IMG/VR virus record: IMGVR_UViG_3300028888_000116 | Coordinates: 10,224 to 74,223 of that record | Length of the DNA: 64,000 bases | Reading direction: 5' to 3' (one strand) | DNA from: a virus | Lineage: Duplodnaviria; Caudoviricetes | Part shown: positions 1 through 64,000 of the stretch, one piece after another | Numbering within the stretch: position 1 is the stretch's first letter | Layout of the letters: every line of letters starts with the position of its first letter | Made by a program: the position numbers and the translations under genes | The notes under the pieces: generated by a model | Seen by the model: only the letters and a program-made list of their open reading frames with translations | Database searches by the model: none | Told to the model about the DNA's origin: nothing

Positions 1-1700
1 GAATTTCTATCTTGTGGCATATATAATCCTTTTAAGCCAGGGAAAGGGTTTGATACTCCGCCAAAAAATTGGCCAATTTGTGATACCGTACAACTATTTA
101 AATTAGTGAATTGGTCTAAAATTAAATATGTTGGCTTTGTTTCATCTCCCAATATATGTTTTAACGCATTTAAATTTTGAGTTCTCCATTCACTTTGTGC
201 GTTATTTCCCATTATATATGTTAAATCTAATGAACGGGTATTACCATTTCCACTTAAACCAGGTCTTATATAAGCGACTGGATATGTGTCCCAATCCCAA
301 TTATCCCAATATTCAGTTATACTTTCTCTTGAATCACTACTATATCTAAATCTAGGTATATCATAAGCTACTGTACTGCCCTTGGGCAGATTATTTATAT
401 CAAGCTCCCCAAGGGCTATAGGCGAGAAATCTGATAAATCACTTTGAGTATAATTAAATGGTTCAAAATCAGAAGAAACCCAACCAGTATAATAAACATC
501 ATAATTTTCATTACTAGATGTTATTCTAAGTGCGATATATGTATCATTTCCATATTTACAGCTATAACATTCAACTGGAGCTCCATTTCCTTGTGTCCAA
601 TAATTATTTAAAACTCCATTTGCTTGATTCAAAAGAACATCAAAGCTATAAACATTTGAAGGGCCTCTAATTAAAAAGTGCCCATAAGAATATGTTTGCT
701 CTTGTGAATTATAATTATTAAAAATCATATATTGGCCTTTTGTTTGAGTATTTCCCAAATAAAGATTTGCTACCCAAACGGTATCATTTTCTGATACAAC
801 TCTGGCCTCTTCAAAAACTGCTTTTTTAGAAACACCTCCACCTAAAACATCAAGTGATAATTCATCTTTTTTGAATATGAAAGTGTCTTTTGGAATATCC
901 TCTCCGTTAAGAGTAAAATCCTGAGTTATTTTCCAACAAGTTCCTATTTTATAATTTGAAAAATCAGATGGCGGAGCTGTAAGAGGTCCAGCATATTGAA
1001 TAACTTTATTATTTTCAAAATCTATGTTATCTTCTAATAATTGATTTATTGCATCAATATCATCTTGAAGAGCTGAATCCACATCAGCTCTTTCTGAAGC
1101 CTCAGCATCAATCGCATCAGATAAATCAGAGTCAGCTCCTTGTCTTGCTGATTCTTCTGCAATTATTGCATCAGATAAATCTGAATCGGCAGATTCTCTA
1201 GCAGAAGTCTCAGCTGATATAGCATCAGATAAATCAGAATCTGCATTTTCCCTATTTGTCGCTTCAGCTTCAATATTATCTTGAAGTGTTATATCAGCAT
1301 TCTCTCTGGCAGTTTCTTCATCATTAATGAATTTGTCAACTTCCATAGTTGAATATGTATTTAATCTAACTTCTTGATAAGTATTTCCACCAGGCAATTT
1401 AATAAAAAGAGAATTGACTTTCCTATTCTGATATGTTGTAGAGTCATTCTTGATTAAAAATACTGAATAATCAGCGGCATTCTGATTCAAACTTGAAACT
1501 TTATCAACTTCACCTTCATAATGGAGAGCTTTTACTCCTTTATTGTAAGCATCTTCACTTCCTACTGGGATTAATTCTCCATTATATTTTTCATAGATAG
1601 TTTTATTTGTCTTATTGAAAACGAAAACTCTATCTGGTATATAATCGACTAAGAATTCAATACTATTAGAATCAGTAGTAATATTTTTTACAAATTCCAT
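1..1700 (-). CDS. Tail fibre-like virion protein, 3' end beyond the window edge (>=566 aa)
   Basis: Not in the ORF track. Hand translation from ATG at 1700 (MEFVKNITTDSNSIEF...) stays open to position 1. It has 18-aa coiled-coil repeats (AE..AR..ADSDLSDAI) followed by an aromatic/Gly-rich region. A variant late motif ACTATTTA lies 5 nt before the ATG. Confidence 0.7.
   Translation of the reverse strand, partial: MEFVKNITTDSNSIEFLVDYIPDRVFVFNKTNKTIYEKYNGELIPVGSEDAYNKGVKALHYEGEVDKVSSLNQNAADYSVFLIKNDSTTYQNRKVNSLFIKLPGGNTYQEVRLNTYSTMEVDKFINDEETARENADITLQDNIEAEATNRENADSDLSDAISAETSARESADSDLSDAIIAEESARQGADSDLSDAIDAEASERADVDSALQDDIDAINQLLEDNIDFENNKVIQYAGPLTAPPSDFSNYKIGTCWKITQDFTLNGEDIPKDTFIFKKDELSLDVLGGGVSKKAVFEEARVVSENDTVWVANLYLGNTQTKGQYMIFNNYNSQEQTYSYGHFLIRGPSNVYSFDVLLNQANGVLNNYWTQGNGAPVECYSCKYGNDTYIALRITSSNENYDVYYTGWVSSDFEPFNYTQSDLSDFSPIALGELDINNLPKGSTVAYDIPRFRYSSDSRESITEYWDNWDWDTYPVAYIRPGLSGNGNTRSLDLTYIMGNNAQSEWRTQNLNALKHILGDETKPTYLILDQFTNLNSCTVSQIGQFFGGVSNPFPGLKGLYMPQDRN
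1060..1330 (-). repeat. 54-bp (18-aa) degenerate coding tandem repeat
   Basis: GCATCAGATAAATC recurs at 1114, 1168 and 1222 (period 54), encoding repeated ADSDLSDAI units. Confidence 0.85.
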
Positions 1701-1711
1701 AATATTAAATA

Positions 1712-1755
1712 GTACTTTTCTTAAGGTTTTCATTATATTATAAATATAGGAGATT
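1712..1755 (+). promoter_or_regulatory. Class E (early-type) promoter plus RBS
   Basis: GTACTT-N18-TATTAT-AAATATAGGAG. The 25-mer 1731-1755 is identical to the reverse complement of 22356-22380. Confidence 0.7.
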
Positions 1756-1760
1756 GCTCT

Positions 1761-2276
1761 ATGAGATTTGATATAAGTATCTTAAATGAAGAAGAAAGAG
1801 ATGAAGCATTAAATATTGCTACTGAAATTTCTATGGCAGCGATGGAAATGGATTTTGAAAAAGTAAGGATTCAACTCGATTCTATTCAAGAGATATTTGA
1901 CGACCATTATTCTAAAATTGAGAATAAGCTTCGTGCAGAAGAGCATAATAACTTCCTACAACTCATAGAAAAAAATGAAAATGGTGGACAGGACACTTTA
2001 ACAATCCCAAAACATAGGGGAAAATTTTATTGGCCGATTTTCAGAAAAGATATTATGAAAGAAACTGAAAAGGCATTCGGTATTCTTGATTTGGAAGCTA
2101 CAGAAGAAATGCGACAAGAATCATTGAAGAAATGGAAATCAGAGCCAATTCATTGGTTACCAAAATCAAAAATAATCGTTTACCAAGGTCTTTATTTCAT
2201 TCCATCTGATTATTGCCAGATTTCTTATATGGATAAATTTAAAAGTAGCTATATTATAAAAACATTTAATATTTAA
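1761..2276 (+). CDS. Hypothetical protein
   Basis: 171-aa ORF with an AGGAG RBS and phage-typical codon use. Confidence 0.8.
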   Translation: MRFDISILNEEERDEALNIATEISMAAMEMDFEKVRIQLDSIQEIFDDHYSKIENKLRAEEHNNFLQLIEKNENGGQDTLTIPKHRGKFYWPIFRKDIMKETEKAFGILDLEATEEMRQESLKKWKSEPIHWLPKSKIIVYQGLYFIPSDYCQISYMDKFKSSYIIKTFNI

Positions 2277-2308
2277 AAAATAAGGTCGGGTAAATCCCGA
2301 CCTTTTTT
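2275..2308. terminator. Bidirectional intrinsic terminator
   Basis: AAGGTCGGG-taaat-CCCGACCTT flanked by A and T tracts, between convergent genes. Confidence 0.85.
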
Positions 2309-2309
2309 A

Positions 2310-3119
2310 TTACCAAAATTTAAATATAAAATGTCCACCTTGATAAATCAATTCTAAAGAAATTAAAGAAATCCCAGCAGAATATAACATTGTAGTTCCA
2401 GTTCTAATATCACCTTGAGAAAAAGGAATAATAGAACAAACAGCAACACCAATTGGCGCCAATGGAACTAGGAAATTTCCTAAAGTATAAAGATTTGAGA
2501 ATCTTCTGTCTCTCTCATAATCTAATTTCTGATGTTCATTCCATTCAAACTCTAAAAGCTCTTTTTCTTTTTTAATTATTTCAACTTCTTCTAGAGCTGC
2601 TGAAAATAATTCAATTGCATTCTCAGTATCACCTTTATTACTTAGAAGTGCCTTGTTCGCTAGATTCAGACAATCCGATAACTGATTTGATAAATTCTTC
2701 ATCGAGCTCAGCTCTTCTAATACTGAGGTCGAATAAGTCATTGATAGTTGAGTTTGCCAATTGTAAAGATTCTTGATAAGTTTTAGTAATTGAGGCAAGC
2801 TCATCGAGTTTGGATTTGTATTGTTTATTAAGTTCTTCAGCTGCTCCGATACTTCTTCTGGCATCTTCGTTATGTCCGATTGCATTGTTGAGATTATTAA
2901 TTCCAGTTTCAATTTCAGTTCCTGCTCGGCCTGCTGACTGTCCAATAGTGTCGATTCGTTGCTCAATTCTTCCGCTATTTGATTCAGCTCGTTTAAATCT
3001 GGTTGCATATCCTGCCCAAAAACCGAGTGAGAAAATGATAAGAATAGTACCAGCGATAATAGAATACTTAATGATTTTTTTCTTGTCAATTTCCATTGAA
3101 AAATTTTTGATTTTAACAT
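2310..3119 (-). CDS. Signal-peptide, coiled-coil protein with C-terminal hydrophobic segments; outer spanin-like candidate
   Basis: 269 aa. Basic then hydrophobic N-terminus ending SHSVFG/QD, long helical middle, hydrophobic C-terminus ending FIFKFW. Overlaps 2638..3123 in another frame. Confidence 0.6.
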   Translation of the reverse strand: MLKSKIFQWKLTRKKSLSILLSLVLFLSFSHSVFGQDMQPDLNELNQIAEELSNESTLLDSQQAEQELKLKLELIISTMQSDITKMPEEVSEQLKNLINNTNPNSMSLPQLLKLIKNLYNWQTQLSMTYSTSVLEELSSMKNLSNQLSDCLNLANKALLSNKGDTENAIELFSAALEEVEIIKKEKELLEFEWNEHQKLDYERDRRFSNLYTLGNFLVPLAPIGVAVCSIIPFSQGDIRTGTTMLYSAGISLISLELIYQGGHFIFKFW

Positions 3120-3123
3120 TCAT
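2638..3123 (-). CDS. Single-TM coiled-coil protein; i-spanin (Rz)-like candidate
   Basis: 161 aa. KKK, then a TM (IIAGTILIIFSLGFWAGY), then a long amphipathic helix. AGGGG RBS upstream. Confidence 0.65.
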   Translation of the reverse strand: MNVKIKNFSMEIDKKKIIKYSIIAGTILIIFSLGFWAGYATRFKRAESNSGRIEQRIDTIGQSAGRAGTEIETGINNLNNAIGHNEDARRSIGAAEELNKQYKSKLDELASITKTYQESLQLANSTINDLFDLSIRRAELDEEFIKSVIGLSESSEQGTSK

Positions 3124-3143
3124 TTTCGCCCCTTTTTGATATT

Positions 3144-3161
3144 CATTTAGTCTACTAATTA
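3144..3161. promoter_or_regulatory. Back-to-back class L (late-type) promoter motifs
   Basis: ACTAATTA at 3154-3161 (+, 3 nt before ATG 3165) and ACTAAATG at 3151-3144 (-, ahead of the nested pair). Confidence 0.6.
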
Positions 3162-3164
3162 AAT

Positions 3165-3701
3165 ATGATAAGAGACTTCCAAAAGAGACTCGCTATAAAA
3201 CACGGAATTATAGCAAGGAAAATATTAGATAATAATATCGAACTCGAAGGTACTCCACAAGACTGTATAAGAATTAGATATAAAAAGACTAGAGATGGAG
3301 ATACAGAAACTTGGGAAGTATTGATGGCCGATATTCAAAATATCTATTTTCCACCTCTTGACGATGTACCTTTCAGAAAATTAGAAGATAAGGGAGAAGG
3401 TAAATATAAAATAACTTCTCTCGTTAATTCATTCGCTGATGAAAATGTGGATATTTATAAATTAATATTCACTCATAAATCTGATTTAAATGTCGGTGAC
3501 CTAATTATAAGAGTTTTTCACGACCCCGATGTAAAGGAACCAATTATTCTTGTTTTTGAATTAACTGAATTATTGGGAACATTTGGGGAAATGCTTGAAA
3601 GTCAGAGTGCAAATTCAGTTTTGGCAACTAGAGATATACCAGATGAGATAGCTGAAGTTGTTTCCGAAATGGCAAAGAGACGATTAAAATTAGGATTTTA
3701 A
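3165..3701 (+). CDS. Putative virion structural protein (neck/head completion-like, unassigned)
   Basis: 178 aa, first gene of the tail tube/baseplate block, class L motif upstream. Function is from context only. Confidence 0.55.
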   Translation: MIRDFQKRLAIKHGIIARKILDNNIELEGTPQDCIRIRYKKTRDGDTETWEVLMADIQNIYFPPLDDVPFRKLEDKGEGKYKITSLVNSFADENVDIYKLIFTHKSDLNVGDLIIRVFHDPDVKEPIILVFELTELLGTFGEMLESQSANSVLATRDIPDEIAEVVSEMAKRRLKLGF

Positions 3702-3740
3702 ATCAACTAAATATATAAATTTTAATGGAGAATTAGAAAT

Positions 3741-4469
3741 ATGGCATACAATAATAAAATGATTGATTCTATGATGGCATATAGCGCTGATGCCTTCAAG
3801 AATATGTATGATATTTATATCGACTGGCCTGGTTCATTATCGGCTGCTGAAAATAATCAGAATCTTATTTCTGTAAGGGCTAAAGGAATAAAAATACCAG
3901 ACCTCGGTGCTGCAACTTATGATAGACACTACCACGGAAATAAAATTGCTCTTCCAAAACCAGAACAAGAATTTGAAAGAAACGTTGAAATCACATTTAC
4001 AATGGATGCCGGATTCCAATATTATCAGAACTTCTGTAAATGGCTTTCAGTTGTAGTTGATGCGGTAAATGGTGGAACGTCAAACTGGCCAGCATTAAGA
4101 GGCACCCTTTATGCTGTACCTTTAAAAGGAATTTTCTTACCAGCTGGGTATGAATCAAAAACTGGAGCTGACGGTACAATAACTAATAATATTACAGCTG
4201 CTACTAATTCAAAAGTAATTAATCCTAGTTATATTAATGGAACACCAGATGGAAGTGATAAAGCTGGTGCACTTAATCTTGGTAAAGTAAAAGATTTTGG
4301 TTGGAAATTCAGCGAATGTTGGGTTTCAAAAGTAACAGCACCTGATTTTGCTGTTGATTCATCAGAGCCATTGGAGTTTACTGTTACATTCCAGTTCTTG
4401 GATTATGATGCTCCTGCATTTGGTGGATTCAGAAACTCACAGAACCTTGAATTAGGCGGAACAAATTAA
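3741..4469 (+). CDS. Tail tube protein (T4 gp19-like fold)
   Basis: YDIYIDWP...VRAKGIKIP...YHGNKIALP...VEITFTMD..FQYYQNFCKW...FTVTFQFLDY follows the gp19 pattern. ACTAAATA at 3706-3713, GGAG RBS. Confidence 0.75.
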   Translation: MAYNNKMIDSMMAYSADAFKNMYDIYIDWPGSLSAAENNQNLISVRAKGIKIPDLGAATYDRHYHGNKIALPKPEQEFERNVEITFTMDAGFQYYQNFCKWLSVVVDAVNGGTSNWPALRGTLYAVPLKGIFLPAGYESKTGADGTITNNITAATNSKVINPSYINGTPDGSDKAGALNLGKVKDFGWKFSECWVSKVTAPDFAVDSSEPLEFTVTFQFLDYDAPAFGGFRNSQNLELGGTN

Positions 4470-4493
4470 TAAATTAATTTAAATTAAAAATAT

Positions 4494-4522
4494 AAGGGTA
4501 CGAGAAATCGTACCCTTTTTTT
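4494..4522 (+). terminator. Intrinsic terminator after the tail tube gene
   Basis: AAGGGTACGA-gaaa-TCGTACCCTT followed by a T tract. Confidence 0.85.
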
Positions 4523-4542
4523 ATTCCACTAAATATATTATA

Positions 4543-6030
4543 ATGGCAGATGTTAAAATCGACGAAAAAGAATTAGAAAAGAAAGAGTTTTGGGATTGGG
4601 GAAAGGACGAGAATGGTAACGTCCTTGGTGGCTCTTCAGCTCTAATTGATAATTTAAAAAAAGATTATGATGATGGACTCAAAGACCAAAGAGAAAAAAT
4701 CAATGAAAAATATATAGACGACACCGTAAGAACTAAAGATAAAGATAGCTGGAATTGGTATAATGCTCAATGGAGAAATGATTGGCTAGATGGTATTGAT
4801 AATGCTATAAATAATTTTAATACAAGTGGATATACCAATGCATTAAATAGTTTTATAAATGATACAAATAAAGAAGATGACTCTATACAAAGCGGCATCA
4901 ATAATGCTGTTAAAAGCCTAAATGATAAAATTACTAATGGTTGGGTTAAAGATTATAATGATTGGTTTGATTCACTTGATAATTGGACAAAATTTTTAGA
5001 TAATGATTATTACCAAAACATATTGACAAATACTGGAAATTTTGCAAATAACTGGTTAACAAATGCGGTAATATCTGATTGGCTTGGTATGGGTCCTATA
5101 AATGAAGGTGAAAGTGGTTTATTAAAAATATTAAATAATTCTGTAAAATCACGTAGTAAATTTGTTGTTACAAATATTAAAAATGAAGATAAAAACAAAT
5201 TTGAAGAAAATTATAGTATTATAAATCCATATATAAAAAAGATGTTTGAAGCTGGACCAGATTTATTTTCAAATAGTTTTGATATATTTTTTATAGTTGA
5301 ATCATTAGATGGAAAAAAAGATTTTATTGGGCCAAGCGATATTAAATTTGGAGAAACAGATAAAAATTTAAATGCTCTTATATCTAATTATAATGATTTA
5401 ACCGTTAGAACTGCTTCAATTTCAATACCTCAAAGAATGCAATCATCATATACTCAAAAGATTTTAAATTTATCTACTGAAATGGTTTCTCATTCAGTAG
5501 AATTTGAGAATAAAGCTGAATTAAAAATTGATTTAGATAGTAGCCTTTCAGTAATAGATTTAATAAATTCATTATCGGGATTACCTGATTATACTAAAAA
5601 ATCATCTATAGCTGATTCTGCGGAAGAGAATACAACAGAAAAAGAAAAATATACTTTTAGTAAAAATAATAATGATGATGAACCTACTTTTGGAGCATCA
5701 TATCATAATTCAAGTATAAAAAGATTGGATATTTATGTAAACTCAAGAAGCTTTAAAAATATTCATCATTTATATTGGAATCCGAATGCTGAAGGTTCAA
5801 TAAATAATATTATTTATGTTTTTTATAATTGTAAATTTTTAGGAACAGACTCAATTTCTTTTTCAAGGGATTCTGTTGATGTTCAAAATAAATCATTTCC
5901 TTTTATTTTTGAGCATTTATATGAAGTATATAAAATGTATTCTGATATTGCTCCACAAGAAGGTCAACAATTAATAATGGATAATTTTAAAGATACCAAA
6001 AATGATGTTGAATTTATAACTCATTTATAA
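4543..6030 (+). CDS. Baseplate/tube-initiator-like protein with C-terminal tube-fold domain
   Basis: 495 aa. C-terminal half VRTASISIP...FLGTDSISFSRDS..FIFEHLY parallels the tube protein and 6041..7648. ACTAAATA 7 nt before the ATG. Confidence 0.55.
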   Translation: MADVKIDEKELEKKEFWDWGKDENGNVLGGSSALIDNLKKDYDDGLKDQREKINEKYIDDTVRTKDKDSWNWYNAQWRNDWLDGIDNAINNFNTSGYTNALNSFINDTNKEDDSIQSGINNAVKSLNDKITNGWVKDYNDWFDSLDNWTKFLDNDYYQNILTNTGNFANNWLTNAVISDWLGMGPINEGESGLLKILNNSVKSRSKFVVTNIKNEDKNKFEENYSIINPYIKKMFEAGPDLFSNSFDIFFIVESLDGKKDFIGPSDIKFGETDKNLNALISNYNDLTVRTASISIPQRMQSSYTQKILNLSTEMVSHSVEFENKAELKIDLDSSLSVIDLINSLSGLPDYTKKSSIADSAEENTTEKEKYTFSKNNNDDEPTFGASYHNSSIKRLDIYVNSRSFKNIHHLYWNPNAEGSINNIIYVFYNCKFLGTDSISFSRDSVDVQNKSFPFIFEHLYEVYKMYSDIAPQEGQQLIMDNFKDTKNDVEFITHL

Positions 6031-6040
6031 GGGATAAAAG

Positions 6041-7648
6041 ATGGCGGACAAAACTACAGAGATTGATAAAAATACAGTTAAAGATTCTCTCAAAAAAGAT
6101 AAAGAATATGGAAAGACAAATTATCCTTTTGATGCGTATACATCTTATGATACTTATATGGCTCTTAAAGAAGAAGATAGGAAAAAGGAAGATGCAAATA
6201 GAGCTGTTGAATTTAGTGCATATTTTGAAGATTTTATTAAAAAACTTGATGATGATGCTGCTGATAAATTTAAAAAGAAATTAACAGAATTAGGTGCCGA
6301 TTTTAAAGAAGGAACAAAATTTTCAGATAGTGTAAGTAATATTATGAATGCTGATGATTTATTAGCACTTATTCAATATTGCTCTGATGAAGCTAATAAA
6401 ATGGTAGCTAAAGGAACTCCAACTGATGAAAAATCAATGGAAGAAGCTCAAAATATATTAAAAGAAGTATTATTAAATGATTTACAATATATAGCTCAAT
6501 ATTATACAGATAAAGAAAGATTTTTTAATAGAGAAGATTTTAATAAATTTATGATGGATTTAATTGCTGAGTTGAAAAATGTAAAATTTGCACCAAATAT
6601 TAAATTTAAAGATGGACTTGAAGCTGGATTAAATGCTGAGTTGAAAAATGTAAAATTTGCACCAAATATTAAATTTAAAGATGGACTTGAAGCTGGATTA
6701 AATGCTGAGTTTATTAATATATCTCAATTAGAAAATCTCTCAACTACTATTCATAATAATATTATAAGTAATCTTATAAAATTTGTTGAGACGGAATTAG
6801 TTAAAACGCCAGAAGATAAAATAGGAATTAAATTAGATAAAGATGGGCATACAAATCTCAATCAGAGAAATTATGAGAGTATGGGAAAAGTTGAAGAAAA
6901 TGTACTCTTAAATAGATTAATTTCAATGATGCCAGATTTCTCTCAAAATCTATTTACTATTGGATTTATTGGTATTAATGATGATTACAAAAATTTATCT
7001 GATTTTGCTTTGGACTATTTTAGAGATTTTGATGAAAATAGTGATGAGTTAACTGGAGAAAAATTTAATCATTTAAATAATAATATAGATGGATTTTATA
7101 CCAGAGTTTCAAGTTTTGAAATCCCAATGCCAAAAGCTCATACTATTCAATATAAATTCTTTACTAGAACTATAACAAAATTATCAGCTGGAATTGAACA
7201 GCCACATACTATAAATATTACTTTTAATGCTGACCAAAATGGGTATATCATAAATCATTTCCAAAGAATGGCTGGACAATTCAATGCATATCCGAAAAAA
7301 GATGAAACTAGAGAAATTTCTTTAGGAGCATTACAATCAATGTTTACTCCTGGCGGATTCATTGGTAGAGATAAAACTTTAAATATCTTTATTAAATTTA
7401 ATGATGTAATTGGTAAAGACCAATTTACTGGAAGAATCTATAATAATGATGATAATTACCAAAGATATGATTTTTCAAATGGCTCTTTAAAAGATTTCCA
7501 AAATAAAAACGGATATAATGGATTTTTTTTAGAAGATGTACAATTTCTTGGTTTTGATAACTCTATTGATTTTAATAGAGATTCAGCTAATCCAATAGAA
7601 ATGACTGGAAAATTCAGATTCAACCATCTTTATCGTATAGTTGCTTAA
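6041..7648 (+). CDS. Baseplate/tube-initiator-like protein with C-terminal tube-fold domain
   Basis: 535 aa. YTRVSSFEIP...INITFNADQ...VQFLGFDNSIDFNRDS...FRFNHLY is paralogous to the previous gene. Confidence 0.55.
   Translation: MADKTTEIDKNTVKDSLKKDKEYGKTNYPFDAYTSYDTYMALKEEDRKKEDANRAVEFSAYFEDFIKKLDDDAADKFKKKLTELGADFKEGTKFSDSVSNIMNADDLLALIQYCSDEANKMVAKGTPTDEKSMEEAQNILKEVLLNDLQYIAQYYTDKERFFNREDFNKFMMDLIAELKNVKFAPNIKFKDGLEAGLNAELKNVKFAPNIKFKDGLEAGLNAEFINISQLENLSTTIHNNIISNLIKFVETELVKTPEDKIGIKLDKDGHTNLNQRNYESMGKVEENVLLNRLISMMPDFSQNLFTIGFIGINDDYKNLSDFALDYFRDFDENSDELTGEKFNHLNNNIDGFYTRVSSFEIPMPKAHTIQYKFFTRTITKLSAGIEQPHTINITFNADQNGYIINHFQRMAGQFNAYPKKDETREISLGALQSMFTPGGFIGRDKTLNIFIKFNDVIGKDQFTGRIYNNDDNYQRYDFSNGSLKDFQNKNGYNGFFLEDVQFLGFDNSIDFNRDSANPIEMTGKFRFNHLYRIVA
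6566..6711 (+). repeat. Perfect in-frame 69-bp tandem duplication
   Basis: The unit starting GCTGAGTTGAAAAATG occurs at 6566 and 6635, with a partial third at 6704, giving AELKNVKFAPNIKFKDGLEAGLN twice. Confidence 0.95.
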
Positions 7649-7659
7649 ACTAAATAAAT

Positions 7660-8322
7660 ATGGATAAGAAAGAACTGGCAGAGTTCGAGTTCAATGGAAC
7701 TCAATATCTTTTTAATTTAGACCCAGCAACTGGAAATTTATTCTATCTCAAAAATGTAACATTTGAAGATATGCCACCAAATGAGGCTGCTGGAAGTGAT
7801 AAAGCTACTTCTGAAAAGAATCAGGCTACTCTCACACAAATATTAAGATATAGAGTTAAATCTGTAAAACTCGATAATACAATTGGAATTGAATTTGATA
7901 ATAATAGAATGCTTTTGCCAGGAAATCCTATCTGTGTTACTGGAATAAAAGAGTCTCATAATTTTACTATAGAATGGGTTGAAGATTCTTTTTTCAGAGT
8001 TCAAAAATTCCATAAAGAGTGGATAAGTCATTGGTTTCAGAATAAAACATTACAAGATGGCGTAAAAGGAAAATTTGTTTCGTTTATATTTGAAGTATTC
8101 TATTTAAATAATGAAGGTGGAATTTCTCCAAAATTATCACCTAAGCCAGCTTATACGATTAAACTTGACCATTGTGCGCCAATAGATTTATCAGATTTTA
8201 GTTTCTCTTATGATGAACAAGATAATGGAAAATCATTTGTTGGTAAATATGTTGCTAAAAATATAGAAATTATTGATAGCGATGAAGGTCCGAATGAAGA
8301 TAAAGTTTTAAAATATATTTAA
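7660..8322 (+). CDS. Tube-fold baseplate protein (gp48/gp54-like candidate)
   Basis: LRYRVKSVKL...FTIEWVEDS.FRVQKFHKEW...CAPIDLSDFSFSYD tube-like pattern. ACTAAATA 3 nt before the ATG. Confidence 0.5.
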   Translation: MDKKELAEFEFNGTQYLFNLDPATGNLFYLKNVTFEDMPPNEAAGSDKATSEKNQATLTQILRYRVKSVKLDNTIGIEFDNNRMLLPGNPICVTGIKESHNFTIEWVEDSFFRVQKFHKEWISHWFQNKTLQDGVKGKFVSFIFEVFYLNNEGGISPKLSPKPAYTIKLDHCAPIDLSDFSFSYDEQDNGKSFVGKYVAKNIEIIDSDEGPNEDKVLKYI

Positions 8323-8339
8323 AATATGAGGTGTAATAA

Positions 8340-8783
8340 ATGAATTCAATTTTAATAAATGATATTGAACAATTGAAGTCAGGCGTAGAAGATATTATCT
8401 CATATCAAGATATAAATTATCTTGGAGTAGATAAGAATGATACTATTACTGTTAAAAATGAAAATTGTTTATTACAGAAAATGAAAATCTGGCTACAATC
8501 TGATATAAATGACTACCATAGAAATCCTAAACTTGGTGGAGTTATAGTTGATAACGCTAGAAAAATGAGATTAACTAAGGAAAATGCTGGTAAACTAAGA
8601 GAATTGATTAAGACAGAATCGGAACTCTTATTTAAAGATATTTCCATTTATGATATTTCAGTAATCCCAAATGTAAAAGAAAGACGATGGGAAATTAAGA
8701 TTTCTGTCATTGACCCAGTAACTAAAATTGCTGATTCTTCAATGTATGATAATCAAAATTCTATTGCTATTTATACGGAGTAA
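8340..8783 (+). CDS. Baseplate wedge protein, gp25/GPW-like
   Basis: KMKIWLQS...YHRNPKLGG...LRELIK...ISIYDISV...WEIKISV matches the gp25 pattern; it precedes a gp6-like gene. Confidence 0.7.
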   Translation: MNSILINDIEQLKSGVEDIISYQDINYLGVDKNDTITVKNENCLLQKMKIWLQSDINDYHRNPKLGGVIVDNARKMRLTKENAGKLRELIKTESELLFKDISIYDISVIPNVKERRWEIKISVIDPVTKIADSSMYDNQNSIAIYTE

Positions 8784-8785
8784 AA

Positions 8786-11368
8786 ATGAAAACATTTGTT
8801 TATGATGCAATAAAAGAAAGACTTATTAAAAGATTAAAATTGAATGCTGATGCAGCAACAGTTCTTGATGATTCAGCTTTTACTAATATTCTTGATGTTG
8901 TTTCAGAAGGTTTCGCTGAAAATGCAAGATATACTGAATATCTTTATCTTGAAAAGAAGTGGGATACAGCTAAAAATATTTCTTCTCTTTTATCAATGGG
9001 AGCATTAATCGGAAGAAAAAGATATAGACCAGAATCAGCTACTGGAATTATAATTGTTTCCCATACTGACGATGATAATAATAATAGATTGGCAAATTAT
9101 GGAAGATACTTTTTTGATTTAAACGAAGAATCAGATTATGATGAAATAGATAAAAATGAAGATGCTGATTATATTAAAAAGAGAGCATTGGTACCTTGGC
9201 TGAACTCTTCACTATATACAATTCCCGAAGGCACTGAATTTGTATCTAACTCAGGTATTTCATTTTTCGCTACAAAATCAGTAAAGATTAAAAAGCTTGA
9301 AAAGAAATATTCTGAAATATCTTCTGACGAAGGTACTCTTAAAGCATTCTTAGCTAGAGGAGGCTGGGACGGAATTAAATATTTGAAAGTTCCAGTTATT
9401 CAAGGTATTAAGAGAAAAGCTCAGGTTGGAGTTTCTACTGGAGAAAGAAATCAAGCATTCAAATTTGAAGCAAGAAATATTGAAGCTGGAAATAACTCAA
9501 TTTCAAAGAAATATTTTTATATTGAAGTAACCGAAAAAGATGGAACTACAACAAAGTGGTTTGAGCTTCCAATGATTCAATTAGCCGGACCTTATGATAG
9601 AGTATTTGAAACGGAACTTTCAGCTGATGGCTCATATATTATAATTAAGTTTGGTAATGGATATTCTGGTAGAATTCCTACCAAAGATTCAGTTATTGAT
9701 TTGAATTATATTGAAACTGCTGGAAAGAGTGGAAACATAGAGCAGAACTTCCAAATAAATACAATTAAATTCCCAGCTGGATATTCATATATAGACCCAA
9801 GAACTAAGAATGAAAGAGAATTCCTATCTTGTACAAATATTGCTCCAATATCTGGCGGTAAAGATATTGAATCAAGAGATGAATTCAGAAAAGATGCTCC
9901 TAGTTCATATCTTAAATACTATGCAACTTCAGTAAAATCAAATTATGAGAAAAAGGTTTATGAAAATTCACCTTATTCTTTATTGAATGCTAAATGTTTT
10001 ATTTCTTCTGATTTTACTGCTGAACAATTGGATAATTCTATTGATGATGAAATTGAAGAAGAAGTACTTAATCAGCTTTCTTTAATTTCCAATTCTTTAA
10101 ATATTACAGCGATTAAATCAAATGGCCAATCAATGAATGAAGTTGAATCTGAATTCTTTATCAATTCACTTTCTGAATCGCTCGCTGAAATTAAAGGACC
10201 AAATGATGCTTTGAAATATTGCGCCCCTTTAATGATTAAAATGGCTCCATCTATTTTAATCAAAACTTCTGATTTAACAGTTACAGATGATGCTGTAATT
10301 AATGGAGTTTCTCAAATTATTCAAAGTGAATTCGCAGTATTCCAAAAAGATTTTAAAGATGATTTCGTTTCTTCAAGGATTATTCACTTGGCTTCATTAT
10401 TTAATTTTACAGATTCAGTAGAGTTAACTATTGATGCAATCGCTGATGTTGATTATGATAATATTGAATTACTCTGTACAGAAAAAGATTCAATTCCTTT
10501 AATCTCAGTTCCTTTTAAATTTTCTGATATTTTCTCAAACGATAAATTCAAAAAAGGATTTAAAAATTTCAAAGACGGAAAGAAGTTTAATTTAAGAGTT
10601 GACTTGAGAGTAAAAAATGGTGCTCCTAGTTCTCTTGAAAGAACATTATTATTAATTGATAATAGAGAAAAATTAGAAGCCATCAAAGATGCAAAACGAG
10701 GCGTTATTGATGAAAATGGATTAGCATCAAGTCTTTTCCAAAAGATTCGTTCTGAAAAGAGTGATACTGAGTTCTTCCTTTATGAAGAAAATAATAGTAG
10801 CTATAAGAATAGAAGAATGAGAGTTGCCCAATTCCCGATTCTGATAAATAATGTTTTAACAAACAAATTTATTGATAATCTTTTTAGTTTTGAAAATTCT
10901 CCATCAGAAATTAGACCTTTTGAGCAAGATAATAATGGTGATAATAAGATTTTACTTTCATCTATTGTTGATGTAAATCTTCAAGAGCCAATTAAAGGAA
11001 ATGAAATTGGTACATATTGTTATAGAAGAAATACTGAATATATAAATTATTTTGATATTTCATATAATGAAGAGTTTAATGATATTGATAATTACGCCAA
11101 TGGATTTGTTTTAATTCCTTGTGATTATATCAATTCTTTAGGAACAAATAATGCTACATTGATTACTACTGGATTAACTCTTGGACAAATTCAGCAAAGG
11201 AACGAAGAATATATTAAAGAGATAAAACGATTGTTGAATGATTATCTTGATATTAAAGTTAGAGCAGAACCTAGAGCTGATGTAATAACTCCTTTAAAAT
11301 GGAATGAAATTGTTTTTGTTGATGATGATGATATTACAGTAGAAAAAGAAACCGTCATAAAAGAATAA
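8786..11368 (+). CDS. Baseplate wedge protein, gp6/baseplate J-like
   Basis: 860 aa. N-terminal L...WDTAK..SSL...G...YRP.SATG, central IKFGNG..GRIP, and GG.DIES.DEFRK.AP motifs. Confidence 0.8.
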   Translation: MKTFVYDAIKERLIKRLKLNADAATVLDDSAFTNILDVVSEGFAENARYTEYLYLEKKWDTAKNISSLLSMGALIGRKRYRPESATGIIIVSHTDDDNNNRLANYGRYFFDLNEESDYDEIDKNEDADYIKKRALVPWLNSSLYTIPEGTEFVSNSGISFFATKSVKIKKLEKKYSEISSDEGTLKAFLARGGWDGIKYLKVPVIQGIKRKAQVGVSTGERNQAFKFEARNIEAGNNSISKKYFYIEVTEKDGTTTKWFELPMIQLAGPYDRVFETELSADGSYIIIKFGNGYSGRIPTKDSVIDLNYIETAGKSGNIEQNFQINTIKFPAGYSYIDPRTKNEREFLSCTNIAPISGGKDIESRDEFRKDAPSSYLKYYATSVKSNYEKKVYENSPYSLLNAKCFISSDFTAEQLDNSIDDEIEEEVLNQLSLISNSLNITAIKSNGQSMNEVESEFFINSLSESLAEIKGPNDALKYCAPLMIKMAPSILIKTSDLTVTDDAVINGVSQIIQSEFAVFQKDFKDDFVSSRIIHLASLFNFTDSVELTIDAIADVDYDNIELLCTEKDSIPLISVPFKFSDIFSNDKFKKGFKNFKDGKKFNLRVDLRVKNGAPSSLERTLLLIDNREKLEAIKDAKRGVIDENGLASSLFQKIRSEKSDTEFFLYEENNSSYKNRRMRVAQFPILINNVLTNKFIDNLFSFENSPSEIRPFEQDNNGDNKILLSSIVDVNLQEPIKGNEIGTYCYRRNTEYINYFDISYNEEFNDIDNYANGFVLIPCDYINSLGTNNATLITTGLTLGQIQQRNEEYIKEIKRLLNDYLDIKVRAEPRADVITPLKWNEIVFVDDDDITVEKETVIKE

Positions 11369-11484
11369 TCTTTAAATTAGGATTATACTAATTTCCTAAT
11401 TATTTTCTTTTGTGATGGCGATGTTTTCAGATTTTTTCAAATTCGCGGGATTGAAAATTTCTTATACATTTACCAACATAGAAA

Positions 11485-11529
11485 ATAAGAAAGGGTGTAG
11501 AATATTTAAAACTACACCCTTTTCTTATT
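11485..11529. terminator. Long bidirectional terminator hairpin
   Basis: AATAAGAAAGGGTGTAG-N11-CTACACCCTTTTCTTATT (about 17-bp stem, one bulge) between convergent units. Confidence 0.75.
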
Positions 11530-11558
11530 AAATTACTATTAAATTATTATTAAATTAT
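11526..11558. repeat. Three 11-bp AT-rich direct repeats
   Basis: TATTAAATTA(C/T) at 11526, 11537 and 11548. Confidence 0.8.
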
Positions 11559-11854
11559 TATTTATCTTTTTAAAAGGACCGATTCTTTTTAAGGCTTACA
11601 TACAATAATAAATGCTTGATGAATCCGAAAATTCAACAGAATCTGGTGGGAGGCGAGCTGACCAATTACTTCCTTTCCCATTAATTTTTCCTTTCGCAAG
11701 CTCTTTTCATCATACTAATATTATAAAACTAAAATTATAAAATCATTTTAATTCGGCGGGCCTCTTGTCATTTAAACCTCCAATAATGAAGCAGCTCTAG
11801 AATTGCTTCAAAGATAAATTTTACCATAAATATTTTTTAAGATAGGGAGCTACC

Positions 11855-12103
11855 CTATACGAAAACTTCTTCCCATAAGCAAGGAATAAATCTTATATTT
11901 TCAATATAAGGCATCCTGCTATTCATCAAAGATTGTATTGGCACTCTTTCTTGTCCATATATTTTTCTGTAAATATCTTCTTCTGAAATTGGATTTGCTA
12001 TTCCATCAATAAGGATAGTTTTTGAATCTTCGTGGTACTGATGAAGATTACTTATAGTAATCAAATAATATCCTTTTTTGATAAGCAAAGAATTGGGATT
12101 CAT
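11855..12103 (-). CDS. Hypothetical protein
   Basis: 82 aa. Start overlaps the upstream stop (TAATG), GAGGA RBS, small hairpin at the 3' end. Confidence 0.7.
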   Translation of the reverse strand: MNPNSLLIKKGYYLITISNLHQYHEDSKTILIDGIANPISEEDIYRKIYGQERVPIQSLMNSRMPYIENIRFIPCLWEEVFV

Positions 12104-12300
12104 TACTCGTCCTCGTAATATTCAACAGAGATGATTTTCCAGTCGTTGAACTCATCTTCATCTTCAAATTGAGCCTGGTCGAAAGCCTTCATCTTAGCTT
12201 CCTGTTCTGAATTTACCAAACTTCCATCTACAAAATAATCATCAGTTCCGTAAGACTGACCATCTAAAAATTTTTCGATTGTTACCTTGTATGTTCCCAT
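12103..12300 (-). CDS. Hypothetical acidic protein
   Basis: 65 aa, GGAG RBS. Confidence 0.75.
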   Translation of the reverse strand: MGTYKVTIEKFLDGQSYGTDDYFVDGSLVNSEQEAKMKAFDQAQFEDEDEFNDWKIISVEYYEDE

Positions 12301-12380
12301 ATTTTCAAATCTCCAATGCTAAATTTCTACAGTTGGCGCCATTCGTAGATTTTCTCTGACTTTCTTATTTATTTGAAAAT

Positions 12381-12557
12381 TTATTTATCAACATTTTCTA
12401 AATTAAAAGTATTTGGAGTAATTCCAAGTTGCTGATTTAATAATTCTTCCTGTACACTTTGAAGAACAAATGCTCTTTCAATAAATTGAAGTTCACAATA
12501 ATCTAAATCTTGCTTGTCTTTTATTTTTTGAAAAACTCTTTTTGCAAAATCATTCAT
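12381..12557 (-). CDS. Hypothetical protein (58 aa, below the ORF-track cutoff)
   Basis: GAGGAG RBS, then MNDFAKRVFSKIKDKQDLDYCELQFIERAFVLQSVQEELLNQQLGITPNTFNLENVDK. Confidence 0.75.
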   Translation of the reverse strand: MNDFAKRVFQKIKDKQDLDYCELQFIERAFVLQSVQEELLNQQLGITPNTFNLENVDK

Positions 12558-12564
12558 TGTTAAC

Positions 12565-12647
12565 TCCTCGTAATATTTATTTGAAAACTTTACCCCATAA
12601 ACAAGGAATAAATCTTTTCGATTGTTACCTTGTATGTTCCCATATTT
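12565..12647 (-). pseudogene. Chimeric remnant built from pieces of the two downstream genes
   Basis: 12615-12647 equals 12272-12304 (33/33), 12583-12616 matches 11861-11894 (30/34), and 12565-12577 equals 12110-12122. Encodes MGTYKVTIEKIYSLFMG*. Confidence 0.75.
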
Positions 12648-12677
12648 ATTATATAATAAATATGGAATAAAAAGTTA
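12640..12677 (-). promoter_or_regulatory. Class E promoter; the -10 region lies within a 26-bp perfect palindrome
   Basis: TAACTT (12677-12672)-N18-TATAAT (12653-12648)-AAAT-ATG. CCATATTTATTATATAATAAATATGG at 12640-12665 is self-complementary. Confidence 0.65.
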
Positions 12678-14333
12678 AAATTCAAATCCCATTTTTTCCA
12701 TAAATTCATCTTGTTTGACTTTCATTGTTTCATAACTTCTATCATTAAGAGCCATCGGTCGCCAAACTACGAATGGTATGAATTCATTATCATATTTATT
12801 TAGAAGCTCTATTGTTCCCGTTACAGCATCTGCAGCATCTTTTGCATTGACACCTCTTTGGTCCGTTTCCCAATCTCCATTTCCATCGGTCACAATATCT
12901 CCACTGAAGTGGTCAATTTTTGTTGTTCCTTTTCCCTGTTTTCTTTTTTCAAAATGGAGAGAAAGCATATTATTTTTCATATAGATACATTTTCCAGCGA
13001 ACCATCTTTTATGTTGAACATAGTCAATAAAATTAAGATAAGGCTCGTTTGTTTTATCTACAGAAATATAATCTACATCAATTCCTTTTCTTTTCAAAAA
13101 CTGAATAGAAGGTTGAGACTGGAATCCATCATAAGAAACGTGTTTTATTTTCAGATTTCCAAGTGAAACTAAATCCCAAATAAAACATTTAATTGCATCA
13201 AGGTTTATGATTCCACCTTTTGGTATAATTGTAATAATAAAATCAGTGACAAATACTTTTACAGGATTTCCTGTTACAGCATCTTTTCTTTCTGAATCTC
13301 GTTCTACGTGAGACATCGCAATTGAAGTAACGTCTCCTGCATAAGATTGGTCGACGGAAACTACTCTAGGTATTCCTGGCTCATAATAGAAATAATATTT
13401 ATCAATAATTTTATTAAAAAACTTATCTTTAATCTGATTCCAAATCAAATGCTCTGGTTCTTCTTCAGCAGGAGCTGTAATTTGTCCAAACATATTTCTT
13501 AAATTATTTTCAAAACAATCATTTACAGTTTGCTTATTATAGAAGATTCTATCAGGAGTACCAGATGGAATACCGCATTGGTCTCTTAAAAACTCTATTG
13601 GAGATTCAAGAGCGGCATCCAACATAGATTTATTACCATTTGATGTTACCTGAGTTGTTGGAGCCCATACTATATCAGTTGATTGATAGGTTGATAATTC
13701 GCCTTCTGATTCAATTACTTTTGGAGGCTGTCCAGCATTTCCTTTAAAAATAGGGAATGTTTGTTTTTTATTAAATTCTTTTTTCAAGCATTCTTGGTCA
13801 AGTGCCTTTTTTATTGCTTCTTTTGTCTCTACTTCTCCAGTTGGTGAAGATTTCCAATTTGGTCTTGGAGTTTCCCAAGCATAAGGATATTCTTGTGGAA
13901 AGTATTTCCATCTTGAGCCAGTAACAATGTAATTTTCATTACTATTTGGGGCCTCGTGCCAAATCCAATCGTCAATTACTGATTCAAGAGAGTTTGGCTG
14001 AGAGTCAATTATCATTCTTCCATAATAATTGCCTTTCATACGGTTATCAATTCTTTTTCTTAATTTTGTAAAGAAAGTAAAAATCTTTTCATTAGTCCAA
14101 CCATTTTCAGTAAACATTGTCATTTCAGATATAACAGCTGAAATAATATTCTGTCCCAAAATAGAACCAGGGCCATTTATGATTTTATAATTTACCCCAT
14201 TCTGAAATTGCAAAACTGAATTATGAGTTACTATATTATCTTCAGTTAAATAAAGACCATCTTCAGTGGATAAATGAATACACTTTTGTTTTTCTTTTCC
14301 TATATATTTTATACTTTTAATTTTAATTGGCAT
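12675..14333 (-). CDS. terL: Terminase large subunit, C-terminal part, with N-terminal split-intein C fragment
   Basis: Residues 1-38 end IVTHN and are followed by Ser. Then Walker B-like AVISEM, coupling motif IIDSQP and the RNase H-like nuclease motif RVVSVDQSYAGD. AAGGTGG RBS. Confidence 0.85.
   Translation of the reverse strand: MPIKIKSIKYIGKEKQKCIHLSTEDGLYLTEDNIVTHNSVLQFQNGVNYKIINGPGSILGQNIISAVISEMTMFTENGWTNEKIFTFFTKLRKRIDNRMKGNYYGRMIIDSQPNSLESVIDDWIWHEAPNSNENYIVTGSRWKYFPQEYPYAWETPRPNWKSSPTGEVETKEAIKKALDQECLKKEFNKKQTFPIFKGNAGQPPKVIESEGELSTYQSTDIVWAPTTQVTSNGNKSMLDAALESPIEFLRDQCGIPSGTPDRIFYNKQTVNDCFENNLRNMFGQITAPAEEEPEHLIWNQIKDKFFNKIIDKYYFYYEPGIPRVVSVDQSYAGDVTSIAMSHVERDSERKDAVTGNPVKVFVTDFIITIIPKGGIINLDAIKCFIWDLVSLGNLKIKHVSYDGFQSQPSIQFLKRKGIDVDYISVDKTNEPYLNFIDYVQHKRWFAGKCIYMKNNMLSLHFEKRKQGKGTTKIDHFSGDIVTDGNGDWETDQRGVNAKDAADAVTGTIELLNKYDNEFIPFVVWRPMALNDRSYETMKVKQDEFMEKMGFEF
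14220..14333 (-). mobile_element. Split intein C fragment (IntC, 38 aa)
   Basis: MPIKIKSIKYIGKEKQKCIHLSTEDGLYLTEDNIVTHN|S. Block F has Cys at the usual Asp position, block G is THN, and the fragment is Lys-rich. Confidence 0.9.
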
Positions 14334-15138
14334 ATTTCCACCTTAATTTTTCTCCATTTATTGACCCAGCAACTCCGCCATTTACTTTGCAAGCTTCGGA
14401 TATATGCCTTGCCATTGGATACTTATTTCTTGCTTCTTGTATTGTTTCAAAATATTCTCCAGTATTTATTAAAATACAGGCTCTTGCCCTTGGGTTATTT
14501 CTCCCTTTTCTTTTTTCAGAGCCTTTTCCAAAATGCTCTTTTCTTTCACTTTCAGACATTTTAGAAATGGTTTCACTTCTTGATTTTTTTATTTTATCAA
14601 GAGTATCTTGAGTATGAGTTTTTCCATAAAACGGATTATTTTTTCCTGTTTTATCATAACCATTAAATTTTTTTGAACGCTCTTCTTTTGACATTTTAGA
14701 AATTGTTTCAGCCCTTGCTTTTCTTGCTTTTTCTATCTGCTCTTTTGTTGGGTGCCACTCACCACGATAATTAATTCCTCGTCTATTTTCAGAGTTTATT
14801 TTTCTTATTTTCTCATATTCTCTTGAAGTAATTTTATATTTTTCTTTATTTTTTCCCATTGACATATAATATATAGCATAAGTCATTTCTCTTGAAGGGT
14901 AAATTTTTAATAAAAGCTGATGACAAAAGAAATGCTCTCTTGCTGTTAAAGCAACAATATTTTCTTCTTTTTTATTCCAATTAGGAAATAAACTTCTTGG
15001 CAAAATATGATGAAACTCAAAATATTGATTTTCAAATTTTTTTCTTCTCGAATGAGATAAATTATCTGGCCTATTTCCTAATTTCATTTCATTTTTTGCG
15101 TTTGAAATTATTTTCATATAAATTCTTCTATAATTCAT
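14323..15138 (-). mobile_element. Free-standing HNH homing endonuclease with NUMOD3-like DNA-binding region
   Basis: NYRRIY...FEFHHILPRS...ENIVALTAREHFFCHQLL HNH motif, plus GKNNPFYGKTHTQDTLDKI. Own class L motif 3 nt before the ATG. Lies between the two terL halves. Confidence 0.85.
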
Positions 15139-15156
15139 ATTAAATTAGTAAATTTT

Positions 15157-15477
15157 TTACTTGGAGTTGGTAGGGAAGTCGTCCAATTCTATAATTTCCC
15201 AATCAAACTCCGGGTGTTCCATAATATATTTTAAATTTTGAACTTCCCATTCACTTTCTGGTGAACGCCTTACTTTCCATAAATGAAAATCAGAACATCT
15301 AACTTTTCTGCCATCTTCTAATTCAATTTCGTAACAATCTGCTTCACCTTCAAAAGGGATATTTGTAACTGTTGCTTCACCTTGACTTGGAGATTTTACT
15401 TTATCTCCAATTTTTATTTCGCCCATTGTTTTTATTGAATTATCAGCCATTATTATTTTTGAATCTAAAGGCTGCGC
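15157..15477 (-). mobile_element. Split intein N fragment (IntN, 106 aa, Ala1)
   Basis: AQPLDSKIIMADNSIKTMGEIKIGDKV (block A) ... DGRKVRCSDFHLWKV (block B, with His and Trp), then an acidic tail and a stop. Confidence 0.9.
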
Positions 15478-16239
15478 AGTCGGGCTTGATGTTGTCCAGT
15501 GAAGGCAATTCGTTAATTCATCTCCAGCGGCATCAACCAAATCTGTATGAGAACGAACTCTCTTAAAATATGGACTCTGCTCAAGAATCTGAATAAATGG
15601 CTCAACAAGTAATTCCGATGCTTTCTTCTGATTCCAAGCACCCATACATTGAGTAAATACTGATGATGGAGCAAGATTAAAGAATTTCCACGGATGCCAC
15701 ATCATAGCATAATGAGTAGAAATATATAATTGAATAAGGGTTGATAATGTTGATTTACCAGCACCAATACATTGAGTTAAAACTAAAGTTCTATATGGTT
15801 TTAATGGATTCATAAAATCTATGAATACATCTCTAGCCCAATCGAATGTTGATTCAGCCTGATTTCCGATATATTTTTCAGTTAAGAACTCTTCGGGAGT
15901 TGGGGGCTTTGCTTTAAAATTTAATCTCCAACCTTCTGCCAATAAATTATCTTTAAATGAATCATTTAACTTATCATTTCTAGCAAGCCATTCTATAGCT
16001 GCCATAATATTATCAATATTTAAATTTTCTACGAGTTTATTATCAAATTGAGAAGTATCTCCAGCTAAAATATCTTCAAGAATATATTTTAATTCGCCCA
16101 ATTCATTAGGGAGAGGTAAATTTTCAGATGGAGTTACAATGCCCTTTTCAATTTCCCATTTTGTTTTATCAGTATCAAAATCTTTAACTTTAATTGAGAA
16201 TGGGTTCTCGTCAGGGTTTGAAATTATATTTTCGTCCAT
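15157..16239 (-). CDS. terL: Terminase large subunit, N-terminal ATPase part, fused to IntN
   Basis: Walker A LVLTQCIGAGKST. Intein block A begins at residue 255. ACTAAATA 3 nt before the ATG. Confidence 0.85.
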   Translation of the reverse strand: MDENIISNPDENPFSIKVKDFDTDKTKWEIEKGIVTPSENLPLPNELGELKYILEDILAGDTSQFDNKLVENLNIDNIMAAIEWLARNDKLNDSFKDNLLAEGWRLNFKAKPPTPEEFLTEKYIGNQAESTFDWARDVFIDFMNPLKPYRTLVLTQCIGAGKSTLSTLIQLYISTHYAMMWHPWKFFNLAPSSVFTQCMGAWNQKKASELLVEPFIQILEQSPYFKRVRSHTDLVDAAGDELTNCLHWTTSSPTAQPLDSKIIMADNSIKTMGEIKIGDKVKSPSQGEATVTNIPFEGEADCYEIELEDGRKVRCSDFHLWKVRRSPESEWEVQNLKYIMEHPEFDWEIIELDDFPTNSK

Positions 16240-16304
16240 AATTATTTAGTCATATAAAATTAAATAGAGTTTACCCAAAATGTGGATATTATGTGGAAAA
16301 CTTG

Positions 16305-18386
16305 TTAACTAAAATTCATTCCTTGTTGAGCATTAAAGATTCTTTTCCAATTATCTTGTGAAATATAATCTTTATTCATAAGAGAATTTAAAAGATTTCC
16401 TTTTGTTCTTAAGTTCTCAGCTTGGATATAATCAATAGAATTCTTATAACAGAATGTATAAGTTCTACTCATAGCATCTTTACCGGGTCTGTGGATTCTT
16501 CCCCTACTCTGTTCATAAACAGTATAATTATAAGTCTTTTCAAGATAGCATTGGAATTTACATTCAGTAAGAGTTACAGAAGTATTCATAATATTTATAG
16601 AAGCGATAATAATTTTATGTTTATTATTATTCTTAAATTCTTTTATCGCATTTGAAATATCATCTTTACCCATTCCAGCTTGAATTACTATTGGGTCATA
16701 TTTTTTTAATGAACTCTTTAAACAGTCAGCCGTTTTTGGGTGATAATACCAAACAATTCCTCGTTCTTCTGATTCATCAACTCTATCTATTAAAACATCT
16801 TTAAGAGCATCAAATTTTGTTGCATCATTTTGGTATTTATAACTCTTTATACTTTTCTGTAATTCAGATGGAAATTTCTCAAATGTCGGAGTGTTCACAA
16901 TACATTCGGGATTGTCTACTGCTAATTGGAATATTCCAAACATATTCATAATAGAATCTTTAACTGTAGCTTCTCCAGCTAATTTTCTAGCCTGGGCTGC
17001 TTTTAATTCTTCTTTTGTGAACTCTTCATATATTTTTCTTTGTAATGGACTCATATCAAGATAAATCGTTGGAACGTCATAATCCATCGGCAAATCAAGA
17101 CATTCATTCATCATTCTTTTTGAGCCATATACTGATAATAATATTTTATTTAATTCATTTATTTTTTCAAGATTCCAAGTTTCTTCATTAATAGCATATT
17201 TTGAAAATCTATTACCTAATTGAACATAATCAGTAAGCCAATCTTCATAGGATTTTCCATTAACTAATGCTCTATCCAAAATTTTAAGAGGCTGATATAA
17301 TTTTTCATATTTATCTGCTAATGTTCCAGTAAACTCATATCTATATTTGAAATATGTAATATTCATATTCAGTAATTGAGAACGTCTAGAACCAGGATTA
17401 TTTATTGTATGAACTTCATCAAGAAATAATCCACCATTATGTCCCTGTAGCCATTCTACTATTGGGATAGACGATTCCCGATATTTTGTTTTTTCACTTG
17501 GATGTGATTTTGCTCTTAAGTTTTTTAATTCATCAGTAATCTTTTTATATTCTTTATCAGTCTTTAATAATTCTTCAGCTTCATCTGCTCTTATTCCTAA
17601 TAATTTTTTAGCAGCTTTAAAATTCTTTCTATATTCTTGTTCTAATTTTACCTGAGTTTCAATTTGTTTTGGTAATTTAGATGGAATATGAGTTTTATCA
17701 TAATAATAATTATTTACTGACTTAAAAGAATCATAAGTCATTATAATAATTTTATATGGATATTTTTCAATATTAAAAATATCGCGGTCTTCAAAAGATT
17801 TTTCAGAAATAGAATTCAAAACAAATATTTCTTCATCTTTAAGAGTTGTTCCAAACTTTAATAATTCATCTTTAAGATTATAAACTCCAACTCCAGTTGA
17901 GAAGATTAAACATTTATCTATTTTCTTATAATAACGAAGATTCTCAATTAAAGCAGCAAGACAGTAGCTTTTGCCTAGTCCCATTTGCCAGTTGAATAAA
18001 AATCTATTCTGTCTTAATGCTCTACTTATATCTTCCTTTTGATAATTTTCAAATGGGTGAATACCCTTTAAAGGTGGGAATTTTAATAAATCTTCTTTAA
18101 ATAATATACGTTCTTTTGATTGTTCAAGTTCTTTTAGATTATCTAAATATAATTGAATATTTCTTGCTTCTAATTCAGAAAACTCTACATTAAAGCCATT
18201 ATATTTTAATTCTAACTCTAAATCATAAGCATCAAATATAGATTTTTCCCAAAGCTTTGTTTCAAAATTAAAGCTACAACCATTTTCTTTTAGGGTTTCG
18301 TATGCTCTTTGGAATTCAGATTTTGAGTTTTCTCTTATTTTAATTTCGAGTTTTCCAGTACTATTATTACAAAAGAACTCAATCAT
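16305..18386 (-). CDS. SNF2/SWI2-family helicase-like ATPase
   Basis: Motif I FNWQMGLGKS, motif II LFLDEVH, motif III FTGT, motif VI QSRGRIHRPG. Confidence 0.85.
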   Translation of the reverse strand: MIEFFCNNSTGKLEIKIRENSKSEFQRAYETLKENGCSFNFETKLWEKSIFDAYDLELELKYNGFNVEFSELEARNIQLYLDNLKELEQSKERILFKEDLLKFPPLKGIHPFENYQKEDISRALRQNRFLFNWQMGLGKSYCLAALIENLRYYKKIDKCLIFSTGVGVYNLKDELLKFGTTLKDEEIFVLNSISEKSFEDRDIFNIEKYPYKIIIMTYDSFKSVNNYYYDKTHIPSKLPKQIETQVKLEQEYRKNFKAAKKLLGIRADEAEELLKTDKEYKKITDELKNLRAKSHPSEKTKYRESSIPIVEWLQGHNGGLFLDEVHTINNPGSRRSQLLNMNITYFKYRYEFTGTLADKYEKLYQPLKILDRALVNGKSYEDWLTDYVQLGNRFSKYAINEETWNLEKINELNKILLSVYGSKRMMNECLDLPMDYDVPTIYLDMSPLQRKIYEEFTKEELKAAQARKLAGEATVKDSIMNMFGIFQLAVDNPECIVNTPTFEKFPSELQKSIKSYKYQNDATKFDALKDVLIDRVDESEERGIVWYYHPKTADCLKSSLKKYDPIVIQAGMGKDDISNAIKEFKNNNKHKIIIASINIMNTSVTLTECKFQCYLEKTYNYTVYEQSRGRIHRPGKDAMSRTYTFCYKNSIDYIQAENLRTKGNLLNSLMNKDYISQDNWKRIFNAQQGMNFS

Positions 18387-18622
18387 TTTCTTAAATTAAC
18401 TTTTATCATACACATTTAATAAATCTATAAAGAATATGAAATGAAGTGTGGAATAAATTGTAGATAATACTATAAATATAAATAATTCCATCTAAAGGCT
18501 CCTTTATAACAAATATAACAAAAAATTATAAATTTTTTCCACTAAAACCTGAATTTTTTGCAAACTCATAGTGTAAATTTATATGATAAACAAAAAGATG
18601 TATTTTTACATCTAATTTATTT

Positions 18623-19228
18623 TTAATTTATTTGTAATATTTGTTCTAACTTTGGTAGATATAGGTCTATATCTCGTATAATTTGGGCTATATGTTTAGT
18701 TAATCTGATTTTTGGGTTTGATAATCCACCTGAAGAGTTATAAATATTTCGCCAAACTCCTTTTCCTTTTTCTCCTGTAAACTTAAATATTGACATATTT
18801 TCTGAATCTAAATCTTCCCACACTCCTTGATAAAAAAATGACGCATCATCAGAATAAAATTTTGCATCACAGTTATGTACAACTTTTGATAGAATATTTA
18901 AAACTTCAGAATGTTTAAGTTGAGGTAAGTTTGATAAATTCCATTGTCCTAATTGAGTTTCGGGATTATAAAATCTAATAACGACTGTATAATATCCATT
19001 TGGTGTATTTACTCCTAAACCCTGAGCTGATATAAAATCTTCAGCTCCAAAAGAAGATTTAGCATAGAAAATTGCTTCATAATATTTCTGTTTTGAATTC
19101 CAAGTAGACTTTGCTACATCAATTCTTGAATCACCTTCATTTTCTCTTTTATCAAGATGTTTCTGAGTAAAATTAGAAATTGCTGTTTGAGTTAGAGAAT
19201 CTAGAGTGGCTTCAAATAAAAGTTCCAT
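18623..19228 (-). CDS. Hypothetical late protein (putative internal head protein)
   Basis: 201 aa. ACTAAATA 4 nt before the ATG; starts MELLFE/A. Confidence 0.7.
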   Translation of the reverse strand: MELLFEATLDSLTQTAISNFTQKHLDKRENEGDSRIDVAKSTWNSKQKYYEAIFYAKSSFGAEDFISAQGLGVNTPNGYYTVVIRFYNPETQLGQWNLSNLPQLKHSEVLNILSKVVHNCDAKFYSDDASFFYQGVWEDLDSENMSIFKFTGEKGKGVWRNIYNSSGGLSNPKIRLTKHIAQIIRDIDLYLPKLEQILQIN

Positions 19229-19235
19229 AAATTAT

Positions 19236-19781
19236 TTAGTTGAAGTTTTCATTTAAAAGTTTTATGTCAACATTTCTTTTATCAAGAAGCTCACCCCATT
19301 TTCTTTGATATTCAAGCTTTTCTTTTTCTTCATCAGTTATACATAAATAATTTTTATAAGTATTTAGAATTAAATTCTTTAAAGTTTCATCAAAGCCAAA
19401 TCTATCCATTTGTTGCTCAAGAATGGATATGGCATCTTCATCAGTCATTTCATCAAAAGATGCCCAATCACAAATCATCTCAATAACGTCAATTAAATCC
19501 ATCTCACAAAGATACCCTTTGTAATGCTCTGGGTGATGCCTATTATTCTTATAATGTTCTTCAAATAACCATTTATATCGTTCTTGTTTATCGAAATATT
19601 CTTCTGTTCCATAGGGATAACGAGGTTCTTTATCCATCGCTTCCCACCCCGATAGCTCTGGTTCCTTTAATTTTGAATTATCGTGTTCTTGGCCCCGTTT
19701 TATAAGTAAGGAGCATATCTTTAAGAGATTTTGCTCAACTTTATGTTGATGGGCCCTAATAGCTCTTATAGTTGGAGACAT
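19236..19781 (-). CDS. DUF5662-like (HD-type) phage protein
   Basis: HDNSK, HYKNNRHHPEH and DVIEMICDW motifs. Confidence 0.7.
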   Translation of the reverse strand: MSPTIRAIRAHQHKVEQNLLKICSLLIKRGQEHDNSKLKEPELSGWEAMDKEPRYPYGTEEYFDKQERYKWLFEEHYKNNRHHPEHYKGYLCEMDLIDVIEMICDWASFDEMTDEDAISILEQQMDRFGFDETLKNLILNTYKNYLCITDEEKEKLEYQRKWGELLDKRNVDIKLLNENFN

Positions 19782-19818
19782 TTTATTATACCCTCGAATA
19801 TAATTTAGTGAGCTGTAT

Positions 19819-19846
19819 AAAAAAAGGTACCATTGAAGGTACCTTT
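19819..19846 (-). terminator. Intrinsic terminator
   Basis: AAAGGTACC-N6-GGTACCTTT, followed by a T tract on the minus strand. Confidence 0.75.
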
Positions 19847-19864
19847 ATATATTAGGAATTTTAC

Positions 19865-20710
19865 TTATCTTCCCATATCTTCACCAGCTGCATCACCAAT
19901 GTTATATCTTCCAACATCATTTACATCGACAATAGAATCAGATGAAAGAGCAGCTAAAGATAAAGAGTTTGCTGAAGATTCAGCCATCTTTCTCCAGTTA
20001 AATGATTCAAGTGGAGCAGATTCATCAAGTTGTAAATTATCATCATTTACAATTGCTTCATTATATGATTCAGCCTTTTCTGATATTCTTCTCATTGACT
20101 GAGTATCATATCTTGTATCCATTGCTTCAGAAATGCTATTACCTAAAACTTTATCAGCTCTTTCAGCAAAAACATCTCTTACATCATCAAAATTGAAAGC
20201 TCCGTGTTTTGATTGTTCAATATTTTTATTTTCTCTAAAATTATCTTTAAAGAAGTTTGAAAGAGAATAACTCTGATGCTCTTTCATATATTCACTCGCA
20301 GCATTATCATCATCAAACTCAAGAGATTCTCTCTGTGTAGGAGCGATTCCACCAATTGAATTCTGTGGAGTATCTTCATCTTCTTCAGTATCAGCGATTG
20401 ATTTCAATGATTTTTTTCTCAATTGTCCGATAGGAATAGAATCTACTGTATTAAGTTGCTGTTCAACAACATCCTGAGCTGATTTTGAAATTGATTTAAG
20501 TTGATTATAGATTCCTGTTAAAGCATCAACCTGGCTCTTCAATGAAACTGGAACTGTCTGAGCGACAACTCCACCAAATGAAGCAGCATCATCTATAATA
20601 TCATTTAAATCATCAATTATGCTGATTAAATCATTATTCTTTGCAAGCTTTTCAAACTTTGGTTTAATTGAAGTTAAACCATTGATTATTTTATTAATAT
20701 CGCCAGCCAT
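19865..20710 (-). CDS. Hypothetical acidic late protein (putative internal head protein)
   Basis: 281 aa. ACTAATTT at 20755-20748; several [ILY]xE[SA] sites in the C-terminal third. Confidence 0.7.
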   Translation of the reverse strand: MAGDINKIINGLTSIKPKFEKLAKNNDLISIIDDLNDIIDDAASFGGVVAQTVPVSLKSQVDALTGIYNQLKSISKSAQDVVEQQLNTVDSIPIGQLRKKSLKSIADTEEDEDTPQNSIGGIAPTQRESLEFDDDNAASEYMKEHQSYSLSNFFKDNFRENKNIEQSKHGAFNFDDVRDVFAERADKVLGNSISEAMDTRYDTQSMRRISEKAESYNEAIVNDDNLQLDESAPLESFNWRKMAESSANSLSLAALSSDSIVDVNDVGRYNIGDAAGEDMGR

Positions 20711-20812
20711 TTTTACCGTCCTTATAAGGTCTAAATATATATTTAATAAATTAGTATTTTCTATCTCAAATTATCCAAAAATACGATACTAGATTTAAGA
20801 TAAGGAGTAAAT

Positions 20813-21427
20813 ATGAAAGAAAAGTTTTGGTGGAAAACATCATTTATGGTTTTTCTTTATGCTGCGGTTTTAATTACTATGATGTTCTTACAGGACATTA
20901 TCTATATTCTTGGTAATTATTCTGAAATATTGGAAAAAGTAAAAGTTGATGGATTTCTTTTTAATATTTTAAATGGCCAAGTAGGATTACCGATTTCTTC
21001 ATTATCTTTTCTATGGGTAACGATTTGTGCTGCATATGTTGGAGTTGACAGGGCTGCTTATGCTATTAAATCATCAAAAATGATTTCTGGTGAAACTGAT
21101 TTTGGTGACCCAGCTACAATCAGAAAAATAATTTTGGTATCGGGATTAGTTTTACTTTTTGGATGTGTTTCAAATTGTTTTGTTGATTATGATTTTGAAT
21201 TAAACTCATTAGCATCGGCATTTGGTTCATCAATTCTTTTATATATTGCTGGTCAGAAAGCTATTAAATCTGTAAAATATGTAGATGGAGATTTAAACGG
21301 AGACGGAATACCAGATGATGAAGAAGAAACTGAAGAAGAAACTTCAAAATTCACTGAAGGTATCAAAACAATGGTTGAAGGCGCCAAACAAATAAAAGAA
21401 TCAATAGAAGAAGCAAAAGAAGAATAA
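20813..21427 (+). CDS. Multi-pass membrane protein, holin candidate
   Basis: About four TM segments and a charged C-terminal tail. AAGGAG RBS; class L variant ACTAGATT at 20788-20795. Confidence 0.55.
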   Translation: MKEKFWWKTSFMVFLYAAVLITMMFLQDIIYILGNYSEILEKVKVDGFLFNILNGQVGLPISSLSFLWVTICAAYVGVDRAAYAIKSSKMISGETDFGDPATIRKIILVSGLVLLFGCVSNCFVDYDFELNSLASAFGSSILLYIAGQKAIKSVKYVDGDLNGDGIPDDEEETEEETSKFTEGIKTMVEGAKQIKESIEEAKEE

Positions 21428-21430
21428 AAT

Positions 21431-21459
21431 AAAGGCCGGGATTTTACCCGACCTTTTTT
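21431..21459. terminator. Bidirectional terminator
   Basis: AAAGGCCGGG-atttta-CCCGACCTTT plus T tract, between convergent genes. Confidence 0.8.
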
Positions 21460-22171
21460 AATTCATTTCTGAAATTATCTTGTTTAAATCCAAAATCTTG
21501 TGGTTTTTATCCCAACAAACATTCAGGTATTTATCTAAATCAATTTTCCTTTCTGGCCATTTAATCTGAATTGGTTCAGGTTCTCTACCTTCCTGTTGAG
21601 CTATCCTTGTTTCCAAAGCATAATTCTCATAATCATAGCAGAAGTAGTCGTCCTTTATATCCAAATCGTGTGTATGCCCATAAAGATTCTTGAAATTATT
21701 TGCTGGAGAAATGTAAACTGGCTCGTGACTTAAGATGAAGTTATCTTCAATAATAATTGGAGTATCATAAACCTTATCAAAACCAAGCTCATAGTAAAAC
21801 TTAATTCTTGATTCATTTTCTCTATGAAGATTATCGTGATTTCCAAGAATTATAATCAACTTCCTTTTTCCAGTTGGGCCTTTCATTCTATTTACGATAC
21901 TCTTCATTTCTTCAAAATGATTTTCAATTAATTTCTTTTTCTGTGATTCACCAGCGAAGAATAAATCACCATTATTCCAAATTGTGCATTCTTCTGGTAA
22001 TTTATCAAATTCAGCAAGCATATCGTGATTCATTTTTGCAATTTCATCACATTCAAAATCTCTGTTATGAAGGCCTTTAATATTATAAGGTCTATTACAA
22101 AATTTAACAATTGAAAGATGAAAAAAATGATTGTCGCTTATTATGAAATTTTTATCTGAAAGTTTTAGCAT
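21458..22171 (-). CDS. Calcineurin-like metallophosphoesterase
   Basis: ISDNH, NGDL, LGNHD, LSHEP and YGHTH metal-binding motifs. Confidence 0.85.
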   Translation of the reverse strand: MLKLSDKNFIISDNHFFHLSIVKFCNRPYNIKGLHNRDFECDEIAKMNHDMLAEFDKLPEECTIWNNGDLFFAGESQKKKLIENHFEEMKSIVNRMKGPTGKRKLIIILGNHDNLHRENESRIKFYYELGFDKVYDTPIIIEDNFILSHEPVYISPANNFKNLYGHTHDLDIKDDYFCYDYENYALETRIAQQEGREPEPIQIKWPERKIDLDKYLNVCWDKNHKILDLNKIISEMN

Positions 22172-22350
22172 TTAATTTTCCTTATGATGTCTCGTTCTGG
22201 CTGAATTGTTTTTTCTCCCCAAGTTCCGGTAAGATTTCCAGCCTTATCGATGTGAGTAATTGTTCCACTATGGCCATTGTATTTTGGCTCGCCTTCCATA
22301 ATGATAATTCTTACAATTTCTCCTATTTTGTAAAGGCTTAATCTTTCCAT
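22165..22350 (-). CDS. DUF4314-like small SH3-type protein
   Basis: IGEIVRII.MEG...G.SGTITHID.AG.LTGTWG pattern. Start moved to ATG 22350 to fit the AGGAG RBS. Confidence 0.6.
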   Translation of the reverse strand: MERLSLYKIGEIVRIIIMEGEPKYNGHSGTITHIDKAGNLTGTWGEKTIQPERDIIRKIKC

Positions 22351-22355
22351 CGCCA

Positions 22356-22399
22356 AATCTCCTATATTTATAATATAATGGAAAGAAAATTAAAAGTTA
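22356..22399 (-). promoter_or_regulatory. Class E promoter plus RBS
   Basis: TAACTT (22399-22394)-N18-TATTAT (22375-22370)-AAATATAGGAG. Confidence 0.7.
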
Positions 22400-22669
22400 G
22401 GAATTTTCTTCATCTTCTTTAAAGAGTTCCGAAGTATCAAGATTAAATCTTCTATATGCTCGCATCCAATTCTTATATTCTCGTTTTTCGTTAAGCTTTC
22501 CCATTTCAGAAAAATCTTTTGGCTCACAATCTTTAAATACTTCTTTTACTTCTTTTACTTCATCTTCATCAAGATAATCTAATTCAATTCCAGCGAGAGA
22601 AGTATCTGATTTATAGATAACGAGTACTTCTCTATCTTTATCTTTATAATTAAATTTTTTAATTATCAT
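22397..22669 (-). CDS. Hypothetical protein
   Basis: 90 aa, AAGGAG RBS. Confidence 0.75.
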   Translation of the reverse strand: MIIKKFNYKDKDREVLVIYKSDTSLAGIELDYLDEDEVKEVKEVFKDCEPKDFSEMGKLNEKREYKNWMRAYRRFNLDTSELFKEDEENS

Positions 22670-22681
22670 ATTTTACTCCTT

Positions 22682-22912
22682 TTAATCTAATGGAAGACAG
22701 GCCCCACCATCAAGAAGGTCTTTTGGTATTCCTGTTGCTTTATAAAAGCCTTCTTGGAATTTTTCAAATATTTCTAATCTTTCTTTAGTCTCAGCCCAAT
22801 ATAAAATATCTTCAAAAGATTCAAATTTACGTTCAAGGAAATTATTTCCAACGTATGACGGCTGATATTCTCCAAAGAATATATTATTTTTGTTCGAACT
22901 CTTCGATGGCAT
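22682..22912 (-). CDS. Hypothetical protein (FEDI-motif family)
   Basis: 76 aa, GGAG RBS, contains KFESFEDILYW. Confidence 0.65.
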   Translation of the reverse strand: MPSKSSNKNNIFFGEYQPSYVGNNFLERKFESFEDILYWAETKERLEIFEKFQEGFYKATGIPKDLLDGGACLPLD

Positions 22913-23057
22913 TTAATGTCTCCCATATTGATTTTGTTTCTTCTTCATCTATATACTCAAAATTTTTATTTTTAGAATACTCATCTGCTACTTCAACTAA
23001 TGCCATTAAATCCGAATATAAAAGTAAATCATCAAAATTTTTAATCTTTGTATTCAT
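22884..23057 (-). CDS. Hypothetical protein (57 aa, FEDI-motif family; not in the ORF track)
   Basis: Hand translation: MNTKIKNFDDLLLYSDLMALVEVADEYSKNKNFEYIDEEETKSIWETLNAIEEFEQK. It fills the gap between its neighbours. Confidence 0.65.
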   Translation of the reverse strand: MNTKIKNFDDLLLYSDLMALVEVADEYSKNKNFEYIDEEETKSIWETLNAIEEFEQK

Positions 23058-23223
23058 TTGTTTTTAATTGATTTATAATGTCTATAATTGCCAATCTTAA
23101 ATCTTCTTGAAGAGCCAAATCTTCAAAATTTTTAGCTTTTAATTTTTTAGAGTTTTCTTCTTTAAGTACTTCAGAAAATTCAGATTCTACTTTTATCAAT
23201 GGAGTTATTTGTGGCTCTTCCAT
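23041..23223 (-). CDS. Hypothetical protein (FEDI-motif family)
   Basis: 60 aa, GAGG RBS, contains KAKNFEDLALQED. Confidence 0.65.
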   Translation of the reverse strand: MEEPQITPLIKVESEFSEVLKEENSKKLKAKNFEDLALQEDLRLAIIDIINQLKTNEYKD

Positions 23224-23411
23224 TATTCCCTCGTTGCAGTAACATCTATTTTGATATTCTTAATTTTAGGTGGAACTAAACAATTATGACTTTGGACATT
23301 ATAGCTATCAATATTATGTTTATATAATATACGAGACCACTTATCAAGAAAATCAACATATTTTGCTATACTTTCAAAATCATCAAAAGCTATTATTTCC
23401 CGTTCTCCCAT
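23223..23411 (-). CDS. Hypothetical protein (FEDI-motif family)
   Basis: 62 aa, contains AFDDFESIAKYVD. Confidence 0.6.
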   Translation of the reverse strand: MGEREIIAFDDFESIAKYVDFLDKWSRILYKHNIDSYNVQSHNCLVPPKIKNIKIDVTATRE

Positions 23412-23701
23412 TCTGGCTGCCTCGAAAAATTATTAGAATTTAAATATCCAACTATTCTTTGTGGTTTATATGATTTTCTCATATCATATTCAGTAAGATA
23501 TATCATTCCATCAGTTGCACTTTTAGATTGAAGTATATCATTCACTCTAGCAATATCTTCAAAACAGTCAAAAGTCAAATCTGTAAAATGGTCTAAAAGG
23601 TTTATGTCAAGGTCTACTTCAGCTTCTTGAGTCCACTTTACATTAAGAGGTCTTGCCTTTACATTAAAATCTTGAAGATTAATCATTATGATAAATACCA
23701 C
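23393..23701 (-). CDS. Hypothetical protein (FEDI-motif family)
   Basis: About 102 aa (start uncertain), contains TFDCFEDIARVND. Confidence 0.6.
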   Translation of the reverse strand: MVFIIMINLQDFNVKARPLNVKWTQEAEVDLDINLLDHFTDLTFDCFEDIARVNDILQSKSATDGMIYLTEYDMRKSYKPQRIVGYLNSNNFSRQPEWENGK

Positions 23702-23847
23702 ATAATATGGTCTCTTAAATCCTCGTATTGCTTCTTTAATTCCAACTGATTTTCGTCAATTTCTTTTGAATTTACTTTATCAAGTTTACGATTAATCAGA
23801 TTCAAAAGCATATCAATTTCAACAGCATCCAATGACATATTTATCAT
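23686..23847 (-). CDS. Hypothetical protein
   Basis: Start moved to ATG 23847, which follows a GGAGGT RBS (MINMSLDAVE...). Confidence 0.65.
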   Translation of the reverse strand: MINMSLDAVEIDMLLNLINRKLDKVNSKEIDENQLELKKQYEDLRDHIMWYLS

Positions 23848-23942
23848 AAATACCTCCGTATTTTGAAATATATTAACAAAAGAAATCAACTAAATAGTTA
23901 ATATCTAAATTAAAAGTCGGTGTACTTTGAAGAAAGGAAATA

Positions 23943-25664
23943 ATGAAAAAATTTTTTAGTAATATCACAGAATTCTTAAAATCTGTAAAAAAGAGACCTC
24001 ACGCTGAAATAAAAGATACAAATAAAATTGATGCATTTGATAATACAATCTTTATAGTTTGTAGTATAACTTCTGCATTCATTAATCTTATATTTATAGC
24101 AAACCTTACGAAATCTCCATATACATTGGGAACTCTTTTATCAATGCCAGCTGCTGTATTCCTTGGCATTCTTTCTATTTCTCTTGATTTATCTAAAATG
24201 AATCACGCAATGAAGATAAACTCATTGACAGAATTGGAAAGGGAATTAGGAAACGAGACCTGGGTAAAGAGTGTAACAAAAATTAAGAATAAATGGAGAA
24301 GAGTTTATTTAGCTTATGTTTTTCTCTCCATCTTGACTTCTGTTTCACTCGCTTCTATTTCTATTGGAGCAGGGATTACAAGAAACGCCAATACTCTTAA
24401 ACAGATAGATGGATTTATCGTTCAAGGTGAACAATATATCGGTATTTCATCAACTTCTAAAAATATCCAAATGCAGAATTTGGTAAATAAAGCAACTGAT
24501 AATTCAGAAGAAGACGCTATTAAATTTGTAAATCAGCAAGTTGAAGAAGTTTGGCCGAAGATTCAAGAATGGCAAGATGAGTATACGGATTTCTTAAATG
24601 AAGAATTAGACCCAAATGATAAAACGGTTCTTGAAGAAAAATATAATGGAAGTAAATCTTATTATGATTATTGGACAAAAAGAAATAGAGAAGTCAATAA
24701 TCTTTTAAGTTCATCAAAATATAGTAGTTCAAGCTTAAAAGAATATCAGATTAAAGCTCTAACTCTTTCTGATTTTGAAGCAAAGATAAAATCAAATTAT
24801 TTAAAAACATATAAGAAAACAGCTTCTGATGAAGCATCTGAAAAGTTGAATCAATTATCAGATACAGCAATGGAAGAAGCTCTTGGGTGGATAGAAACTC
24901 TTAATAATGTTTCTCTCGTAAATCCAAAATCAGGCGAGACTGTAGTATTTGATACAGATGTAAATAAATCTCCAAAGGTATTAATTCAATCAGCTCTTAC
25001 AATCTTGAAAGCATTAAGAGTTGATGTTGAAAATGATTCAGGTGATATTGGTTCATCTTCAAAAATATTTATGCAAGTTGGCTCTTGGGCTGAATCACTT
25101 TCAAATAAAAAGAATAATAATGATATGAATGAAGTTTTGAATCAGAAATCTTCTGGCTCTCTTGGTGTAACTGAGATTTCAATGATGCTAACTTTATTAT
25201 TCCTATCTCTTCTTTGTGAATTAGCAATTAATCAGTTCTCACCTCAGCCAAAATTAACTAGAAAATTAGTTGGAAAATTTAGAAGATATTTCCCAAAAGA
25301 GTTTGATATAAACCAATTCATATTTGAAGTAAATAAAGAAAAATATAAGGCAATGGAAATTGATACAGAAGAATATAATAAAGAAACCGAAATCTGTGTT
25401 GATATTGCTATTAAATCTGAAATGACTCTTAAAAAGGCAATTGATGAAAAGAAAAAATCAATGAAGTCAAAAACTCCTACAAAGAAAGAGCAAGAAAAAA
25501 TTTCAAGTGCAAATGTGGAAATTGTAGAGAAAAAGGAAGAGCCTCCAGTAAGAAAGGTTAGACAAATTAATAGAACAGAAGAAAAACCAGCTGAAGATAA
25601 ATCAACTGAAGATGCATTAAAATCAGCTCTTGAAGGTTTAATCAAAAAGGTTGAACAGGAGTAA
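23943..25664 (+). CDS. Membrane protein: three N-terminal TMs, large helical domain, fourth TM, charged tail
   Basis: 573 aa. Hydrophobic segments near residues 35-55, 62-85, 120-145 and 410-430. ACTAAATA at 23889-23896, AAGGA RBS. Confidence 0.75.
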   Translation: MKKFFSNITEFLKSVKKRPHAEIKDTNKIDAFDNTIFIVCSITSAFINLIFIANLTKSPYTLGTLLSMPAAVFLGILSISLDLSKMNHAMKINSLTELERELGNETWVKSVTKIKNKWRRVYLAYVFLSILTSVSLASISIGAGITRNANTLKQIDGFIVQGEQYIGISSTSKNIQMQNLVNKATDNSEEDAIKFVNQQVEEVWPKIQEWQDEYTDFLNEELDPNDKTVLEEKYNGSKSYYDYWTKRNREVNNLLSSSKYSSSSLKEYQIKALTLSDFEAKIKSNYLKTYKKTASDEASEKLNQLSDTAMEEALGWIETLNNVSLVNPKSGETVVFDTDVNKSPKVLIQSALTILKALRVDVENDSGDIGSSSKIFMQVGSWAESLSNKKNNNDMNEVLNQKSSGSLGVTEISMMLTLLFLSLLCELAINQFSPQPKLTRKLVGKFRRYFPKEFDINQFIFEVNKEKYKAMEIDTEEYNKETEICVDIAIKSEMTLKKAIDEKKKSMKSKTPTKKEQEKISSANVEIVEKKEEPPVRKVRQINRTEEKPAEDKSTEDALKSALEGLIKKVEQE

Positions 25665-25666
25665 TT

Positions 25667-26347
25667 ATGGAAGAAATTATTGAACTTATAAATCGTTTAG
25701 GTGATTTAATAATCCAAAAGAAAGAAGGTTATAAAGCTGAAATCAAAAGATTGGCTGAAGAGTTATCTAATGAGAAATTATATGGCTCTGAAACGATTTC
25801 TCTTTATGAAGATTCTATCAATGAATATAAAGCTCTTGTAGAAGAAAAGAATCATTTAATAACTGAGCTTGAAGAAAGATTGAGCCAGAATAAAAGTCGT
25901 GATACTGATATTATTGAGCTTCAGAAAACTATAGATATTCTCGAAAAGAAAAATGAAGAATCAGAAAAAAAGATTTTAGAAGCGAAAAATAAGATTCAAG
26001 AACTTGAAGCAAAATTAAATGAAGAAGAGCCAAAAAAAGTATCAGAAGATGATACTCTTTATGCTTATAAATTTGGAAGAACTTCAAAAAGAATAATGAC
26101 AAAATGTATTTTATTTTTGGAAAATCTTTTTGATGGCCAGGATTCTGGTGAAATAATTACTCTTAAAAATCCCGAAATTGCAAAAAATAAGTCTGATATA
26201 AATGATAAACAATTTAATGTATTTATGGATAGGCTTACTTCAATGAAAATAAACGGAATCCCGATAATTTATAAAGAAGGTTCAGAATATAAAACAAAAT
26301 TCAAATATGATTATCTTTGCGACTATTTAACTCAAATTATTGCATAA
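25667..26347 (+). CDS. Coiled-coil protein with globular C-terminal domain
   Basis: 226 aa, E/K-rich heptads, AGGAG RBS, coupled to the upstream membrane gene. Confidence 0.75.
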   Translation: MEEIIELINRLGDLIIQKKEGYKAEIKRLAEELSNEKLYGSETISLYEDSINEYKALVEEKNHLITELEERLSQNKSRDTDIIELQKTIDILEKKNEESEKKILEAKNKIQELEAKLNEEEPKKVSEDDTLYAYKFGRTSKRIMTKCILFLENLFDGQDSGEIITLKNPEIAKNKSDINDKQFNVFMDRLTSMKINGIPIIYKEGSEYKTKFKYDYLCDYLTQIIA

Positions 26348-26366
26348 AATCTAACTAGATTTTCAG

Positions 26367-26624
26367 ATGTCAAATGAAATTACTCTGCAAGGGTTTCAAG
26401 TTCTGAAAACCAAAAAGAGGTCCGACGGACAGATGATTTTATTAGTCAATATGAGAAACAATTGTTGGTGTGTTTCTTATTTAAACGAAGAAGGTCATAT
26501 TGTCAATTCAAGATGTTTCTTTTGGAGTGAAAAAGTCAAAAGAGTTGTTCAATTATTCGCCAATAGGGAATTTAAAAAATGGTCTGAAGCCTTAATGCTT
26601 CATAAAGAAGATTCGTTAATATAA
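26367..26624 (+). CDS. Hypothetical protein
   Basis: 85-aa ORF in a same-strand run. Confidence 0.6.
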   Translation: MSNEITLQGFQVLKTKKRSDGQMILLVNMRNNCWCVSYLNEEGHIVNSRCFFWSEKVKRVVQLFANREFKKWSEALMLHKEDSLI

Positions 26625-26647
26625 ATTTTGATTATTGGAGGTATAAT

Positions 26648-26926
26648 ATGAATTCAGAAGAAAGGGAAATGAAAGACCCTGAGTTGATTGTAAAATCAGC
26701 GAATGAGGCTATCAAGGCTCTTGATGATATTCAGAAACAGATGCATAAAGAAGTTCCAATGTCGGAATATGTAAAGATTTTGATATGGGAAAAAGGAAAT
26801 TTGTTTGATATTCAGCACTATGAATTGATGAAAAATATCCAGCAGGATAAAAATGATGGTTGGGAAATTGAATCACATACAATCTTTGCTGAAGATTTTG
26901 ATTCTTATCGTAATGCTTTCAACTAA
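26648..26926 (+). CDS. Hypothetical protein
   Basis: 92 aa, GGAGG RBS. Confidence 0.7.
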   Translation: MNSEEREMKDPELIVKSANEAIKALDDIQKQMHKEVPMSEYVKILIWEKGNLFDIQHYELMKNIQQDKNDGWEIESHTIFAEDFDSYRNAFN

Positions 26927-26980
26927 TAGTTAATATACTAGATAATTATAAATCAGATTAAGAATTTACCAAAGGCTACT

Positions 26981-27009
26981 TGGACTTTCTGAAATGATTT
27001 TGCTATAAT
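26981..27009 (+). promoter_or_regulatory. Host sigma70-type promoter with extended -10
   Basis: TGGACT-N17-TATAAT with TG at the extended position (TGCTATAAT, 27001-27009), upstream of Hsp20. Confidence 0.55.
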
Positions 27010-27066
27010 AGAGACTTTAAGCAATATCTTTTAGAATTAGCTTAATTTACTCAAGGAGAAAAAATT

Positions 27067-27663
27067 ATGGCAGGAAAATACTATCATTATTCTAATGTAA
27101 ACGGTAACGTTACAGAAGATTCTGGCACATTTGAAAATGACATCTCATTCGCAGATGTTATGGATTCAATGTTTAATTCAACTTTTGATTTTTTCAAATC
27201 ACCACTTTTAATCGACTACACAAAGAAAGCTCCAGTTAGATTCATTAAATCTGAATCAAGCTCAGCATTCCCACCTCATTCAAAATGGATTACATCAGAT
27301 AAGGTTTTGCATTATCAAATTGGTCTTTGCGGAATTTCTGAAAAGGATGTAAAGGTTGACGTAGATGATAACAAAATCATTATCAAAATCAAAAAGGATG
27401 TCGACGAAGAAGAAAGAGTATACTCTTATAAAGGACTCAAACTCCCAACAGATGAAACTCTTGAATTGAAATTCGACCCAAAATTCTATGATGTAAATAC
27501 TACAAAGATTTCATTGAATAATGGATTACTCTCTATTGATATGCAACCAAGAGACGAGCTCAAACCCGTAAAAATGAATCTTTTTGGTAAACTTAAAATA
27601 GAAGATAATTCTTCAAAAGCCATTGAAGATAAAACTGAAAAGAGCGAAGAGAAATCTGAGTAA
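27067..27663 (+). CDS. Small heat-shock protein (Hsp20/alpha-crystallin)
   Basis: YQIGLCGISEKDVKVDVDDNKIII...ISLNNGLLSIDM alpha-crystallin pattern. AAGGAG RBS. Confidence 0.85.
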   Translation: MAGKYYHYSNVNGNVTEDSGTFENDISFADVMDSMFNSTFDFFKSPLLIDYTKKAPVRFIKSESSSAFPPHSKWITSDKVLHYQIGLCGISEKDVKVDVDDNKIIIKIKKDVDEEERVYSYKGLKLPTDETLELKFDPKFYDVNTTKISLNNGLLSIDMQPRDELKPVKMNLFGKLKIEDNSSKAIEDKTEKSEEKSE

Positions 27664-27708
27664 TTTAAAGTTGGAGGTTTTTTGATAAATCAGTAGCCGA
27701 TTTATTAT

Positions 27709-27738
27709 AAAAAAAGCCAGGATTTAATCCTGGCTTTT
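27709..27738. terminator. Bidirectional terminator
   Basis: AAAAGCCAGGA-tttaa-TCCTGGCTTTT between convergent genes. Confidence 0.85.
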
Positions 27739-27754
27739 ATTTTTTAATTAAAGA

Positions 27755-28192
27755 TTAATCTCTTTCGTCATATCCTTTACTAAAGAAAAGTTTATTATTT
27801 TCAATTTTATCCAACTCTAAATAAAATTCGTCATATCCTGTTCCATTTTCTTCTTCTTCTTTTATACTTTTAAGAATATTTTTTAATTCAGAAAAAGAAA
27901 CTTTTCTGTCGTCATAAAATAATTCAATGTCTACTGGATAGCCAGGTGCCTTGAAATTATCTAAATCAATATGGCCATCATTTTCACATACTCCAAAGAA
28001 TAAATCACGGCCATTAATAGAATCAAGATATATCTTTGGCATTGGATAATATCCGTCCCATTCGTTTTCTTTATAAGACTCAATTTTATTAACTAATACC
28101 CCTAAATCAGCTAGATTAATTGGATACTTAGTTTCCCAAATAAATAGATTTACTGAATCTCTTGATGATTCATAAATTCTTTTAAAATCCAT
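27755..28192 (-). CDS. Hypothetical protein (putative internal head protein)
   Basis: 145 aa, AAGGAG RBS, starts MDFKRIYE/S. Confidence 0.7.
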   Translation of the reverse strand: MDFKRIYESSRDSVNLFIWETKYPINLADLGVLVNKIESYKENEWDGYYPMPKIYLDSINGRDLFFGVCENDGHIDLDNFKAPGYPVDIELFYDDRKVSFSELKNILKSIKEEEENGTGYDEFYLELDKIENNKLFFSKGYDERD

Positions 28193-28203
28193 TTTAAACT
28201 CCT

Positions 28204-29019
28204 TTACCTTTCAAATACTATTTTACTATCAATGTAGTTTGTATATATTCCACCTTGCTTTATATTAAAAACTTTAAGGCAAGTTAAAATATTATCATCA
28301 TCATTTTTATTTGTTTCATTTACAATATTTTTAATTACTTCTTCACTTGGGAATTCTTTAAACTTAACAGCATCATATAAATAAGGCTCCCAACAAGGAA
28401 AAGAATCATAACCCATTCCACTTTCTCCATAATAAAGATTATATTTTTCTCCATTATGCTCAAAAGTTCCTCTTATTACAAATTTATTCTGAGCAAATAT
28501 CCACTCATTTAAAACTCTTTTAAATGATTCTTCTATTCTTTTTTGAGTTATCTTTTTAGATTCATAAAGACTTCTTTCCGCACATTCTAAATCAAATGTA
28601 TCACTTTCATATTTAAATAGTTTTTCATTATCACAATTCATAAGATATTCTCTATCTTTTTCTTGCCAATTATTATAAGGACTTTCAATAAGCCAATCAA
28701 CTACTTCTTTTATTTCATCTCCAAAATAAGTCCTGCTTTCATTTAATCTAGCTTTGAGGTAATCAATAACTTCTGGTATTGTTTCAAAGAATCTAGTTGA
28801 CCAAGTCCAATTATCGCCTTTGGTAATTCTTCTATTTACTATAAATTCACCCTTATGTTTGCCTTCTTCTCCATATTGAATAACAAATCTTTTTGGATTA
28901 TTTATATCAACTAAAAAATCTCCAGCATCGTCAGAATATTTCTGCTCAGTTTCAAATGGCAACATATCTTTAAGTATTTCAAGATAACTTTTTTGTTCTT
29001 TTGATTCTTTTAAAAGCAT
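28204..29019 (-). CDS. Hypothetical protein (putative internal head protein)
   Basis: 271 aa with LKE/S, LNE/S, LYE/S and IEE/S sites. ACTAGATA at 29049-29042, GAGG RBS. Confidence 0.7.
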   Translation of the reverse strand: MLLKESKEQKSYLEILKDMLPFETEQKYSDDAGDFLVDINNPKRFVIQYGEEGKHKGEFIVNRRITKGDNWTWSTRFFETIPEVIDYLKARLNESRTYFGDEIKEVVDWLIESPYNNWQEKDREYLMNCDNEKLFKYESDTFDLECAERSLYESKKITQKRIEESFKRVLNEWIFAQNKFVIRGTFEHNGEKYNLYYGESGMGYDSFPCWEPYLYDAVKFKEFPSEEVIKNIVNETNKNDDDNILTCLKVFNIKQGGIYTNYIDSKIVFER

Positions 29020-29044
29020 ATATACCTCATAATTTATATTTTAT

Positions 29045-29515
29045 CTAGTTATCATAATATTCAATCGCTTCTTCTATATTATTAAAACCAATTATATCTT
29101 TTTTCTTTATACAAGATAATTGTACTCCATAATCCTTAAAAATATTTTTATTTAAAAGTAAAAAATCTAATAATTCTTTTTTATCTATATATAAATATTC
29201 TATACAGATAATTCTTCGTTTAATAATATCTTCTGAGTTATTTTCCATTTCAAAAACTTCTTTTATTTTATAATTACCTTTTTTAAAAGCGAGATATATA
29301 AGCTCTTCTTCTTTTTCATCATAATTACCTATTTCATTACAATCATAAAGTGACTTTATATTCCATTTTTTATGCCAACTATCGAGCTCTTCTTCAGTAA
29401 TTCCAAAATCTTTATAATTATTATATAAAACCATAATATGATTCGAGTCAACATATAATAATTTACTCATTTTTGGAATATACCACCATCCATCACTTCT
29501 TGGTAAATGTGCCAT
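29045..29515 (-). CDS. Hypothetical protein
   Basis: 156 aa, AAGGA RBS. Confidence 0.7.
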   Translation of the reverse strand: MAHLPRSDGWWYIPKMSKLLYVDSNHIMVLYNNYKDFGITEEELDSWHKKWNIKSLYDCNEIGNYDEKEEELIYLAFKKGNYKIKEVFEMENNSEDIIKRRIICIEYLYIDKKELLDFLLLNKNIFKDYGVQLSCIKKKDIIGFNNIEEAIEYYDN

Positions 29516-29520
29516 AATAA

Positions 29521-30255
29521 TTATTCCTTTTCAATATCATCAATAACTTTTTTGAATGATTTTTTAGCTCTGTCATTTATCATAATATCATACATTTTTT
29601 TAAATTCTGATAAATGCTCTTTAAATAAATAAAATTTTTTATAATTCCATTGATAAATGCATTGAGTATCAACTCTATACTTATGGGCAAAATATGTAAA
29701 GCTTCTAAATAAAAAGTAATCTTCAAAAACAAAGAAATTTTCAGTATATGGAATCGCATCATAACATTTTTGAAGAGTTTTACGATTGAATAGTCTACTC
29801 CAATTTCCACCTGGAGCTAATTCTTGATTAATAAATCCTACATTAGAATCTTTTGATGGGTCAACTCTATAAGTTCTATTTCTTAAAATATTTCTTCTGC
29901 CAACTTCTTTATTTTCAGGTATATTAAATAATTTGAAATTATAGATAATAATATCATCATCAGGCTCGTGATTAAATTTAAAATCAAAAAGCTCATCATC
30001 TATGTCAACAAACCATACAAAATCATTATTTGTATGATTAAATCCATATCGACGAGCTTCAAATAAGCCAATATGCTTTTCAGGTATGAGATAATTATAA
30101 CTTGCTAATTTTTCAGATAAATCTAAACTTTTATCAATTCTATCATCTACTAGAGTGAGCCTATAATCAAAAGTTAATTTCTTAATCTTTTTTTCTAAAA
30201 ACTCATCTAGTAAATTAAAATCTTTATCACAAAAGCAAACTATAATATCAATCAT
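29521..30255 (-). CDS. Glycosyltransferase family 2
   Basis: GLFEARRYG, FVWFVDIDD (DxD), NWSRLF and FEDY motifs. ACTAATTA 5 nt before the ATG. Confidence 0.8.
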   Translation of the reverse strand: MIDIIVCFCDKDFNLLDEFLEKKIKKLTFDYRLTLVDDRIDKSLDLSEKLASYNYLIPEKHIGLFEARRYGFNHTNNDFVWFVDIDDELFDFKFNHEPDDDIIIYNFKLFNIPENKEVGRRNILRNRTYRVDPSKDSNVGFINQELAPGGNWSRLFNRKTLQKCYDAIPYTENFFVFEDYFLFRSFTYFAHKYRVDTQCIYQWNYKKFYLFKEHLSEFKKMYDIMINDRAKKSFKKVIDDIEKE

Positions 30256-30263
30256 AATATTAA

Positions 30264-31076
30264 TTAGTTAGCTTCAGGGTCGCCTAAATCTCTAATTAAG
30301 ATAATAGTATCATCACCAAGGAAGTATTCTTTTGAATCATATTCTGTAAAATCAGATATATAAGTACCTTTTCCAGCGATTCTATATCCACATTCAGAAT
30401 CTGCACTACCAAAGTCTTCTCCATAGATGAATATATTATCATAATTAATATTTGGTAAATGTTGATTTTTATATTCAGCGAGAGTTGTTCCAAGTGGTAC
30501 AGTTACTGACTCTGTTATACCATTCAAACCATCTCCATATAATGAGTACCAAGGACTAAGACTATAATCATTCCAATCAGTAGTCTCTTCACCGTTTTCT
30601 TCTTCTCCAGTCTGCTCATTAGTTATTTTTTCATAAGTTCTATCTGTTGCATTTTCTTTTGTCAAATAAGCAATCTTAAAAGTAACTTGGCCATCTTCTT
30701 GTCTATCCAAGCCATCAATAATATTTTCTGTTTCTTTATCAATTTCTTCAGCTGAATACTCATCATTTTCATTATCATAAGAAATATTAAAATCACTTGA
30801 ATGGCTTGAAACAATTGCTCTAACTTTAGCTCTACCAGCAGCTTGTGGGTCAACTGGAGGTTCTGGTTCTTTTTCTCCGCCTTCTCCATTATCAATAGTT
30901 CCAGCAATAACTGCGAAATCTGGTGCTGGGAATCCTGTAGCATTGGCAGCAGCAGCCTCATTCATCTTTGCTTCAACTTCTTCTATTGTAAGACCAGTTT
31001 CTTCTGATATAATTTCCTTTACATCTTTTGATGGGAATTTAGACAATTCCTCGTCTATTTTTTCTGTAAGTGTCAT
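30264..31076 (-). CDS. Acidic late protein, probably a virion component
   Basis: 270 aa, AGGAG RBS, ACTAAATA at 31114-31107, KMNE/A site near the N-terminus. Confidence 0.7.
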   Translation of the reverse strand: MTLTEKIDEELSKFPSKDVKEIISEETGLTIEEVEAKMNEAAAANATGFPAPDFAVIAGTIDNGEGGEKEPEPPVDPQAAGRAKVRAIVSSHSSDFNISYDNENDEYSAEEIDKETENIIDGLDRQEDGQVTFKIAYLTKENATDRTYEKITNEQTGEEENGEETTDWNDYSLSPWYSLYGDGLNGITESVTVPLGTTLAEYKNQHLPNINYDNIFIYGEDFGSADSECGYRIAGKGTYISDFTEYDSKEYFLGDDTIILIRDLGDPEAN

Positions 31077-31175
31077 TTACAAACTCCTATAAAAATTTTT
31101 ATAATCTATTTAGTTCATTATATGGTACTAGATATTTATAATTAACTAAATAGATATTCTGAAACGAGGATAATA

Positions 31176-32381
31176 ATGGAATACCAGAACGGACAATTCA
31201 TATCAGCATATACAAAAAAAGATACCCTTTTTGAAGGCAAAGTTTACACAAGATTAGATGGCATTAAGGTAGTATTAAATGAAGAAAAAAGATGGCTACC
31301 TATTAATGAATTAACTAATATTAGAGTTATTCAAGAAGCCGACGAAGATGAGCAAGATATTCAATCTTTAGTCGACACTGATATTGGAAAATGTGATATT
31401 GATAAATTATCTGCACTTGATGATATGACTCTTAATAAAGTTGGAGATAATAGAGAAAACGAATTAGTAAAATCTGGTGTCAAAATTAAAAAAGGTGATT
31501 ATTCTACAAGGTTTTCAAATACAGTAAAAGCAAATTCATTAGCAAAAGATGCTAAAAATGGTAATATTTCAGTAAGTACAGCTCTTGAAAAATATAAACA
31601 ATCAAAGGATATTGACATCGATATGAGAATTAAGAATACATTAAAAGAAAGTTTTGAAGATGATGATTTACTTGATGATTTTGGTGTAGCTGATTACGAA
31701 GATAGTTTTTCAGATGATGATGATTCAGTAACATTTGATGATTTCGACGATGATTTCAATGATTACGATGATTCCTATGATGAAGATATTGATGATGTAA
31801 TCGTTGATAAGCAAGAAGATGATGTTTTATTTGATACTTTCAGTGAATCAAAAATGAAAGAAGGTTGGACAGATTCTTGTGGTAGACATCACGATGAAAA
31901 ATATAAAGACCAATTCGGTATTGAACATAATGGTACTGAAGTTGGAGATGTTTGGGACAAAGAAGAAAAAGAAGAAAAAGAAAAAATTGAAGAAGCTGTA
32001 GATAAAGAGTTTGAAGAAGCATTTAATGATTTTGAAGAAAACGTTGTAAGATATGATGTTTCTAAACTTTATGAAGTACTCTGTGCAAGATTTGGATACG
32101 AGCCAGAAAAGAATATTACGGATTTTGAAGAAGCAATTTTTAATCTTGAAGAAGCAGAAGTAAATAATAGATTAAAGGAACTTCAGAAAACAGCTGATGG
32201 AAGATATACTGGAGATGATAGAGATTTACAGCAGCTTTATGATATTGAAATTAATGGAAGAACATTTGATACAAATCCACAATTAGTTGGATTACAAGCA
32301 AATACTGCTAAGCAGACTTTAAATAATCTTAAAAAGCAGCATCCAAATTATAATATTAGGATTATTCAACACATAGATTAA
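31176..32381 (+). CDS. Highly acidic late protein (scaffold/internal head-like)
   Basis: 401 aa with Asp-rich tracts and many [LIFM]xE[SAG] sites. ACTAAATA at 31145-31152, GAGGA RBS. Confidence 0.7.
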   Translation: MEYQNGQFISAYTKKDTLFEGKVYTRLDGIKVVLNEEKRWLPINELTNIRVIQEADEDEQDIQSLVDTDIGKCDIDKLSALDDMTLNKVGDNRENELVKSGVKIKKGDYSTRFSNTVKANSLAKDAKNGNISVSTALEKYKQSKDIDIDMRIKNTLKESFEDDDLLDDFGVADYEDSFSDDDDSVTFDDFDDDFNDYDDSYDEDIDDVIVDKQEDDVLFDTFSESKMKEGWTDSCGRHHDEKYKDQFGIEHNGTEVGDVWDKEEKEEKEKIEEAVDKEFEEAFNDFEENVVRYDVSKLYEVLCARFGYEPEKNITDFEEAIFNLEEAEVNNRLKELQKTADGRYTGDDRDLQQLYDIEINGRTFDTNPQLVGLQANTAKQTLNNLKKQHPNYNIRIIQHID

Positions 32382-32838
32382 GGTAAGAATCCAAATAATC
32401 ATTGACCTTACCAAGATTCATAAACCCAAGGTGTTCATAAAAACCTTGGGCCTTTTTATTTTGAGGCTGACAATAAAGAGTTATATCATATTTTTTCTGA
32501 TTAATTTGATTCATTAATTTCTTGCCATATCCTTTGTTTCGGAATGACTTCTTTACGTAGATGAAATTAACGTGGCAATAACTTCTAAATTTTTCAATAT
32601 TTTCAGAATTGTTTTCGGTATAATTGATGAATCCGATACATTTATTTCTTTTTACAATCATTACAGTTTTTTCATTTTCCGCAAGATTTAAAAGAGTTTC
32701 ATAAGTTGTATCGCTTAAATCTATCAGATTGAATTTCTGACATTCATCAAAGTATTTTGAGAACTCTTTCTTGAAAGATTCAAGAAGTTTTTCATTTTTA
32801 AGGATTTCGTCTGTCTTATAAATGAATTTAATTCCCAT
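32362..32838 (-). CDS. GNAT-family acetyltransferase
   Basis: IYVKKSFRNKGYGKKLM (motif A) and N..AQGFYEHLGF (motif B). Confidence 0.85.
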   Translation of the reverse strand: MGIKFIYKTDEILKNEKLLESFKKEFSKYFDECQKFNLIDLSDTTYETLLNLAENEKTVMIVKRNKCIGFINYTENNSENIEKFRSYCHVNFIYVKKSFRNKGYGKKLMNQINQKKYDITLYCQPQNKKAQGFYEHLGFMNLGKVNDYLDSYLNLCVE

Positions 32839-32872
32839 ATTTATAATATAATGAATTTCTTAAAAAAGTTAG
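32839..32872 (-). promoter_or_regulatory. Class E promoter abutting the GNAT start codon
   Basis: TAACTT (32871-32866)-N17-TATTAT (32848-32843)-AAAT-ATG, with no Shine-Dalgarno. Confidence 0.65.
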
Positions 32873-32876
32873 AAAT

Positions 32877-33596
32877 TTATAGAGAAATTCCGATATTTAT
32901 ATTTCCAGTTGTAGTATCAATTTTGATATTTCTAATATTAATGCCTGGTACAACTTTTACTGTATTATAAATATAATTTTGGTCGTGAATAATTGAAGCT
33001 GGGTCAATATCATTTCCAATAAAAGAGTCAATATGATAAACTAAATCCAAGTCAATTTTTCCGTTTGTTTCAACTGCGTTACACTCAAGTCTTCTATATG
33101 TTCCCGAGTTTCCAGTACCTTCAATAAATGCTTTTTCAATTAAAGGAAGAATAGTATTATTCATAACTTTTGCTTTCGCTTCAACTGCTGGAGACATCTG
33201 TCCAACTGAGAATTCACCCTTTTCAAATTTAATTTTACATTCACCTTCTTTTGGAGTGATATTGTCAGGAGCAACAAGGTTTGAGTCCTTTTGTATACCT
33301 TCTGAATTTCCAGTTATAGGATTCTGAAGTGAAGAAGGTTTAAAATTATCTTCCGTTGATTGAGCATTTAAAGGAGCGGTTGAGAAATTTTCTTTTGAAG
33401 TATCAGATTTTTCTTCTGCTGGATTTTTCTCATCTGTATCATCATTTTCCGCTTCTATCTGTTCTTCAGCTTGCTCAACCTTTTCTTGTTGCTTCTTTTC
33501 TTCATCTTCATCTTGATTTGGCTGCTGAGTATCGGCTTCATTTAATCTATAATAATTAAGGTTTTCACCAAGTCTTTTAATATCTTCAATTTTCAT
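32877..33596 (-). CDS. Acidic late protein (putative internal head protein)
   Basis: Start moved from 33617 to ATG 33596, 4 nt after ACTAAATA (33608-33601). Contains RLNE/A. Confidence 0.7.
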   Translation of the reverse strand: MKIEDIKRLGENLNYYRLNEADTQQPNQDEDEEKKQQEKVEQAEEQIEAENDDTDEKNPAEEKSDTSKENFSTAPLNAQSTEDNFKPSSLQNPITGNSEGIQKDSNLVAPDNITPKEGECKIKFEKGEFSVGQMSPAVEAKAKVMNNTILPLIEKAFIEGTGNSGTYRRLECNAVETNGKIDLDLVYHIDSFIGNDIDPASIIHDQNYIYNTVKVVPGINIRNIKIDTTTGNINIGISL

Positions 33597-33633
33597 AAAA
33601 TATTTAGTATATAGCATAGTTAATCTTATTTAT

Positions 33634-34104
33634 ATGAACGAAAATGAAAGAGTAAATCACCCATCACATTATGAAAAAGGAAATGGACATACCGAATGTA
33701 TATATCTTTTATCAATTTTAGCTGAAAGATTTTCTGGTATTTATGCTGGACTCGTTATGCAAGCGAAATATCTTTATAGAGCTGGGTCAAAAAGTGAAGA
33801 AGGTATTGGAATAATTGAAAAATCAATAGAAGATATTAAAAAGTTTAAATTCTATTGGGGTAAAATGTGTGAAAATAAAATAGAATGTATGAAGTCAATG
33901 AAACCAAGATTTAATCCTTTAATGGAAAAAGTTTTGATAGAAAAATTGGTAAATGAATTTACTTTTGATAAGCCAGAATGGGAAAAAGTTTATTATGAAA
34001 ATATTATTACGAATATCATAACTCTTGAACTCCCAAACCAAATTGATAACGTAATGGATAATATTAAAATCTTAATTGATAAATTATCAGATACTTTAAA
34101 GTAG
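33634..34104 (+). CDS. DUF3310-like protein
   Basis: ERVNHPSHY...KYLYRAGSK...EDIKK pattern. Confidence 0.7.
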   Translation: MNENERVNHPSHYEKGNGHTECIYLLSILAERFSGIYAGLVMQAKYLYRAGSKSEEGIGIIEKSIEDIKKFKFYWGKMCENKIECMKSMKPRFNPLMEKVLIEKLVNEFTFDKPEWEKVYYENIITNIITLELPNQIDNVMDNIKILIDKLSDTLK

Positions 34105-34119
34105 CAAAGGAGTATAAAA

Positions 34120-34893
34120 ATGTCAAAGAAAGAATCACTCGGCGATTTAATTAAAGGGTATGAAGCAAATTATAATTTTACTCTTCCAAAAAGAACACCG
34201 ATTATTGTAAGGATTGACGGAAGAGCAATGCATACCTTTACAAAAGGATTTGAAAAGCCTTATGATGAAATTTTCATACAATCTATGCAAAAAACTATGT
34301 TATCTATTTGTGAAGCAATCCAAGGTTGTCAATTCGGATATGTAGAATCTGATGAAATCAGTATCTTAATTTGGGAAACAAATAATGAAGCTGACCCTTG
34401 GTTTTCAAATAGACTTCAAAAAATTTGTTCTATGACTTCATCAATGGCAACTTTATATTTTAATAGATATTTTATTGAAGCTTTAAGTTCTTATTCAGAA
34501 ACTGAAAAGCCGAATCATTATAAAGCTATTAAAGATGGGGCAACTTTTGATTCAAGAGTTTTCATTATTCCTGAGTCTGTAATTAATCCATATTTTGTTT
34601 GGAGACAAAACGATTGTACAAGAAACTCTATTTTAGGATTATCACAAAAATATTTTTCTCATAAACAGATTCACGGTATGAAGTGTGATGAGCTTCAAAA
34701 CAAACTTCTTACTGAAAAAAATATAAATTGGAATGATGAGCCGACTGTTAATAAAAGGGGAACTTGCGCTTATAAAATAGTTGATGATATAGATAAGCAA
34801 AGTCATATATGGATTCTTGATTTAAATATGCCAATTTTGAATGAAGAAAAAGAATTTGTTTATAGTAAAATTATTTTCCCACCTGAAGATTAA
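34120..34893 (+). CDS. thg1: tRNA(His) guanylyltransferase Thg1-like (3'-5' polymerase)
   Basis: IVRIDGRAMHTFT, GYVESDEISI, RLQKICS, FDSRVF and YFVWRQNDC.RNS motifs. AAGGAG RBS. Confidence 0.9.
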   Translation: MSKKESLGDLIKGYEANYNFTLPKRTPIIVRIDGRAMHTFTKGFEKPYDEIFIQSMQKTMLSICEAIQGCQFGYVESDEISILIWETNNEADPWFSNRLQKICSMTSSMATLYFNRYFIEALSSYSETEKPNHYKAIKDGATFDSRVFIIPESVINPYFVWRQNDCTRNSILGLSQKYFSHKQIHGMKCDELQNKLLTEKNINWNDEPTVNKRGTCAYKIVDDIDKQSHIWILDLNMPILNEEKEFVYSKIIFPPED

Positions 34894-34933
34894 CTTTTTA
34901 TAAAATTTCCTTTATATTATAAATATAAAGGAG
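34891..34933 (+). promoter_or_regulatory. Class E promoter plus RBS
   Basis: TAACTT (34891-34896)-N18-TATTAT (34915-34920)-AAATATAAAGGAG. Confidence 0.7.
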
Positions 34934-34941
34934 CCAATTTT

Positions 34942-35277
34942 ATGGCAATAGAACAAAATTTTGAAAGAACCATAACGCAAACTATCCCGACAATTAAATT
35001 TGAAAATATAAATGATACTGAAGCTATTACTCTTTTTATTATAAAATATGGTGGAAAAGTTGAACAAGTAGACTTTAGACCAAAAGATGAAAACTTCGTT
35101 GAATTTTATGGGTGGCATAAAGATGAAATTGCTTCTTGGAGAATTTTTGAACCAAATAGTAGCAGTTATGTATATCGGCTGATGTTGAAACCAGGTGATG
35201 TTGTTGCTTATAAAAATAATAAATTTGAAATTGCATATATTGAGAATCTTGAATCTCTTGGATTTAAGGAGGTATAG
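34942..35277 (+). CDS. Hypothetical protein
   Basis: 111 aa, directly after the promoter/RBS. Confidence 0.75.
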   Translation: MAIEQNFERTITQTIPTIKFENINDTEAITLFIIKYGGKVEQVDFRPKDENFVEFYGWHKDEIASWRIFEPNSSSYVYRLMLKPGDVVAYKNNKFEIAYIENLESLGFKEV

Positions 35278-35285
35278 TAGAGCAA

Positions 35286-35528
35286 ATGACAGATAAAATA
35301 AGAAACCTTCTTGAAGATGTTCAAACCGTTTATGAAGGTAAAGGAATGGTGGTACACCCTAATTCTTTTGATAAACTTAGAACGGAAATTATAAAGTTGG
35401 ATAACATAAATAATCAGCAAAATGAGCAAATAAAGATGATGAAAAATTGTTATAATTGTGCAGGATATTATACAAAACAATGCCTTGGCTGTGAAAATTA
35501 TTCTAATTGGGAGTTAAAGGAAGAATGA
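35286..35528 (+). CDS. Hypothetical protein with C-terminal CxxC...C..C
   Basis: 80 aa, AAGGAGG RBS, KMMKNCYNC...CLGC. Confidence 0.7.
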   Translation: MTDKIRNLLEDVQTVYEGKGMVVHPNSFDKLRTEIIKLDNINNQQNEQIKMMKNCYNCAGYYTKQCLGCENYSNWELKEE

Positions 35529-36088
35529 CAATATTAGAAAAAATTAAAAAATGTGTTTCTCTAGTTTGGGATTTTCAAGAGATTTATGGCGAAGAAGATA
35601 TTGAAGATTTTTGTCATAATGAATTAAGCACCTATCCACAGCACGATGAAATAATGGAATATTTCAAACAAATTGAAAATCTTGAAATGACAGTTGGAAC
35701 CTTGCGCACTTTCAGTAATGAGCAGGCAACTTGTATTGAACAACTTGAAAAAGAAAATGCAGAACTGAAAACAGATTATGAAGTTCTCAGTTGCTCTGTT
35801 GGTGATTTTGGAGAATTGCAGGATAAACTTGAAGAAGAACAAAGAAAAAATAATGAACTTTTTGATAAACTCGCCGAAGCAAAGGAAATAATCAGTGAAT
35901 ATGTAAGGTTAGCCAATCTTGAAAAAGAAGATACTATTGCAATATGGCAATTATATCACAAGGCAGAACAATTCTTAAACGGTGAAAATATAATCTTGGA
36001 AGATGCTCAAGCTGGAAATAGTCCATTTGATGCAGATGAAATTTTCAATAAAGAAATGAAAGCATATTCAGAAGAAAAAGTAAAATAA
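35525..36088 (+). CDS. Hypothetical coiled-coil protein
   Basis: Start moved to ATG 35525 (ATGA overlap with the upstream stop). LEKENAELK coiled coil. Confidence 0.7.
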   Translation: MTILEKIKKCVSLVWDFQEIYGEEDIEDFCHNELSTYPQHDEIMEYFKQIENLEMTVGTLRTFSNEQATCIEQLEKENAELKTDYEVLSCSVGDFGELQDKLEEEQRKNNELFDKLAEAKEIISEYVRLANLEKEDTIAIWQLYHKAEQFLNGENIILEDAQAGNSPFDADEIFNKEMKAYSEEKVK

Positions 36089-36446
36089 GATAATCAGTTA
36101 TTTTACTTTTAAGGTGGAAACTAAAATAAGGAGATGGGGAATGAAAACATTTGATGATTTACTAGAATATGAATTAGGAGAAGAAGTTCAACTGTTTAAT
36201 GCACCAAGACAGAATCCTAGAAACTGTTTTGAAACAGGTACAAAAGGAAAGATTATTGAGTTCTTTGAAAATGGACTTATGATTGAAACAGAAAAAGGAG
36301 AACAGATTAGGATTTATCTTCCTGTCGTTGTTTGTAAATGTAAAGGTAAAAATATAATTAAAGAAGATATTGAAGCTGGGAACAGTCAATTTGACGCAGA
36401 CAAAGTTTTCAATAAAGAAATGAAAGCATATTCAGAAGAAAAGTAA
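35985..36446 (+). repeat. About 100-bp direct repeat forming the 3' ends of two adjacent genes
   Basis: 35985-36088 resembles 36349-36446, with an identical 37-bp core at 36042-36078 and 36406-36442. Confidence 0.9.
36114..36446 (+). CDS. Hypothetical protein
   Basis: GTG 36114 or ATG 36141 start. Shares its C-terminal tail with the upstream gene. Confidence 0.7.
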   Translation: METKIRRWGMKTFDDLLEYELGEEVQLFNAPRQNPRNCFETGTKGKIIEFFENGLMIETEKGEQIRIYLPVVVCKCKGKNIIKEDIEAGNSQFDADKVFNKEMKAYSEEK

Positions 36447-36461
36447 AAAAGTAAGAATAAA

Positions 36462-36623
36462 ATGACTAAAGAAGAAAAAATTAGGATAAAAGCAAAACGA
36501 GTAGCAAATAATCAGATAAAGAAATTAGAATGTGAAATAGAATATTATAAATCCAAAATTGCGGAACTTGAAAAAGAAAACGAATATTTAAGAAAGGATT
36601 TGTATAGGCTGACAACATTTTAG
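36462..36623 (+). CDS. Hypothetical coiled-coil protein (53 aa, not in the ORF track)
   Basis: Hand translation: MTKEEKIRIKAKRVANNQIKKLECEIEYYKSKIAELEKENEYLRKDLYRLTTF. Confidence 0.6.
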   Translation: MTKEEKIRIKAKRVANNQIKKLECEIEYYKSKIAELEKENEYLRKDLYRLTTF

Positions 36624-36641
36624 ATTATGGAGTAATGCAAA

Positions 36642-36977
36642 ATGAAAGACGAAGAAATGGCAATGGCAGAAGAATATTATTATAAAACTTATCCTGTTAC
36701 CTTGAATATTGGAGAAGAAGAAAGGAAAAAGAAAGTTATGGATATTTTCCTTGCTGGCCTTAAAGCTAATTGGCCGAAGTGGCACGATTTACGGGAAGAC
36801 CCTAATGATTTACCAAAAGATGATATGTATGAAGCAAATATTATAACTCCAAGTGGTGACTGGGAAAAGGGAATTTTTCGTAGAATAGATGGCGAATGTT
36901 ATTGGAGAATAATTGGGTTTAATGAGAACATAAAAGCCATTGCTTGGTGTGAAGCTCCCGTTTTTGATAAAAAATAA
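36642..36977 (+). CDS. Hypothetical protein (DUF551-like C-terminal pattern)
   Basis: KWHDLREDPNDLP...IAWCEAP. GGAG RBS. Confidence 0.65.
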   Translation: MKDEEMAMAEEYYYKTYPVTLNIGEEERKKKVMDIFLAGLKANWPKWHDLREDPNDLPKDDMYEANIITPSGDWEKGIFRRIDGECYWRIIGFNENIKAIAWCEAPVFDKK

Positions 36978-37042
36978 GCTTATATGAATAAGTCTAGCTT
37001 CATAATATGATAAAATAGATTGTTGCTAGGGATAATGAAAAA

Positions 37043-37234
37043 ATGATTTTTTATTTAACTACTTGTATTATTTTTGGATGTTGGATTTTCTTCGGTATGG
37101 ATTTTTTCACATATCATAATATCGCAGGAATGATTTTATATTTCTTGGAGATAGTTGGAGCACTTTTCCGTATTTTTGGATTTGACTTAAATTGGAAAAC
37201 CAAAGATGGAAGTGATGCCAAAATCCCGATATAA
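37043..37234 (+). CDS. Small membrane protein
   Basis: 63 aa with two hydrophobic segments. Confidence 0.55.
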   Translation: MIFYLTTCIIFGCWIFFGMDFFTYHNIAGMILYFLEIVGALFRIFGFDLNWKTKDGSDAKIPI

Positions 37235-37277
37235 TAGTTCGTTAATTTAATATTATAAAATTTTAAGGAGTAGGAAA

Positions 37278-37583
37278 ATGCCAACAATTATTTTGAGAAA
37301 TCCAATACGAGATAGAATGGAAGATGCTTATAAAAACGTTTTCAAAAAATATGGATTCAAATATAATAAAGACATCTGTATGATTACAAAGAACTTCAAA
37401 AATGGCTATATAAAAGTTTCTTTTGATTATGATGCAGGCGTTCTCATTGGGTGGACTCTATATGCTATAAATAATAACTATGAAGTAATTTTTGAAAAAG
37501 TTTTTTCAAAATCAGAGTCATTTGATATTGATTCTTTTGAAGATTGTTATCTTGAAGCAAAGGAAGCTTTAAGAGGTATATAA
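37278..37583 (+). CDS. Hypothetical protein
   Basis: 101 aa, AAGGAG RBS. Confidence 0.75.
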   Translation: MPTIILRNPIRDRMEDAYKNVFKKYGFKYNKDICMITKNFKNGYIKVSFDYDAGVLIGWTLYAINNNYEVIFEKVFSKSESFDIDSFEDCYLEAKEALRGI

Positions 37584-37748
37584 AATGAATATAAATATAA
37601 GGGTTAATTTTAAAGATATTGGTTATAAAGAATATAATAATATCATAAAAATAATTCAAACAGATGAAGAAATTCTCTTTTTTGGAAAATAAGCGATTTA
37701 CAGAGAAAAGAAATCTCAAATAAAAGATTTTGTAGTAAAGGAATCAGA

Positions 37749-38723
37749 ATGAAAGTTTTAGTTATACCAGATACTCACGGTTCTCACAATTGGGAAATTG
37801 TAAAAACAATCCCAAAAGAAAATTATGATAAAATAATTTTTATGGGTGATTACTTTGATTCTTGGGATAATCAATGGCCAGACCAGGGTGAGAACTTTAA
37901 AAATGAATGTGATTTCGTAAGAGAAGACCCAGTAAATAGAAAAATGGTTTTTGGCAATCATTGTTGGAGTTATATTTCTGGTTCAAGAGATGGCGGAGCC
38001 GTATCAGGCCATCAGATTTCAAAAATTGGAGAAATCAGAGCTCTCTTAAATGCAAATTATGATATTCTTGATATTGCTGAAGAATATGATGGTTGGATAT
38101 TTTCTCACGCTGGATTTTCTAAAACTTGGGTAGATGGATATTTTAAGCCACTTCTCCATCAAGAACTCGATAAATGGCCAGAAGAAGATGAAAACGGAAA
38201 AGGAGTTGTTTGGGACGAATCAGAGTATTCTATTCAGTTCATAAATGATTTTTTCCATAAGCATTCTCATTGGCCAGGAGCACCAGATTTTTCTATTGGA
38301 TTAGATGAGCTTCTTGATTGGCACGGTTATTTTTCTGGTTCGGGAAATGAAAAAACTCAGGGCCCATTTTGGATAAGACCAGAATCGCTTTTAATTGATG
38401 CATATTATCCAAATCAAGTTGTTGGACATACTGAATATGGAGTTTACGGACCCCTTGGATTAGAGAATAAAGGAAATAAAGTTTTAGTTGTAGATTCACC
38501 TTCTCATTCTAATATTTTTATTTTTGATACTGAAAACCCAGGTGATTTTATTACAGTAGATACATTTAATAAAACTTTTAAGGTAATATCAAAAGTATTA
38601 AATGATGGAAGAAGTCAACATAAAACAAGAGACCAAATAGAATTTGATTTAATTGAACAGACAATTTTAAATTCTGAAAAAGCGAAAATATTTCTTGATA
38701 ATGTGTGGGAAGAAGAAAAATGA
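37749..38723 (+). CDS. Calcineurin-like metallophosphoesterase
   Basis: IPDTHG, MGDYFD, FGNH, FSHAG and VVGHT motifs. Confidence 0.9.
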   Translation: MKVLVIPDTHGSHNWEIVKTIPKENYDKIIFMGDYFDSWDNQWPDQGENFKNECDFVREDPVNRKMVFGNHCWSYISGSRDGGAVSGHQISKIGEIRALLNANYDILDIAEEYDGWIFSHAGFSKTWVDGYFKPLLHQELDKWPEEDENGKGVVWDESEYSIQFINDFFHKHSHWPGAPDFSIGLDELLDWHGYFSGSGNEKTQGPFWIRPESLLIDAYYPNQVVGHTEYGVYGPLGLENKGNKVLVVDSPSHSNIFIFDTENPGDFITVDTFNKTFKVISKVLNDGRSQHKTRDQIEFDLIEQTILNSEKAKIFLDNVWEEEK

Positions 38724-38950
38724 AAGATTTAATTGAAGATAAAGAAAAATTATTAGAGCTTATTTTTTTCTATTATAATGCTTTTGTACTCAGAACAAGA
38801 AAAAGAAATATGACTGATAAAGAAAAAGAATTATTACGAGGAATGAAAATTGAAGAGCTAATTAGAATTTGTGAAAATCAAAAAATATCAATCGAAAAAT
38901 CAGAATTAAAAGGAACAAATTCTAGTATTTGGGAAAATGTTTTTAAATGA
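38720..38950 (+). CDS. Hypothetical protein
   Basis: Likely start ATG 38720 (ATGA overlap). Confidence 0.6.
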   Translation: MKDLIEDKEKLLELIFFYYNAFVLRTRKRNMTDKEKELLRGMKIEELIRICENQKISIEKSELKGTNSSIWENVFK

Positions 38951-39192
38951 AAATTAGAGAATTTAAATTACCTGAATTAAATCTGCGCGCATTTGAAAGT
39001 GGAAGATTAAAGGAGTATTTAAAAGAGTACTCCTTTCTTTTATGCCCTTGTACAATGCATTATGCTGATTTCAGAAATTTAGATGATTTTATTGCTAAAT
39101 CAATTCATAATATAATTTATATCAATATTAGATATTCAGTAAGATGGTATTCTAATTTTAATAATATTCTTTGGTATAATGCTTGGGGTTAA
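38947..39192 (+). CDS. Hypothetical protein
   Basis: 81 aa, ATGA-coupled to the upstream gene. Confidence 0.55.
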   Translation: MKIREFKLPELNLRAFESGRLKEYLKEYSFLLCPCTMHYADFRNLDDFIAKSIHNIIYINIRYSVRWYSNFNNILWYNAWG

Positions 39193-39203
39193 TTTAAAAA
39201 TCT

Positions 39204-40997
39204 ATGGAAATAATGTCAGACGATGCAATTGGAGCTCTTGCAACTGAATGGTCTCATAATCATTTAGGCGAGGATTTTCAATTTAGAGAATATCAACTTA
39301 ATACAATCATTCAGATTATAAAATATAAACTTACTGGAGTAAAAACTCAGGTAATGGAAGCTCCTTGTGGAAGTGGAAAATCTACAATTGCTTTTATTGT
39401 TTGTGGAGTTTTATGGGAATATTTTGGATTAAAGAGTTATATTCTCGTTTCTGATTTATCATTATTTGAACAATATGAGCAAGACCTTAAAAGATTCCAT
39501 CTTGATGATTGGGGAAGATTAAAGGGAAAAGATAACTATCTTTGTGGAAGAAATGGCCAAGTTTTCAATAATGGAGAGTGCCAAATAAAAGGAATTGGAC
39601 TTCCAACTTTAGCTGACCCCGAAGCTTCAAAAGTTAAAGGATTCTCTTGCGGCCCATCTTGTAAGTATGTAAGAGAAAGAAAAAGAGCTGAGAATGCTCC
39701 TGTTACAATTATGACATATCAATTCTGGCTCATTGCTATGAATTACGTTAAAGATATTTGTTTTGAAAATTGTGAAGAAATGGCTCCATTTCAAACAAGA
39801 GACTTTATTATCTGTGATGAAGCTCATAAGATTCCCGATATAGTTCAGCGACACTTTTCACCTAGAATTGACTCTGATGATTTAGGTTTTATATTTTCAT
39901 TAAGAGAAATCGCTGAAAAAATAGATTATCACGAAGACCTTCCTAAAGTTGAAACTCTTAAACAAGTAATGAAAGCTTTTACATTGGTTGAAAAGCCAAA
40001 AGATATAATGATTTGTATAAAAAGATATGAGGCTCTTCTTCAAAAATATAATGTATTTCAATATTGGCTTAGAGATGTCGTTCAGAAAAAAGGAAATATT
40101 GAGCATTTTCTGAAATATCTTAATGCAGGAAATACTTGTAGAGAATGTCATTGTAAGTTTGAAGATTATATAAATCTTGTTGAAGAACTAGGACTTGATA
40201 CAATTGTTTTATCTTCTTCTGTAGATAAGAGTGGAAATTATCATATAACTCTTAATTGTGCTTATGAGCATAAAATGGTAAAGAAATATCTTCACGATAA
40301 AGCACCTCAAGAATTATTAATGAGCGCAACAATTGGAGATTGTGTAATTTATAAAAATATGATTGGTGAAGAAGAGTTAGATGATATGGATTTTAAAGCA
40401 TTTGAGGTTCCGAGCACTTTTGACTTCTCAAAATCTCCAATTTATTTTTATCCAAAATTTAGACTCTCTTATACCGAGAAAGCAAAAAATCTTCCGTTAG
40501 TAATAAATGAAATTATAAATATTCTTAATAAGCATACAAATGAAAAGGGAATTATTCAAACAGGAAGTTATGAATTTTCTAAAGCATTATATGATAGTTT
40601 GAATCCAACTCTTCGTTCTAGAGTTTTATTCTATAAAGATTCTAAAGAAAAGAATGAAGTTATAATGAAATATAAAAATTCTATAAATAAAATTCTGATT
40701 GGCCCTTCACTTATTGAAGGTATTAATTTCCCCGACGATGAATGTAGATTTTTAATTATGATGAAAGTACCTTATGCTTCTCTTGGAGATAAATTGGTAC
40801 AGAGAAAAATGAATATTATACCAGGCTATTATCATAATGATGTTTGCCAAAAGATAACTCAGGGAATTGGAAGAATCCAAAGAAGTAAAAACGATTGGGG
40901 TGTCACTTATATTATGGACGGATGCTTCAATGATATTTTGAGAAATAATAATAACGATTTATCAGAACAAATTTTAAATCGTATCATAAAATTATAA
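39204..40997 (+). CDS. DinG/XPD-family SF2 helicase with putative Fe-S cluster
   Basis: EAPCGSGKS, ICDEAH, LLMSAT, EGINFP and QGIGRIQRS.NDWG motifs; Cys cluster after motif Ia. Confidence 0.85.
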   Translation: MEIMSDDAIGALATEWSHNHLGEDFQFREYQLNTIIQIIKYKLTGVKTQVMEAPCGSGKSTIAFIVCGVLWEYFGLKSYILVSDLSLFEQYEQDLKRFHLDDWGRLKGKDNYLCGRNGQVFNNGECQIKGIGLPTLADPEASKVKGFSCGPSCKYVRERKRAENAPVTIMTYQFWLIAMNYVKDICFENCEEMAPFQTRDFIICDEAHKIPDIVQRHFSPRIDSDDLGFIFSLREIAEKIDYHEDLPKVETLKQVMKAFTLVEKPKDIMICIKRYEALLQKYNVFQYWLRDVVQKKGNIEHFLKYLNAGNTCRECHCKFEDYINLVEELGLDTIVLSSSVDKSGNYHITLNCAYEHKMVKKYLHDKAPQELLMSATIGDCVIYKNMIGEEELDDMDFKAFEVPSTFDFSKSPIYFYPKFRLSYTEKAKNLPLVINEIINILNKHTNEKGIIQTGSYEFSKALYDSLNPTLRSRVLFYKDSKEKNEVIMKYKNSINKILIGPSLIEGINFPDDECRFLIMMKVPYASLGDKLVQRKMNIIPGYYHNDVCQKITQGIGRIQRSKNDWGVTYIMDGCFNDILRNNNNDLSEQILNRIIKL

Positions 40998-41025
40998 AAC
41001 GACTAATTATATAGAGGTAATTATA

Positions 41026-41700
41026 ATGAAGAAATCCATAATTTTAATGCCACATTTTGATGATGAAATCTTTAATGCGGCTTCTTTTCTAATTAAATAT
41101 TCTGGCCCAATAAGTATTTATTTTTCTCACCAGGGTGATTGTATTTCATACGAGAATTATTTAAAAGATATTGAAGATATGGAAAGAGTTATAAATAAAC
41201 TCAATGATTATAGAAAAGAAAAGAATAAGACAGAAGTTAAAGTAGAAATGTATTCTGACTTCCACGATGTTTCAAGATTAAATATGACTGAAGAATGGCA
41301 CGCCCAATTATGTAGAGCCATTGAAAATGATATAAAAGAAAATGAAATTGAGTATTTTATTATTCCATCACCTTCTAATCATCAAGCTCATAAAGCTTGC
41401 TATAATATTGGAAAATCTTTATTAAGAGCTCCATATATAAATAATATTCAGAATATTTTAATCGGAACTTATTATGTAGATAAAATCACTCCAAACGATT
41501 TGAATGAAAGTTTAAGTTTCCATATTCCAATGGAAAAAGAAGAAGTTGAATTGGCTAAGGATATTATCTCACTATATACAAAGAATCACGCAATTAATCC
41601 CGAAAACTTGGAAGTGATTTTTAGATATGAAGGTTATACTTGTGCTGAAGAATATGCTCAGAGTTTCTATCCATATTACATTAAGCATAAGTTAATCTAA
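41026..41700 (+). CDS. PIG-L/LmbE-family deacetylase
   Basis: LMPHFDDE metal motif and NHQAHKAC (HxxH). ACTAATTA at 41002-41009, GAGG RBS. Confidence 0.75.
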   Translation: MKKSIILMPHFDDEIFNAASFLIKYSGPISIYFSHQGDCISYENYLKDIEDMERVINKLNDYRKEKNKTEVKVEMYSDFHDVSRLNMTEEWHAQLCRAIENDIKENEIEYFIIPSPSNHQAHKACYNIGKSLLRAPYINNIQNILIGTYYVDKITPNDLNESLSFHIPMEKEEVELAKDIISLYTKNHAINPENLEVIFRYEGYTCAEEYAQSFYPYYIKHKLI

Positions 41701-41820
41701 ATAAAAAGGACTTTAAATAGGAAATCAAAAATAAATATGGAGTAAATCCAAAAAAGACGAAAAGTCAATGTGATTCCTAAAATAAAGTCCATTAAATTAG
41801 TTGATTTACGGAGGTAATTT

Positions 41821-42201
41821 TTGAAAATATATATTTCTGGCAGAATATCGGGAAATGAACATTACGAAGAAGATTTTAATTGGGTAGAGAGCCAATTGAA
41901 GTCTCTTATTGATATTGAGCCAGTCAACCCCATTGCATCCGATAAAATTGTAAAAGATATAAATGATTGGGCTGAATTTATGAAAAAAGATATAGATTTT
42001 CTTAAAGAATGTGATGCAATACTTTTGATTAAAGGTTCATATCCACTTCATAAATCTTCAAATTGGAAAAATTCTTATGGAGCAAAAATCGAAAGATTAA
42101 TAGCCAAAAAATATAAAATGAAGATTTTTTATGGCTGGAGACATTTCCATAAATGGTATTTAAAAGAACATAAATATGATATAAACTCGGAGGCAAAATA
42201 A
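41821..42201 (+). CDS. DUF4406-like protein (nucleoside deoxyribosyltransferase-like fold)
   Basis: KIYISG.ISG, VNP, MKKDIDFLKECDAI, W..SYGAKIE pattern. TTG start with a GGAGG RBS. Confidence 0.75.
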   Translation: MKIYISGRISGNEHYEEDFNWVESQLKSLIDIEPVNPIASDKIVKDINDWAEFMKKDIDFLKECDAILLIKGSYPLHKSSNWKNSYGAKIERLIAKKYKMKIFYGWRHFHKWYLKEHKYDINSEAK

Positions 42202-42204
42202 TAA

Positions 42205-43542
42205 ATGATTTTAAACAAGGACACAATTGATAAGATAAATCCAAGTGGAGATAAGCCAATCAGATGGATTAGCTACCAAAGTCTTTGCGGAGGTATGACA
42301 CTCGGAGCAGAAGCCGCTTTTGGATGTCCACCTCTTTGTACAATTGATTTTGATGGAATTGACCAGGCAAACTCTTCAGCATATATGAATTATATGAATA
42401 ATGTTAGAAAACTTGGATTAAGAGAGTTGATTCTTGATGGTAATCTTTTATCAATGGCTCAGACATTTAAAACTGAAGAAGATAAAAAGTTTTTTGATTC
42501 AATAAATCACGATATTGATGTAGTTTCAGCTGTACCTATCTGTTCGGGATTATCAATGGCAAATGCAAATAATTCGGGAAAGGCAGGAACTGCAGCAAGA
42601 GGCTCTGATGCAATTCAGAATAATAATATGATTGGTATTTTGAAATTCACTCTTGAAATCATTAAACCAAAAGCATATATTTTTGAAAATGCCCCAAATT
42701 TCTTTTCAAACTCAGGAAAGGGAATTAGAGATAAGCTTACTGAAATTGGAAAAGAAAATGGATATTCAGTAACTTATGTAAAAACAAATTCAAAGAAACA
42801 TTCAAACCCTCAAGCTCGTTCACGAACATTTGGTATTTTTTGGAAAGGTGATAAATGCCCAAAACTTCATTACGTTAACGACCTTTCAACTTCAATTAAT
42901 GATTATTTGGGAGAAATTGCTGAAGGCTCTCCATATATGACAGATGAGTATCAGCTCTTTAAAGATTTTGATAATGATGGATTCATTAAATATATGAAGG
43001 CAACTTATAAAGATGATTGGTTGAAAACTCTTGAAGATGATAATTCAGTTTCAATTATGACTTTTCTTGAAAAGAAAGGTTTTCCCGACGATGTAAGACC
43101 ATTCTTGAATAAATCGGAACTTCATTGTTATGACCACGCTAAGATGAAAAAAGAAAAGGGTATGAACTATATGGATGGCTCACCTCTTTATTATGGAAAT
43201 AATAAAATCTGTACAATCTTTGGTAGAACAATTGGAAGATTAATTCACCCAAGCGGAACAAGGGGATATACTCTTCGGGAAGCTTTAAAATTTATGGGAA
43301 TGCCAGATGATTATGAATTCCCTGGTGATAATGCTATGAATTATACTGACTGGGTTGGACAAAATGTTCCAGCGGTTACAGCTTATGATTGGCATAAACA
43401 GATTAGAGAATTCATTGAAGGCAAACTTGAAATGACTGATGAAAGTTTGGTAATGTTCAATAATGAATCAGATATAAAAGTCAAAGAAACGAAAGAAAAA
43501 GAAAAATTTAAATCTGGTTTTGAGATTTTCAAAAATAAATAA
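42205..43542 (+). CDS. DNA (cytosine-5) methyltransferase, divergent
   Basis: Motif I variant SLCGG, catalytic AVPICSGLS, ENA (VI), PQARSR (VIII), YTLREA..FMGMPDDY and GQNVP (IX-X). Confidence 0.85.
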   Translation: MILNKDTIDKINPSGDKPIRWISYQSLCGGMTLGAEAAFGCPPLCTIDFDGIDQANSSAYMNYMNNVRKLGLRELILDGNLLSMAQTFKTEEDKKFFDSINHDIDVVSAVPICSGLSMANANNSGKAGTAARGSDAIQNNNMIGILKFTLEIIKPKAYIFENAPNFFSNSGKGIRDKLTEIGKENGYSVTYVKTNSKKHSNPQARSRTFGIFWKGDKCPKLHYVNDLSTSINDYLGEIAEGSPYMTDEYQLFKDFDNDGFIKYMKATYKDDWLKTLEDDNSVSIMTFLEKKGFPDDVRPFLNKSELHCYDHAKMKKEKGMNYMDGSPLYYGNNKICTIFGRTIGRLIHPSGTRGYTLREALKFMGMPDDYEFPGDNAMNYTDWVGQNVPAVTAYDWHKQIREFIEGKLEMTDESLVMFNNESDIKVKETKEKEKFKSGFEIFKNK

Positions 43543-43549
43543 AACATAT

Positions 43550-43579
43550 AATGGTGGCTGAAAAGTCACCATTTTTTTA
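43550..43579 (+). terminator. Intrinsic terminator
   Basis: AATGGTGGCT-gaaa-AGTCACCATT plus T tract. Confidence 0.75.
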
Positions 43580-43621
43580 CTTTTTAAATTTAATTTATTA
43601 TATAATAAATATAAGGAGATT
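43577..43621 (+). promoter_or_regulatory. Class E promoter plus RBS
   Basis: TTACTT-N18-TATAAT-AAATATAAGGAG. The 28-mer 43594-43621 is identical to 44920-44947. Confidence 0.7.
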
Positions 43622-43626
43622 ATATT

Positions 43627-44115
43627 ATGGTTTTTGAAATTGGAAAATCTTACAAAATTTGTGATTCACACATAGATTATTATGATGATGCTGAAATTAT
43701 CAATATTGATGATAACTTTATCAAGTTTAATTATAAATCTGATGGTATCAAAAGAATAAAAATTTTGAATAAAAATGAAATTAAATCCGCCGAAATTTTA
43801 AGGAATGGGAATAGTCATACCATTTGGTATTGGGGATTATTTGAAGGCGAATTTTTCAATACACCACGATATGGAATTAAAAAGGCTAACCTTTCAGATG
43901 ATGAAATTATGATGAATATGTCAGACGGAGTTACTATTTTCTCCAAAAAAGAAGATGCCAAAAAATACCTTTTCAATATGATTCTTTTGAAAAAAGTTGA
44001 ATCAGATTATTATGTTTTTGAAGATGATGATTGTGCATTATATGAATCCTGTGGAAAATGGGAAGGTGCCCTTTCAAAAGAATTTAATGAGTTTCTGAAA
44101 ACAAGAACTAATTAA
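43627..44115 (+). CDS. Hypothetical protein
   Basis: 162 aa, after the promoter/RBS. Confidence 0.75.
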   Translation: MVFEIGKSYKICDSHIDYYDDAEIINIDDNFIKFNYKSDGIKRIKILNKNEIKSAEILRNGNSHTIWYWGLFEGEFFNTPRYGIKKANLSDDEIMMNMSDGVTIFSKKEDAKKYLFNMILLKKVESDYYVFEDDDCALYESCGKWEGALSKEFNEFLKTRTN

Positions 44116-44147
44116 AATAAAGGTCACCAGCCTTTATAGGAGTTAAA

Positions 44148-44681
44148 ATGGAAAAACCAATATCGCCAGAAATTTTTGAAAAAGTAAAAGATTTTTTAAA
44201 AGATAATCCACTCGTAGAAAACGTAAAAATAAGAGATAAAGAGCCTTCAATGATAGAAGTTTGGCTCGTAAAAAATGAAGATACAGTATCGGGCTATGGT
44301 GGAGATACTGGATATAAATTAAGAAAAGAGCTTGATGAGTTTCTTCATAAAGAATTTGATAAAGAAGTCGGAGCATTTGATTGTCTTTATAATTGGGATG
44401 CATATTTAAGTGCTGAAAAGAAATATAAAGAAGAGCATCCCGAACCAAAAGACCCAAGATATGAGTCAGGCTGGAAAAAACGTTCTTATTATGATAGAAC
44501 AAAAGGAAAAGGCTCAAAAGAAGTAGAAGCTTATAAAAATGAAAAAATAAAGTGGTTAGCTGATTTTAATAAGGCAATGCCACCAAGAGCATTTCCTGGC
44601 TTTGCATTTAGAGTAGAGCCAGCAGGAACCGCAGCTAAAATTTTCGCTTTCTATAAAGATACAAAATATTTTGGAGATTAA
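44148..44681 (+). CDS. Hypothetical protein
   Basis: 177 aa, AGGAG RBS. Confidence 0.8.
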   Translation: MEKPISPEIFEKVKDFLKDNPLVENVKIRDKEPSMIEVWLVKNEDTVSGYGGDTGYKLRKELDEFLHKEFDKEVGAFDCLYNWDAYLSAEKKYKEEHPEPKDPRYESGWKKRSYYDRTKGKGSKEVEAYKNEKIKWLADFNKAMPPRAFPGFAFRVEPAGTAAKIFAFYKDTKYFGD

Positions 44682-44683
44682 TA

Positions 44684-44905
44684 TTGAGAGTATTAGTTAA
44701 GTTTAGAAACGGAGTTTCTGATGTTATTACTATTGAAAAAGTAAAAATCTTCTCAAAAAATCCCTGTATTAAATGCCGGTCTGATGGTGGCTGTTATGGT
44801 CATAATTGTTTTGATTCAGAAGAATGGGGTGAATTCATAGATTTAGGAAATGGAAACTCCATAAAAACTGACGATATTTCTGATATAAAAATTCTAAGTT
44901 TCTAA
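44684..44905 (+). CDS. Hypothetical protein with CxxC...C...C
   Basis: 73 aa, TTG start after GGAG. Confidence 0.6.
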   Translation: MRVLVKFRNGVSDVITIEKVKIFSKNPCIKCRSDGGCYGHNCFDSEEWGEFIDLGNGNSIKTDDISDIKILSF

Positions 44906-44947
44906 CTTTTTGCTTTCTTTTTATTATATAATAAATATAAGGAGATT
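44903..44947 (+). promoter_or_regulatory. Class E promoter plus RBS
   Basis: TAACTT (44903-44908)-N18-TATAAT (44927-44932)-AAATATAAGGAG. Confidence 0.7.
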
Positions 44948-44952
44948 TTAAT

Positions 44953-45330
44953 ATGGATATTAAGAAAGCAAAATCAGTTCAGATGGTTACACCAAAATAT
45001 GGATTTGCAATTTATGATAAAGACTGGAAAGATAATCCTACAGAGCCAGTCGTTCACTTTTTAATCAAAAATATAAGAAAAGATGGAACTGTCTGGTACC
45101 AGCAGACACCTGGTTGGTATGTTTCTACTCTTCTTGAAAAAACACCTCATTGTAAAGACCTTCACGACGAAAATGAAATTGGACTCTATATCGACTATGG
45201 ACAGAATTGGTTTATTCCAGCTGGCCCATATTCAATAATGTGGGATTATCTTGAAGAATATTCAGATAATAATGGAGCAGAATCAATCTGTTATCACGAT
45301 TCAAATGTTTTAAACGGAGAAATTTGGTAA
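44953..45330 (+). CDS. Hypothetical protein
   Basis: 125 aa, after the promoter/RBS. Confidence 0.75.
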   Translation: MDIKKAKSVQMVTPKYGFAIYDKDWKDNPTEPVVHFLIKNIRKDGTVWYQQTPGWYVSTLLEKTPHCKDLHDENEIGLYIDYGQNWFIPAGPYSIMWDYLEEYSDNNGAESICYHDSNVLNGEIW

Positions 45331-45755
45331 TGATTTTCTATATTGAGTCAGCAGAGAATACATATCAAGTTTTCAGCGGAGATTTTTCTTGTGGAACTGA
45401 TGAAGTTGGCTATCAAAATGGTTTCTTCAATTTGAATGTATTTCGTGGTTCTTCAAAAAATGATACTTTCTATGTAAAAGGCCACGCATTTGATACTCTG
45501 AAGTTTGCGAGAAATGATATTATTTATTTAAAAGAAGCTGGGAAAATTGCAGACCGGCGCATTTATGAAATGATACCTTTTTGGTATACAAAGTATACGA
45601 AGTATGGTGATGAAGAAGAAAGAGAAAAGTTTATAAGGGAGAATTTTAATCTGCCTTTACAATATATTGATTCAATAGAAGAATCTGAAGCAATAATTAA
45701 ATCCGTTGTTGAGGTGGTAGGACTTTGGGAAAAAAGGAGTTATTATGGAACTTAG
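45324..45755 (+). CDS. Hypothetical protein
   Basis: About 141-143 aa, coupled to its neighbours; the start may be 45330. Confidence 0.7.
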   Translation: MVMIFYIESAENTYQVFSGDFSCGTDEVGYQNGFFNLNVFRGSSKNDTFYVKGHAFDTLKFARNDIIYLKEAGKIADRRIYEMIPFWYTKYTKYGDEEEREKFIRENFNLPLQYIDSIEESEAIIKSVVEVVGLWEKRSYYGT

Positions 45756-46230
45756 TAAAGAAGAAATCAAACTTTTAAGTGAAGAAATCGCTAAGAAACT
45801 CAATGAGAATATTCAGTTTCAGCCAGCAGATTCTCAGCCTTTGAATACGAAAGAATCATTCCAAAGATTTTTTGATAAAAGAGAAAAATATCTTTTGAAT
45901 TTGCCGATTGCTGAAATTGCCTATATGTTCTATCTACAGGGAATTTCTGATGGGCCAAAAATCAAGAACGATATTTCTATGGAAGAACTAATTTCAGAAA
46001 TTGAAGCTGATACATTTATTGAATCAGTAAAAGGCTGGATTAGTATGAAAGACAATGGAACAAACCCACTTCCAAATAACCCTATCGTAGAGGTTGTAAA
46101 AAAGATTATTCCTTGTACAAATTGTCAGAGTTTGTATGATGGATATTGTGATGGCGATGAATGTCTTGAACAGGAAAAAGTTGAAGAAATTAATCTTGAA
46201 AAGCAGATAAAGGAGAACGCTGAATGTTAA
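45745..46230 (+). CDS. Hypothetical protein with C-terminal Cys cluster
   Basis: 161 aa, AAGGAG RBS, CTNC...C...C. Confidence 0.7.
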   Translation: MELSKEEIKLLSEEIAKKLNENIQFQPADSQPLNTKESFQRFFDKREKYLLNLPIAEIAYMFYLQGISDGPKIKNDISMEELISEIEADTFIESVKGWISMKDNGTNPLPNNPIVEVVKKIIPCTNCQSLYDGYCDGDECLEQEKVEEINLEKQIKENAEC

Positions 46231-46673
46231 CTATTTTAATCGTTACGGGGATTGGAGTTATTATAAATATTACTTGCTACTTAATTAGCAAAAAGACAAG
46301 CGATATAAATTTATTGGTCGCAGTTTGTTGTTTGATTTTATTCTTATGTGCAGCGTTTGGTTCAGTAACTTCTACTGAACATTTAAAAGCAACAATTGAA
46401 GTTGATTCAAAACCTAAATCAATAAAAATTGCTGATATTCGTATTGAGTGTTCTAATTGTGGGAATAAATTATGGGCTTCAGAAAATAAATATTGTAGTG
46501 AATGTGGAAATGAAATTTTAAATAATAATAATTTCACTGCTATCATATATTATTGTCCTTTCTGTAAAGAAATCACTACTACCTCAAAAAATTATTGTGA
46601 AAATTGTGGACATAATATGATGGAAATTAATTCCCAATTAAAACGAAAAGATGTTAATATTAAAAAGAGGTAA
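46224..46673 (+). CDS. Membrane-anchored double zinc-ribbon protein
   Basis: Two N-terminal TMs, then CSNCG..YCSECG and CPFC..YCENCG. Confidence 0.75.
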   Translation: MLTILIVTGIGVIINITCYLISKKTSDINLLVAVCCLILFLCAAFGSVTSTEHLKATIEVDSKPKSIKIADIRIECSNCGNKLWASENKYCSECGNEILNNNNFTAIIYYCPFCKEITTTSKNYCENCGHNMMEINSQLKRKDVNIKKR

Positions 46674-46678
46674 TAAAA

Positions 46679-47188
46679 ATGAAAGTTATTTGTAAAGGAG
46701 ATTTCCCAGTTTACCTTGTAAATCAGATTCAGCATATTTTTAAGACTGAATATATTTCAACTCCAGTTGGATTCAGATTTACTTTTGATAATAAGCCATT
46801 GGAGTTTTTGTTTGATAAAGATTTTTCTGATAATTCTCTTGTTCCAACTCTTGAAGATGTTTATATTGGAGATGGTCAGAATCTTCTTGAAAATAAATAT
46901 GCAAATTCCGCGAAATTTTCCATTTCAGCTAATGGCGCCAATAATTATTATGATATGAGTTGGTCAATACATAATGCAGGTGATTGGTTTAGAATTATTG
47001 TTTTAATTTATGCTCGTCTTTATGGTGATTCTGATTATGAATTCGTAAGAAAATTATATGACCTTTGTGAGCAAACCTTGAGAATGAACTCAAGATTCTT
47101 TGTAAAATTTGATGAAGAAAAATATAAGTCTTTTAATTCAGCTTATTTATTCTTCCAAAATTACTTAGATAGTTTTATTGAATATTAA
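46679..47188 (+). CDS. Hypothetical protein
   Basis: 169 aa, GAGG RBS. Confidence 0.75.
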   Translation: MKVICKGDFPVYLVNQIQHIFKTEYISTPVGFRFTFDNKPLEFLFDKDFSDNSLVPTLEDVYIGDGQNLLENKYANSAKFSISANGANNYYDMSWSIHNAGDWFRIIVLIYARLYGDSDYEFVRKLYDLCEQTLRMNSRFFVKFDEEKYKSFNSAYLFFQNYLDSFIEY

Positions 47189-47381
47189 GGGGAAAATTGT
47201 GGGATTCTATTATATTATAAATAATGATTCAGATAATGAACAGAAAGTTTTTAAGAATTGGAATGAAATGGCTGAATATTTTGAAATAAAAGATTATGGG
47301 CCATTGGGAGATGCCTTAGAAAAAGGGACACCAATTCAAAAAAACGGAAAGAATTGGTATATTGATATTTTTATTCACTAA
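47178..47381 (+). CDS. Hypothetical protein
   Basis: 67 aa, TTG start uncertain. Confidence 0.55.
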   Translation: MNIKGKIVGFYYIINNDSDNEQKVFKNWNEMAEYFEIKDYGPLGDALEKGTPIQKNGKNWYIDIFIH

Positions 47382-47418
47382 AAATAAAGGTCGGGATTTT
47401 CCCGACCTCCTTTATTTT
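47381..47418. terminator. Bidirectional terminator
   Basis: AGGTCGGGA-ttt-TCCCGACCT, extended by AAAATAAAGG/CCTTTATTTT, between convergent genes. Confidence 0.8.
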
Positions 47419-48439
47419 AAAGATATTTTAATAAAATATCTGGTCGCTTGGTATAAGCTTTTATAAAATCGGAAATTGAGAATCCATATTTTTCAAGTAA
47501 TTTTGGCAGCTTCTTTCTCAATGTATTCGTAAATCTTAATCCATACTTATTGTGGAATTCCCAATCTTCAATACCTAAATCTTTTGGCTCTCCGTAAATC
47601 TTTTTGGCACATTCTTCTGCTTTCAAGTCGGGATATTCAATTAATCCTTTAACACATTTCTTTACATCTTCATCAAACTTTTCATCTGATGTAATTCGCT
47701 TCCAAGCATCAATGAATTCTGATAATTCAGAATCACCAATTACTTCATTTTCAAGGTTATATTGTGAGCCATTTGACTGAGCTTGAGAATCAAGAATATA
47801 ATCTGAGTATTTTCCATTATCAGCATCACCCCTTGAGTGATTTCCATTTAATTCATTATCAAGAGAAGTTGATTTAATTTTAATATTCTTCTCATTTTTT
47901 CCTTTAATATTTCCAGCTTCATCTGTGTCCCAAGTAGAAACTCCGTGAGAATCTTTTTCAGCCTTAATAGATGTAGCCATATTTTTAAGATATTGAAGAT
48001 AATAATATTTAAACTTATTTACTTTATCGCCTTCTTCAAAAATATCAGATTTAAATGTAGATAATGGAGATTTAAGAGTAATTTCACCCATTCTATTTAA
48101 ATATCCATTTTTAAGAAGTGCATAAGCTTCAGCAATAAAATCTTCATATTCACCACTTTTTACGGCTTGGTTGAAATAATATGAATCTGGTCCAGTATAT
48201 GTTTTGAATGCTTTAAAAATAGCTGGGCCTGATTTCAAGAAAAGATAGTTGATTGCAGAAGGTTCACCTTTCTTTGCAGCTTTGAAAAGAAGACTTTCTG
48301 GCTCATCTGCCCATTCTTCTTCAGCTTCAGCCTTTTCTGATGGAGAAAGATAATTAGCTACTTCAAAACCATTAAATTTCATTTCGCCAAAATCTTCTCT
48401 CATTGGTATTTTACCGAATATTGCTTCTATTAATTTCAT
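47417..48439 (-). CDS. Sigma70-family-like factor under late-type promoter motifs
   Basis: LLFKAAKKGEPSAINYLF...EDFIAEAYALL...STFKSD...KFKYYYLQYLKN (region 2-like) and LKAEECAKKIYG...LRKKLPKLL (region 4-like). Class L motifs at 48484-48477 and 48475-48468. Confidence 0.6.
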   Translation of the reverse strand: MKLIEAIFGKIPMREDFGEMKFNGFEVANYLSPSEKAEAEEEWADEPESLLFKAAKKGEPSAINYLFLKSGPAIFKAFKTYTGPDSYYFNQAVKSGEYEDFIAEAYALLKNGYLNRMGEITLKSPLSTFKSDIFEEGDKVNKFKYYYLQYLKNMATSIKAEKDSHGVSTWDTDEAGNIKGKNEKNIKIKSTSLDNELNGNHSRGDADNGKYSDYILDSQAQSNGSQYNLENEVIGDSELSEFIDAWKRITSDEKFDEDVKKCVKGLIEYPDLKAEECAKKIYGEPKDLGIEDWEFHNKYGLRFTNTLRKKLPKLLEKYGFSISDFIKAYTKRPDILLKYL

Positions 48440-48538
48440 TTGTTTTTTCCTAAAATAATATAATAAATATTTAGTTTATCTAGTCCTGTGAGATTCTTCT
48501 AATCAACTAATTTATAGATATAATAAAAAGGGAAAATA

Positions 48539-51500
48539 ATGAGTAGATTCACTTCAACATCAGAATTTGACATTAATCGAAGAGTTCAAATTACAAATGA
48601 AACTCCTGTTTACAATCTTTTTGAAGCACTTAATAGTACAATGCAGAACGATTTCTATGAATGGTTTATTGGAAACCAGGAAATCAGATATGATGTGCCT
48701 TATTCAATTAAACAGGAAAATCCTAATGGAAAATATGAAGATAACTCTGTAGCTGGAACAGTCGGAAGATTTGATATTATTCGCGACAATCAAGAATCTG
48801 ATGGCCCAACAAAGTTTGATAGACTTGAAAAGAATCAAGTTTATTATAAATATGTAAATGGTGGAGTTTCTCCAATTTATGGTCCAAAGCCAAAATCAGA
48901 ATTAGATGGCCCAAATACTCATTATCATTCTATGAAGCTGACTGGCGTTTTGATACCAGAGTTTGATTTACTTTTACATCATTCATATAGATACCTTGAG
49001 TGTTTATATCCCGACCACCCTGACTGGACATATCTTTTAACTCCAACAGAGTTCAATGACCAGATTAGAGCAGCAGGAAAAATTATAGATTATATTCCAA
49101 AAAACCTCTTTTTCGATAAAGTTGCTAAATCTTTAAGTAAGAGTTTTACAAATGATGAACTCATTGATGAAGCATCTATGATTAAAATTCATAACTTAAA
49201 AGATGAAGCATATAGAAGAAAATTTTATGGAACTTATGCTGGATATAAAATGATTGGTAATGACATTTTCCAGCATATTTCAGTATTCCCAGTTGCAACG
49301 TATCTTCCAATTAAGCCAGTTACTGAATCATATGATAATAAAACTCTTGAAGAATTGAGTAGAGATTTTGGAGAGAACTTCAAAACAAGAGCTGAATGGG
49401 AATATTATGAAAAAACTCAATTAAGAAAAATTGATACATTCTCAAGTATTTATTCAAATAAATTTAAATTAATAGATTATCAACCAAAGATGTATGGAAA
49501 CTTCGCTGGATATAAAACATTCAGATATTTTACAACTCTCTGGTCTAATGATATTTACGAATTTATAGAAGATTATTCAGATATTACACTTCAATCTTCA
49601 AATATTTCTCAAACTGCTGTAATTAAGGATGCTGCAAATATCACTTATCAAATTACTAATAATGGAGTTCACGGAATCTATTATTATGAAGATAAGGGGC
49701 CAAATGTAAGCCCAATTTCTATTACAAAAGAAAATGAAAGTATAGATTTATCTTATTATGTTTCAGTTGATGAAATACTCCCTAAATCAGAAATTGAGTT
49801 TGAAGTATTTAATCTTTTTGATTCATACGTTACTGAAGAAAACGGAATTAAAAAGATAAACTTACCAGAGACAGATACTACTTATTATCCTTTACTTATG
49901 CAGATGATTGCTCCTAATGAGATTGAGCAGCCAGTATGGAATAATATTTTTAAAACATTCCCAAAGGAAATTAAGAAAACATATAAAAATCCTTTAGTTA
50001 GAGATTCTTTATATCTTGACCCAGAGTCAACTCTTAAATGTTATAGAAATGATAAATTCTATAATAATGTAATTACAAAAGAAGCTCAAGATATTTATAA
50101 GATTTATAAGACAAAAAATAAGGATAGAGTTGATGCAGCTCTTCTTTATAGTTTCACACCGGGATTCTTCAAATGTAGATTTAATGAAGGTCTTGAAACA
50201 AGCGACCAGAGCCTTTTTGGAACTGGAGTTTTCTCAATTTCCATTATGAATAAAAATGATGAAGAATTCATTTTTACAGCAAAGGGAAGTATTGATATTG
50301 AAATCTTAAATAGTTCTTCTCTTTATACATTTGGTGGTAACTTTAGAATCTTAACTGTGCCTCAATTAGTTGATGAAACTTCAAAATTGGCTACAGCTTA
50401 TTATACTCCAATCGTAGAGCCAATTCAGAACTATGAAAGATTTTTTGATAGTGAAACTGGAGAAATCTTAATTGATAAGAAATGTAAAATCGTTAAGATT
50501 TGTAGAATTGATGGAATTGGAGCAAATGATTGTGAAATAGATGCTCCACAAATTCAATTTAAGCCTATACCTTTCTTATTTGATTCGTTCAGATTTGAAG
50601 ATTTGAATTTTGGTTGGGGAAATTTCTTACCATTAATTGAAGATAGCTTCTTTAGATTTGATGAAGCACATATTAGATTAGAAGATGTTTTATGTGGAGA
50701 AACTGATGTTTATCACGTATCTCCATTAACTTCAAATGTATTCTATAATATGGGATATTTCGTTGATAATTTATATGGAAATACTACCCTTTATGCTAAA
50801 TCAGAATTAAATGAATCAATAAAAAATTATATTAAAAAGAATTTGGATTCATTCAACTTATATCCATCTGACTCACAAGAAGAAATAGAGATTGAAGGTA
50901 GAGTAGACCTTACAATCGAAGGCGGAGATAATTTAATCACATTTGAATCTGCTGCTTCAAAAGAAAGAATAAATACTCTTTCTATTGGAGATATTGTCAC
51001 TGGAAACTGTGTTGATAGTGATGATGAAATTGTATTCATTACTGAAATTGGCTCTGATTATATTAGAGTAAGTAATAAATTACTTACATCGGGAACATTT
51101 GTTTTCAAATTTAATATTAAAGTAAACTCAGTAAAGGTTACCGAAGATAAGCCAATGGACTTCATTGATAGATTAAAAGGAGTAAATGAGTATGAATTTT
51201 ATAACCCATTCTATCACGGAATTTATAGCCCATATAATAGTACTAAGAGAGCTTCAAAGGCTTATGTAAATGGAATTTCAAATATCAATAGCTGGAGACC
51301 TTATATTGAAGGCGGAAGATATAATGATGTATTCTATGCTACTCATAATTTTGAGGAAATAGAAGGTCAGCGACTTATTCCATCTACAATTAAATTTGCA
51401 AATGATTTATTTGTAGAATATAACGCAGATAAGATTCTTTATTATCCAACTCGTTCTGGTAAAGAAGAATGTTTGATGAGTGTTGAATGGCTCGATTATC

Positions 51501-54500
51501 TTGAAAATAAAGTAAATGAAGCATCAAGATTATCAGATAACATCAATGTTGGTGTTTGTGTTTCACTTCAAACTGATTCTTCTGGTAATGTTACAACAGA
51601 TACAAATATTAATTCTCAATTTAGAATTATGAAAGGCATTTGGGGAAAGACTGGTGGAAAGGCGGATTTCCCAATGTACGCTAGAGTAGGAAATGGAAGT
51701 AAAACATTTAAATCATATTCAGTATCATCTATTTACTCTGGTACTGGAAAATCTGTTTATGGAAATTCCAAATACTCTCAAGAAACAACAGACTATAATT
51801 TTAAGGATAATATCGACCCTGACGGAGATGTAATTTCTCCAACAATGGATTACTATGGAGATAATGAAAATATCAGAAATACTATTGAAGCTAAACAAGT
51901 AATTTATAAAGATATTGATAACGCTTTATTTGAAGTAAGCTTCGGTGAGAATGATATTTTATCAAATTATAGTGTTGAAAATAAATTATATACTCTTATT
52001 CAAGTAAATATTTATAAACAAAATTTCAAAAATCTTTTGAAATACTCTACTTTTGAATGCAAGAGATGGGAAGAACAAGGTGGAGAATACGGAAAATATT
52101 TAGTTGATGAAGATAACGATAATAGATGGATTAAACTCTTAAATATTTCTGATAAAACAAGAAATATATTTGAAAGTGTTAGTAAACTCTTTGAGGTACC
52201 TGAAGAAGTAGAATTGCCTCAAGGTATCAGTAGAAATTCTGTATTCAAGAATGTTAATCAAGATTTACCAACATATATGGGACATTGGAGTCCTGCTTCA
52301 GAAAAAGAAAATGAAAATGATGATAATTCTAAAATGGTTATCAAAAAGCCAGATACATCAAATTTCACATTTACTGAAAATAAAATTTATTATTGGATTG
52401 CTGATACTGCAGCTAAAATCCAACTTTGGAATGAAGATACCCAAAGAAATGAAGAATTCGAAGTTTCTGATTCAGCAATCTTAACTGCTATTTTAACTGC
52501 ATCTGGTAGAATTGATGATATTGAAAATGCTGAGCCTGGTAGAGACATTAATGAAGCGAAAGTTATTTGGGATATTAAGAATTTCAAATATTGTAATAAC
52601 TTCGGCTCTGCAGATGATGATGAAGTTAATACAAGATATAATAGATTGAATATAGATGAGCCAGAAGAAGATTATATTTATTCTGAAATTGGGCATACTT
52701 ATGAAAGACTTTATGGTGAAGATATATTCTTGCAATTCATACTACAATCTTTAGGAATTTTCGGAAATGAAGAAACACTAAAACAATGTACTTATTCTCT
52801 TGATGAAAGATACCAGACAATGGTAGAAAATAATGAATCAATTACATTTGAATCTTATAGTGATTTCTTAAAAGATACAACTCCTTTTGAACTTTGCTTG
52901 ATTAAACATATTGATACTCTTGAATATACTGATGGAGATTTCAGAAATCTTGTATTTAAAGAGTGCTTGAAATTAATCAAAGATATGGGATATGTTACTT
53001 TAAAAGATGAAGATGAAACTCCTATTGATGATGCAAATAATGATAATATTGATTATCAGAATAAAGTAATGGCAGAATTATTAGATGATGTTGAGAATAT
53101 TGATTTTGCAGCCTCTAATAATGAAATTCCAAAGATATTAGTTTTAAATAATGCTTTAAAGAATTACATTATAATTGAAAATAAAGCGAACCCATTGAAG
53201 ACAGTTAAGATTTGTGATTTGAAAGAAACACTTAGAGTAGCTGAATTCTCATTAAGAGCAATGGATTATGTAAAACCAGAAGATGATGAGAATGCACCAG
53301 ATAATTATGCTGATACTGATGAAGCAATTAGAATATTTGGAATTATTGATGAAGATTACTTATTGAAATTCCCATCATTGAACTCTAAAGTAAATATCTT
53401 AAACTTAAGAAAATTTATTGATGAAAATGTATTCTTGTTTACAACAAATGATATTATGATGATTCCAAAGGGAGCTGATTTCCTTGCTGGAAAATTCATA
53501 AAAGAAGATATTATTTGTTTCTTCAAGACAAATGAGCAATTCTATATTTTCAAACTCAATAAGAATGATGTATTCGCTTCAACAATTGAGATTGAAAGAT
53601 TTACAGAATCTGGTGTTTATAATGATGAATGGCTCCGATTAAAAGATGAAAAATATAACTCTATAAGCATTTCTAAAAAGATTAACTCAACATTCAAATT
53701 ACCAAGAAAATATTTGAATGATAATTATGAGTTTGATTTAATCATAAATCCACAATTTATTGGAACTGGATTTGAGTATAAAGAAGATGGAACAATTGAT
53801 AAGTCTACTCCAGTAAAAATTGAAATATCTCGTGGAGCTATTTATTATGATAAAGAAAATGAAGAGTTTTTCACTTGGACTTATGAAGTTGAAGATGCAA
53901 TAAATGTTGTTGAAAAAGATAGACACGAAATTGTTCATAAACACGGTGCAAATGGAAATGAGCTTAAATTAAGAAAATTTGCTATTGAATTCGCTGAAAA
54001 CTCTTATTTCAAGAATATTTTGTATTCTTCTGGTCAGTATTATATTAAAGAAAAAATTGACTCTCAAAATAATAAGATTGAAGAAGCATTCGTATCAGCC
54101 GAAAATGAGCTTAATTTGAATATTGATAAAATATCTTCAAATGATAAGATTCTTGAAGTTAAAGAAGTAAAATTAAGACCATTGAACTCAGGAACAAATG
54201 AAGCATCATTCTTAAGTAATTATTCAGAATTTACTGGAAGAATATCTGGTGTTGATTTTGAAAATAATAAAATTATTTTTGAGCCACAAAATATTACTGA
54301 AAAATCAGAATTACTTACTCAGGTTGAACAATTACTTCCAAGTAGCTTAATTGATGGACAAGTTTCACCAGATGAATTACCAGAAAATAATATTATAGAT
54401 TTTAATGATGAAAGTACACCTGATAAGCCAGTAATTACTCAATCAAGATTTGAAAGATTACCAGTAATAACTAATGTAGAAAATGAATATACATTATCAT

Positions 54501-57500
54501 CTGATTTTAATAAAGGTGAGTTTAAATATTTCAAAAATAATCTTATATTTGTTGGTAGTGTAGATAGAAAGAACCCAAATATTATTACTTATCCAAGAGA
54601 AACAAAATTACAAGAGTGTTATGGTGCAGCTCTTAATCTTATTAAGAATAATGATATTATTCAAAAAGCATACCTATTAGACCCAGTTACAGATGGAAAT
54701 ACTCTTACAGAAAAAACTTTTGTAGTAAATGAAAATGATATATTAGATACTTCCGCTGAAGTATATCGTTCTTCTGATGGAAAGTTCTTTGCTATATTAC
54801 TTAATAATGGTAATTTATCAATTTATACTCAAAATAATATAAATGAAAGTAGAATATCATTTAATTCACCTATTGTAGCAACAAATCTTGGACAAGCAAT
54901 TGGAAATAATTGTCATTTAATGAAAGTTGCTTCTGTTGGTGAATCATATATCGCTGAAGTATCTATTGGAAGTACTTCTGAATCTTCTCTTTATGAAATA
55001 AGACTTGGACCTAATAATACTTATACATATAAAAAATTATTTGGCTCTGAATTTGTGGTTCCAAATTTAAACTCTGATGAATATTTAAGAGTAAATCTTG
55101 AAAGTGTAGAAGACGCAGGCGATAATGATGGAGTACCATATCCACAAGATTATGAAATCATTAAAGCTGAAGATATAAAAGGAACTCTTCAAGAAGAGCC
55201 TCAAAATATTGATTCATCTGAATTGGCAGGAATGGGAATAGCATCAAATATTAATTTGACAAGATATATAGATTATTTTGGTGCAAATAATCCGACAAAT
55301 GCTTATGAGCCAATGGATAATGGAAGATTTATCTATGTTGAAAACAACAGTGGAAATGGCTTATTAGATTCAATAGTAATTAAAGGAACAAAGATATTTA
55401 TTTATTCTAAATTATATAACTATAATGTTGCAACTGGCGCCGAAGAAGGTATGACTGAAAGACCATATTGGCATTCTTTTGATTTATCAACATTTATTTC
55501 AGATACTCGTAATTTATTTGACGGAGTGCCAGGATATGATACTGCTGAAAAGCAGATTCAATTTACAAAAGAATGTGCTACTACAGCTCAACAATATCTC
55601 GATTCTATTGGAGAAACAAACTCATTAAGATATAATATAATAACTAAAATTCTTGAATTCCTTAACGTTGAAGGCCTTGCAGGAATGACTTCAATAAGTT
55701 TATCTAATGAAGTAGATGATGCAAATGGGCCTGGTATAGGATTATATAAAGACACAGTAAATAACTATTATAGTTTCTATACTCAAGATGAGGCTCTCCC
55801 TACTATGAGTTTAAAAGAAGCTCTTATTATTCTTTGTGATTTAATTGGAGCAGGGGATTGCGTTAGAAGAATTATTGACTCTCCAATTAAAGATGCCTAT
55901 ATAAGGGGAACAAAATTATTTATTGTAGAAGAAAATGATACAATTTCTTATATCGAACTTGAAAATCTTTATAGATACTCAGATTATAGTAATTGGGAAA
56001 ATTGGCATAAATTAAACTTACGAGAATTCGTATATTATTCTCTTGATACTAATGGTTATAGCTATAGAATCCAAAATTCAAATGGCCAAGTTGAAACTAT
56101 AAATATTCCTATGAGAACTCAGAATTCAATATTTAATATTGTTGAAGTTGAAGATTCTGATGATGGCTTATTCGTAATGGGTAATATAATTTCTGGTGAT
56201 GAATTAAATAATGGCGCAATACCAGATATTCTCTCATTAACTGAGACTGAGCCTGAAAATAAATTAAACGAATTGAATAATTATTGTTTACAAGGAAGTA
56301 GTATCAGACCGGTAGTATTGAAATTTGAAAATGATAACTTTATAGCAATCTATGGACCTGATGAAGCAGCTAATACTTATATTAGTAATACAATAATATT
56401 TAATAATGAAAGATACTTCTTCGGTTGTTATAATGATGGAACATTATCTACTTATGGAGTTCTGACATTAGAAAATAATACTTTAAAATCTAAAGTTTTA
56501 GATGATAATGATATAATTAGAGACCTCTATAATACTGATGATTATATTGATGAAAATGGCAATATATGCTGGATTACTAAAGGACCAAATCCAAAATATT
56601 TACAGACAGAAAACACAAGTGATATACTCTCAAATATATCAAATAATAGAATAGTAAAAGTTGATAATAATGGAACTATTAAATTAGATAAAGCTATTAT
56701 ACCAATCGGCTATGGAATTGTCAGAATATTGTTCTCAGTTTCTACTCAGGAAGATATTACTGATAACAAGGTTTGTGTACCAACTGATGGTTCTTTTGAT
56801 AGTCTTTATTATACTGATGAAAAAGAATTTGATGTAATAAAGACATTGGAATATTCTGAAACTGATTCATTCCATAATGCTGATAGAGTTTACTCTTTCA
56901 ATCAGCAGAAATATAATGGAAGATTAGTAGATGATGGAGAAGATGCAGAAGAAAATAATCCATATTATTTCCCATATCTTCCGCCTTCACCTGATAATCC
57001 ATATTATGAAGAAACAGAATTATTGAATGACTCAGGAAATCCAATTAAATATTGTTCTTCAGCTGGATTATATGATATAGCTGGTGAAATAGCTAGAACC
57101 CCTAAGTATTATTCTATTGAATCTTTAAATAAAGATATTACTCAAAGAATTGAATTAACTGAAATAGATGCTACTACTTCATCAATTAATTCTATTAAAT
57201 ATTCATCAAGTCCATTCGCGGATATTGATGCGGATAATTTAGGTATATTCAAAAATTATTTAATTTCTGGTGACCTTGAAATTGGAAGTTTTATAGAAAG
57301 AAACTTTACAGTCAGACCAGATACAACTTATGATATTGAAGGAGCAATAGAAAACTCTATTACAAATAATGAGCCATTATTTATAGTAGATGATAATGAG
57401 TTTATTCTTAAAAAATTACCTGAAGAAGAATCTGATGATTCAGCTCCATTATATTTATATAACTCTACTCGTGGATATTTCTTACTCGATAGTGATATTT

Positions 57501-59965
57501 ATTATAGAGCGGAATTGAAGATTCCATATTTATTTAATACTAAAAATGGACAGAATCTCATAGATACAGATTTTAATAACGTATCAGAAACTCCAACAGC
57601 AGGTATTTATTTACCAAAGAATGGATACGGAAGCTTCAGAGGTAATCTTGATGAATGGATTTATAATAAGCCTTGGGATATTGATGCTGTTGCTTTTGAT
57701 AATAAATATCTTTATAATAATAAAGGTGAGCCAATTTATCTCGTTGGAAAGAATGGACAGAAAATTATCTCAAAGAATGGAGAACAAAAATTCAAAGTTT
57801 CTGAAGTAAATAATAATAAGCCAAAAATTACAAAAGAGTTACTTGGAGATGAAAAATATAGAACAATCACAGTAATTCACGGTAATGATAAATTAAGTAT
57901 TACAGTTGAAAAACTTGAAGAAACAGCTCCACATATTTATTGCCCATTTATTGAGCCTGCTGGAGCACAAAATACAAACTTCTTCAATGGATTCGTATTT
58001 AAAGTAATGAAAGATACTAAGAATATTTGTGAATCTGATAAATTAAAGGTATTCTTCAATAATGGAGAAGAAAGTGAAGTTGAGTTTACTTATGAAAATT
58101 CAATTTTGACTTTGAATTTCAATGAAGAGCAGGATTCTTCTCATTTATTCAATTTAAGATTTGAATATGAAGATTGTGAACCATTAGAAATAAATAATTG
58201 TGATTTTGATGAAACTCTTACTCAGCCTGATATTGATAAAATAAATGAGCTTTTGATAAAAGATATAGTTTATATTAAAAATGGCTCTGATGAATCAGAA
58301 GAAATCTATGTACCAATTTATTCAAATCCATATTTCTGTGATTATGAATATTTTGGCTCTGAACATCCAATTAATATTGATGTTGAAAATAAGATTTTAT
58401 CAAGGCCAAGTAATAAGCAAGATATTACATTAAATACAAAGATTACTGAAAAAGTTGAAAATGAGACAATAGATTTACTCAATGCAAGATATAAATTGAA
58501 TATTAATTATATTGATGATATTTATATTTTCACAAATGATAATAATAAATGCTATATTATTGGTGATACGCATTTTGATGGAGAACCTTTTAATCATATA
58601 GAATCATTAAATGATTCTGATTTTAATGGTGCTGTTCTCAATTATTTTAGTGATACAACTTCTGATGAGCAATTTGATATATTGAAATGTAATAAATTAA
58701 CTCATAATGGACTTGAATTTAAAGATTTGCCTTATGATGATAATGATGAAGTTGTAATAAAAGGTATTCAATCTGAAATAATTATGAAGCAACCTCATTA
58801 TTCAAATTATGCTGAATTATTCAATAATCTTGGGTCAGAAATTTCAACTGGAAAGATTATATATAAAGCAGATTATAAAGATACTGAATTATATGTATCT
58901 GCAACTGGAAATAATGTATTTAAGTTGAATAATTTAATCGGATGTAATCAACCAAATATTGAAAATAATTTGAATGATGGAAAAGTTCATTATATCAAAA
59001 TGAAATTATTGACAGCTACTACAATCTTACCTTCAAATGATATTATCAAAGATGGAGAGAGCTTTGTTAAAATTGATGCTAAAGATTTAATTGAGTGGCC
59101 AATTGATAGAGTTTACTTCAATAGTAGAGGTATTAAACTTCCACCTGTTAAGATAGGAAATAAATTCTACAGGAATGAAAATGTAGATGATTATAACAAG
59201 ATTTCCTATAAGAATAACAATGGATATAAGATTTTTGAATGTGATGAAAATGGAAATTATACAACTTATATTGAAGATAAGGGAGAATTAGTAAGTAAAC
59301 TCTGTACATCAGTAAATTACTTATTTAATCCATATACTCCTAAAAATGAATTAAATATGAACTCATTCAAGAACAGATTCTATAAAGAAGGTGAAGAGCA
59401 AAATCCTTTCTGGCAAATTATCAGAATCAAGAAAGAATATAATGAGCTTACTGGAGAAATGGAAGAAAAAGCGAAGATTTTGGAATATAAGAAATATTCT
59501 GATAGTGTAAATCTTTTTGAAGCTGAGCATCCATATATCAGTATTTATAAAACTTCTACTTATGAAGAAAAAGAAGACCTTGTATTCTTGAATAAGAATG
59601 TTGATTTTGTAAATAAAAAGAAAGGCGAAATCAAATTTACTTCAAGATTCAATGATAGAGATTATTACGCTGAAACAGAATCTATCTTGAAATTCGGTAT
59701 TGAAGTTCAAAATACTCTTAAAGGAAAAATTGAAAAGAATCTTGACAGAATCTTATTTTCTTCTTTTGAAAAATGTAATTACGAAGTTAATAATATCAAC
59801 TCAAATAAGATAAATAATGATGATTCTATCATAGAAATTTCAGAGTTGGGACTTTTCAATAAGAAAGGGCAATTAATGGCTTATGCTACATTCCCACCTA
59901 TTGAATATAGAACAGATTCTCAACACTTATCGTTCTTACTATATATTTACGATGGTAATTATTAA
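48539..59965 (+). CDS. Giant baseplate/tail-fibre structural protein (3,808 aa)
   Basis: Uninterrupted ORF just upstream of the tail sheath. YRRKFYGTYAGY near the N-terminus; C-terminal ISELGLFNKKGQLMAYATFPPIEY typical of baseplate/fibre-attachment domains. ACTAATTT at 48506-48513. Confidence 0.75.
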   Translation: MSRFTSTSEFDINRRVQITNETPVYNLFEALNSTMQNDFYEWFIGNQEIRYDVPYSIKQENPNGKYEDNSVAGTVGRFDIIRDNQESDGPTKFDRLEKNQVYYKYVNGGVSPIYGPKPKSELDGPNTHYHSMKLTGVLIPEFDLLLHHSYRYLECLYPDHPDWTYLLTPTEFNDQIRAAGKIIDYIPKNLFFDKVAKSLSKSFTNDELIDEASMIKIHNLKDEAYRRKFYGTYAGYKMIGNDIFQHISVFPVATYLPIKPVTESYDNKTLEELSRDFGENFKTRAEWEYYEKTQLRKIDTFSSIYSNKFKLIDYQPKMYGNFAGYKTFRYFTTLWSNDIYEFIEDYSDITLQSSNISQTAVIKDAANITYQITNNGVHGIYYYEDKGPNVSPISITKENESIDLSYYVSVDEILPKSEIEFEVFNLFDSYVTEENGIKKINLPETDTTYYPLLMQMIAPNEIEQPVWNNIFKTFPKEIKKTYKNPLVRDSLYLDPESTLKCYRNDKFYNNVITKEAQDIYKIYKTKNKDRVDAALLYSFTPGFFKCRFNEGLETSDQSLFGTGVFSISIMNKNDEEFIFTAKGSIDIEILNSSSLYTFGGNFRILTVPQLVDETSKLATAYYTPIVEPIQNYERFFDSETGEILIDKKCKIVKICRIDGIGANDCEIDAPQIQFKPIPFLFDSFRFEDLNFGWGNFLPLIEDSFFRFDEAHIRLEDVLCGETDVYHVSPLTSNVFYNMGYFVDNLYGNTTLYAKSELNESIKNYIKKNLDSFNLYPSDSQEEIEIEGRVDLTIEGGDNLITFESAASKERINTLSIGDIVTGNCVDSDDEIVFITEIGSDYIRVSNKLLTSGTFVFKFNIKVNSVKVTEDKPMDFIDRLKGVNEYEFYNPFYHGIYSPYNSTKRASKAYVNGISNINSWRPYIEGGRYNDVFYATHNFEEIEGQRLIPSTIKFANDLFVEYNADKILYYPTRSGKEECLMSVEWLDYLENKVNEASRLSDNINVGVCVSLQTDSSGNVTTDTNINSQFRIMKGIWGKTGGKADFPMYARVGNGSKTFKSYSVSSIYSGTGKSVYGNSKYSQETTDYNFKDNIDPDGDVISPTMDYYGDNENIRNTIEAKQVIYKDIDNALFEVSFGENDILSNYSVENKLYTLIQVNIYKQNFKNLLKYSTFECKRWEEQGGEYGKYLVDEDNDNRWIKLLNISDKTRNIFESVSKLFEVPEEVELPQGISRNSVFKNVNQDLPTYMGHWSPASEKENENDDNSKMVIKKPDTSNFTFTENKIYYWIADTAAKIQLWNEDTQRNEEFEVSDSAILTAILTASGRIDDIENAEPGRDINEAKVIWDIKNFKYCNNFGSADDDEVNTRYNRLNIDEPEEDYIYSEIGHTYERLYGEDIFLQFILQSLGIFGNEETLKQCTYSLDERYQTMVENNESITFESYSDFLKDTTPFELCLIKHIDTLEYTDGDFRNLVFKECLKLIKDMGYVTLKDEDETPIDDANNDNIDYQNKVMAELLDDVENIDFAASNNEIPKILVLNNALKNYIIIENKANPLKTVKICDLKETLRVAEFSLRAMDYVKPEDDENAPDNYADTDEAIRIFGIIDEDYLLKFPSLNSKVNILNLRKFIDENVFLFTTNDIMMIPKGADFLAGKFIKEDIICFFKTNEQFYIFKLNKNDVFASTIEIERFTESGVYNDEWLRLKDEKYNSISISKKINSTFKLPRKYLNDNYEFDLIINPQFIGTGFEYKEDGTIDKSTPVKIEISRGAIYYDKENEEFFTWTYEVEDAINVVEKDRHEIVHKHGANGNELKLRKFAIEFAENSYFKNILYSSGQYYIKEKIDSQNNKIEEAFVSAENELNLNIDKISSNDKILEVKEVKLRPLNSGTNEASFLSNYSEFTGRISGVDFENNKIIFEPQNITEKSELLTQVEQLLPSSLIDGQVSPDELPENNIIDFNDESTPDKPVITQSRFERLPVITNVENEYTLSSDFNKGEFKYFKNNLIFVGSVDRKNPNIITYPRETKLQECYGAALNLIKNNDIIQKAYLLDPVTDGNTLTEKTFVVNENDILDTSAEVYRSSDGKFFAILLNNGNLSIYTQNNINESRISFNSPIVATNLGQAIGNNCHLMKVASVGESYIAEVSIGSTSESSLYEIRLGPNNTYTYKKLFGSEFVVPNLNSDEYLRVNLESVEDAGDNDGVPYPQDYEIIKAEDIKGTLQEEPQNIDSSELAGMGIASNINLTRYIDYFGANNPTNAYEPMDNGRFIYVENNSGNGLLDSIVIKGTKIFIYSKLYNYNVATGAEEGMTERPYWHSFDLSTFISDTRNLFDGVPGYDTAEKQIQFTKECATTAQQYLDSIGETNSLRYNIITKILEFLNVEGLAGMTSISLSNEVDDANGPGIGLYKDTVNNYYSFYTQDEALPTMSLKEALIILCDLIGAGDCVRRIIDSPIKDAYIRGTKLFIVEENDTISYIELENLYRYSDYSNWENWHKLNLREFVYYSLDTNGYSYRIQNSNGQVETINIPMRTQNSIFNIVEVEDSDDGLFVMGNIISGDELNNGAIPDILSLTETEPENKLNELNNYCLQGSSIRPVVLKFENDNFIAIYGPDEAANTYISNTIIFNNERYFFGCYNDGTLSTYGVLTLENNTLKSKVLDDNDIIRDLYNTDDYIDENGNICWITKGPNPKYLQTENTSDILSNISNNRIVKVDNNGTIKLDKAIIPIGYGIVRILFSVSTQEDITDNKVCVPTDGSFDSLYYTDEKEFDVIKTLEYSETDSFHNADRVYSFNQQKYNGRLVDDGEDAEENNPYYFPYLPPSPDNPYYEETELLNDSGNPIKYCSSAGLYDIAGEIARTPKYYSIESLNKDITQRIELTEIDATTSSINSIKYSSSPFADIDADNLGIFKNYLISGDLEIGSFIERNFTVRPDTTYDIEGAIENSITNNEPLFIVDDNEFILKKLPEEESDDSAPLYLYNSTRGYFLLDSDIYYRAELKIPYLFNTKNGQNLIDTDFNNVSETPTAGIYLPKNGYGSFRGNLDEWIYNKPWDIDAVAFDNKYLYNNKGEPIYLVGKNGQKIISKNGEQKFKVSEVNNNKPKITKELLGDEKYRTITVIHGNDKLSITVEKLEETAPHIYCPFIEPAGAQNTNFFNGFVFKVMKDTKNICESDKLKVFFNNGEESEVEFTYENSILTLNFNEEQDSSHLFNLRFEYEDCEPLEINNCDFDETLTQPDIDKINELLIKDIVYIKNGSDESEEIYVPIYSNPYFCDYEYFGSEHPINIDVENKILSRPSNKQDITLNTKITEKVENETIDLLNARYKLNINYIDDIYIFTNDNNKCYIIGDTHFDGEPFNHIESLNDSDFNGAVLNYFSDTTSDEQFDILKCNKLTHNGLEFKDLPYDDNDEVVIKGIQSEIIMKQPHYSNYAELFNNLGSEISTGKIIYKADYKDTELYVSATGNNVFKLNNLIGCNQPNIENNLNDGKVHYIKMKLLTATTILPSNDIIKDGESFVKIDAKDLIEWPIDRVYFNSRGIKLPPVKIGNKFYRNENVDDYNKISYKNNNGYKIFECDENGNYTTYIEDKGELVSKLCTSVNYLFNPYTPKNELNMNSFKNRFYKEGEEQNPFWQIIRIKKEYNELTGEMEEKAKILEYKKYSDSVNLFEAEHPYISIYKTSTYEEKEDLVFLNKNVDFVNKKKGEIKFTSRFNDRDYYAETESILKFGIEVQNTLKGKIEKNLDRILFSSFEKCNYEVNNINSNKINNDDSIIEISELGLFNKKGQLMAYATFPPIEYRTDSQHLSFLLYIYDGNY

Positions 59966-60022
59966 GGTTATACTTTTTAAAAATTAGAGACTAATTTAAA
60001 ATAAAATATAGGAGTAAAACGA

Positions 60023-62827
60023 ATGAAAAGTTTTAGATTTCAATTCATAGATATTGATGAAAGCTATACAATTTCAACAGCTAGAACTAATATTTCTGGT
60101 TATATTGGAATTCGAGCTCCAAAGGGACTTAAAGAAGCCCAACTTTTCACTCAGGGAAATGAAAAACACATCAGAGCTATGATTGGTATTCCAACAGCTA
60201 ACTGGCCTGACATTGCCGAAGCTATTGCATTCAATAATGGCTATGATTTGTATATTTCAGCACCACCTGGAAACGGAGCTGGTTATTCATCATATTTTGG
60301 TGGTAAGTATATCACAAAAGATGGAATTTTAGATTATTGGAACGTAACAGATGGAGATAATCCAAACTTTGAAATTGCTGTTCCTTTAGCAAATGAAAAG
60401 AATTATATCAACGAATTAAATGATTCTGATATAACTTTGGAATTGGCACCTCAGACTGGTAAAATCAAGTTGAACATTTCAAATATTTCAAAGAAAATTT
60501 TTGAAAGAGTAAATGCGTTAGACTTTGATGGAAAAAATATAGAATTCAAAAATGGTACATTCTTCTATGATGATGGAAGTGATAATGGAGTAAATTACGG
60601 TTCTTATGATAAAATTGCTAAAACAGCAGTTTTTGAAACAGGACTTACAATTTCTGATATTTTGAATACTGATGATATAAATACTGATGCTGCTAAAGCA
60701 ATATCTATTGGTTATCAGAAGAACGATAGATATGATTACAATTTCTATACAAGCTCAAATGGAGAAAAACTCTATTATCAGAAAGGGCCAAATGGAGAAG
60801 AAAACGAAATTGTAGTTGGAGATTCTCTTGAATTTGGAAAAATTATTTATGTAGCTCCTGACTATACTGATTTCGTAGTTGGAAATCTTTATTTGACACT
60901 TTCAAACGGTACTCTTTCAATTAAAGATTGTACTTCAACTATAGAAGATGTTGAATGGGCTGAAGCATCGGGAACAAATACAGTAATAATTACTAAAATT
61001 GAAATGGGTAAATTACTTGCTTGGGAAGGTAATACAGAAAATAATTTACCATTCGGAAATACAACTCTTGAGCCATTCAAAGGATTAAAAGACCTTTTAG
61101 TATGGAAATATAATATTAAGGCTGATACTCTTCTTTGTGTATCACAGAAATCACCTTATGAAACAAAGACTAAGATTACAATTTCTGACATTGGATATGA
61201 CAAATATCTTTATGATGCTAAGATTCCATACGTAACAAAGTCATTCTTCAACCAAGAAGGTAATGAAGATTTAATCAAGAATAATCTTGGAGCAATTTCT
61301 CCATATAATGAAATTGTTGCTATCGTTGGAACAACTCTTGATGATAACCCAAATGTTGAAGAAGCTCAACTCAAGAAAAATGATATTAAACTCTATGGAT
61401 TACTTGAAGATGGAACATTTGATGATGTAACAGAAGATTATCTTACAAAAGATATTTATATCACTGGACCAGCTGAATTAGATGATTCAGATGCAGCTAG
61501 AGATATTCGTTCTGATTTGAGAGAAACAATCTGGTATGTTGATTATGGAACAAATGAAAAGCCATTATTGAAACAAAGAACAGAAGATGGAGAACTTCTT
61601 TTAAGAGGTAATGTAAACTTCAATACTATTACAATTTCTTGTTCAGAAGAAGTAGAGCCAGGAGAAATCACAACTGGTGGAGAATTTACTGGTTCTTTAT
61701 CAGAAACAGGAACAGATGTAAATGGAACAAATATTTATTGGCCAAATGTTCTTTCTGATGATGCTGTAACATTCATTAAGGTAATTCCAGTTAACACAAT
61801 TGATTCTTATGATGAATTCGTAAATGGATTCTGGCGAGGAACAAAGATTGTTGATGAAGCAATTGATGGAGATGTTTATACATCAAATATTAAGGGACAG
61901 AGATATTGTTCTTATGTAAATAGATTGAATATTGCTGAAGGTAAACTCGGATGCGCTTGGAGAAATGAATATGCAGGAATCATTAATGATTCTCTTATTG
62001 AAGCTGAATCAGATGTTTATGATGATTGTGTAATCTTTATGGAGCCAACAGGACAAGAACAATTCAGAAGCAAATTAGTTTCTTTAAGAGAATCTTGTCA
62101 CGACCTTTCAACATTCATCTCACCTAAGATTATTACTCAGGCTGAATTTGATAATCCTAATAAGATTATCGTAAATGGTAAATCTTTTGGTGTTGCTCAA
62201 TATATTGGTGAATTCAAGATGTATGATACTTACACAGGAAAGTATTATTACTGTCAACCAATTGGTGATGTAGGATTAATGCTTGCAAGAATCAATGATA
62301 GAGAGTATGGTGGACACGCCCCAGCGGGAACAAATGAAAATGGACTTGGTGGACAGCTTTCAAGAGCAGTTCTTGAAGCAAAATGGAAGTTCAAAGATGC
62401 TCAACTTAAGATTCTTAATAAGAAGGGTGTTAACCCAATCACTTATGATAACAAATTTGGTTTAATGATGAGAGACCACTTATCTACAGCAGATAACTCA
62501 AAAGGTTCTGATTGGGGTTGGCTTGGATATTCAATGTCATTCGACCTTTGTAAACGAGAGATTAGAGATAATGTTATGGCAGAACAGCTCTTCAAGAGAA
62601 TTAATGCATTCTATATGTCTATCAGAAAGAAGCAAATTGATGCAATTCTTGAAAAGAGAACTTCTGGTTCTGACCCAATTTGGGATTATGCTTACTGTGA
62701 AATCACAGGAAAGAATAATGGAACTACAAAAGCTAAGAGACAATTTGTTATCGAAGTTGGATGTAGAGTTAACGTTTATAGTGAATCTATCTTGCTCTAT
62801 TACAAGACGATGAGTCAAGAAAACTAA
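60023..62827 (+). CDS. Tail sheath protein (T4 gp18-like)
   Basis: N-terminal FQFIDIDES...GYIGIRAPKG; C-terminal APAG...GQL...LNKKGVNPI...FVIEV. ACTAATTT at 59990-59997, AGGAG RBS. Confidence 0.85.
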   Translation: MKSFRFQFIDIDESYTISTARTNISGYIGIRAPKGLKEAQLFTQGNEKHIRAMIGIPTANWPDIAEAIAFNNGYDLYISAPPGNGAGYSSYFGGKYITKDGILDYWNVTDGDNPNFEIAVPLANEKNYINELNDSDITLELAPQTGKIKLNISNISKKIFERVNALDFDGKNIEFKNGTFFYDDGSDNGVNYGSYDKIAKTAVFETGLTISDILNTDDINTDAAKAISIGYQKNDRYDYNFYTSSNGEKLYYQKGPNGEENEIVVGDSLEFGKIIYVAPDYTDFVVGNLYLTLSNGTLSIKDCTSTIEDVEWAEASGTNTVIITKIEMGKLLAWEGNTENNLPFGNTTLEPFKGLKDLLVWKYNIKADTLLCVSQKSPYETKTKITISDIGYDKYLYDAKIPYVTKSFFNQEGNEDLIKNNLGAISPYNEIVAIVGTTLDDNPNVEEAQLKKNDIKLYGLLEDGTFDDVTEDYLTKDIYITGPAELDDSDAARDIRSDLRETIWYVDYGTNEKPLLKQRTEDGELLLRGNVNFNTITISCSEEVEPGEITTGGEFTGSLSETGTDVNGTNIYWPNVLSDDAVTFIKVIPVNTIDSYDEFVNGFWRGTKIVDEAIDGDVYTSNIKGQRYCSYVNRLNIAEGKLGCAWRNEYAGIINDSLIEAESDVYDDCVIFMEPTGQEQFRSKLVSLRESCHDLSTFISPKIITQAEFDNPNKIIVNGKSFGVAQYIGEFKMYDTYTGKYYYCQPIGDVGLMLARINDREYGGHAPAGTNENGLGGQLSRAVLEAKWKFKDAQLKILNKKGVNPITYDNKFGLMMRDHLSTADNSKGSDWGWLGYSMSFDLCKREIRDNVMAEQLFKRINAFYMSIRKKQIDAILEKRTSGSDPIWDYAYCEITGKNNGTTKAKRQFVIEVGCRVNVYSESILLYYKTMSQEN

Positions 62828-62848
62828 AGCGAAATAGATTCAGAGTAT

Positions 62849-62878
62849 AAAAAGGGTACCTTTAAGGTACCCTTTTTT
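62849..62878 (+). terminator. Intrinsic terminator after the sheath gene
   Basis: AAAAAGGGTACCT-tta-AGGTACCCTTTTTT. Confidence 0.85.
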
Positions 62879-62921
62879 CATTCCCGTCTCAGTTCACTAG
62901 ATATATCCTTTTTCACAAATT

Positions 62922-62966
62922 TTACTTTTCTTAAAAATTCTATTATATTATATTATAGAATGGAGG
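62922..62966 (+). promoter_or_regulatory. Class E promoter plus RBS
   Basis: TTACTT (62922-62927)-N18-TATTAT (62946-62951), then GGAGG. Confidence 0.65.
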
Positions 62967-62972
62967 TTATAG

Positions 62973-63305
62973 GTGTATCAGGTTGATATAATTGATGGCA
63001 ATTCGTATTTCAATTATACAGACAAAAGTATAGATATTCTATTTCACCCATCAATAAAAGAATCCAATTATAATAATATAAAATTTGTGAAAATACAATG
63101 TTTGGAAGTTTTATCTGATGGAGTAAAGGGGATAAATCTTGAAATTAAAGAGCCTGATATAAAAGAAAAAATCAAAGAAGCACAGAAAAAATATGGGAAT
63201 TATATACTCGAAAGAGTTGTATATAAAGATTTAAAAATAAACAATATTTGGAGCGAAAAAGTATGGGAAGAAAAAAAGGTAGTAAAAATGGAACAAGTTC
63301 TGTAG
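62973..63305 (+). CDS. Hypothetical protein
   Basis: 110 aa, GTG start after GGAGG. Confidence 0.65.
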   Translation: MYQVDIIDGNSYFNYTDKSIDILFHPSIKESNYNNIKFVKIQCLEVLSDGVKGINLEIKEPDIKEKIKEAQKKYGNYILERVVYKDLKINNIWSEKVWEEKKVVKMEQVL

Positions 63306-64000
63306 TTCCATTTCGTGATTATAATTTAATAAAAAGAATTAAAGAAGGCGATAAAAAAGCTGAATATGAATTGTTCAATTTATATTCTGAATTGATTTAT
63401 TCTCAATATCATACTTTAAGAGAAATAGTCGTAAATTATGGATTCAAAGGATTTGAAATACCGGATATTAAAGATTATAAAGCGGATTGTTGGGAGCCAT
63501 TCGTAAAAGCAATCAATACAACAGAACTCAGTAAAATTGACCATTGTCCGATTTATGATTGTAAAAAGGACGAAGGAGAAACGTTGACTGATTGGAGAGC
63601 GAGAAGAAAATGTATTGGGTATGAAGACCACTCTGAAAAATGGTGTTTCTATCAGACTTTTTGGGGTTATATTAAAAAGATGAATGAAACAAATCTCGCT
63701 CATTGGGTAAAGGAACAAGGAAATAATATTCAGATGATAGCGGCTTCTTCAAAAGATGAAGAATTCAATATCATTGATATTGCAAAATCTTATGATAATT
63801 CTTGTGAGACGGAATACCTCGAAAAGAAAGAAAATATGAAATTGAGAATGGCAATCAATAATGCATTCAAGAGATTTACTCCTTTACAGAAAAAGATTTG
63901 GGATAGTCGCTCACAGGACGAAAGTGAATATAATTTCGTCAAGAATAATAAAGTATCAAAAAAGGATTATGAAAGTAATCTTGAAGCAATGAAAAATATT
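63263..64000 (+). CDS. Sigma70-family (ECF-like) RNA polymerase sigma factor, 3' end beyond the window
   Basis: Not in the ORF track. Hand translation from ATG 63263 (GGAG RBS) is open for 246 codons: LIKRIKEGDKKAEYELFNLYSELIY...DYKADCWEPFVKAI...FYQTFWGYIKK...LRMAINNAFKRFTPLQKKIW. Confidence 0.75.
   Translation, partial: MGRKKGSKNGTSSVVPFRDYNLIKRIKEGDKKAEYELFNLYSELIYSQYHTLREIVVNYGFKGFEIPDIKDYKADCWEPFVKAINTTELSKIDHCPIYDCKKDEGETLTDWRARRKCIGYEDHSEKWCFYQTFWGYIKKMNETNLAHWVKEQGNNIQMIAASSKDEEFNIIDIAKSYDNSCETEYLEKKENMKLRMAINNAFKRFTPLQKKIWDSRSQDESEYNFVKNNKVSKKDYESNLEAMKNI

What the first reader, a model, noticed from the sequence alone, without database searches (positions are those of the whole stretch)
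2310..3123. Fully nested same-strand gene pair with spanin-like topology sharing one RBS
Seen: AAAAGGGGCGAAA-ATG-A-ATG puts two starts 4 nt apart behind one RBS. The 161-aa frame has a single N-terminal TM plus coiled coil. The 269-aa frame has a signal peptide with no lipobox Cys, a coiled coil and a hydrophobic C-terminus ending in Trp. The long frame looks S/L/N/Q-rich in the overlap and phage-typical beyond it, as expected from overprinting. Established: lambda Rz/Rz1 spanins are nested, but Rz1 is the smaller partner and a lipoprotein. Inference: an unusual two-component spanin whose outer partner is larger and anchored without lipidation.
Basis: partly seen in the sequence, partly recalled or inferred. 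Interest (0 to 1): 0.75.

Follow-up and report, generated by a model that had tools for sequence, protein, structure and literature searches.

The report
Nested two-frame phage envelope gene pair
About 480 bases of this sheep-gut giant-phage fragment are read in two frames from start codons four bases apart, giving two different exported or membrane-bound coiled-coil proteins; distant relatives encode the same two proteins as neighbouring genes beside cell-wall-cutting enzymes, so the pair is probably an undescribed, lipoprotein-free, spanin-like lysis module.

Summary
The pair lies on the minus strand: A runs 3123->2638 (161 aa) and B runs 3119->2310 (269 aa, +1 frame). Both follow one Shine-Dalgarno site, and a terminator hairpin sits 5 nt after B's stop.

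The dual coding is real:
- Both frames stay open in 12 lineages, down to about 25% B identity.
- 6-18 stops are expected in the other frame; none occurred in 2000-3000 simulations per lineage.
- A start codon for each frame always sits 2-5 nt from the other (ATGaATG, ATGTG, TTGTG).
- Synonymous rates in the overlap fall to 0.44x and 0.56x of the neutral rate.
- Replacements are conservative in both frames.

In relatives L027 and L028, A and B are separate adjacent genes, flanked by an SLT transglycosylase, a C39-like peptidase or a lipase. In a Treponema-MAG prophage the nested pair closes a lysis-like cassette.

B's homology to the separate form begins where the overlap ends. This fits overprinting of B's signal peptide and front half onto A.

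It is not a member of the spanin family. None of 23 B proteins has a lipobox, and there is no significant Rz-family match. Function is inferred, not shown.

This scan met the same kind of pair before on other DNA (notes e1-5656879, e1-5467035, e1-5674024, e1-5674029).

The parts
2638..3123 (-). Gene A (161 aa): short K-rich N-terminus, one transmembrane helix, then a long coiled-coil helix. It lies wholly inside gene B's span.
   Evidence: 23 close and 286 wider homologues. Open in all 12 lineages.
2310..3119 (-). Gene B (269 aa, +1 frame relative to A): signal peptide, helical region, conserved core, weakly hydrophobic C-terminal hairpin, C-terminal GGHxxFKxW.
3129..3133 (-). Shared Shine-Dalgarno core (AGGGG; GGAG in relatives), 5 nt before A's ATG and 9 nt before B's ATG.
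   Evidence: Conserved in relatives' start regions.
3117..3123 (-). Dual start ATGaATG: A's ATG at 3123-3121 and B's ATG at 3119-3117.
   Evidence: Other arrangements in relatives are ATGTG (L002, L010, L020), TTGTG (L014, L017) and GTGtATG (L030).
3015..3119 (-). B signal peptide (residues 1-35, predicted cleavage after V-F-G). It is encoded by the same bases as A's N-terminus and transmembrane helix.
   Evidence: An xFA|Q(D/E) site is conserved across lineages.
3004..3072 (-). A transmembrane helix (about residues 18-40).
   Evidence: approximate insertion energy -2.4 to +0.2 kcal/mol in five A proteins.
2638..3119 (-). Dual-coding overlap (482 nt): both frames are under purifying selection.
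2310..2660 (-). B's ancestral core (residues 154-269): the ALLSNK(G/E)DT motif, a coiled coil, two weakly hydrophobic Pro/Gly-containing stretches and the terminal motif. This is the only part homologous to free-standing B genes.
   Evidence: hhalign E 1.9e-13 and 1.6e-27. Hydrophobicity.
2700..2702 (-). Conserved internal Met140 of B (SMKNLS). Gene callers sometimes use it as the start of a 112-134 aa 'second gene'.
2282..2304 (.). Bidirectional intrinsic-terminator hairpin (9 pairs, 6 G-C) with T runs on both strands, 5 nt after B's stop codon.
   Evidence: 4 terminator-like sites found in the region scanned, against 0.3 expected.
3144..3151 (-). ACTAAATG, a candidate late-promoter-type motif about 20 nt upstream of the starts, back to back with the same kind of motif for the divergent 178-aa gene.
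   Evidence: Conserved as ACTAAAT/ACTAATT/ACTAACT/ACTAGAT in L006, L008, L018, L019 and L013. The motif class is not enriched window-wide, so this is only a lead.

Best explanation
This is a genuine dual-coding locus. One transcript, ending at the hairpin at 2282-2304, carries one Shine-Dalgarno site followed by two start codons 4 nt apart in different frames. Ribosomes that start at the first make A. A is an inner-membrane protein with an N-terminal anchor and a long coiled-coil rod that is predicted to face the periplasm. Ribosomes that start at the second make B. B is exported by a cleavable Sec signal, and its front half is encoded by the same 480 nt in the +1 frame. B continues into an older conserved core with a weakly hydrophobic C-terminal hairpin and a terminal aromatic motif. 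The shared start would tie the two products to one transcript and a set ratio. A and B probably pair through their coiled coils and act on the host envelope late in infection. The most likely role is the last step of lysis: functionally spanin-like, but without a lipoprotein. My odds for the separate steps are: dual coding about 0.95; both proteins targeted to the envelope about 0.8; A and B work together about 0.6; a role in lysis about 0.5; outer-membrane disruption in particular about 0.3. Shown: conservation of both frames, selection on both, the separate-gene relatives, and the gene neighbourhoods. Inferred: dual initiation, topology, binding and function.
For: (1) Both frames are open in the window, L006, L008, L018, L019, L002, L010, L013, L014 (partial copies L011, L017), L023, L020 and L030, with B always +1 to A.
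(2) Expected stops in the other frame are 6-18; zero stops occurred in 0 of 2000-3000 simulations in each of 8 lineages. The free-standing A and B genes of L027 and L028 carry 17-27 stops in their alternative frames.
(3) Each lineage keeps a start codon for each frame 2-5 nt apart behind one SD, although the codons differ.
(4) In substitution classes counted on a tree, sites synonymous in A evolve at 0.44x (95% CI 0.33-0.57) and sites synonymous in B at 0.56x (0.44-0.70) of the synonymous rate in B's non-overlap part. Pairwise pS is lower in the overlap than in B's non-overlap part in all 10 pairs, for both frames. It is lower than in the neighbouring 178-aa gene in all 10 pairs for A's frame and 9 of 10 for B's.
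(5) Replacements caused by changes silent in the other frame are more conservative than expected (P=0.008 for B, 0.004 for A).
(6) The B family is wide: 63 representatives, and the full-length forms of 187-268 aa examined all have a signal peptide.
(7) In L027 and L028, A and B are adjacent separate genes, and B has its own SD. The A of L027 shares the motif just after the membrane helix (E 1.4e-4).
(8) Neighbours. L028 has an SLT enzyme with an N-terminal signal (33 bits, cut-off 21.3), then A, B and a Peptidase_C39_2 (34.9 bits, cut-off 24). L027 has a class-3 lipase nearby and a C39-like gene after B. L014 has a 116-aa protein with three hydrophobic segments right after the pair. L030, a prophage in a MAG titled uncultured Treponema sp., has a 2-TM 117-aa gene, then DUF261, then the nested pair, then a CI-like repressor.
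(9) Complex prediction for A(40-161) with B(36-210) gave weak support. The score was 0.51 and the best of 3 controls 0.00. That mark was reached by 58 of 80 solved complexes and 2 of 110 mismatched pairs, but at 0.60 or below by only 7 of those 80 and by both mismatches that passed. The runs agree in at least 22% of contacts, and the partner's pLDDT is at least 76.
Against: There is no evidence of translation for either frame. The RNA-library contigs that cover 2659-3124 show neither strand nor translation, and DNA carry-over is possible. In the window and its closest relatives the pair sits between tail-fibre-like and tail-tube genes, and no endolysin was found in the 74-kb fragment, which is about 23% of the genome. 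There is no significant similarity to any lysis family; the best Rz-like PHROG E-values are 0.01-0.2. B has no lipobox, and its C-terminal stretches are only marginally hydrophobic, so where B ends up is unknown. The NN/NS ratio that I first used for selection on B is confounded, because codon position 2 changes are more radical than position 1 changes. The case therefore rests on the reduced synonymous rates, the open frames and the BLOSUM test. DUF261 and the 116/117-aa membrane proteins have no established lysis function. The host is unknown. Only 1 of 301 genomes of that MAG's genus carries the family.
Confidence: 0.55

Rival explanations
1. It is a bona fide two-component spanin. A is the i-spanin. 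B is an o-spanin that reaches and holds the outer membrane by its hydrophobic C-terminus instead of a lipid. The complex fuses or ruptures the outer membrane after the cell wall is degraded.
For: A has i-spanin architecture. Members of the A family give weak matches to five different Rz-like PHROGs, with best E-values of about 0.01-0.23. B is the next gene downstream of A or overlaps it, a feature stressed for spanins (PMC12894885). The family shows both separated and nested layouts, like spanin genes (PMC6139136). The pair occupies the slot after holin-like and wall-enzyme-like genes in L030 and lies next to SLT in L028. B's C-terminal stretches are too weakly hydrophobic, and their flanking charges too atypical, for a standard inner-membrane hairpin, which leaves an outer-membrane or fusion-loop role open.
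Against: The lipobox Cys that defines o-spanins is absent in 23 of 23 B proteins, and several have no Cys at all near the signal. No significant homology was found. B is large and helical and the nesting is inverted, with A inside B. The host's envelope type is not established. Nothing shows contact with an outer membrane.
Confidence: 0.12
2. It is a lysis-timing pair (holin with antiholin or another regulator). B's two C-terminal hydrophobic stretches would form the membrane lesion or gate. A would bind B's periplasmic domain as T4 RI binds holin T. The shared start would set their ratio, as the lambda S105/S107 dual start does.
For: Two adjacent starts behind one SD recall the lambda S dual-start motif (my own knowledge). 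Both proteins have predicted periplasmic helical domains, and there is weak predicted binding: score 0.51, best of 3 controls 0.00, a mark that 58 of 80 solved complexes and 2 of 110 mismatched pairs reached, but at 0.60 or below only 7 of those 80 and both mismatches that passed; the runs agree in at least 22% of contacts and the partner's pLDDT is at least 76. L028 has a signal-bearing SLT enzyme that would need regulated release.
Against: L014 and L030 already have separate small multi-TM holin-like genes next to the pair. B's hydrophobic stretches are weak. There is no similarity to T, RI or any holin family.
Confidence: 0.13
3. It is a real dual-coded envelope pair whose job is not lysis. 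Possibilities include superinfection exclusion, envelope remodelling for virion release or assembly, or a membrane-associated tail or fibre assembly factor.
For: In the window clade the pair is embedded in the tail/baseplate module: tail tube phrog_45, baseplate wedge, and a fibre-like 577-aa gene. It shares a divergent promoter region with the structural genes. L028 has gp5-like baseplate genes close by. The family has no known function.
Against: Wall-active or lysis-type genes stand beside the pair in three contexts (L028, L027, L030), and a holin-like membrane gene by topology follows it in a fourth (L014). An exported protein is an unlikely virion part. In T4, lysis genes also lie beside fibre genes (own knowledge).
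Confidence: 0.16
4. There is only one real product per stretch. Either A is followed by a short B that starts at the conserved internal Met140 (as some gene callers annotate: 155 aa plus 112 aa), or only B is real, and the second open frame is a by-product.
For: Gene callers split the locus in that way in L006, L007 and the contig of P0010. Met140 is conserved. Naive pN/pS for A's frame is 0.6-1.1.
Against: Zero stops where 6-18 are expected in 12 lineages. Both start codons are kept. B's signal peptide is conserved, and it is required by analogy with all free-standing B homologues. Synonymous rates are reduced in both frames and replacements are conservative in both. A exists as a free-standing gene elsewhere.
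Confidence: 0.04

Closest known systems
Embedded two-component spanins (lambda Rz/Rz1, T7 18.5/18.7; Kongari et al. 2018, PMC6139136)
   Same: Two envelope proteins are encoded on the same strand with one gene nested in the +1 frame of the other. One partner is a type II inner-membrane protein with a periplasmic coiled coil. The partner gene follows or overlaps it. The pair associates with lysis genes in relatives.
   Different: Here the anchor protein A is the nested one, and the partner B is larger and starts 4 nt from A's start, sharing its SD. B has a signal-peptidase-I type signal, no lipobox and a helical body with a weakly hydrophobic C-terminal hairpin. There is no sequence homology. 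One family contains both nested and separated layouts, which that survey did not see for embedded spanins.
Separated and overlapped spanins (T4 PseT.3/PseT.2, P2 LysB/LysC, phiKZ gp141/141.1; PMC12894885)
   Same: L027 and L028 have the order A then B as adjacent genes, like an i-spanin followed by an o-spanin.
   Different: B is not a lipoprotein. No complementation data exist.
Unimolecular spanin (T1 gp11)
   Same: B combines an N-terminal export signal with C-terminal hydrophobic segments.
   Different: gp11's signal is a lipoprotein signal and it has one clear C-terminal TMD. B has neither feature.
Lambda S105/S107 dual-start motif (own knowledge)
   Same: Two start codons a few bases apart behind one ribosome-binding region yield two lysis proteins at a set ratio.
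   Different: The lambda starts are in the same frame and give near-identical proteins. Here they are in different frames and give unrelated proteins.
Classical overprinted phage genes (phiX174 E inside D; reviews PMC8227390, PMC3494269)
   Same: A same-strand overlap is kept by selection on both frames, and the younger part is biased in composition.
   Different: The overlap is about 480 nt, covers a whole gene and begins at a shared initiation site. The apparently new part supplies a working signal peptide by reading a transmembrane helix in the +1 frame.

Membership tests
Two-component spanin (i-spanin + o-spanin) | i-spanin: N-terminal transmembrane anchor (N-in, C-out) with a mostly helical, coiled-coil periplasmic domain | tested here: met
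   By prediction only. A has one strong N-terminal TM and a single long helix with pLDDT above 90 over residues 90-150. The PDB profile search gives only coiled-coil matches. Orientation is inferred, because the flanking charges are nearly balanced.
Two-component spanin (i-spanin + o-spanin) | o-spanin: outer-membrane lipoprotein with a lipobox and an acylated Cys | tested here: not met
   No [LVI][ASTVI][GAS]C in any of 23 B-family proteins. The window's B and six others have no Cys in the first 35 residues. An xFA|Q(D/E) signal-peptidase-I type site is conserved instead.
Two-component spanin (i-spanin + o-spanin) | The o-spanin gene is the next gene downstream of, or overlaps, the i-spanin gene | tested here: met
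   B directly follows A in L027 and L028. B overlaps all of A in 12 lineages.
Two-component spanin (i-spanin + o-spanin) | Located in or next to the lysis cassette (holin, endolysin) | tested here: inconclusive
   Met in L028 (SLT and C39_2). Suggestive in L027, L014 and L030. Not met in the window clade, where the pair lies in the tail module and no endolysin was found in the 74-kb fragment.
Two-component spanin (i-spanin + o-spanin) | Sequence membership in a known Rz/Rz1 family | tested here: not met
   Best E-values to Rz-like PHROGs are 0.01-0.23, for 1-4 of 13 A proteins per family. There are no Pfam hits.
Two-component spanin (i-spanin + o-spanin) | Both genes are required for outer-membrane disruption, or complement a lambda RzRz1 null | not testable with these tools
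   Needs genetics.
Unimolecular spanin (T1 gp11 type) | N-terminal lipoprotein signal plus a C-terminal transmembrane domain in one chain | tested here: not met
   No lipobox.
Functional same-strand overlapping (dual-coding) gene pair | Both frames stay open, each with its own start codon, in diverged relatives | tested here: met
   12 lineages; zero stops occurred in 0 of 2000-3000 simulations.
Functional same-strand overlapping (dual-coding) gene pair | Purifying selection on both frames | tested here: met
   Synonymous rates at 0.44x and 0.56x of the neutral rate, with CIs that exclude 1. Pairwise pS is reduced. Replacements are conservative (P=0.008 and 0.004).
Functional same-strand overlapping (dual-coding) gene pair | Both products are made | not testable with these tools
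   Only RNA-library contigs cover the locus. No Ribo-seq or proteomics data are available.
Holin / antiholin pair | A small membrane protein with one or more true TMDs that forms lethal membrane lesions, and a partner that delays it | tested here: inconclusive
   No holin-family match. B's hydrophobic stretches are weak. Separate holin-like genes lie beside the pair in L014 and L030.

The most novel reading that the evidence does not exclude
This is a lipid-anchor-free counterpart of the spanins, used by giant gut phages and some prophages of diderm hosts that may include spirochetes. A spans from the inner membrane. B is exported and processed by signal peptidase I. B would engage the outer membrane or drive membrane fusion through a weakly hydrophobic, Pro/Gly-containing C-terminal hairpin that ends in a conserved aromatic motif. 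In the nested lineages, B's signal peptide and front half would have been created by reading A's transmembrane helix and coiled coil in the +1 frame. Both proteins would then be launched from one ribosome-binding site at a hard-wired ratio.
Probability: 0.3. Interest if true: 0.85.

Novelty: new variant of a known kind. Interest (0 to 1): 0.7.

Why it matters
There are three reasons.

First, the locus is a clean natural example of long same-strand dual coding. About 160 codons cover a whole gene and are kept across relatives down to about 25% identity. The same two proteins also occur as ordinary neighbouring genes, so the birth or resolution of an overlap can be studied in one family. Here a signal peptide seems to arise from the +1 reading of a transmembrane helix.

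Second, two out-of-frame starts 2-5 nt apart behind one SD would be a simple way to tie two partner proteins to one transcript and a set ratio.

Third, 91 of 677 surveyed phages of Gram-negative hosts had no recognisable spanin (PMC6139136). A lipoprotein-free envelope pair in the spanin slot would give a testable candidate for how such phages finish lysis.

There is also a practical point. Gene callers annotate only one frame, or split B, so the family is consistently mis-annotated.

Tried and rejected
- GenBank phages: blastn of window 1-8000 and tblastn of P0001, the L028 B protein, P0069 and P0040 found no match.
- IMG/VR: scans with P0001, P0002, A1, P0069 and P0048 found no relatives. 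Only the broad profile A3 found L027-L029.
- Genome contigs: A1 found nothing, and A3 had no stretch conserved enough to search with.
- Pfam and PHROGs on A and B gave nothing significant.
- PDB profile searches returned only generic coiled coils such as keratin, vimentin, GCN4 and Lpp.
- ESM Atlas returned only unnamed viral clusters, and all structure rows had TM below 0.5.
- The AlphaFold2 model of B has mean pLDDT 59.8, too poor for a fold search, so none was run.
- Endolysin hunt in the 74-kb record (SLT, Amidase_2, Phage_lysozyme, the L028 peptidase) found nothing. The record is only about 23% complete, so this shows little.
- Host by CRISPR: window 1-20000 against 301 genomes of the genus of the Treponema MAG gave many 25-46 nt near-exact matches. 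The seven I fetched have no flanking direct repeats, so they are not spacers.
- Host by family distribution: B-family profile A3 matched only 1 of those 301 genomes, so the host of the window phage stays open. The 'Campylobacter sp.' label on the MAG that holds P0008 is a binning label, not evidence.
- DUF261 against the L028 C39-like peptidase showed no similarity. Literature searches on DUF261 and on BlyA/BlyB gave nothing usable.
- RNA: metatranscriptome contigs lie on 2659-3124 and on neighbouring genes, and the stretch 3125-3180 is uncovered. Contigs show no strand, ends or level, so I draw nothing from this.
- The ratio NN/NS as a measure of selection on B is rejected as confounded; see the full report.
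- The window-wide motif ACTARWTW is not enriched (35 found, 42.8 expected).
Full report
WHAT IS THERE. The window is part of a 74-kb IMG/VR virus record, estimated about 23% complete, with about 29% G+C. The same DNA is held mainly by sheep and bovine gut metagenome runs.

The finding lies on the minus strand. Frame A runs 3123->2638 (161 aa, P0002). Frame B runs 3119->2310 (269 aa, P0001) and is +1 relative to A. The minus strand reads AAAAAGGGGCGAAA-ATG-A-ATG, so one SD core (3129-3133) lies 5 nt before A's ATG and 9 nt before B's. A 9-pair hairpin with T runs on both strands (2282-2304) follows B's stop by 5 nt. The stretch 2310-2637 therefore belongs to the transcription unit.

A has a K-rich N-terminus and one strong hydrophobic helix. 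AlphaFold2 then gives one continuous helix to residue 158, with pLDDT above 90 for 90-150. B has a Sec-type signal with a V-F-G|Q-D site, no Cys in its first 35 residues, a helical body and two weakly hydrophobic C-terminal stretches. It ends GGHFIFKFW.

IS IT MORE THAN CHANCE? In 12,863 codons of other genes in the window, the +1 and +2 frames carry 0.067 and 0.165 stops per codon. The longest open run there is 113 codons. I resampled synonymous codons for either protein with the window's codon usage. That gives 10-18 stops in the other frame, and zero stops occurred in 0 of 3000 trials for each of five lineages.

RELATIVES KEEP BOTH FRAMES. Protein searches returned homologues of both frames, because gene callers pick one or the other. 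Six B-type proteins of 260-273 aa are 49-76% identical, and 22 A-type proteins of 141-166 aa are 47-67% identical.

I fetched DNA for nine distinct full-length lineages and two partial ones. In every one both frames are open, A's stop falls at B codon column 154-160, and indels are multiples of three. Deeper relatives do the same:
- L023: A 161 aa and B 268 aa, start ATGaATG.
- L020, on a 295-kb contig with 38% G+C: A 136 aa from GTG, B 233 aa from ATG, start ATGTG.
- L030: A 136 aa and B 247 aa.
. For these three lineages, 6-16 stops are expected and zero stops occurred in 0 of 2000 trials.

The start arrangement varies, but each frame always has a start 2-5 nt from the other behind one SD. 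It is ATGaATG in the window, L006, L008, L018, L019, L013 and L023. It is ATGTG in L002, L010 and L020, TTGTG in L014 and L017, and GTGtATG in L030.

SELECTION ON BOTH FRAMES. Per-position divergence in the overlap is low at all three codon positions. It shows neither single-gene pattern. B's non-overlap part shows the usual order, position 3 > 1 > 2.

I counted substitutions on a tree with parsimony ancestors, over 133 gap-free overlap codons. The rates were:
- non-synonymous in both frames: 0.130
- non-synonymous in A, synonymous in B: 0.325
- synonymous in A, non-synonymous in B: 0.255
- synonymous in B's non-overlap part: 0.579
- non-synonymous in B's non-overlap part: 0.207
.

So sites that are silent in A evolve at 0.44x (bootstrap 95% CI 0.33-0.57) of the local neutral rate. 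Sites that are silent in B evolve at 0.56x (0.44-0.70). Neither ratio reached 1 in 2000 bootstraps, and short branches alone give 0.43x and 0.55x.

Pairwise Nei-Gojobori values agree. pS is 0.21-0.58 in the neighbouring 178-aa gene and 0.28-0.64 in B's non-overlap part. In the overlap it is 0.11-0.43 in B's frame and 0.065-0.31 in A's. Overlap pS lies below B's non-overlap pS in all 10 pairs for both frames. It lies below the neighbour gene's pS in all 10 pairs for A's frame and in 9 of 10 for B's.

One caveat applies. The ratios NN/NS = 0.40 and NN/SN = 0.51 are not clean measures of omega. The classes differ in codon position and therefore in how radical the changes are. This could mimic selection on B. 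For A it works in the conservative direction.

As an independent test I scored the amino-acid replacements made by changes that are silent in the other frame. They are more conservative than a random draw from the mutational opportunities. Mean BLOSUM62 is -0.87 against -1.20 expected for B (P=0.008), and 0.51 against 0.15 for A (P=0.004).

THE FAMILY AND THE SEPARATE-GENE RELATIVES. A profile of B against 1.84 billion representatives found 63 proteins. The full-length ones I read, 187-268 aa, share the same plan:
- a Sec-type signal
- a variable helical region
- the motif AL(I/L)SNK(E/D)DT
- a coiled coil
- two hydrophobic stretches with conserved Pro and Gly
- a C-terminus of the form E(L/V)V(Y/W)xGG(H/K)xxFKxW.

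The many hits of 88-134 aa are C-terminal pieces, called as a 'second gene' where the caller chose frame A upstream.

In two IMG/VR giant-phage records the two proteins are ordinary adjacent genes. In L027, A is 3203-3613 (136 aa) and B is 3635-4198 (187 aa) with its own SD. In L028, A ends at 3777 and B is 3779-4324. Their alternative frames hold 17-27 stops. The A of L027 shares the motif that follows the membrane helix: GRxxR...SxSxxIEQ, 30 columns, hhalign E 1.4e-4, probability 53%.

Profile-profile comparison of nested B with separate B aligns only P0001 residues 154-269. E is 1.9e-13 against one sequence and 1.6e-27 profile against profile. Homology therefore begins within about six codons of where the overlap ends.

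Add the compositional bias of B's overlap part. The simplest reading is that B's signal peptide and front half were written over gene A, and that A's transmembrane helix read in +1 gives the S/L/F-rich signal core. I put this at about 60%. The reverse history, a nested ancestor resolved by duplication, is not excluded. The tree cannot be rooted, and nested forms span the deepest branches I could sample.

WHAT DOES IT DO? There is no homology to any characterised family. Inference rests on architecture and neighbours.

Architecture. A looks like an i-spanin. B is an exported coiled-coil protein whose C-terminal stretches are only marginally hydrophobic. Kyte-Doolittle is 1.6-2.0 for the first stretch and below 1.6 for the second. 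The residues before the first stretch are more basic than the loop after it. Neither feature fits a standard inner-membrane hairpin, so B's final location is open.

Neighbours:
- L028 has an SLT lytic transglycosylase with an N-terminal signal-like segment, transcribed divergently next to A. A Peptidase_C39_2 gene lies directly after B, and gp5-like baseplate genes follow.
- L027 has a class-3 lipase upstream and the C39-like gene overlapping B's end.
- L014 has a 116-aa protein with three hydrophobic segments and a charged tail right after the pair. It is holin-like by topology only, with no family hit.
- L030 lies on a 131-kb contig of a MAG titled uncultured Treponema sp. The order there is an Mtd-like protein, a reverse transcriptase (a diversity-generating retroelement), a 269-aa gene, a 117-aa two-TM protein, DUF261 (78.9 bits), the nested pair, then a CI-like repressor on the other strand, a transposase-like gene, and host M23 and YidC genes. 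That is the position where temperate phages keep their lysis cassette. The broad B profile confirms family membership of this copy (E 1.7e-19).

Against this, in the window clade the pair lies between a fibre-like gene and the tail-tube/baseplate genes.

A complex prediction for the predicted periplasmic parts gave weak support. The score was 0.51, and the best of 3 controls was 0.00. That mark was reached by 58 of 80 solved complexes and 2 of 110 mismatched pairs. At 0.60 or below, however, it was reached by only 7 of those 80 and by both mismatches that passed. The runs agree in at least 22% of contacts, and the partner's pLDDT is at least 76.

COMPARISON WITH KNOWN SYSTEMS. [quoted passage not shown] The o-spanin gene is invariably the next gene after the i-spanin gene (PMC12894885).

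The pair meets the i-spanin architecture and the adjacency rule. It fails the lipobox test in 23 of 23 B proteins and has no family match. I therefore do not file it as a spanin. It may still work like one.

It differs from every described layout in four ways:
- the anchor protein is the nested one
- the two genes share an initiation site
- the partner carries a signal-peptidase-I type signal
- one family holds both nested and separated layouts, which the 2018 survey did not find for embedded spanins.

My full-text searches found no paper that describes such a pair. LambdaSo's nested spanin is a normal lipoprotein system.

EARLIER NOTES OF THIS SCAN. The same kind of pair was noted and followed up on other DNA. 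The notes are e1-5656879, e1-5467035, e1-5674024, e1-5674029 and, for spirochete phages, e1-5327857. They suggest Treponema hosts and a place next to a cell-wall-cutting gene.

I treated these as leads. My own scan found one Treponema-MAG prophage with the nested pair in a lysis-like slot. Only 1 of 301 genomes of that genus carries the family, and I found no CRISPR link to the window phage. The host of the window phage remains unknown. A diderm host is plausible from the signal-bearing SLT enzyme of relatives, but it is not shown.

VERDICT. Dual coding is established as firmly as sequence comparison allows. The spanin interpretation is partly supported as an analogy and rejected as family membership. 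It is a new variant of a known kind, and it is worth bench work.

Noticed in passing
window 18502-18547 (intergenic, between 16305..18386 and 18623..19228, both on the minus strand): At least ten genomes of the genus of the Treponema MAG hold 26-67 nt matches (79-100% identity) that overlap this one site, for example 27 nt at 100% in G223 and 32 nt at 97% in G138. The one match I fetched (G138) has no flanking direct repeats, so it is not a CRISPR spacer. It may be a shared regulatory or RNA element, or an attachment-type site.
   Followed up: partly
window 14899-15138 and 15272-15478; window 19459-19701: The HNH/NUMOD3 gene and the adjacent stretch are 76% and 71% identical at DNA level to two contigs of genome G123. 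The DUF5662 gene (19236-19781) is 68-70% identical to five other genomes of the same genus. Related phage genes therefore sit in those assemblies.
   Followed up: no
L030 3-3337: The Treponema-MAG prophage carries a diversity-generating-retroelement-like pair upstream of its lysis-like genes: an Mtd second domain (33.4 bits) in a 637-aa protein, followed by a reverse transcriptase (45.3 bits).
   Followed up: no
L014 3316-3666: A 116-aa protein with three hydrophobic segments and a charged C-terminus lies directly after the nested pair. It is holin-like by topology but matches no Pfam or PHROG family.
   Followed up: partly
window 2831-2835, 3008, 3074-3087: Contigs of close relatives (90-95% alike, runs X3 and X4) differ by paired +1/-1 indels 4 and 13 nt apart and by a 12-nt insertion. 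The net result always preserves both frames (table 4).
   Followed up: no
whole window, pattern ACTARWTW: The 'late motif' noted by other readers occurs 35 times, against 42.8 expected from shuffles, so it is not enriched overall. Many copies do sit just upstream of start codons. A variant, ACTAAATG, lies at 3144-3151 (minus strand) ahead of the pair and is conserved in five relatives.
   Followed up: partly
relative contig of P0008 (no DNA served; gene table): A giant-phage contig carrying the pair also encodes a protein with Flagellin_N and Flagellin_C domains about 4 kb upstream. The NCBI copy of P0008 is binned in a MAG labelled Campylobacter sp..
   Followed up: no
L023 5292-5909 (minus strand): The gene transcribed divergently next to the nested pair in L023 weakly resembles PspA/IM30 (E 1.6e-4, 21.8 bits, below the 33.9-bit cut-off). 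This would be a membrane-stress-type coiled coil beside an envelope pair.
   Followed up: no
window 3125-3180: In the metatranscriptome run X2, exact contigs end at 3124 (pair side) and begin at 3181 (178-aa gene side), leaving the divergent promoter region uncovered. Contigs cannot show RNA ends, so this is only a pointer for a raw-read check.
   Followed up: no

Follow-up and report, generated by a model that had tools for sequence, protein, structure and literature searches.

Class 3 inteins, a rare type, have a HINT domain with splicing blocks A, B, F and G and no Cys, Ser or Thr at residue 1. They are marked by Trp at B:12, two positions downstream of the block B His, by Cys at F:4, by Thr at G:5 and by an Asn as last residue, with Ser, Thr or Cys following it; their splicing route requires the F:4 Cys, to which the branched thioester intermediate is linked (Tori et al. 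2010, PMC2807308; Hoffmann et al. 2020, PMC7891396). The contiguous class 3 DnaB inteins, among them Bethlehem DnaB (PMC2807308), M. smegmatis DnaBi1 (6BS8) and M. chimaera DnaB1 (6RIX), are single polypeptides that mostly sit in ATPase P-loops and often carry LAGLIDADG. The first and only naturally split class 3 intein reported in the literature that we searched is AceL NrdHF (Hoffmann et al. 2020), the halves of which, 98 and 48 aa long, trans-splice (PMC7891396). As one member had already been described (PMC7891396), the kind is not new.

The locus analyzed here is a ‘fractured’ large-terminase (TerL) gene of a gut giant phage; it lies in a window of 64,000 nucleotides, positions 10,224 to 74,223 of the IMG/VR virus record IMGVR_UViG_3300028888_000116 (Duplodnaviria; Caudoviricetes). 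The arrangement is genuine and likely to function. The host gene consists of two separately translated ORFs, each of which carries one intein half, with the break at the endonuclease-insertion loop. For the family of split class 3 inteins to which the window intein belongs, no description was found in the literature searched. Several features are shared with AceL NrdHF: both inteins are naturally split at the usual endonuclease-insertion loop, both possess Ala1 and the block F (C2:4) Cys, both lack the C2:13 His, their halves are of similar length (106 and 38 aa in the window), and in both the two parts of the fractured gene, which for AceL NrdHF belongs to a probable phage, flank a free-standing homing-endonuclease gene (PMC7891396). 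The two differ in the host gene (nrdHF versus terL), in the endonuclease (GIY-YIG versus HNH/NUMOD3) and in the signature itself, AceL NrdHF possessing an M-C-T triplet without the C1:6 His and the window intein a W-C-T triplet with Thr-His-Asn (PMC7891396). AceL NrdHF was absent from PDB sequence searches made with the intein and with family profiles, and from the listed fold matches; as the presence of its chain in the PDB is unconfirmed, this miss says little about the independence of the two split events.

The N-terminal half of the window intein (IntN) aligns with the C-S-x-x-H-L motif of gp41-1, an intein that ends in T-H-N before Ser+1. By sequence, gp41-1 is the closest solved structure (PDB 6QAZ, PMC2677866; E 2.8e-18 with the profile of the contiguous family). 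It is a class 1 intein with Cys1, Asp at F:4 and Phe at B:12, where the window intein naturally has Ala1, Cys and Trp; the engineered variant gp41-1_WCT (6RIZ), into which the W-C-T triplet was introduced, failed to splice (PMC7664689). The order of extein-IntN, endonuclease gene and IntC-extein is that of gp41-1 and the fractured genes reported by Dassa et al. (2009), with GIY-YIG and Vsr-like endonucleases between the halves there and an HNH endonuclease here (PMC2677866). The contiguous class 3 DnaB inteins share with the window intein the lack of a residue-1 nucleophile, His65 and Trp67 at the same numbering, the F:4 Cys, the G:5 Thr, Ser or Thr at +1 and a phage origin, and the fold match extends along the entire intein at Z about 11. 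Unlike them, the window intein is split, occupies a non-P-loop site in TerL and has Gly at F:13. AceL-TerL and GOS-TerL are atypically split terminase inteins, broken near the N-terminus and equipped with residue-1 nucleophiles; the window intein differs from them in its class 3 marks. The GOS terminase locus also harbors a split intein in the large-terminase gene of an uncultured phage, but the break near its N-terminus leaves a C-terminal part of 122 residues, while that in the window is canonical (Dassa et al. 2009, PMC2677866). The artificially split M. smegmatis DnaBi1 was cut ~40 residues before the C-junction, against an IntC of 38 aa in the window; this laboratory-made construct of a different intein trans-splices, and its IntC cysteine, which the window IntC also possesses, is required (PMC10559147).

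All three genes of the locus are on the minus strand. The first (15157-16239; an ORF of 360 aa followed by a stop) encodes a 254-aa N-extein (15478-16239) fused to the 106-aa IntN (15160-15477). The N-extein ends in HWTTSSPT, its length and junction match contiguous relatives, and it contains the Walker A motif, or P-loop, GAGKST (15748-15765), in the model region that aligns to the P74-26, T4 and HK97 TerL ATPases. The second is a free-standing gene for an HNH/NUMOD3 homing endonuclease of 271 aa (14323-15138), with matches to phrog_655 homing endonucleases (1.8e-36), phrog_12434 HNH proteins (4.9e-14) and Pfam NUMOD3 (4e-7) and with relatives in T4-like phages that carry a homing-endonuclease annotation. 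The third (12675-14333; an ORF of 552 aa followed by a stop) encodes the 38-aa IntC (14220-14333) and a 514-aa C-extein (12678-14219) that starts with SVLQFQNG and supplies the rest of the ATPase domain and the nuclease domain. The cassette of IntN, HNH gene and IntC measures 1258 bp (14220-15477) and interrupts the ATPase domain between the P-loop and a Walker-B-like strand. An initial annotation, made from the window alone, had described the terminase as one in which removal of the intein joins Walker A to Walker B; Walker A is clear, and the Walker B assignment, IISAVISEM in the C-extein (14121-14147), is putative and follows from the strand pattern. Its proposal that each gene has its own start signal is sustained for TerL-C, the ATG of which (14333) overlaps the HNH gene by 11 nt and is preceded at 4 nt by the Shine-Dalgarno-like AAGGTGG (14338-14344) inside the 3′ end of that gene; the HNH-to-IntC layout is identical in L056. 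No Shine-Dalgarno sequence is present upstream of the TerL-N and HNH gene starts. These two genes have in common an ACTAA(A/T)T(A/T) motif 4-6 nt upstream of the start, a candidate signal that reads ACTAATTT at 3 nt from the HNH start codon (15142-15149) and recurs in the same type before TerL-N (16243-16250).

The host protein is a real large terminase, in which an ASCE ATPase with its P-loop is N-terminal and an RNase-H-like nuclease C-terminal, as established by structure and homology. Pfam and PDB sequence-profile searches of the terminase gave no TerL match; by tblastn, the N-extein matched annotated phage TerL (phiXF1, 2e-14; ReqiDocB7, 2e-8) and TerL-C the annotated TerL of Vibrio and Gordonia phages. 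Removal of both intein halves in silico yields a 768-aa protein that aligns gap-free and end to end with intein-free relatives at 87-89% identity, residues 1-768 being aligned with zero gaps to P0139. This relative in turn matches the phage record at exactly two places, through its residues 1-255 (85% identity) and 253-768 (88%). The gap-free alignment to intein-free alleles fixes the intein boundaries. The join that the initial annotation had predicted, HWTTSSPT|SVLQF, is thereby upheld; contiguous, intein-free relatives carry it, among them P0123 (HICWTTSSPT-SVLQL).

Its central reading, a TerL in two genes with a class 3-type split intein between them, also stood, since both ORFs are in place, the full signature is present and a relative (P0208) carries the same intein uninterrupted at the same site (128 aa; residues 262-399). 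P0208 joins the equivalents of the two halves at DNKK-PTKIK. The structure was modeled for this 48% identical relative rather than for the window's own proteins; in the model, precisely the residues of the intein adopt an intein fold, set into a terminase ATPase and nuclease. Across model residues 117-597, a range that includes the insert, it matches the P74-26 TerL ATPase at Z 18.4; further matches are to HK97 TerL (Z 18.1), T4 gp17 (Z 16.9-17.3) and the G20c TerL nuclease (Z 14.5). Residues 262-397 align to solved inteins at Z 10.5-11.3, among them the class 3 MchDnaB1 (11.3), gp41-1 (11.2) and the class 3 Msm DnaBi1 (11.1), in a part of the model that is of moderate confidence only (pLDDT about 46-78).

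Sequence searches corroborated the intein assignment. A search with IntN alone reaches gp41-1 at E 5.8e-6, and the ortholog-family profile improves this match to 1.3e-9; in addition, 1871 cluster representatives are matched by IntN at E <= 0.001. Intein homology is therefore not chance. Pfam Hint matches are weak and under the cut-off. Block B of IntN reads G-R-K-V-R-C-S-D-F-H-L-W and includes His65-Leu-Trp67 (B:10 and B:12; 15277-15285), which aligns to class 3 inteins, namely to the H-Q-W of M. smegmatis DnaBi1, and to the H-L-W of gp41-1_WCT. Across orthologs that are 40-88% identical, the features first read from the letters proved stable: A-Q-P-L-D at the IntN start, His65 and Trp67 are unvarying in 22 orthologs, Thr36-His37-Asn38 (block G positions 5-7) and Ser+1 (14217-14228) are unvarying in 18 IntC orthologs, and IntC Cys18 (block F position 4; 14280-14282), the proposed branch-point nucleophile, is kept in 18/18 orthologs and in 78/78 family IntC pieces. 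Within the family, THN is found in 77 of 78 IntC pieces, with Ser (72), Thr (4) or Cys (2) at +1. Residue 1 in the wider intein family is A, S, P, N, D, E, L or Q, a variability that argues against a residue-1 nucleophile.

The contiguous relatives, which follow the pattern AQPLD...HLW...QCI...THN, sit mostly in P-loops. They match class 3 DnaB inteins (2.6e-13 to 4.1e-13), and F:4 of PI-SceI is the position to which their Cys aligns; those that bear an endonuclease have a LAGLIDADG domain between the IntN- and IntC-equivalent parts. The IntC spacing from Cys to +8 (Gly here) and +10 (Tyr) equals that of contiguous class 3 relatives, in which +8 is His. Block F:13, usually His, is Gly in the window (DGLY) and His in the contiguous relatives (DHLY). 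A HMMER alignment of IntC with the Neq Pol IntC, which places Cys18 two positions off, was set aside as a weak, chance match (LSTE-G). By its sequence, the element is a member of this large phage class 3 family, and every class 3 mark that a sequence can carry is present, that is, no residue-1 nucleophile, the W-C-T triplet, a terminal Asn and Ser+1.

A model for the fractured terminase emerges that we regard as likely: the halves would trans-splice by the class 3 route, and the cassette would spread by HNH-mediated homing. TerL-N::IntN (360 aa) and IntC::TerL-C (552 aa) would be made as separate proteins, and the acidic IntN would associate with the basic front of IntC to form a single folded HINT domain. 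The charges, as initially annotated, were acidic for IntN and basic for IntC; the former is apparent (net -10), while the latter is confined to the first 17 residues (+5), IntC as a whole having a net charge of +1. Because residue 1 is Ala, it would be Cys18 that attacks the Thr254-Ala1 bond, aided by His65 and Trp67, to form a branched thioester. The N-extein would then be transferred to Ser+1, cyclization of Asn38, with Thr36 and His37, would release the intein, and an O-to-N acyl shift would furnish a normal peptide bond and the 768-aa terminase.

The HNH gene and IntC are under purifying selection, with dN/dS values against L056 of 0.21 and 0.16, respectively, and 0.12 for the extein. The value for IntC speaks against the reading, which we consider unlikely, that the halves associate without splicing, as a non-covalent two-chain terminase held together by an intein remnant, or that the gene is dead. 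The same is true of the splicing residues, whose constancy over deep divergence would be surprising in a module that only docks, of the position of the insert, which separates strands of a single domain within the ATPase fold, and of the split alleles, which are intact in at least 19 lineages of the family. What lends this reading its weight is Aeh1 NrdA, a phage gene split by a homing endonuclease that works without splicing (PMC2677866, PMC3045599), together with the replacement of the F:13 His by Gly and the extent of the record, which covers only ~23% of the phage genome, so that a second, intact terL may lie elsewhere.

That the halves trans-splice by a route other than class 3, with Ser+1 attacking the N-junction directly in a class 2-like manner or by an undescribed variant, is improbable. 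Class 2 (KlbA) inteins use Cys+1; the window intein has Ser at this position, an unvarying Cys18 and the W-C-T triplet. Ala1 does mark class 2 inteins as well, though these are without the triplet (PMC2807308), and the failure of gp41-1_WCT to splice means that W-C-T alone is no proof of class 3 chemistry, for which it is insufficient (PMC7664689). The homology of the element to the class 3 DnaB inteins and to the large Ala1/W-C-T family weighs on the other side. Removal at the RNA level, as an intron carrying the homing-endonuclease gene and with incidental intein-like motifs, is very improbable: such genes often ride in phage group I introns, but the interrupting DNA encodes two strongly intein-homologous half-domains that continue the reading frames of the two exteins, P0208 has the domain in one piece, and an Rfam search of 12000-17000 returned no intron or credible RNA family, with nothing at E <= 1 except a chance snoRNA match.

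On the model of class 3 trans-splicing with homing, the HNH enzyme probably cuts the intein-free terL of co-infecting relatives, and repair would copy the whole cassette. Alleles with and without the intein occur on near-identical backgrounds; the C-exteins of P0121 (split) and P0139 (intein-free) are identical at 512/514 positions, and the homing cycle is thereby open to study in a natural population. A split allele without an endonuclease gene is found in L006. Intein presence at the window's site changed at least 15 times on the extein tree, a count that recombination could inflate in this quick FastTree of metagenomic proteins. The same intein type is split at at least seven sites within the terminase family, and in some phages TerL is encoded in three pieces. 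A broader reading, to which we give an even chance, is that the terminase of this lineage of gut or rumen giant phages is a natural reservoir of split class 3 inteins with the canonical W-C-T triplet, with at least seven split sites, with three-piece TerLs that need two non-cross-reacting trans-splicing reactions and with a cassette that may still home.

Split inteins serve as ligation tools, and the one natural split class 3 intein characterized so far is atypical. A canonical W-C-T split intein would need no residue-1 nucleophile, would use Ser+1 and would carry its Cys on a short, 38-aa half; if the broader reading is true, the reservoir would supply sets of ligation modules that may be orthogonal and that do without a cysteine at the N-junction. 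Dozens of natural variants with different extein junctions offer material for tests of junction tolerance and orthogonality, and they bear on why the W-C-T graft onto gp41-1 failed. For the phage, if the two pieces are its only terminase gene, DNA packaging would depend on post-translational ligation, and a selfish element would have rendered itself essential from within the motor's ATPase domain.

Three open reading frames on the minus strand make up the terminase locus. The first (15157–16239, 360 aa) encodes the TerL N-extein followed by the intein N half (IntN); its residues 1–254 matched phage large terminases in tblastn comparisons, best those of Xanthomonas phage phiXF1 (2e-14) and ReqiDocB7 (2e-8), and its last 106 residues matched inteins of phage helicases, primases and terminases. 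The third (12675–14333, 552 aa) begins with 38 residues of intein C half (IntC) ending in Thr-His-Asn, and the other 514 residues, the C-extein, matched TerL of Vibrio and Gordonia phages by tblastn. Between them, the middle gene (14323–15138, 271 aa) codes for an HNH homing endonuclease with a NUMOD3 DNA-binding motif (phrog_655, 1.8e-36; phrog_12434, 4.9e-14; Pfam NUMOD3, 4e-7), the kin of which are free-standing homing endonucleases of T4-like phages. A Pfam search of both exteins found no terminase family and a PDB search with a sequence profile of IntC plus TerL-C found no terminase; the terminase identity is therefore based on the tblastn matches to annotated phages and on fold. The upstream neighbor of terL (16305–18386, minus strand) is a 693-aa superfamily-2 helicase (Helicase_C, 2.3e-10; ResIII, 2e-6). 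The window holds no further intein half, and the 74-kb source record no second copy of terL or the HNH gene; as CheckV puts this record at 23% completeness, the phage genome is probably about 300 kb.

The initial annotation had claimed that removal of both intein halves restores a continuous terminase, and had proposed looking for relatives with a contiguous terL. Dozens of these, 768–769 aa in length and 84–89% identical to the window protein, are present in public data, and over the insertion site they read ...(C/H)WTT(S/T)(S/T)PT-S(V/A/C)L.... Joined in silico by script, the 254-aa N-extein and the 514-aa C-extein gave a 768-aa protein that aligned without gaps, at 87% identity, to residues 1–768 of the intein-free relative P0139, which bears out the claimed junction. 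Conversely, P0139 matched the phage record in two places only, with residues 1–255 and 253–768, and the spacing over the site is kept in the remoter contiguous relatives L001 (62%) and L002 (41%). Based on the gapless join, the two-place match and the spacing in relatives, the sequence comparisons place the intein exactly at 15477–15160 plus 14333–14220, starting with Ala, ending with Asn and followed by Ser+1.

That the halves derive from a single intein, as also claimed at the outset, was corroborated by P0208, an 894-aa relative that carries the same intein uninterrupted at the same site (residues 262–399, starting AQPLDAKVY and ending HIVTHN before SALQMQNG). Its loop ...DNKK-PTKIK... is the counterpart of the end of IntN and the start of IntC in the window, which argues that the window halves are one intein in two pieces. 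As a single query against PDB, P0208 gave an alignment that stopped short of the C-terminal blocks. We used an AlphaFold model of P0208, a relative and not the window proteins themselves; contiguous as well as split relatives went into its alignment, and its mean pLDDT was 81, with lower values in the intein. The model matched the ATPase domains of TerL from P74-26 (Z 18.4; model residues 117–597, across the insert) and T4 gp17 (Z 17.3), full-length HK97 TerL (Z 18.1), and, with residues 594–854, the G20c TerL nuclease (Z 14.5). Residues 262–397 matched the inteins MchDnaB1 (class 3, Z 11.3), gp41-1 (Z 11.2) and Msm DnaBi1 (class 3, Z 11.1). These fold matches place the insert within the ATPase domain, after the P-loop (GAGKST, 15748–15765, minus strand) and before a putative Walker B strand (IISAVISEM, 14121–14147, minus strand), the latter placed by inference. 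Removal of the interruption at the RNA level, as an intron, is very unlikely; an Rfam search of 12000–17000 found no intron.

Class 3 inteins are defined by a residue 1 that is not a nucleophile and by a W-C-T triplet consisting of Trp B:12, Cys F:4 and Thr G:5 (PMC2807308, PMC7891396). The window intein holds all of these marks: Ala1, His65-Leu-Trp67 in block B (numbered identically in the Bethlehem and MchDnaB1 inteins), Cys18 of IntC, and Thr36-His37-Asn38 preceding Ser+1. The residues A-Q-P-L-D, His65 and Trp67 are invariant in 22 TerL-N+IntN orthologs (40–86% identical), as are Cys18, Thr-His-Asn and Ser+1 in 18 IntC+TerL-C orthologs. Across the IntC-type pieces of the terminase family, the Cys is present in 78/78 and THN in 77/78, with residue +1 being Ser (72), Thr (4) or Cys (2). 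The class 3 signature claimed in the initial annotation is thus complete at the sequence level and conserved among orthologs. A profile of 18 contiguous family inteins matched class 3 DnaB inteins in PDB at 2.6e-13 to 4.1e-13, and gp41-1_WCT, an engineered gp41-1 variant, at 2.8e-18. Residue 1 varies in the intein family (A, S, P, N, D, E, L or Q), consistent with splicing that does not rely on a nucleophile at residue 1.

The assignment of Cys18 as F:4 is by homology. In the 18-intein profile, the Cys lined up with F-block position 4 of PI-SceI, a His and a Tyr falling at positions 13 and 15, and the window IntC keeps the spacing Cys, +8, +10 of its contiguous relatives. Queried alone against PDB, IntC gave weak matches only; an alignment to the Neq Pol IntC, in which the Cys is off by two positions, was rejected in favor of the spacing and the family-profile alignment. 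Position F:13 is usually His, as it is for the contiguous P-loop relatives (DHLY), but Gly in the split terminase subfamily (DGLY); in the window it is Gly26 of IntC (codon 14258–14260).

Protein trans-splicing is the most likely mode of action. The two precursors would be translated separately, and IntN (net charge −10) would pair with the basic front of IntC (+5 in 17 residues), the two folding as one intein domain. Cys18 would then attack the Thr254-Ala1 bond, the N-extein would be transferred to Ser+1, and cyclization of Asn38 followed by an acyl shift would release the 768-aa terminase. The scheme is chemically plausible but inferred: gp41-1 with a grafted W-C-T triplet did not yield a working class 3 intein (PMC7664689).

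The TerL-N and HNH starts both lack a Shine-Dalgarno sequence and are preceded, by 4–6 nt, by ACTAA(A/T)T(A/T) (16243–16250 and 15142–15149, minus strand). The motif ACTARWTW is not enriched across the window (35 found, 42.8 expected), and any meaning it has would lie in its position just before the two start codons. The ATG of TerL-C, which falls within the 3' end of the HNH gene, has a strong AAGGTGG 4 nt upstream. Between IntN and the HNH gene lie two in-frame stop codons. Scans for sigma-70-type promoters and intrinsic terminators gave frequencies not above those of shuffled sequence, and no terminator-like site was found on the minus (coding) strand between the genes.

We then turn to the mobility of the element. 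On a second metagenomic contig, L056, the HNH gene (84% identical) runs into the same IntC+TerL-C gene with an 11-nt overlap, as in the window. Between the two, the HNH gene had a dN/dS of 0.21, IntC of 0.16 and the C-extein of 0.12; the first two values show that nuclease and intein half alike are under purifying selection. In the contig L006 (68% identical), the halves lie 161 bp apart and the nuclease gene is absent, so the split state persists without it. The C-exteins of P0121 (the split allele of L056) and intein-free P0139 share 512/514 residues, and the N-exteins of P0002 (with IntN) and intein-free P0123 share 249/254. On a tree of 119 C-exteins, intein presence at the site requires no fewer than 15 changes, and well-supported branches enforce 13 of these; the exact count is weakened by recombination, by metagenomic gene calls and by this being a quick FastTree reconstruction. 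The G+C content of the cassette of IntN, HNH gene and IntC (14220–15477) does not differ from that of the window (0.291 vs 0.293). IntN (15160–15477) is 75% identical to L006:5745–6047, with the interrupted terminase C-extein at 62%; this could reflect intein transfer between terminase lineages or stronger constraint. Taken together, the L056 and L006 layouts, dN/dS values, near-identical exteins, tree and IntN conservation point to homing, with the element recently gained or precisely lost.

The window locus is arranged as a 'fractured gene' in the sense of Dassa et al. 2009, who described GIY-YIG and Vsr-like nucleases lying between the halves of split inteins, together with one atypically broken terminase (PMC2677866). 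For the class 3 mechanism there is one reported natural split precedent, AceL NrdHF, the authors of which counted 1701 class 3 inteins in nr, with zero in split form (PMC7891396). The triplet of AceL NrdHF is M-C-T, both of its C-terminal histidines are missing, and it resides in nrdHF with a GIY-YIG nuclease (PMC7891396). The window intein, in contrast, has the canonical W-C-T with Thr-His-Asn and resides in terL with an HNH nuclease; both lack the F:13 His. AceL NrdHF, if present in PDB at all, was not among the sequence matches or fold-search matches listed; the two thus share no detectable sequence similarity, which is not proof of unrelatedness. A literature search on split class 3 inteins in terminases and jumbo phages, with most subscription journals outside its scope, found no description of the family. 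The window element adds to a known kind, the natural split class 3 inteins.

Beyond the window, contiguous phage inteins form a very large family to which the window intein belongs, AQPLD...HLW...QCI...(D/N)HLY.TD..IVTHN followed by T/S; most of them sit behind the GxGK in P-loop ATPases and contain a LAGLIDADG domain. IntN matched 1871 cluster representatives; the best 150 of 1871 comprised 34 proteins ending with IntN and 143 contiguous intein copies, and nearly all split forms among these 150 fell in this terminase family (P0001–P0380). There, the same class 3-type intein occurs in contiguous, split and combined forms, as protein ends or starts, at no fewer than seven sites: after the P-loop GxGK, after WHPWKFFG(Q/H), at WTTxxxT (the window's site), after S/GxLG(Q/N/S), after ENG(W/K) with an ALDL-type start, after YYGR, and after IPWxNGG. 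P0010, P0019 and P0022 combine a contiguous P-loop intein with a split IntN at the window's site, and P0095 a LAGLIDADG-bearing P-loop intein with a split IntN.

Several short TerL middle pieces (P0061, P0065, P0069, P0026, P0054, P0109, P0114) start with IntC (...RCI...GIVTHN before S) and end with IntN (AQPLD...). These stand-alone pieces imply three-piece terminases in which two class 3-type split inteins, both from this one family, are predicted to connect the parts. At L006:3310–7837 (IMGVR_UViG_3300012983_000095), TerL of a relative is spread over three genes. One extends as far as the P-loop GWGK and there passes into a short intein N-piece that carries an HNH domain in the same frame (Pfam HNH, 6.5e-6); the next supplies the remainder of this intein, a middle extein and an IntN at the window's site, and the last supplies IntC and TerL-C. 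The break in the first intein therefore lies close to its N-terminus, and the N-precursor includes the nuclease. By these findings, split class 3 inteins in metagenomes are not rare but unreported.
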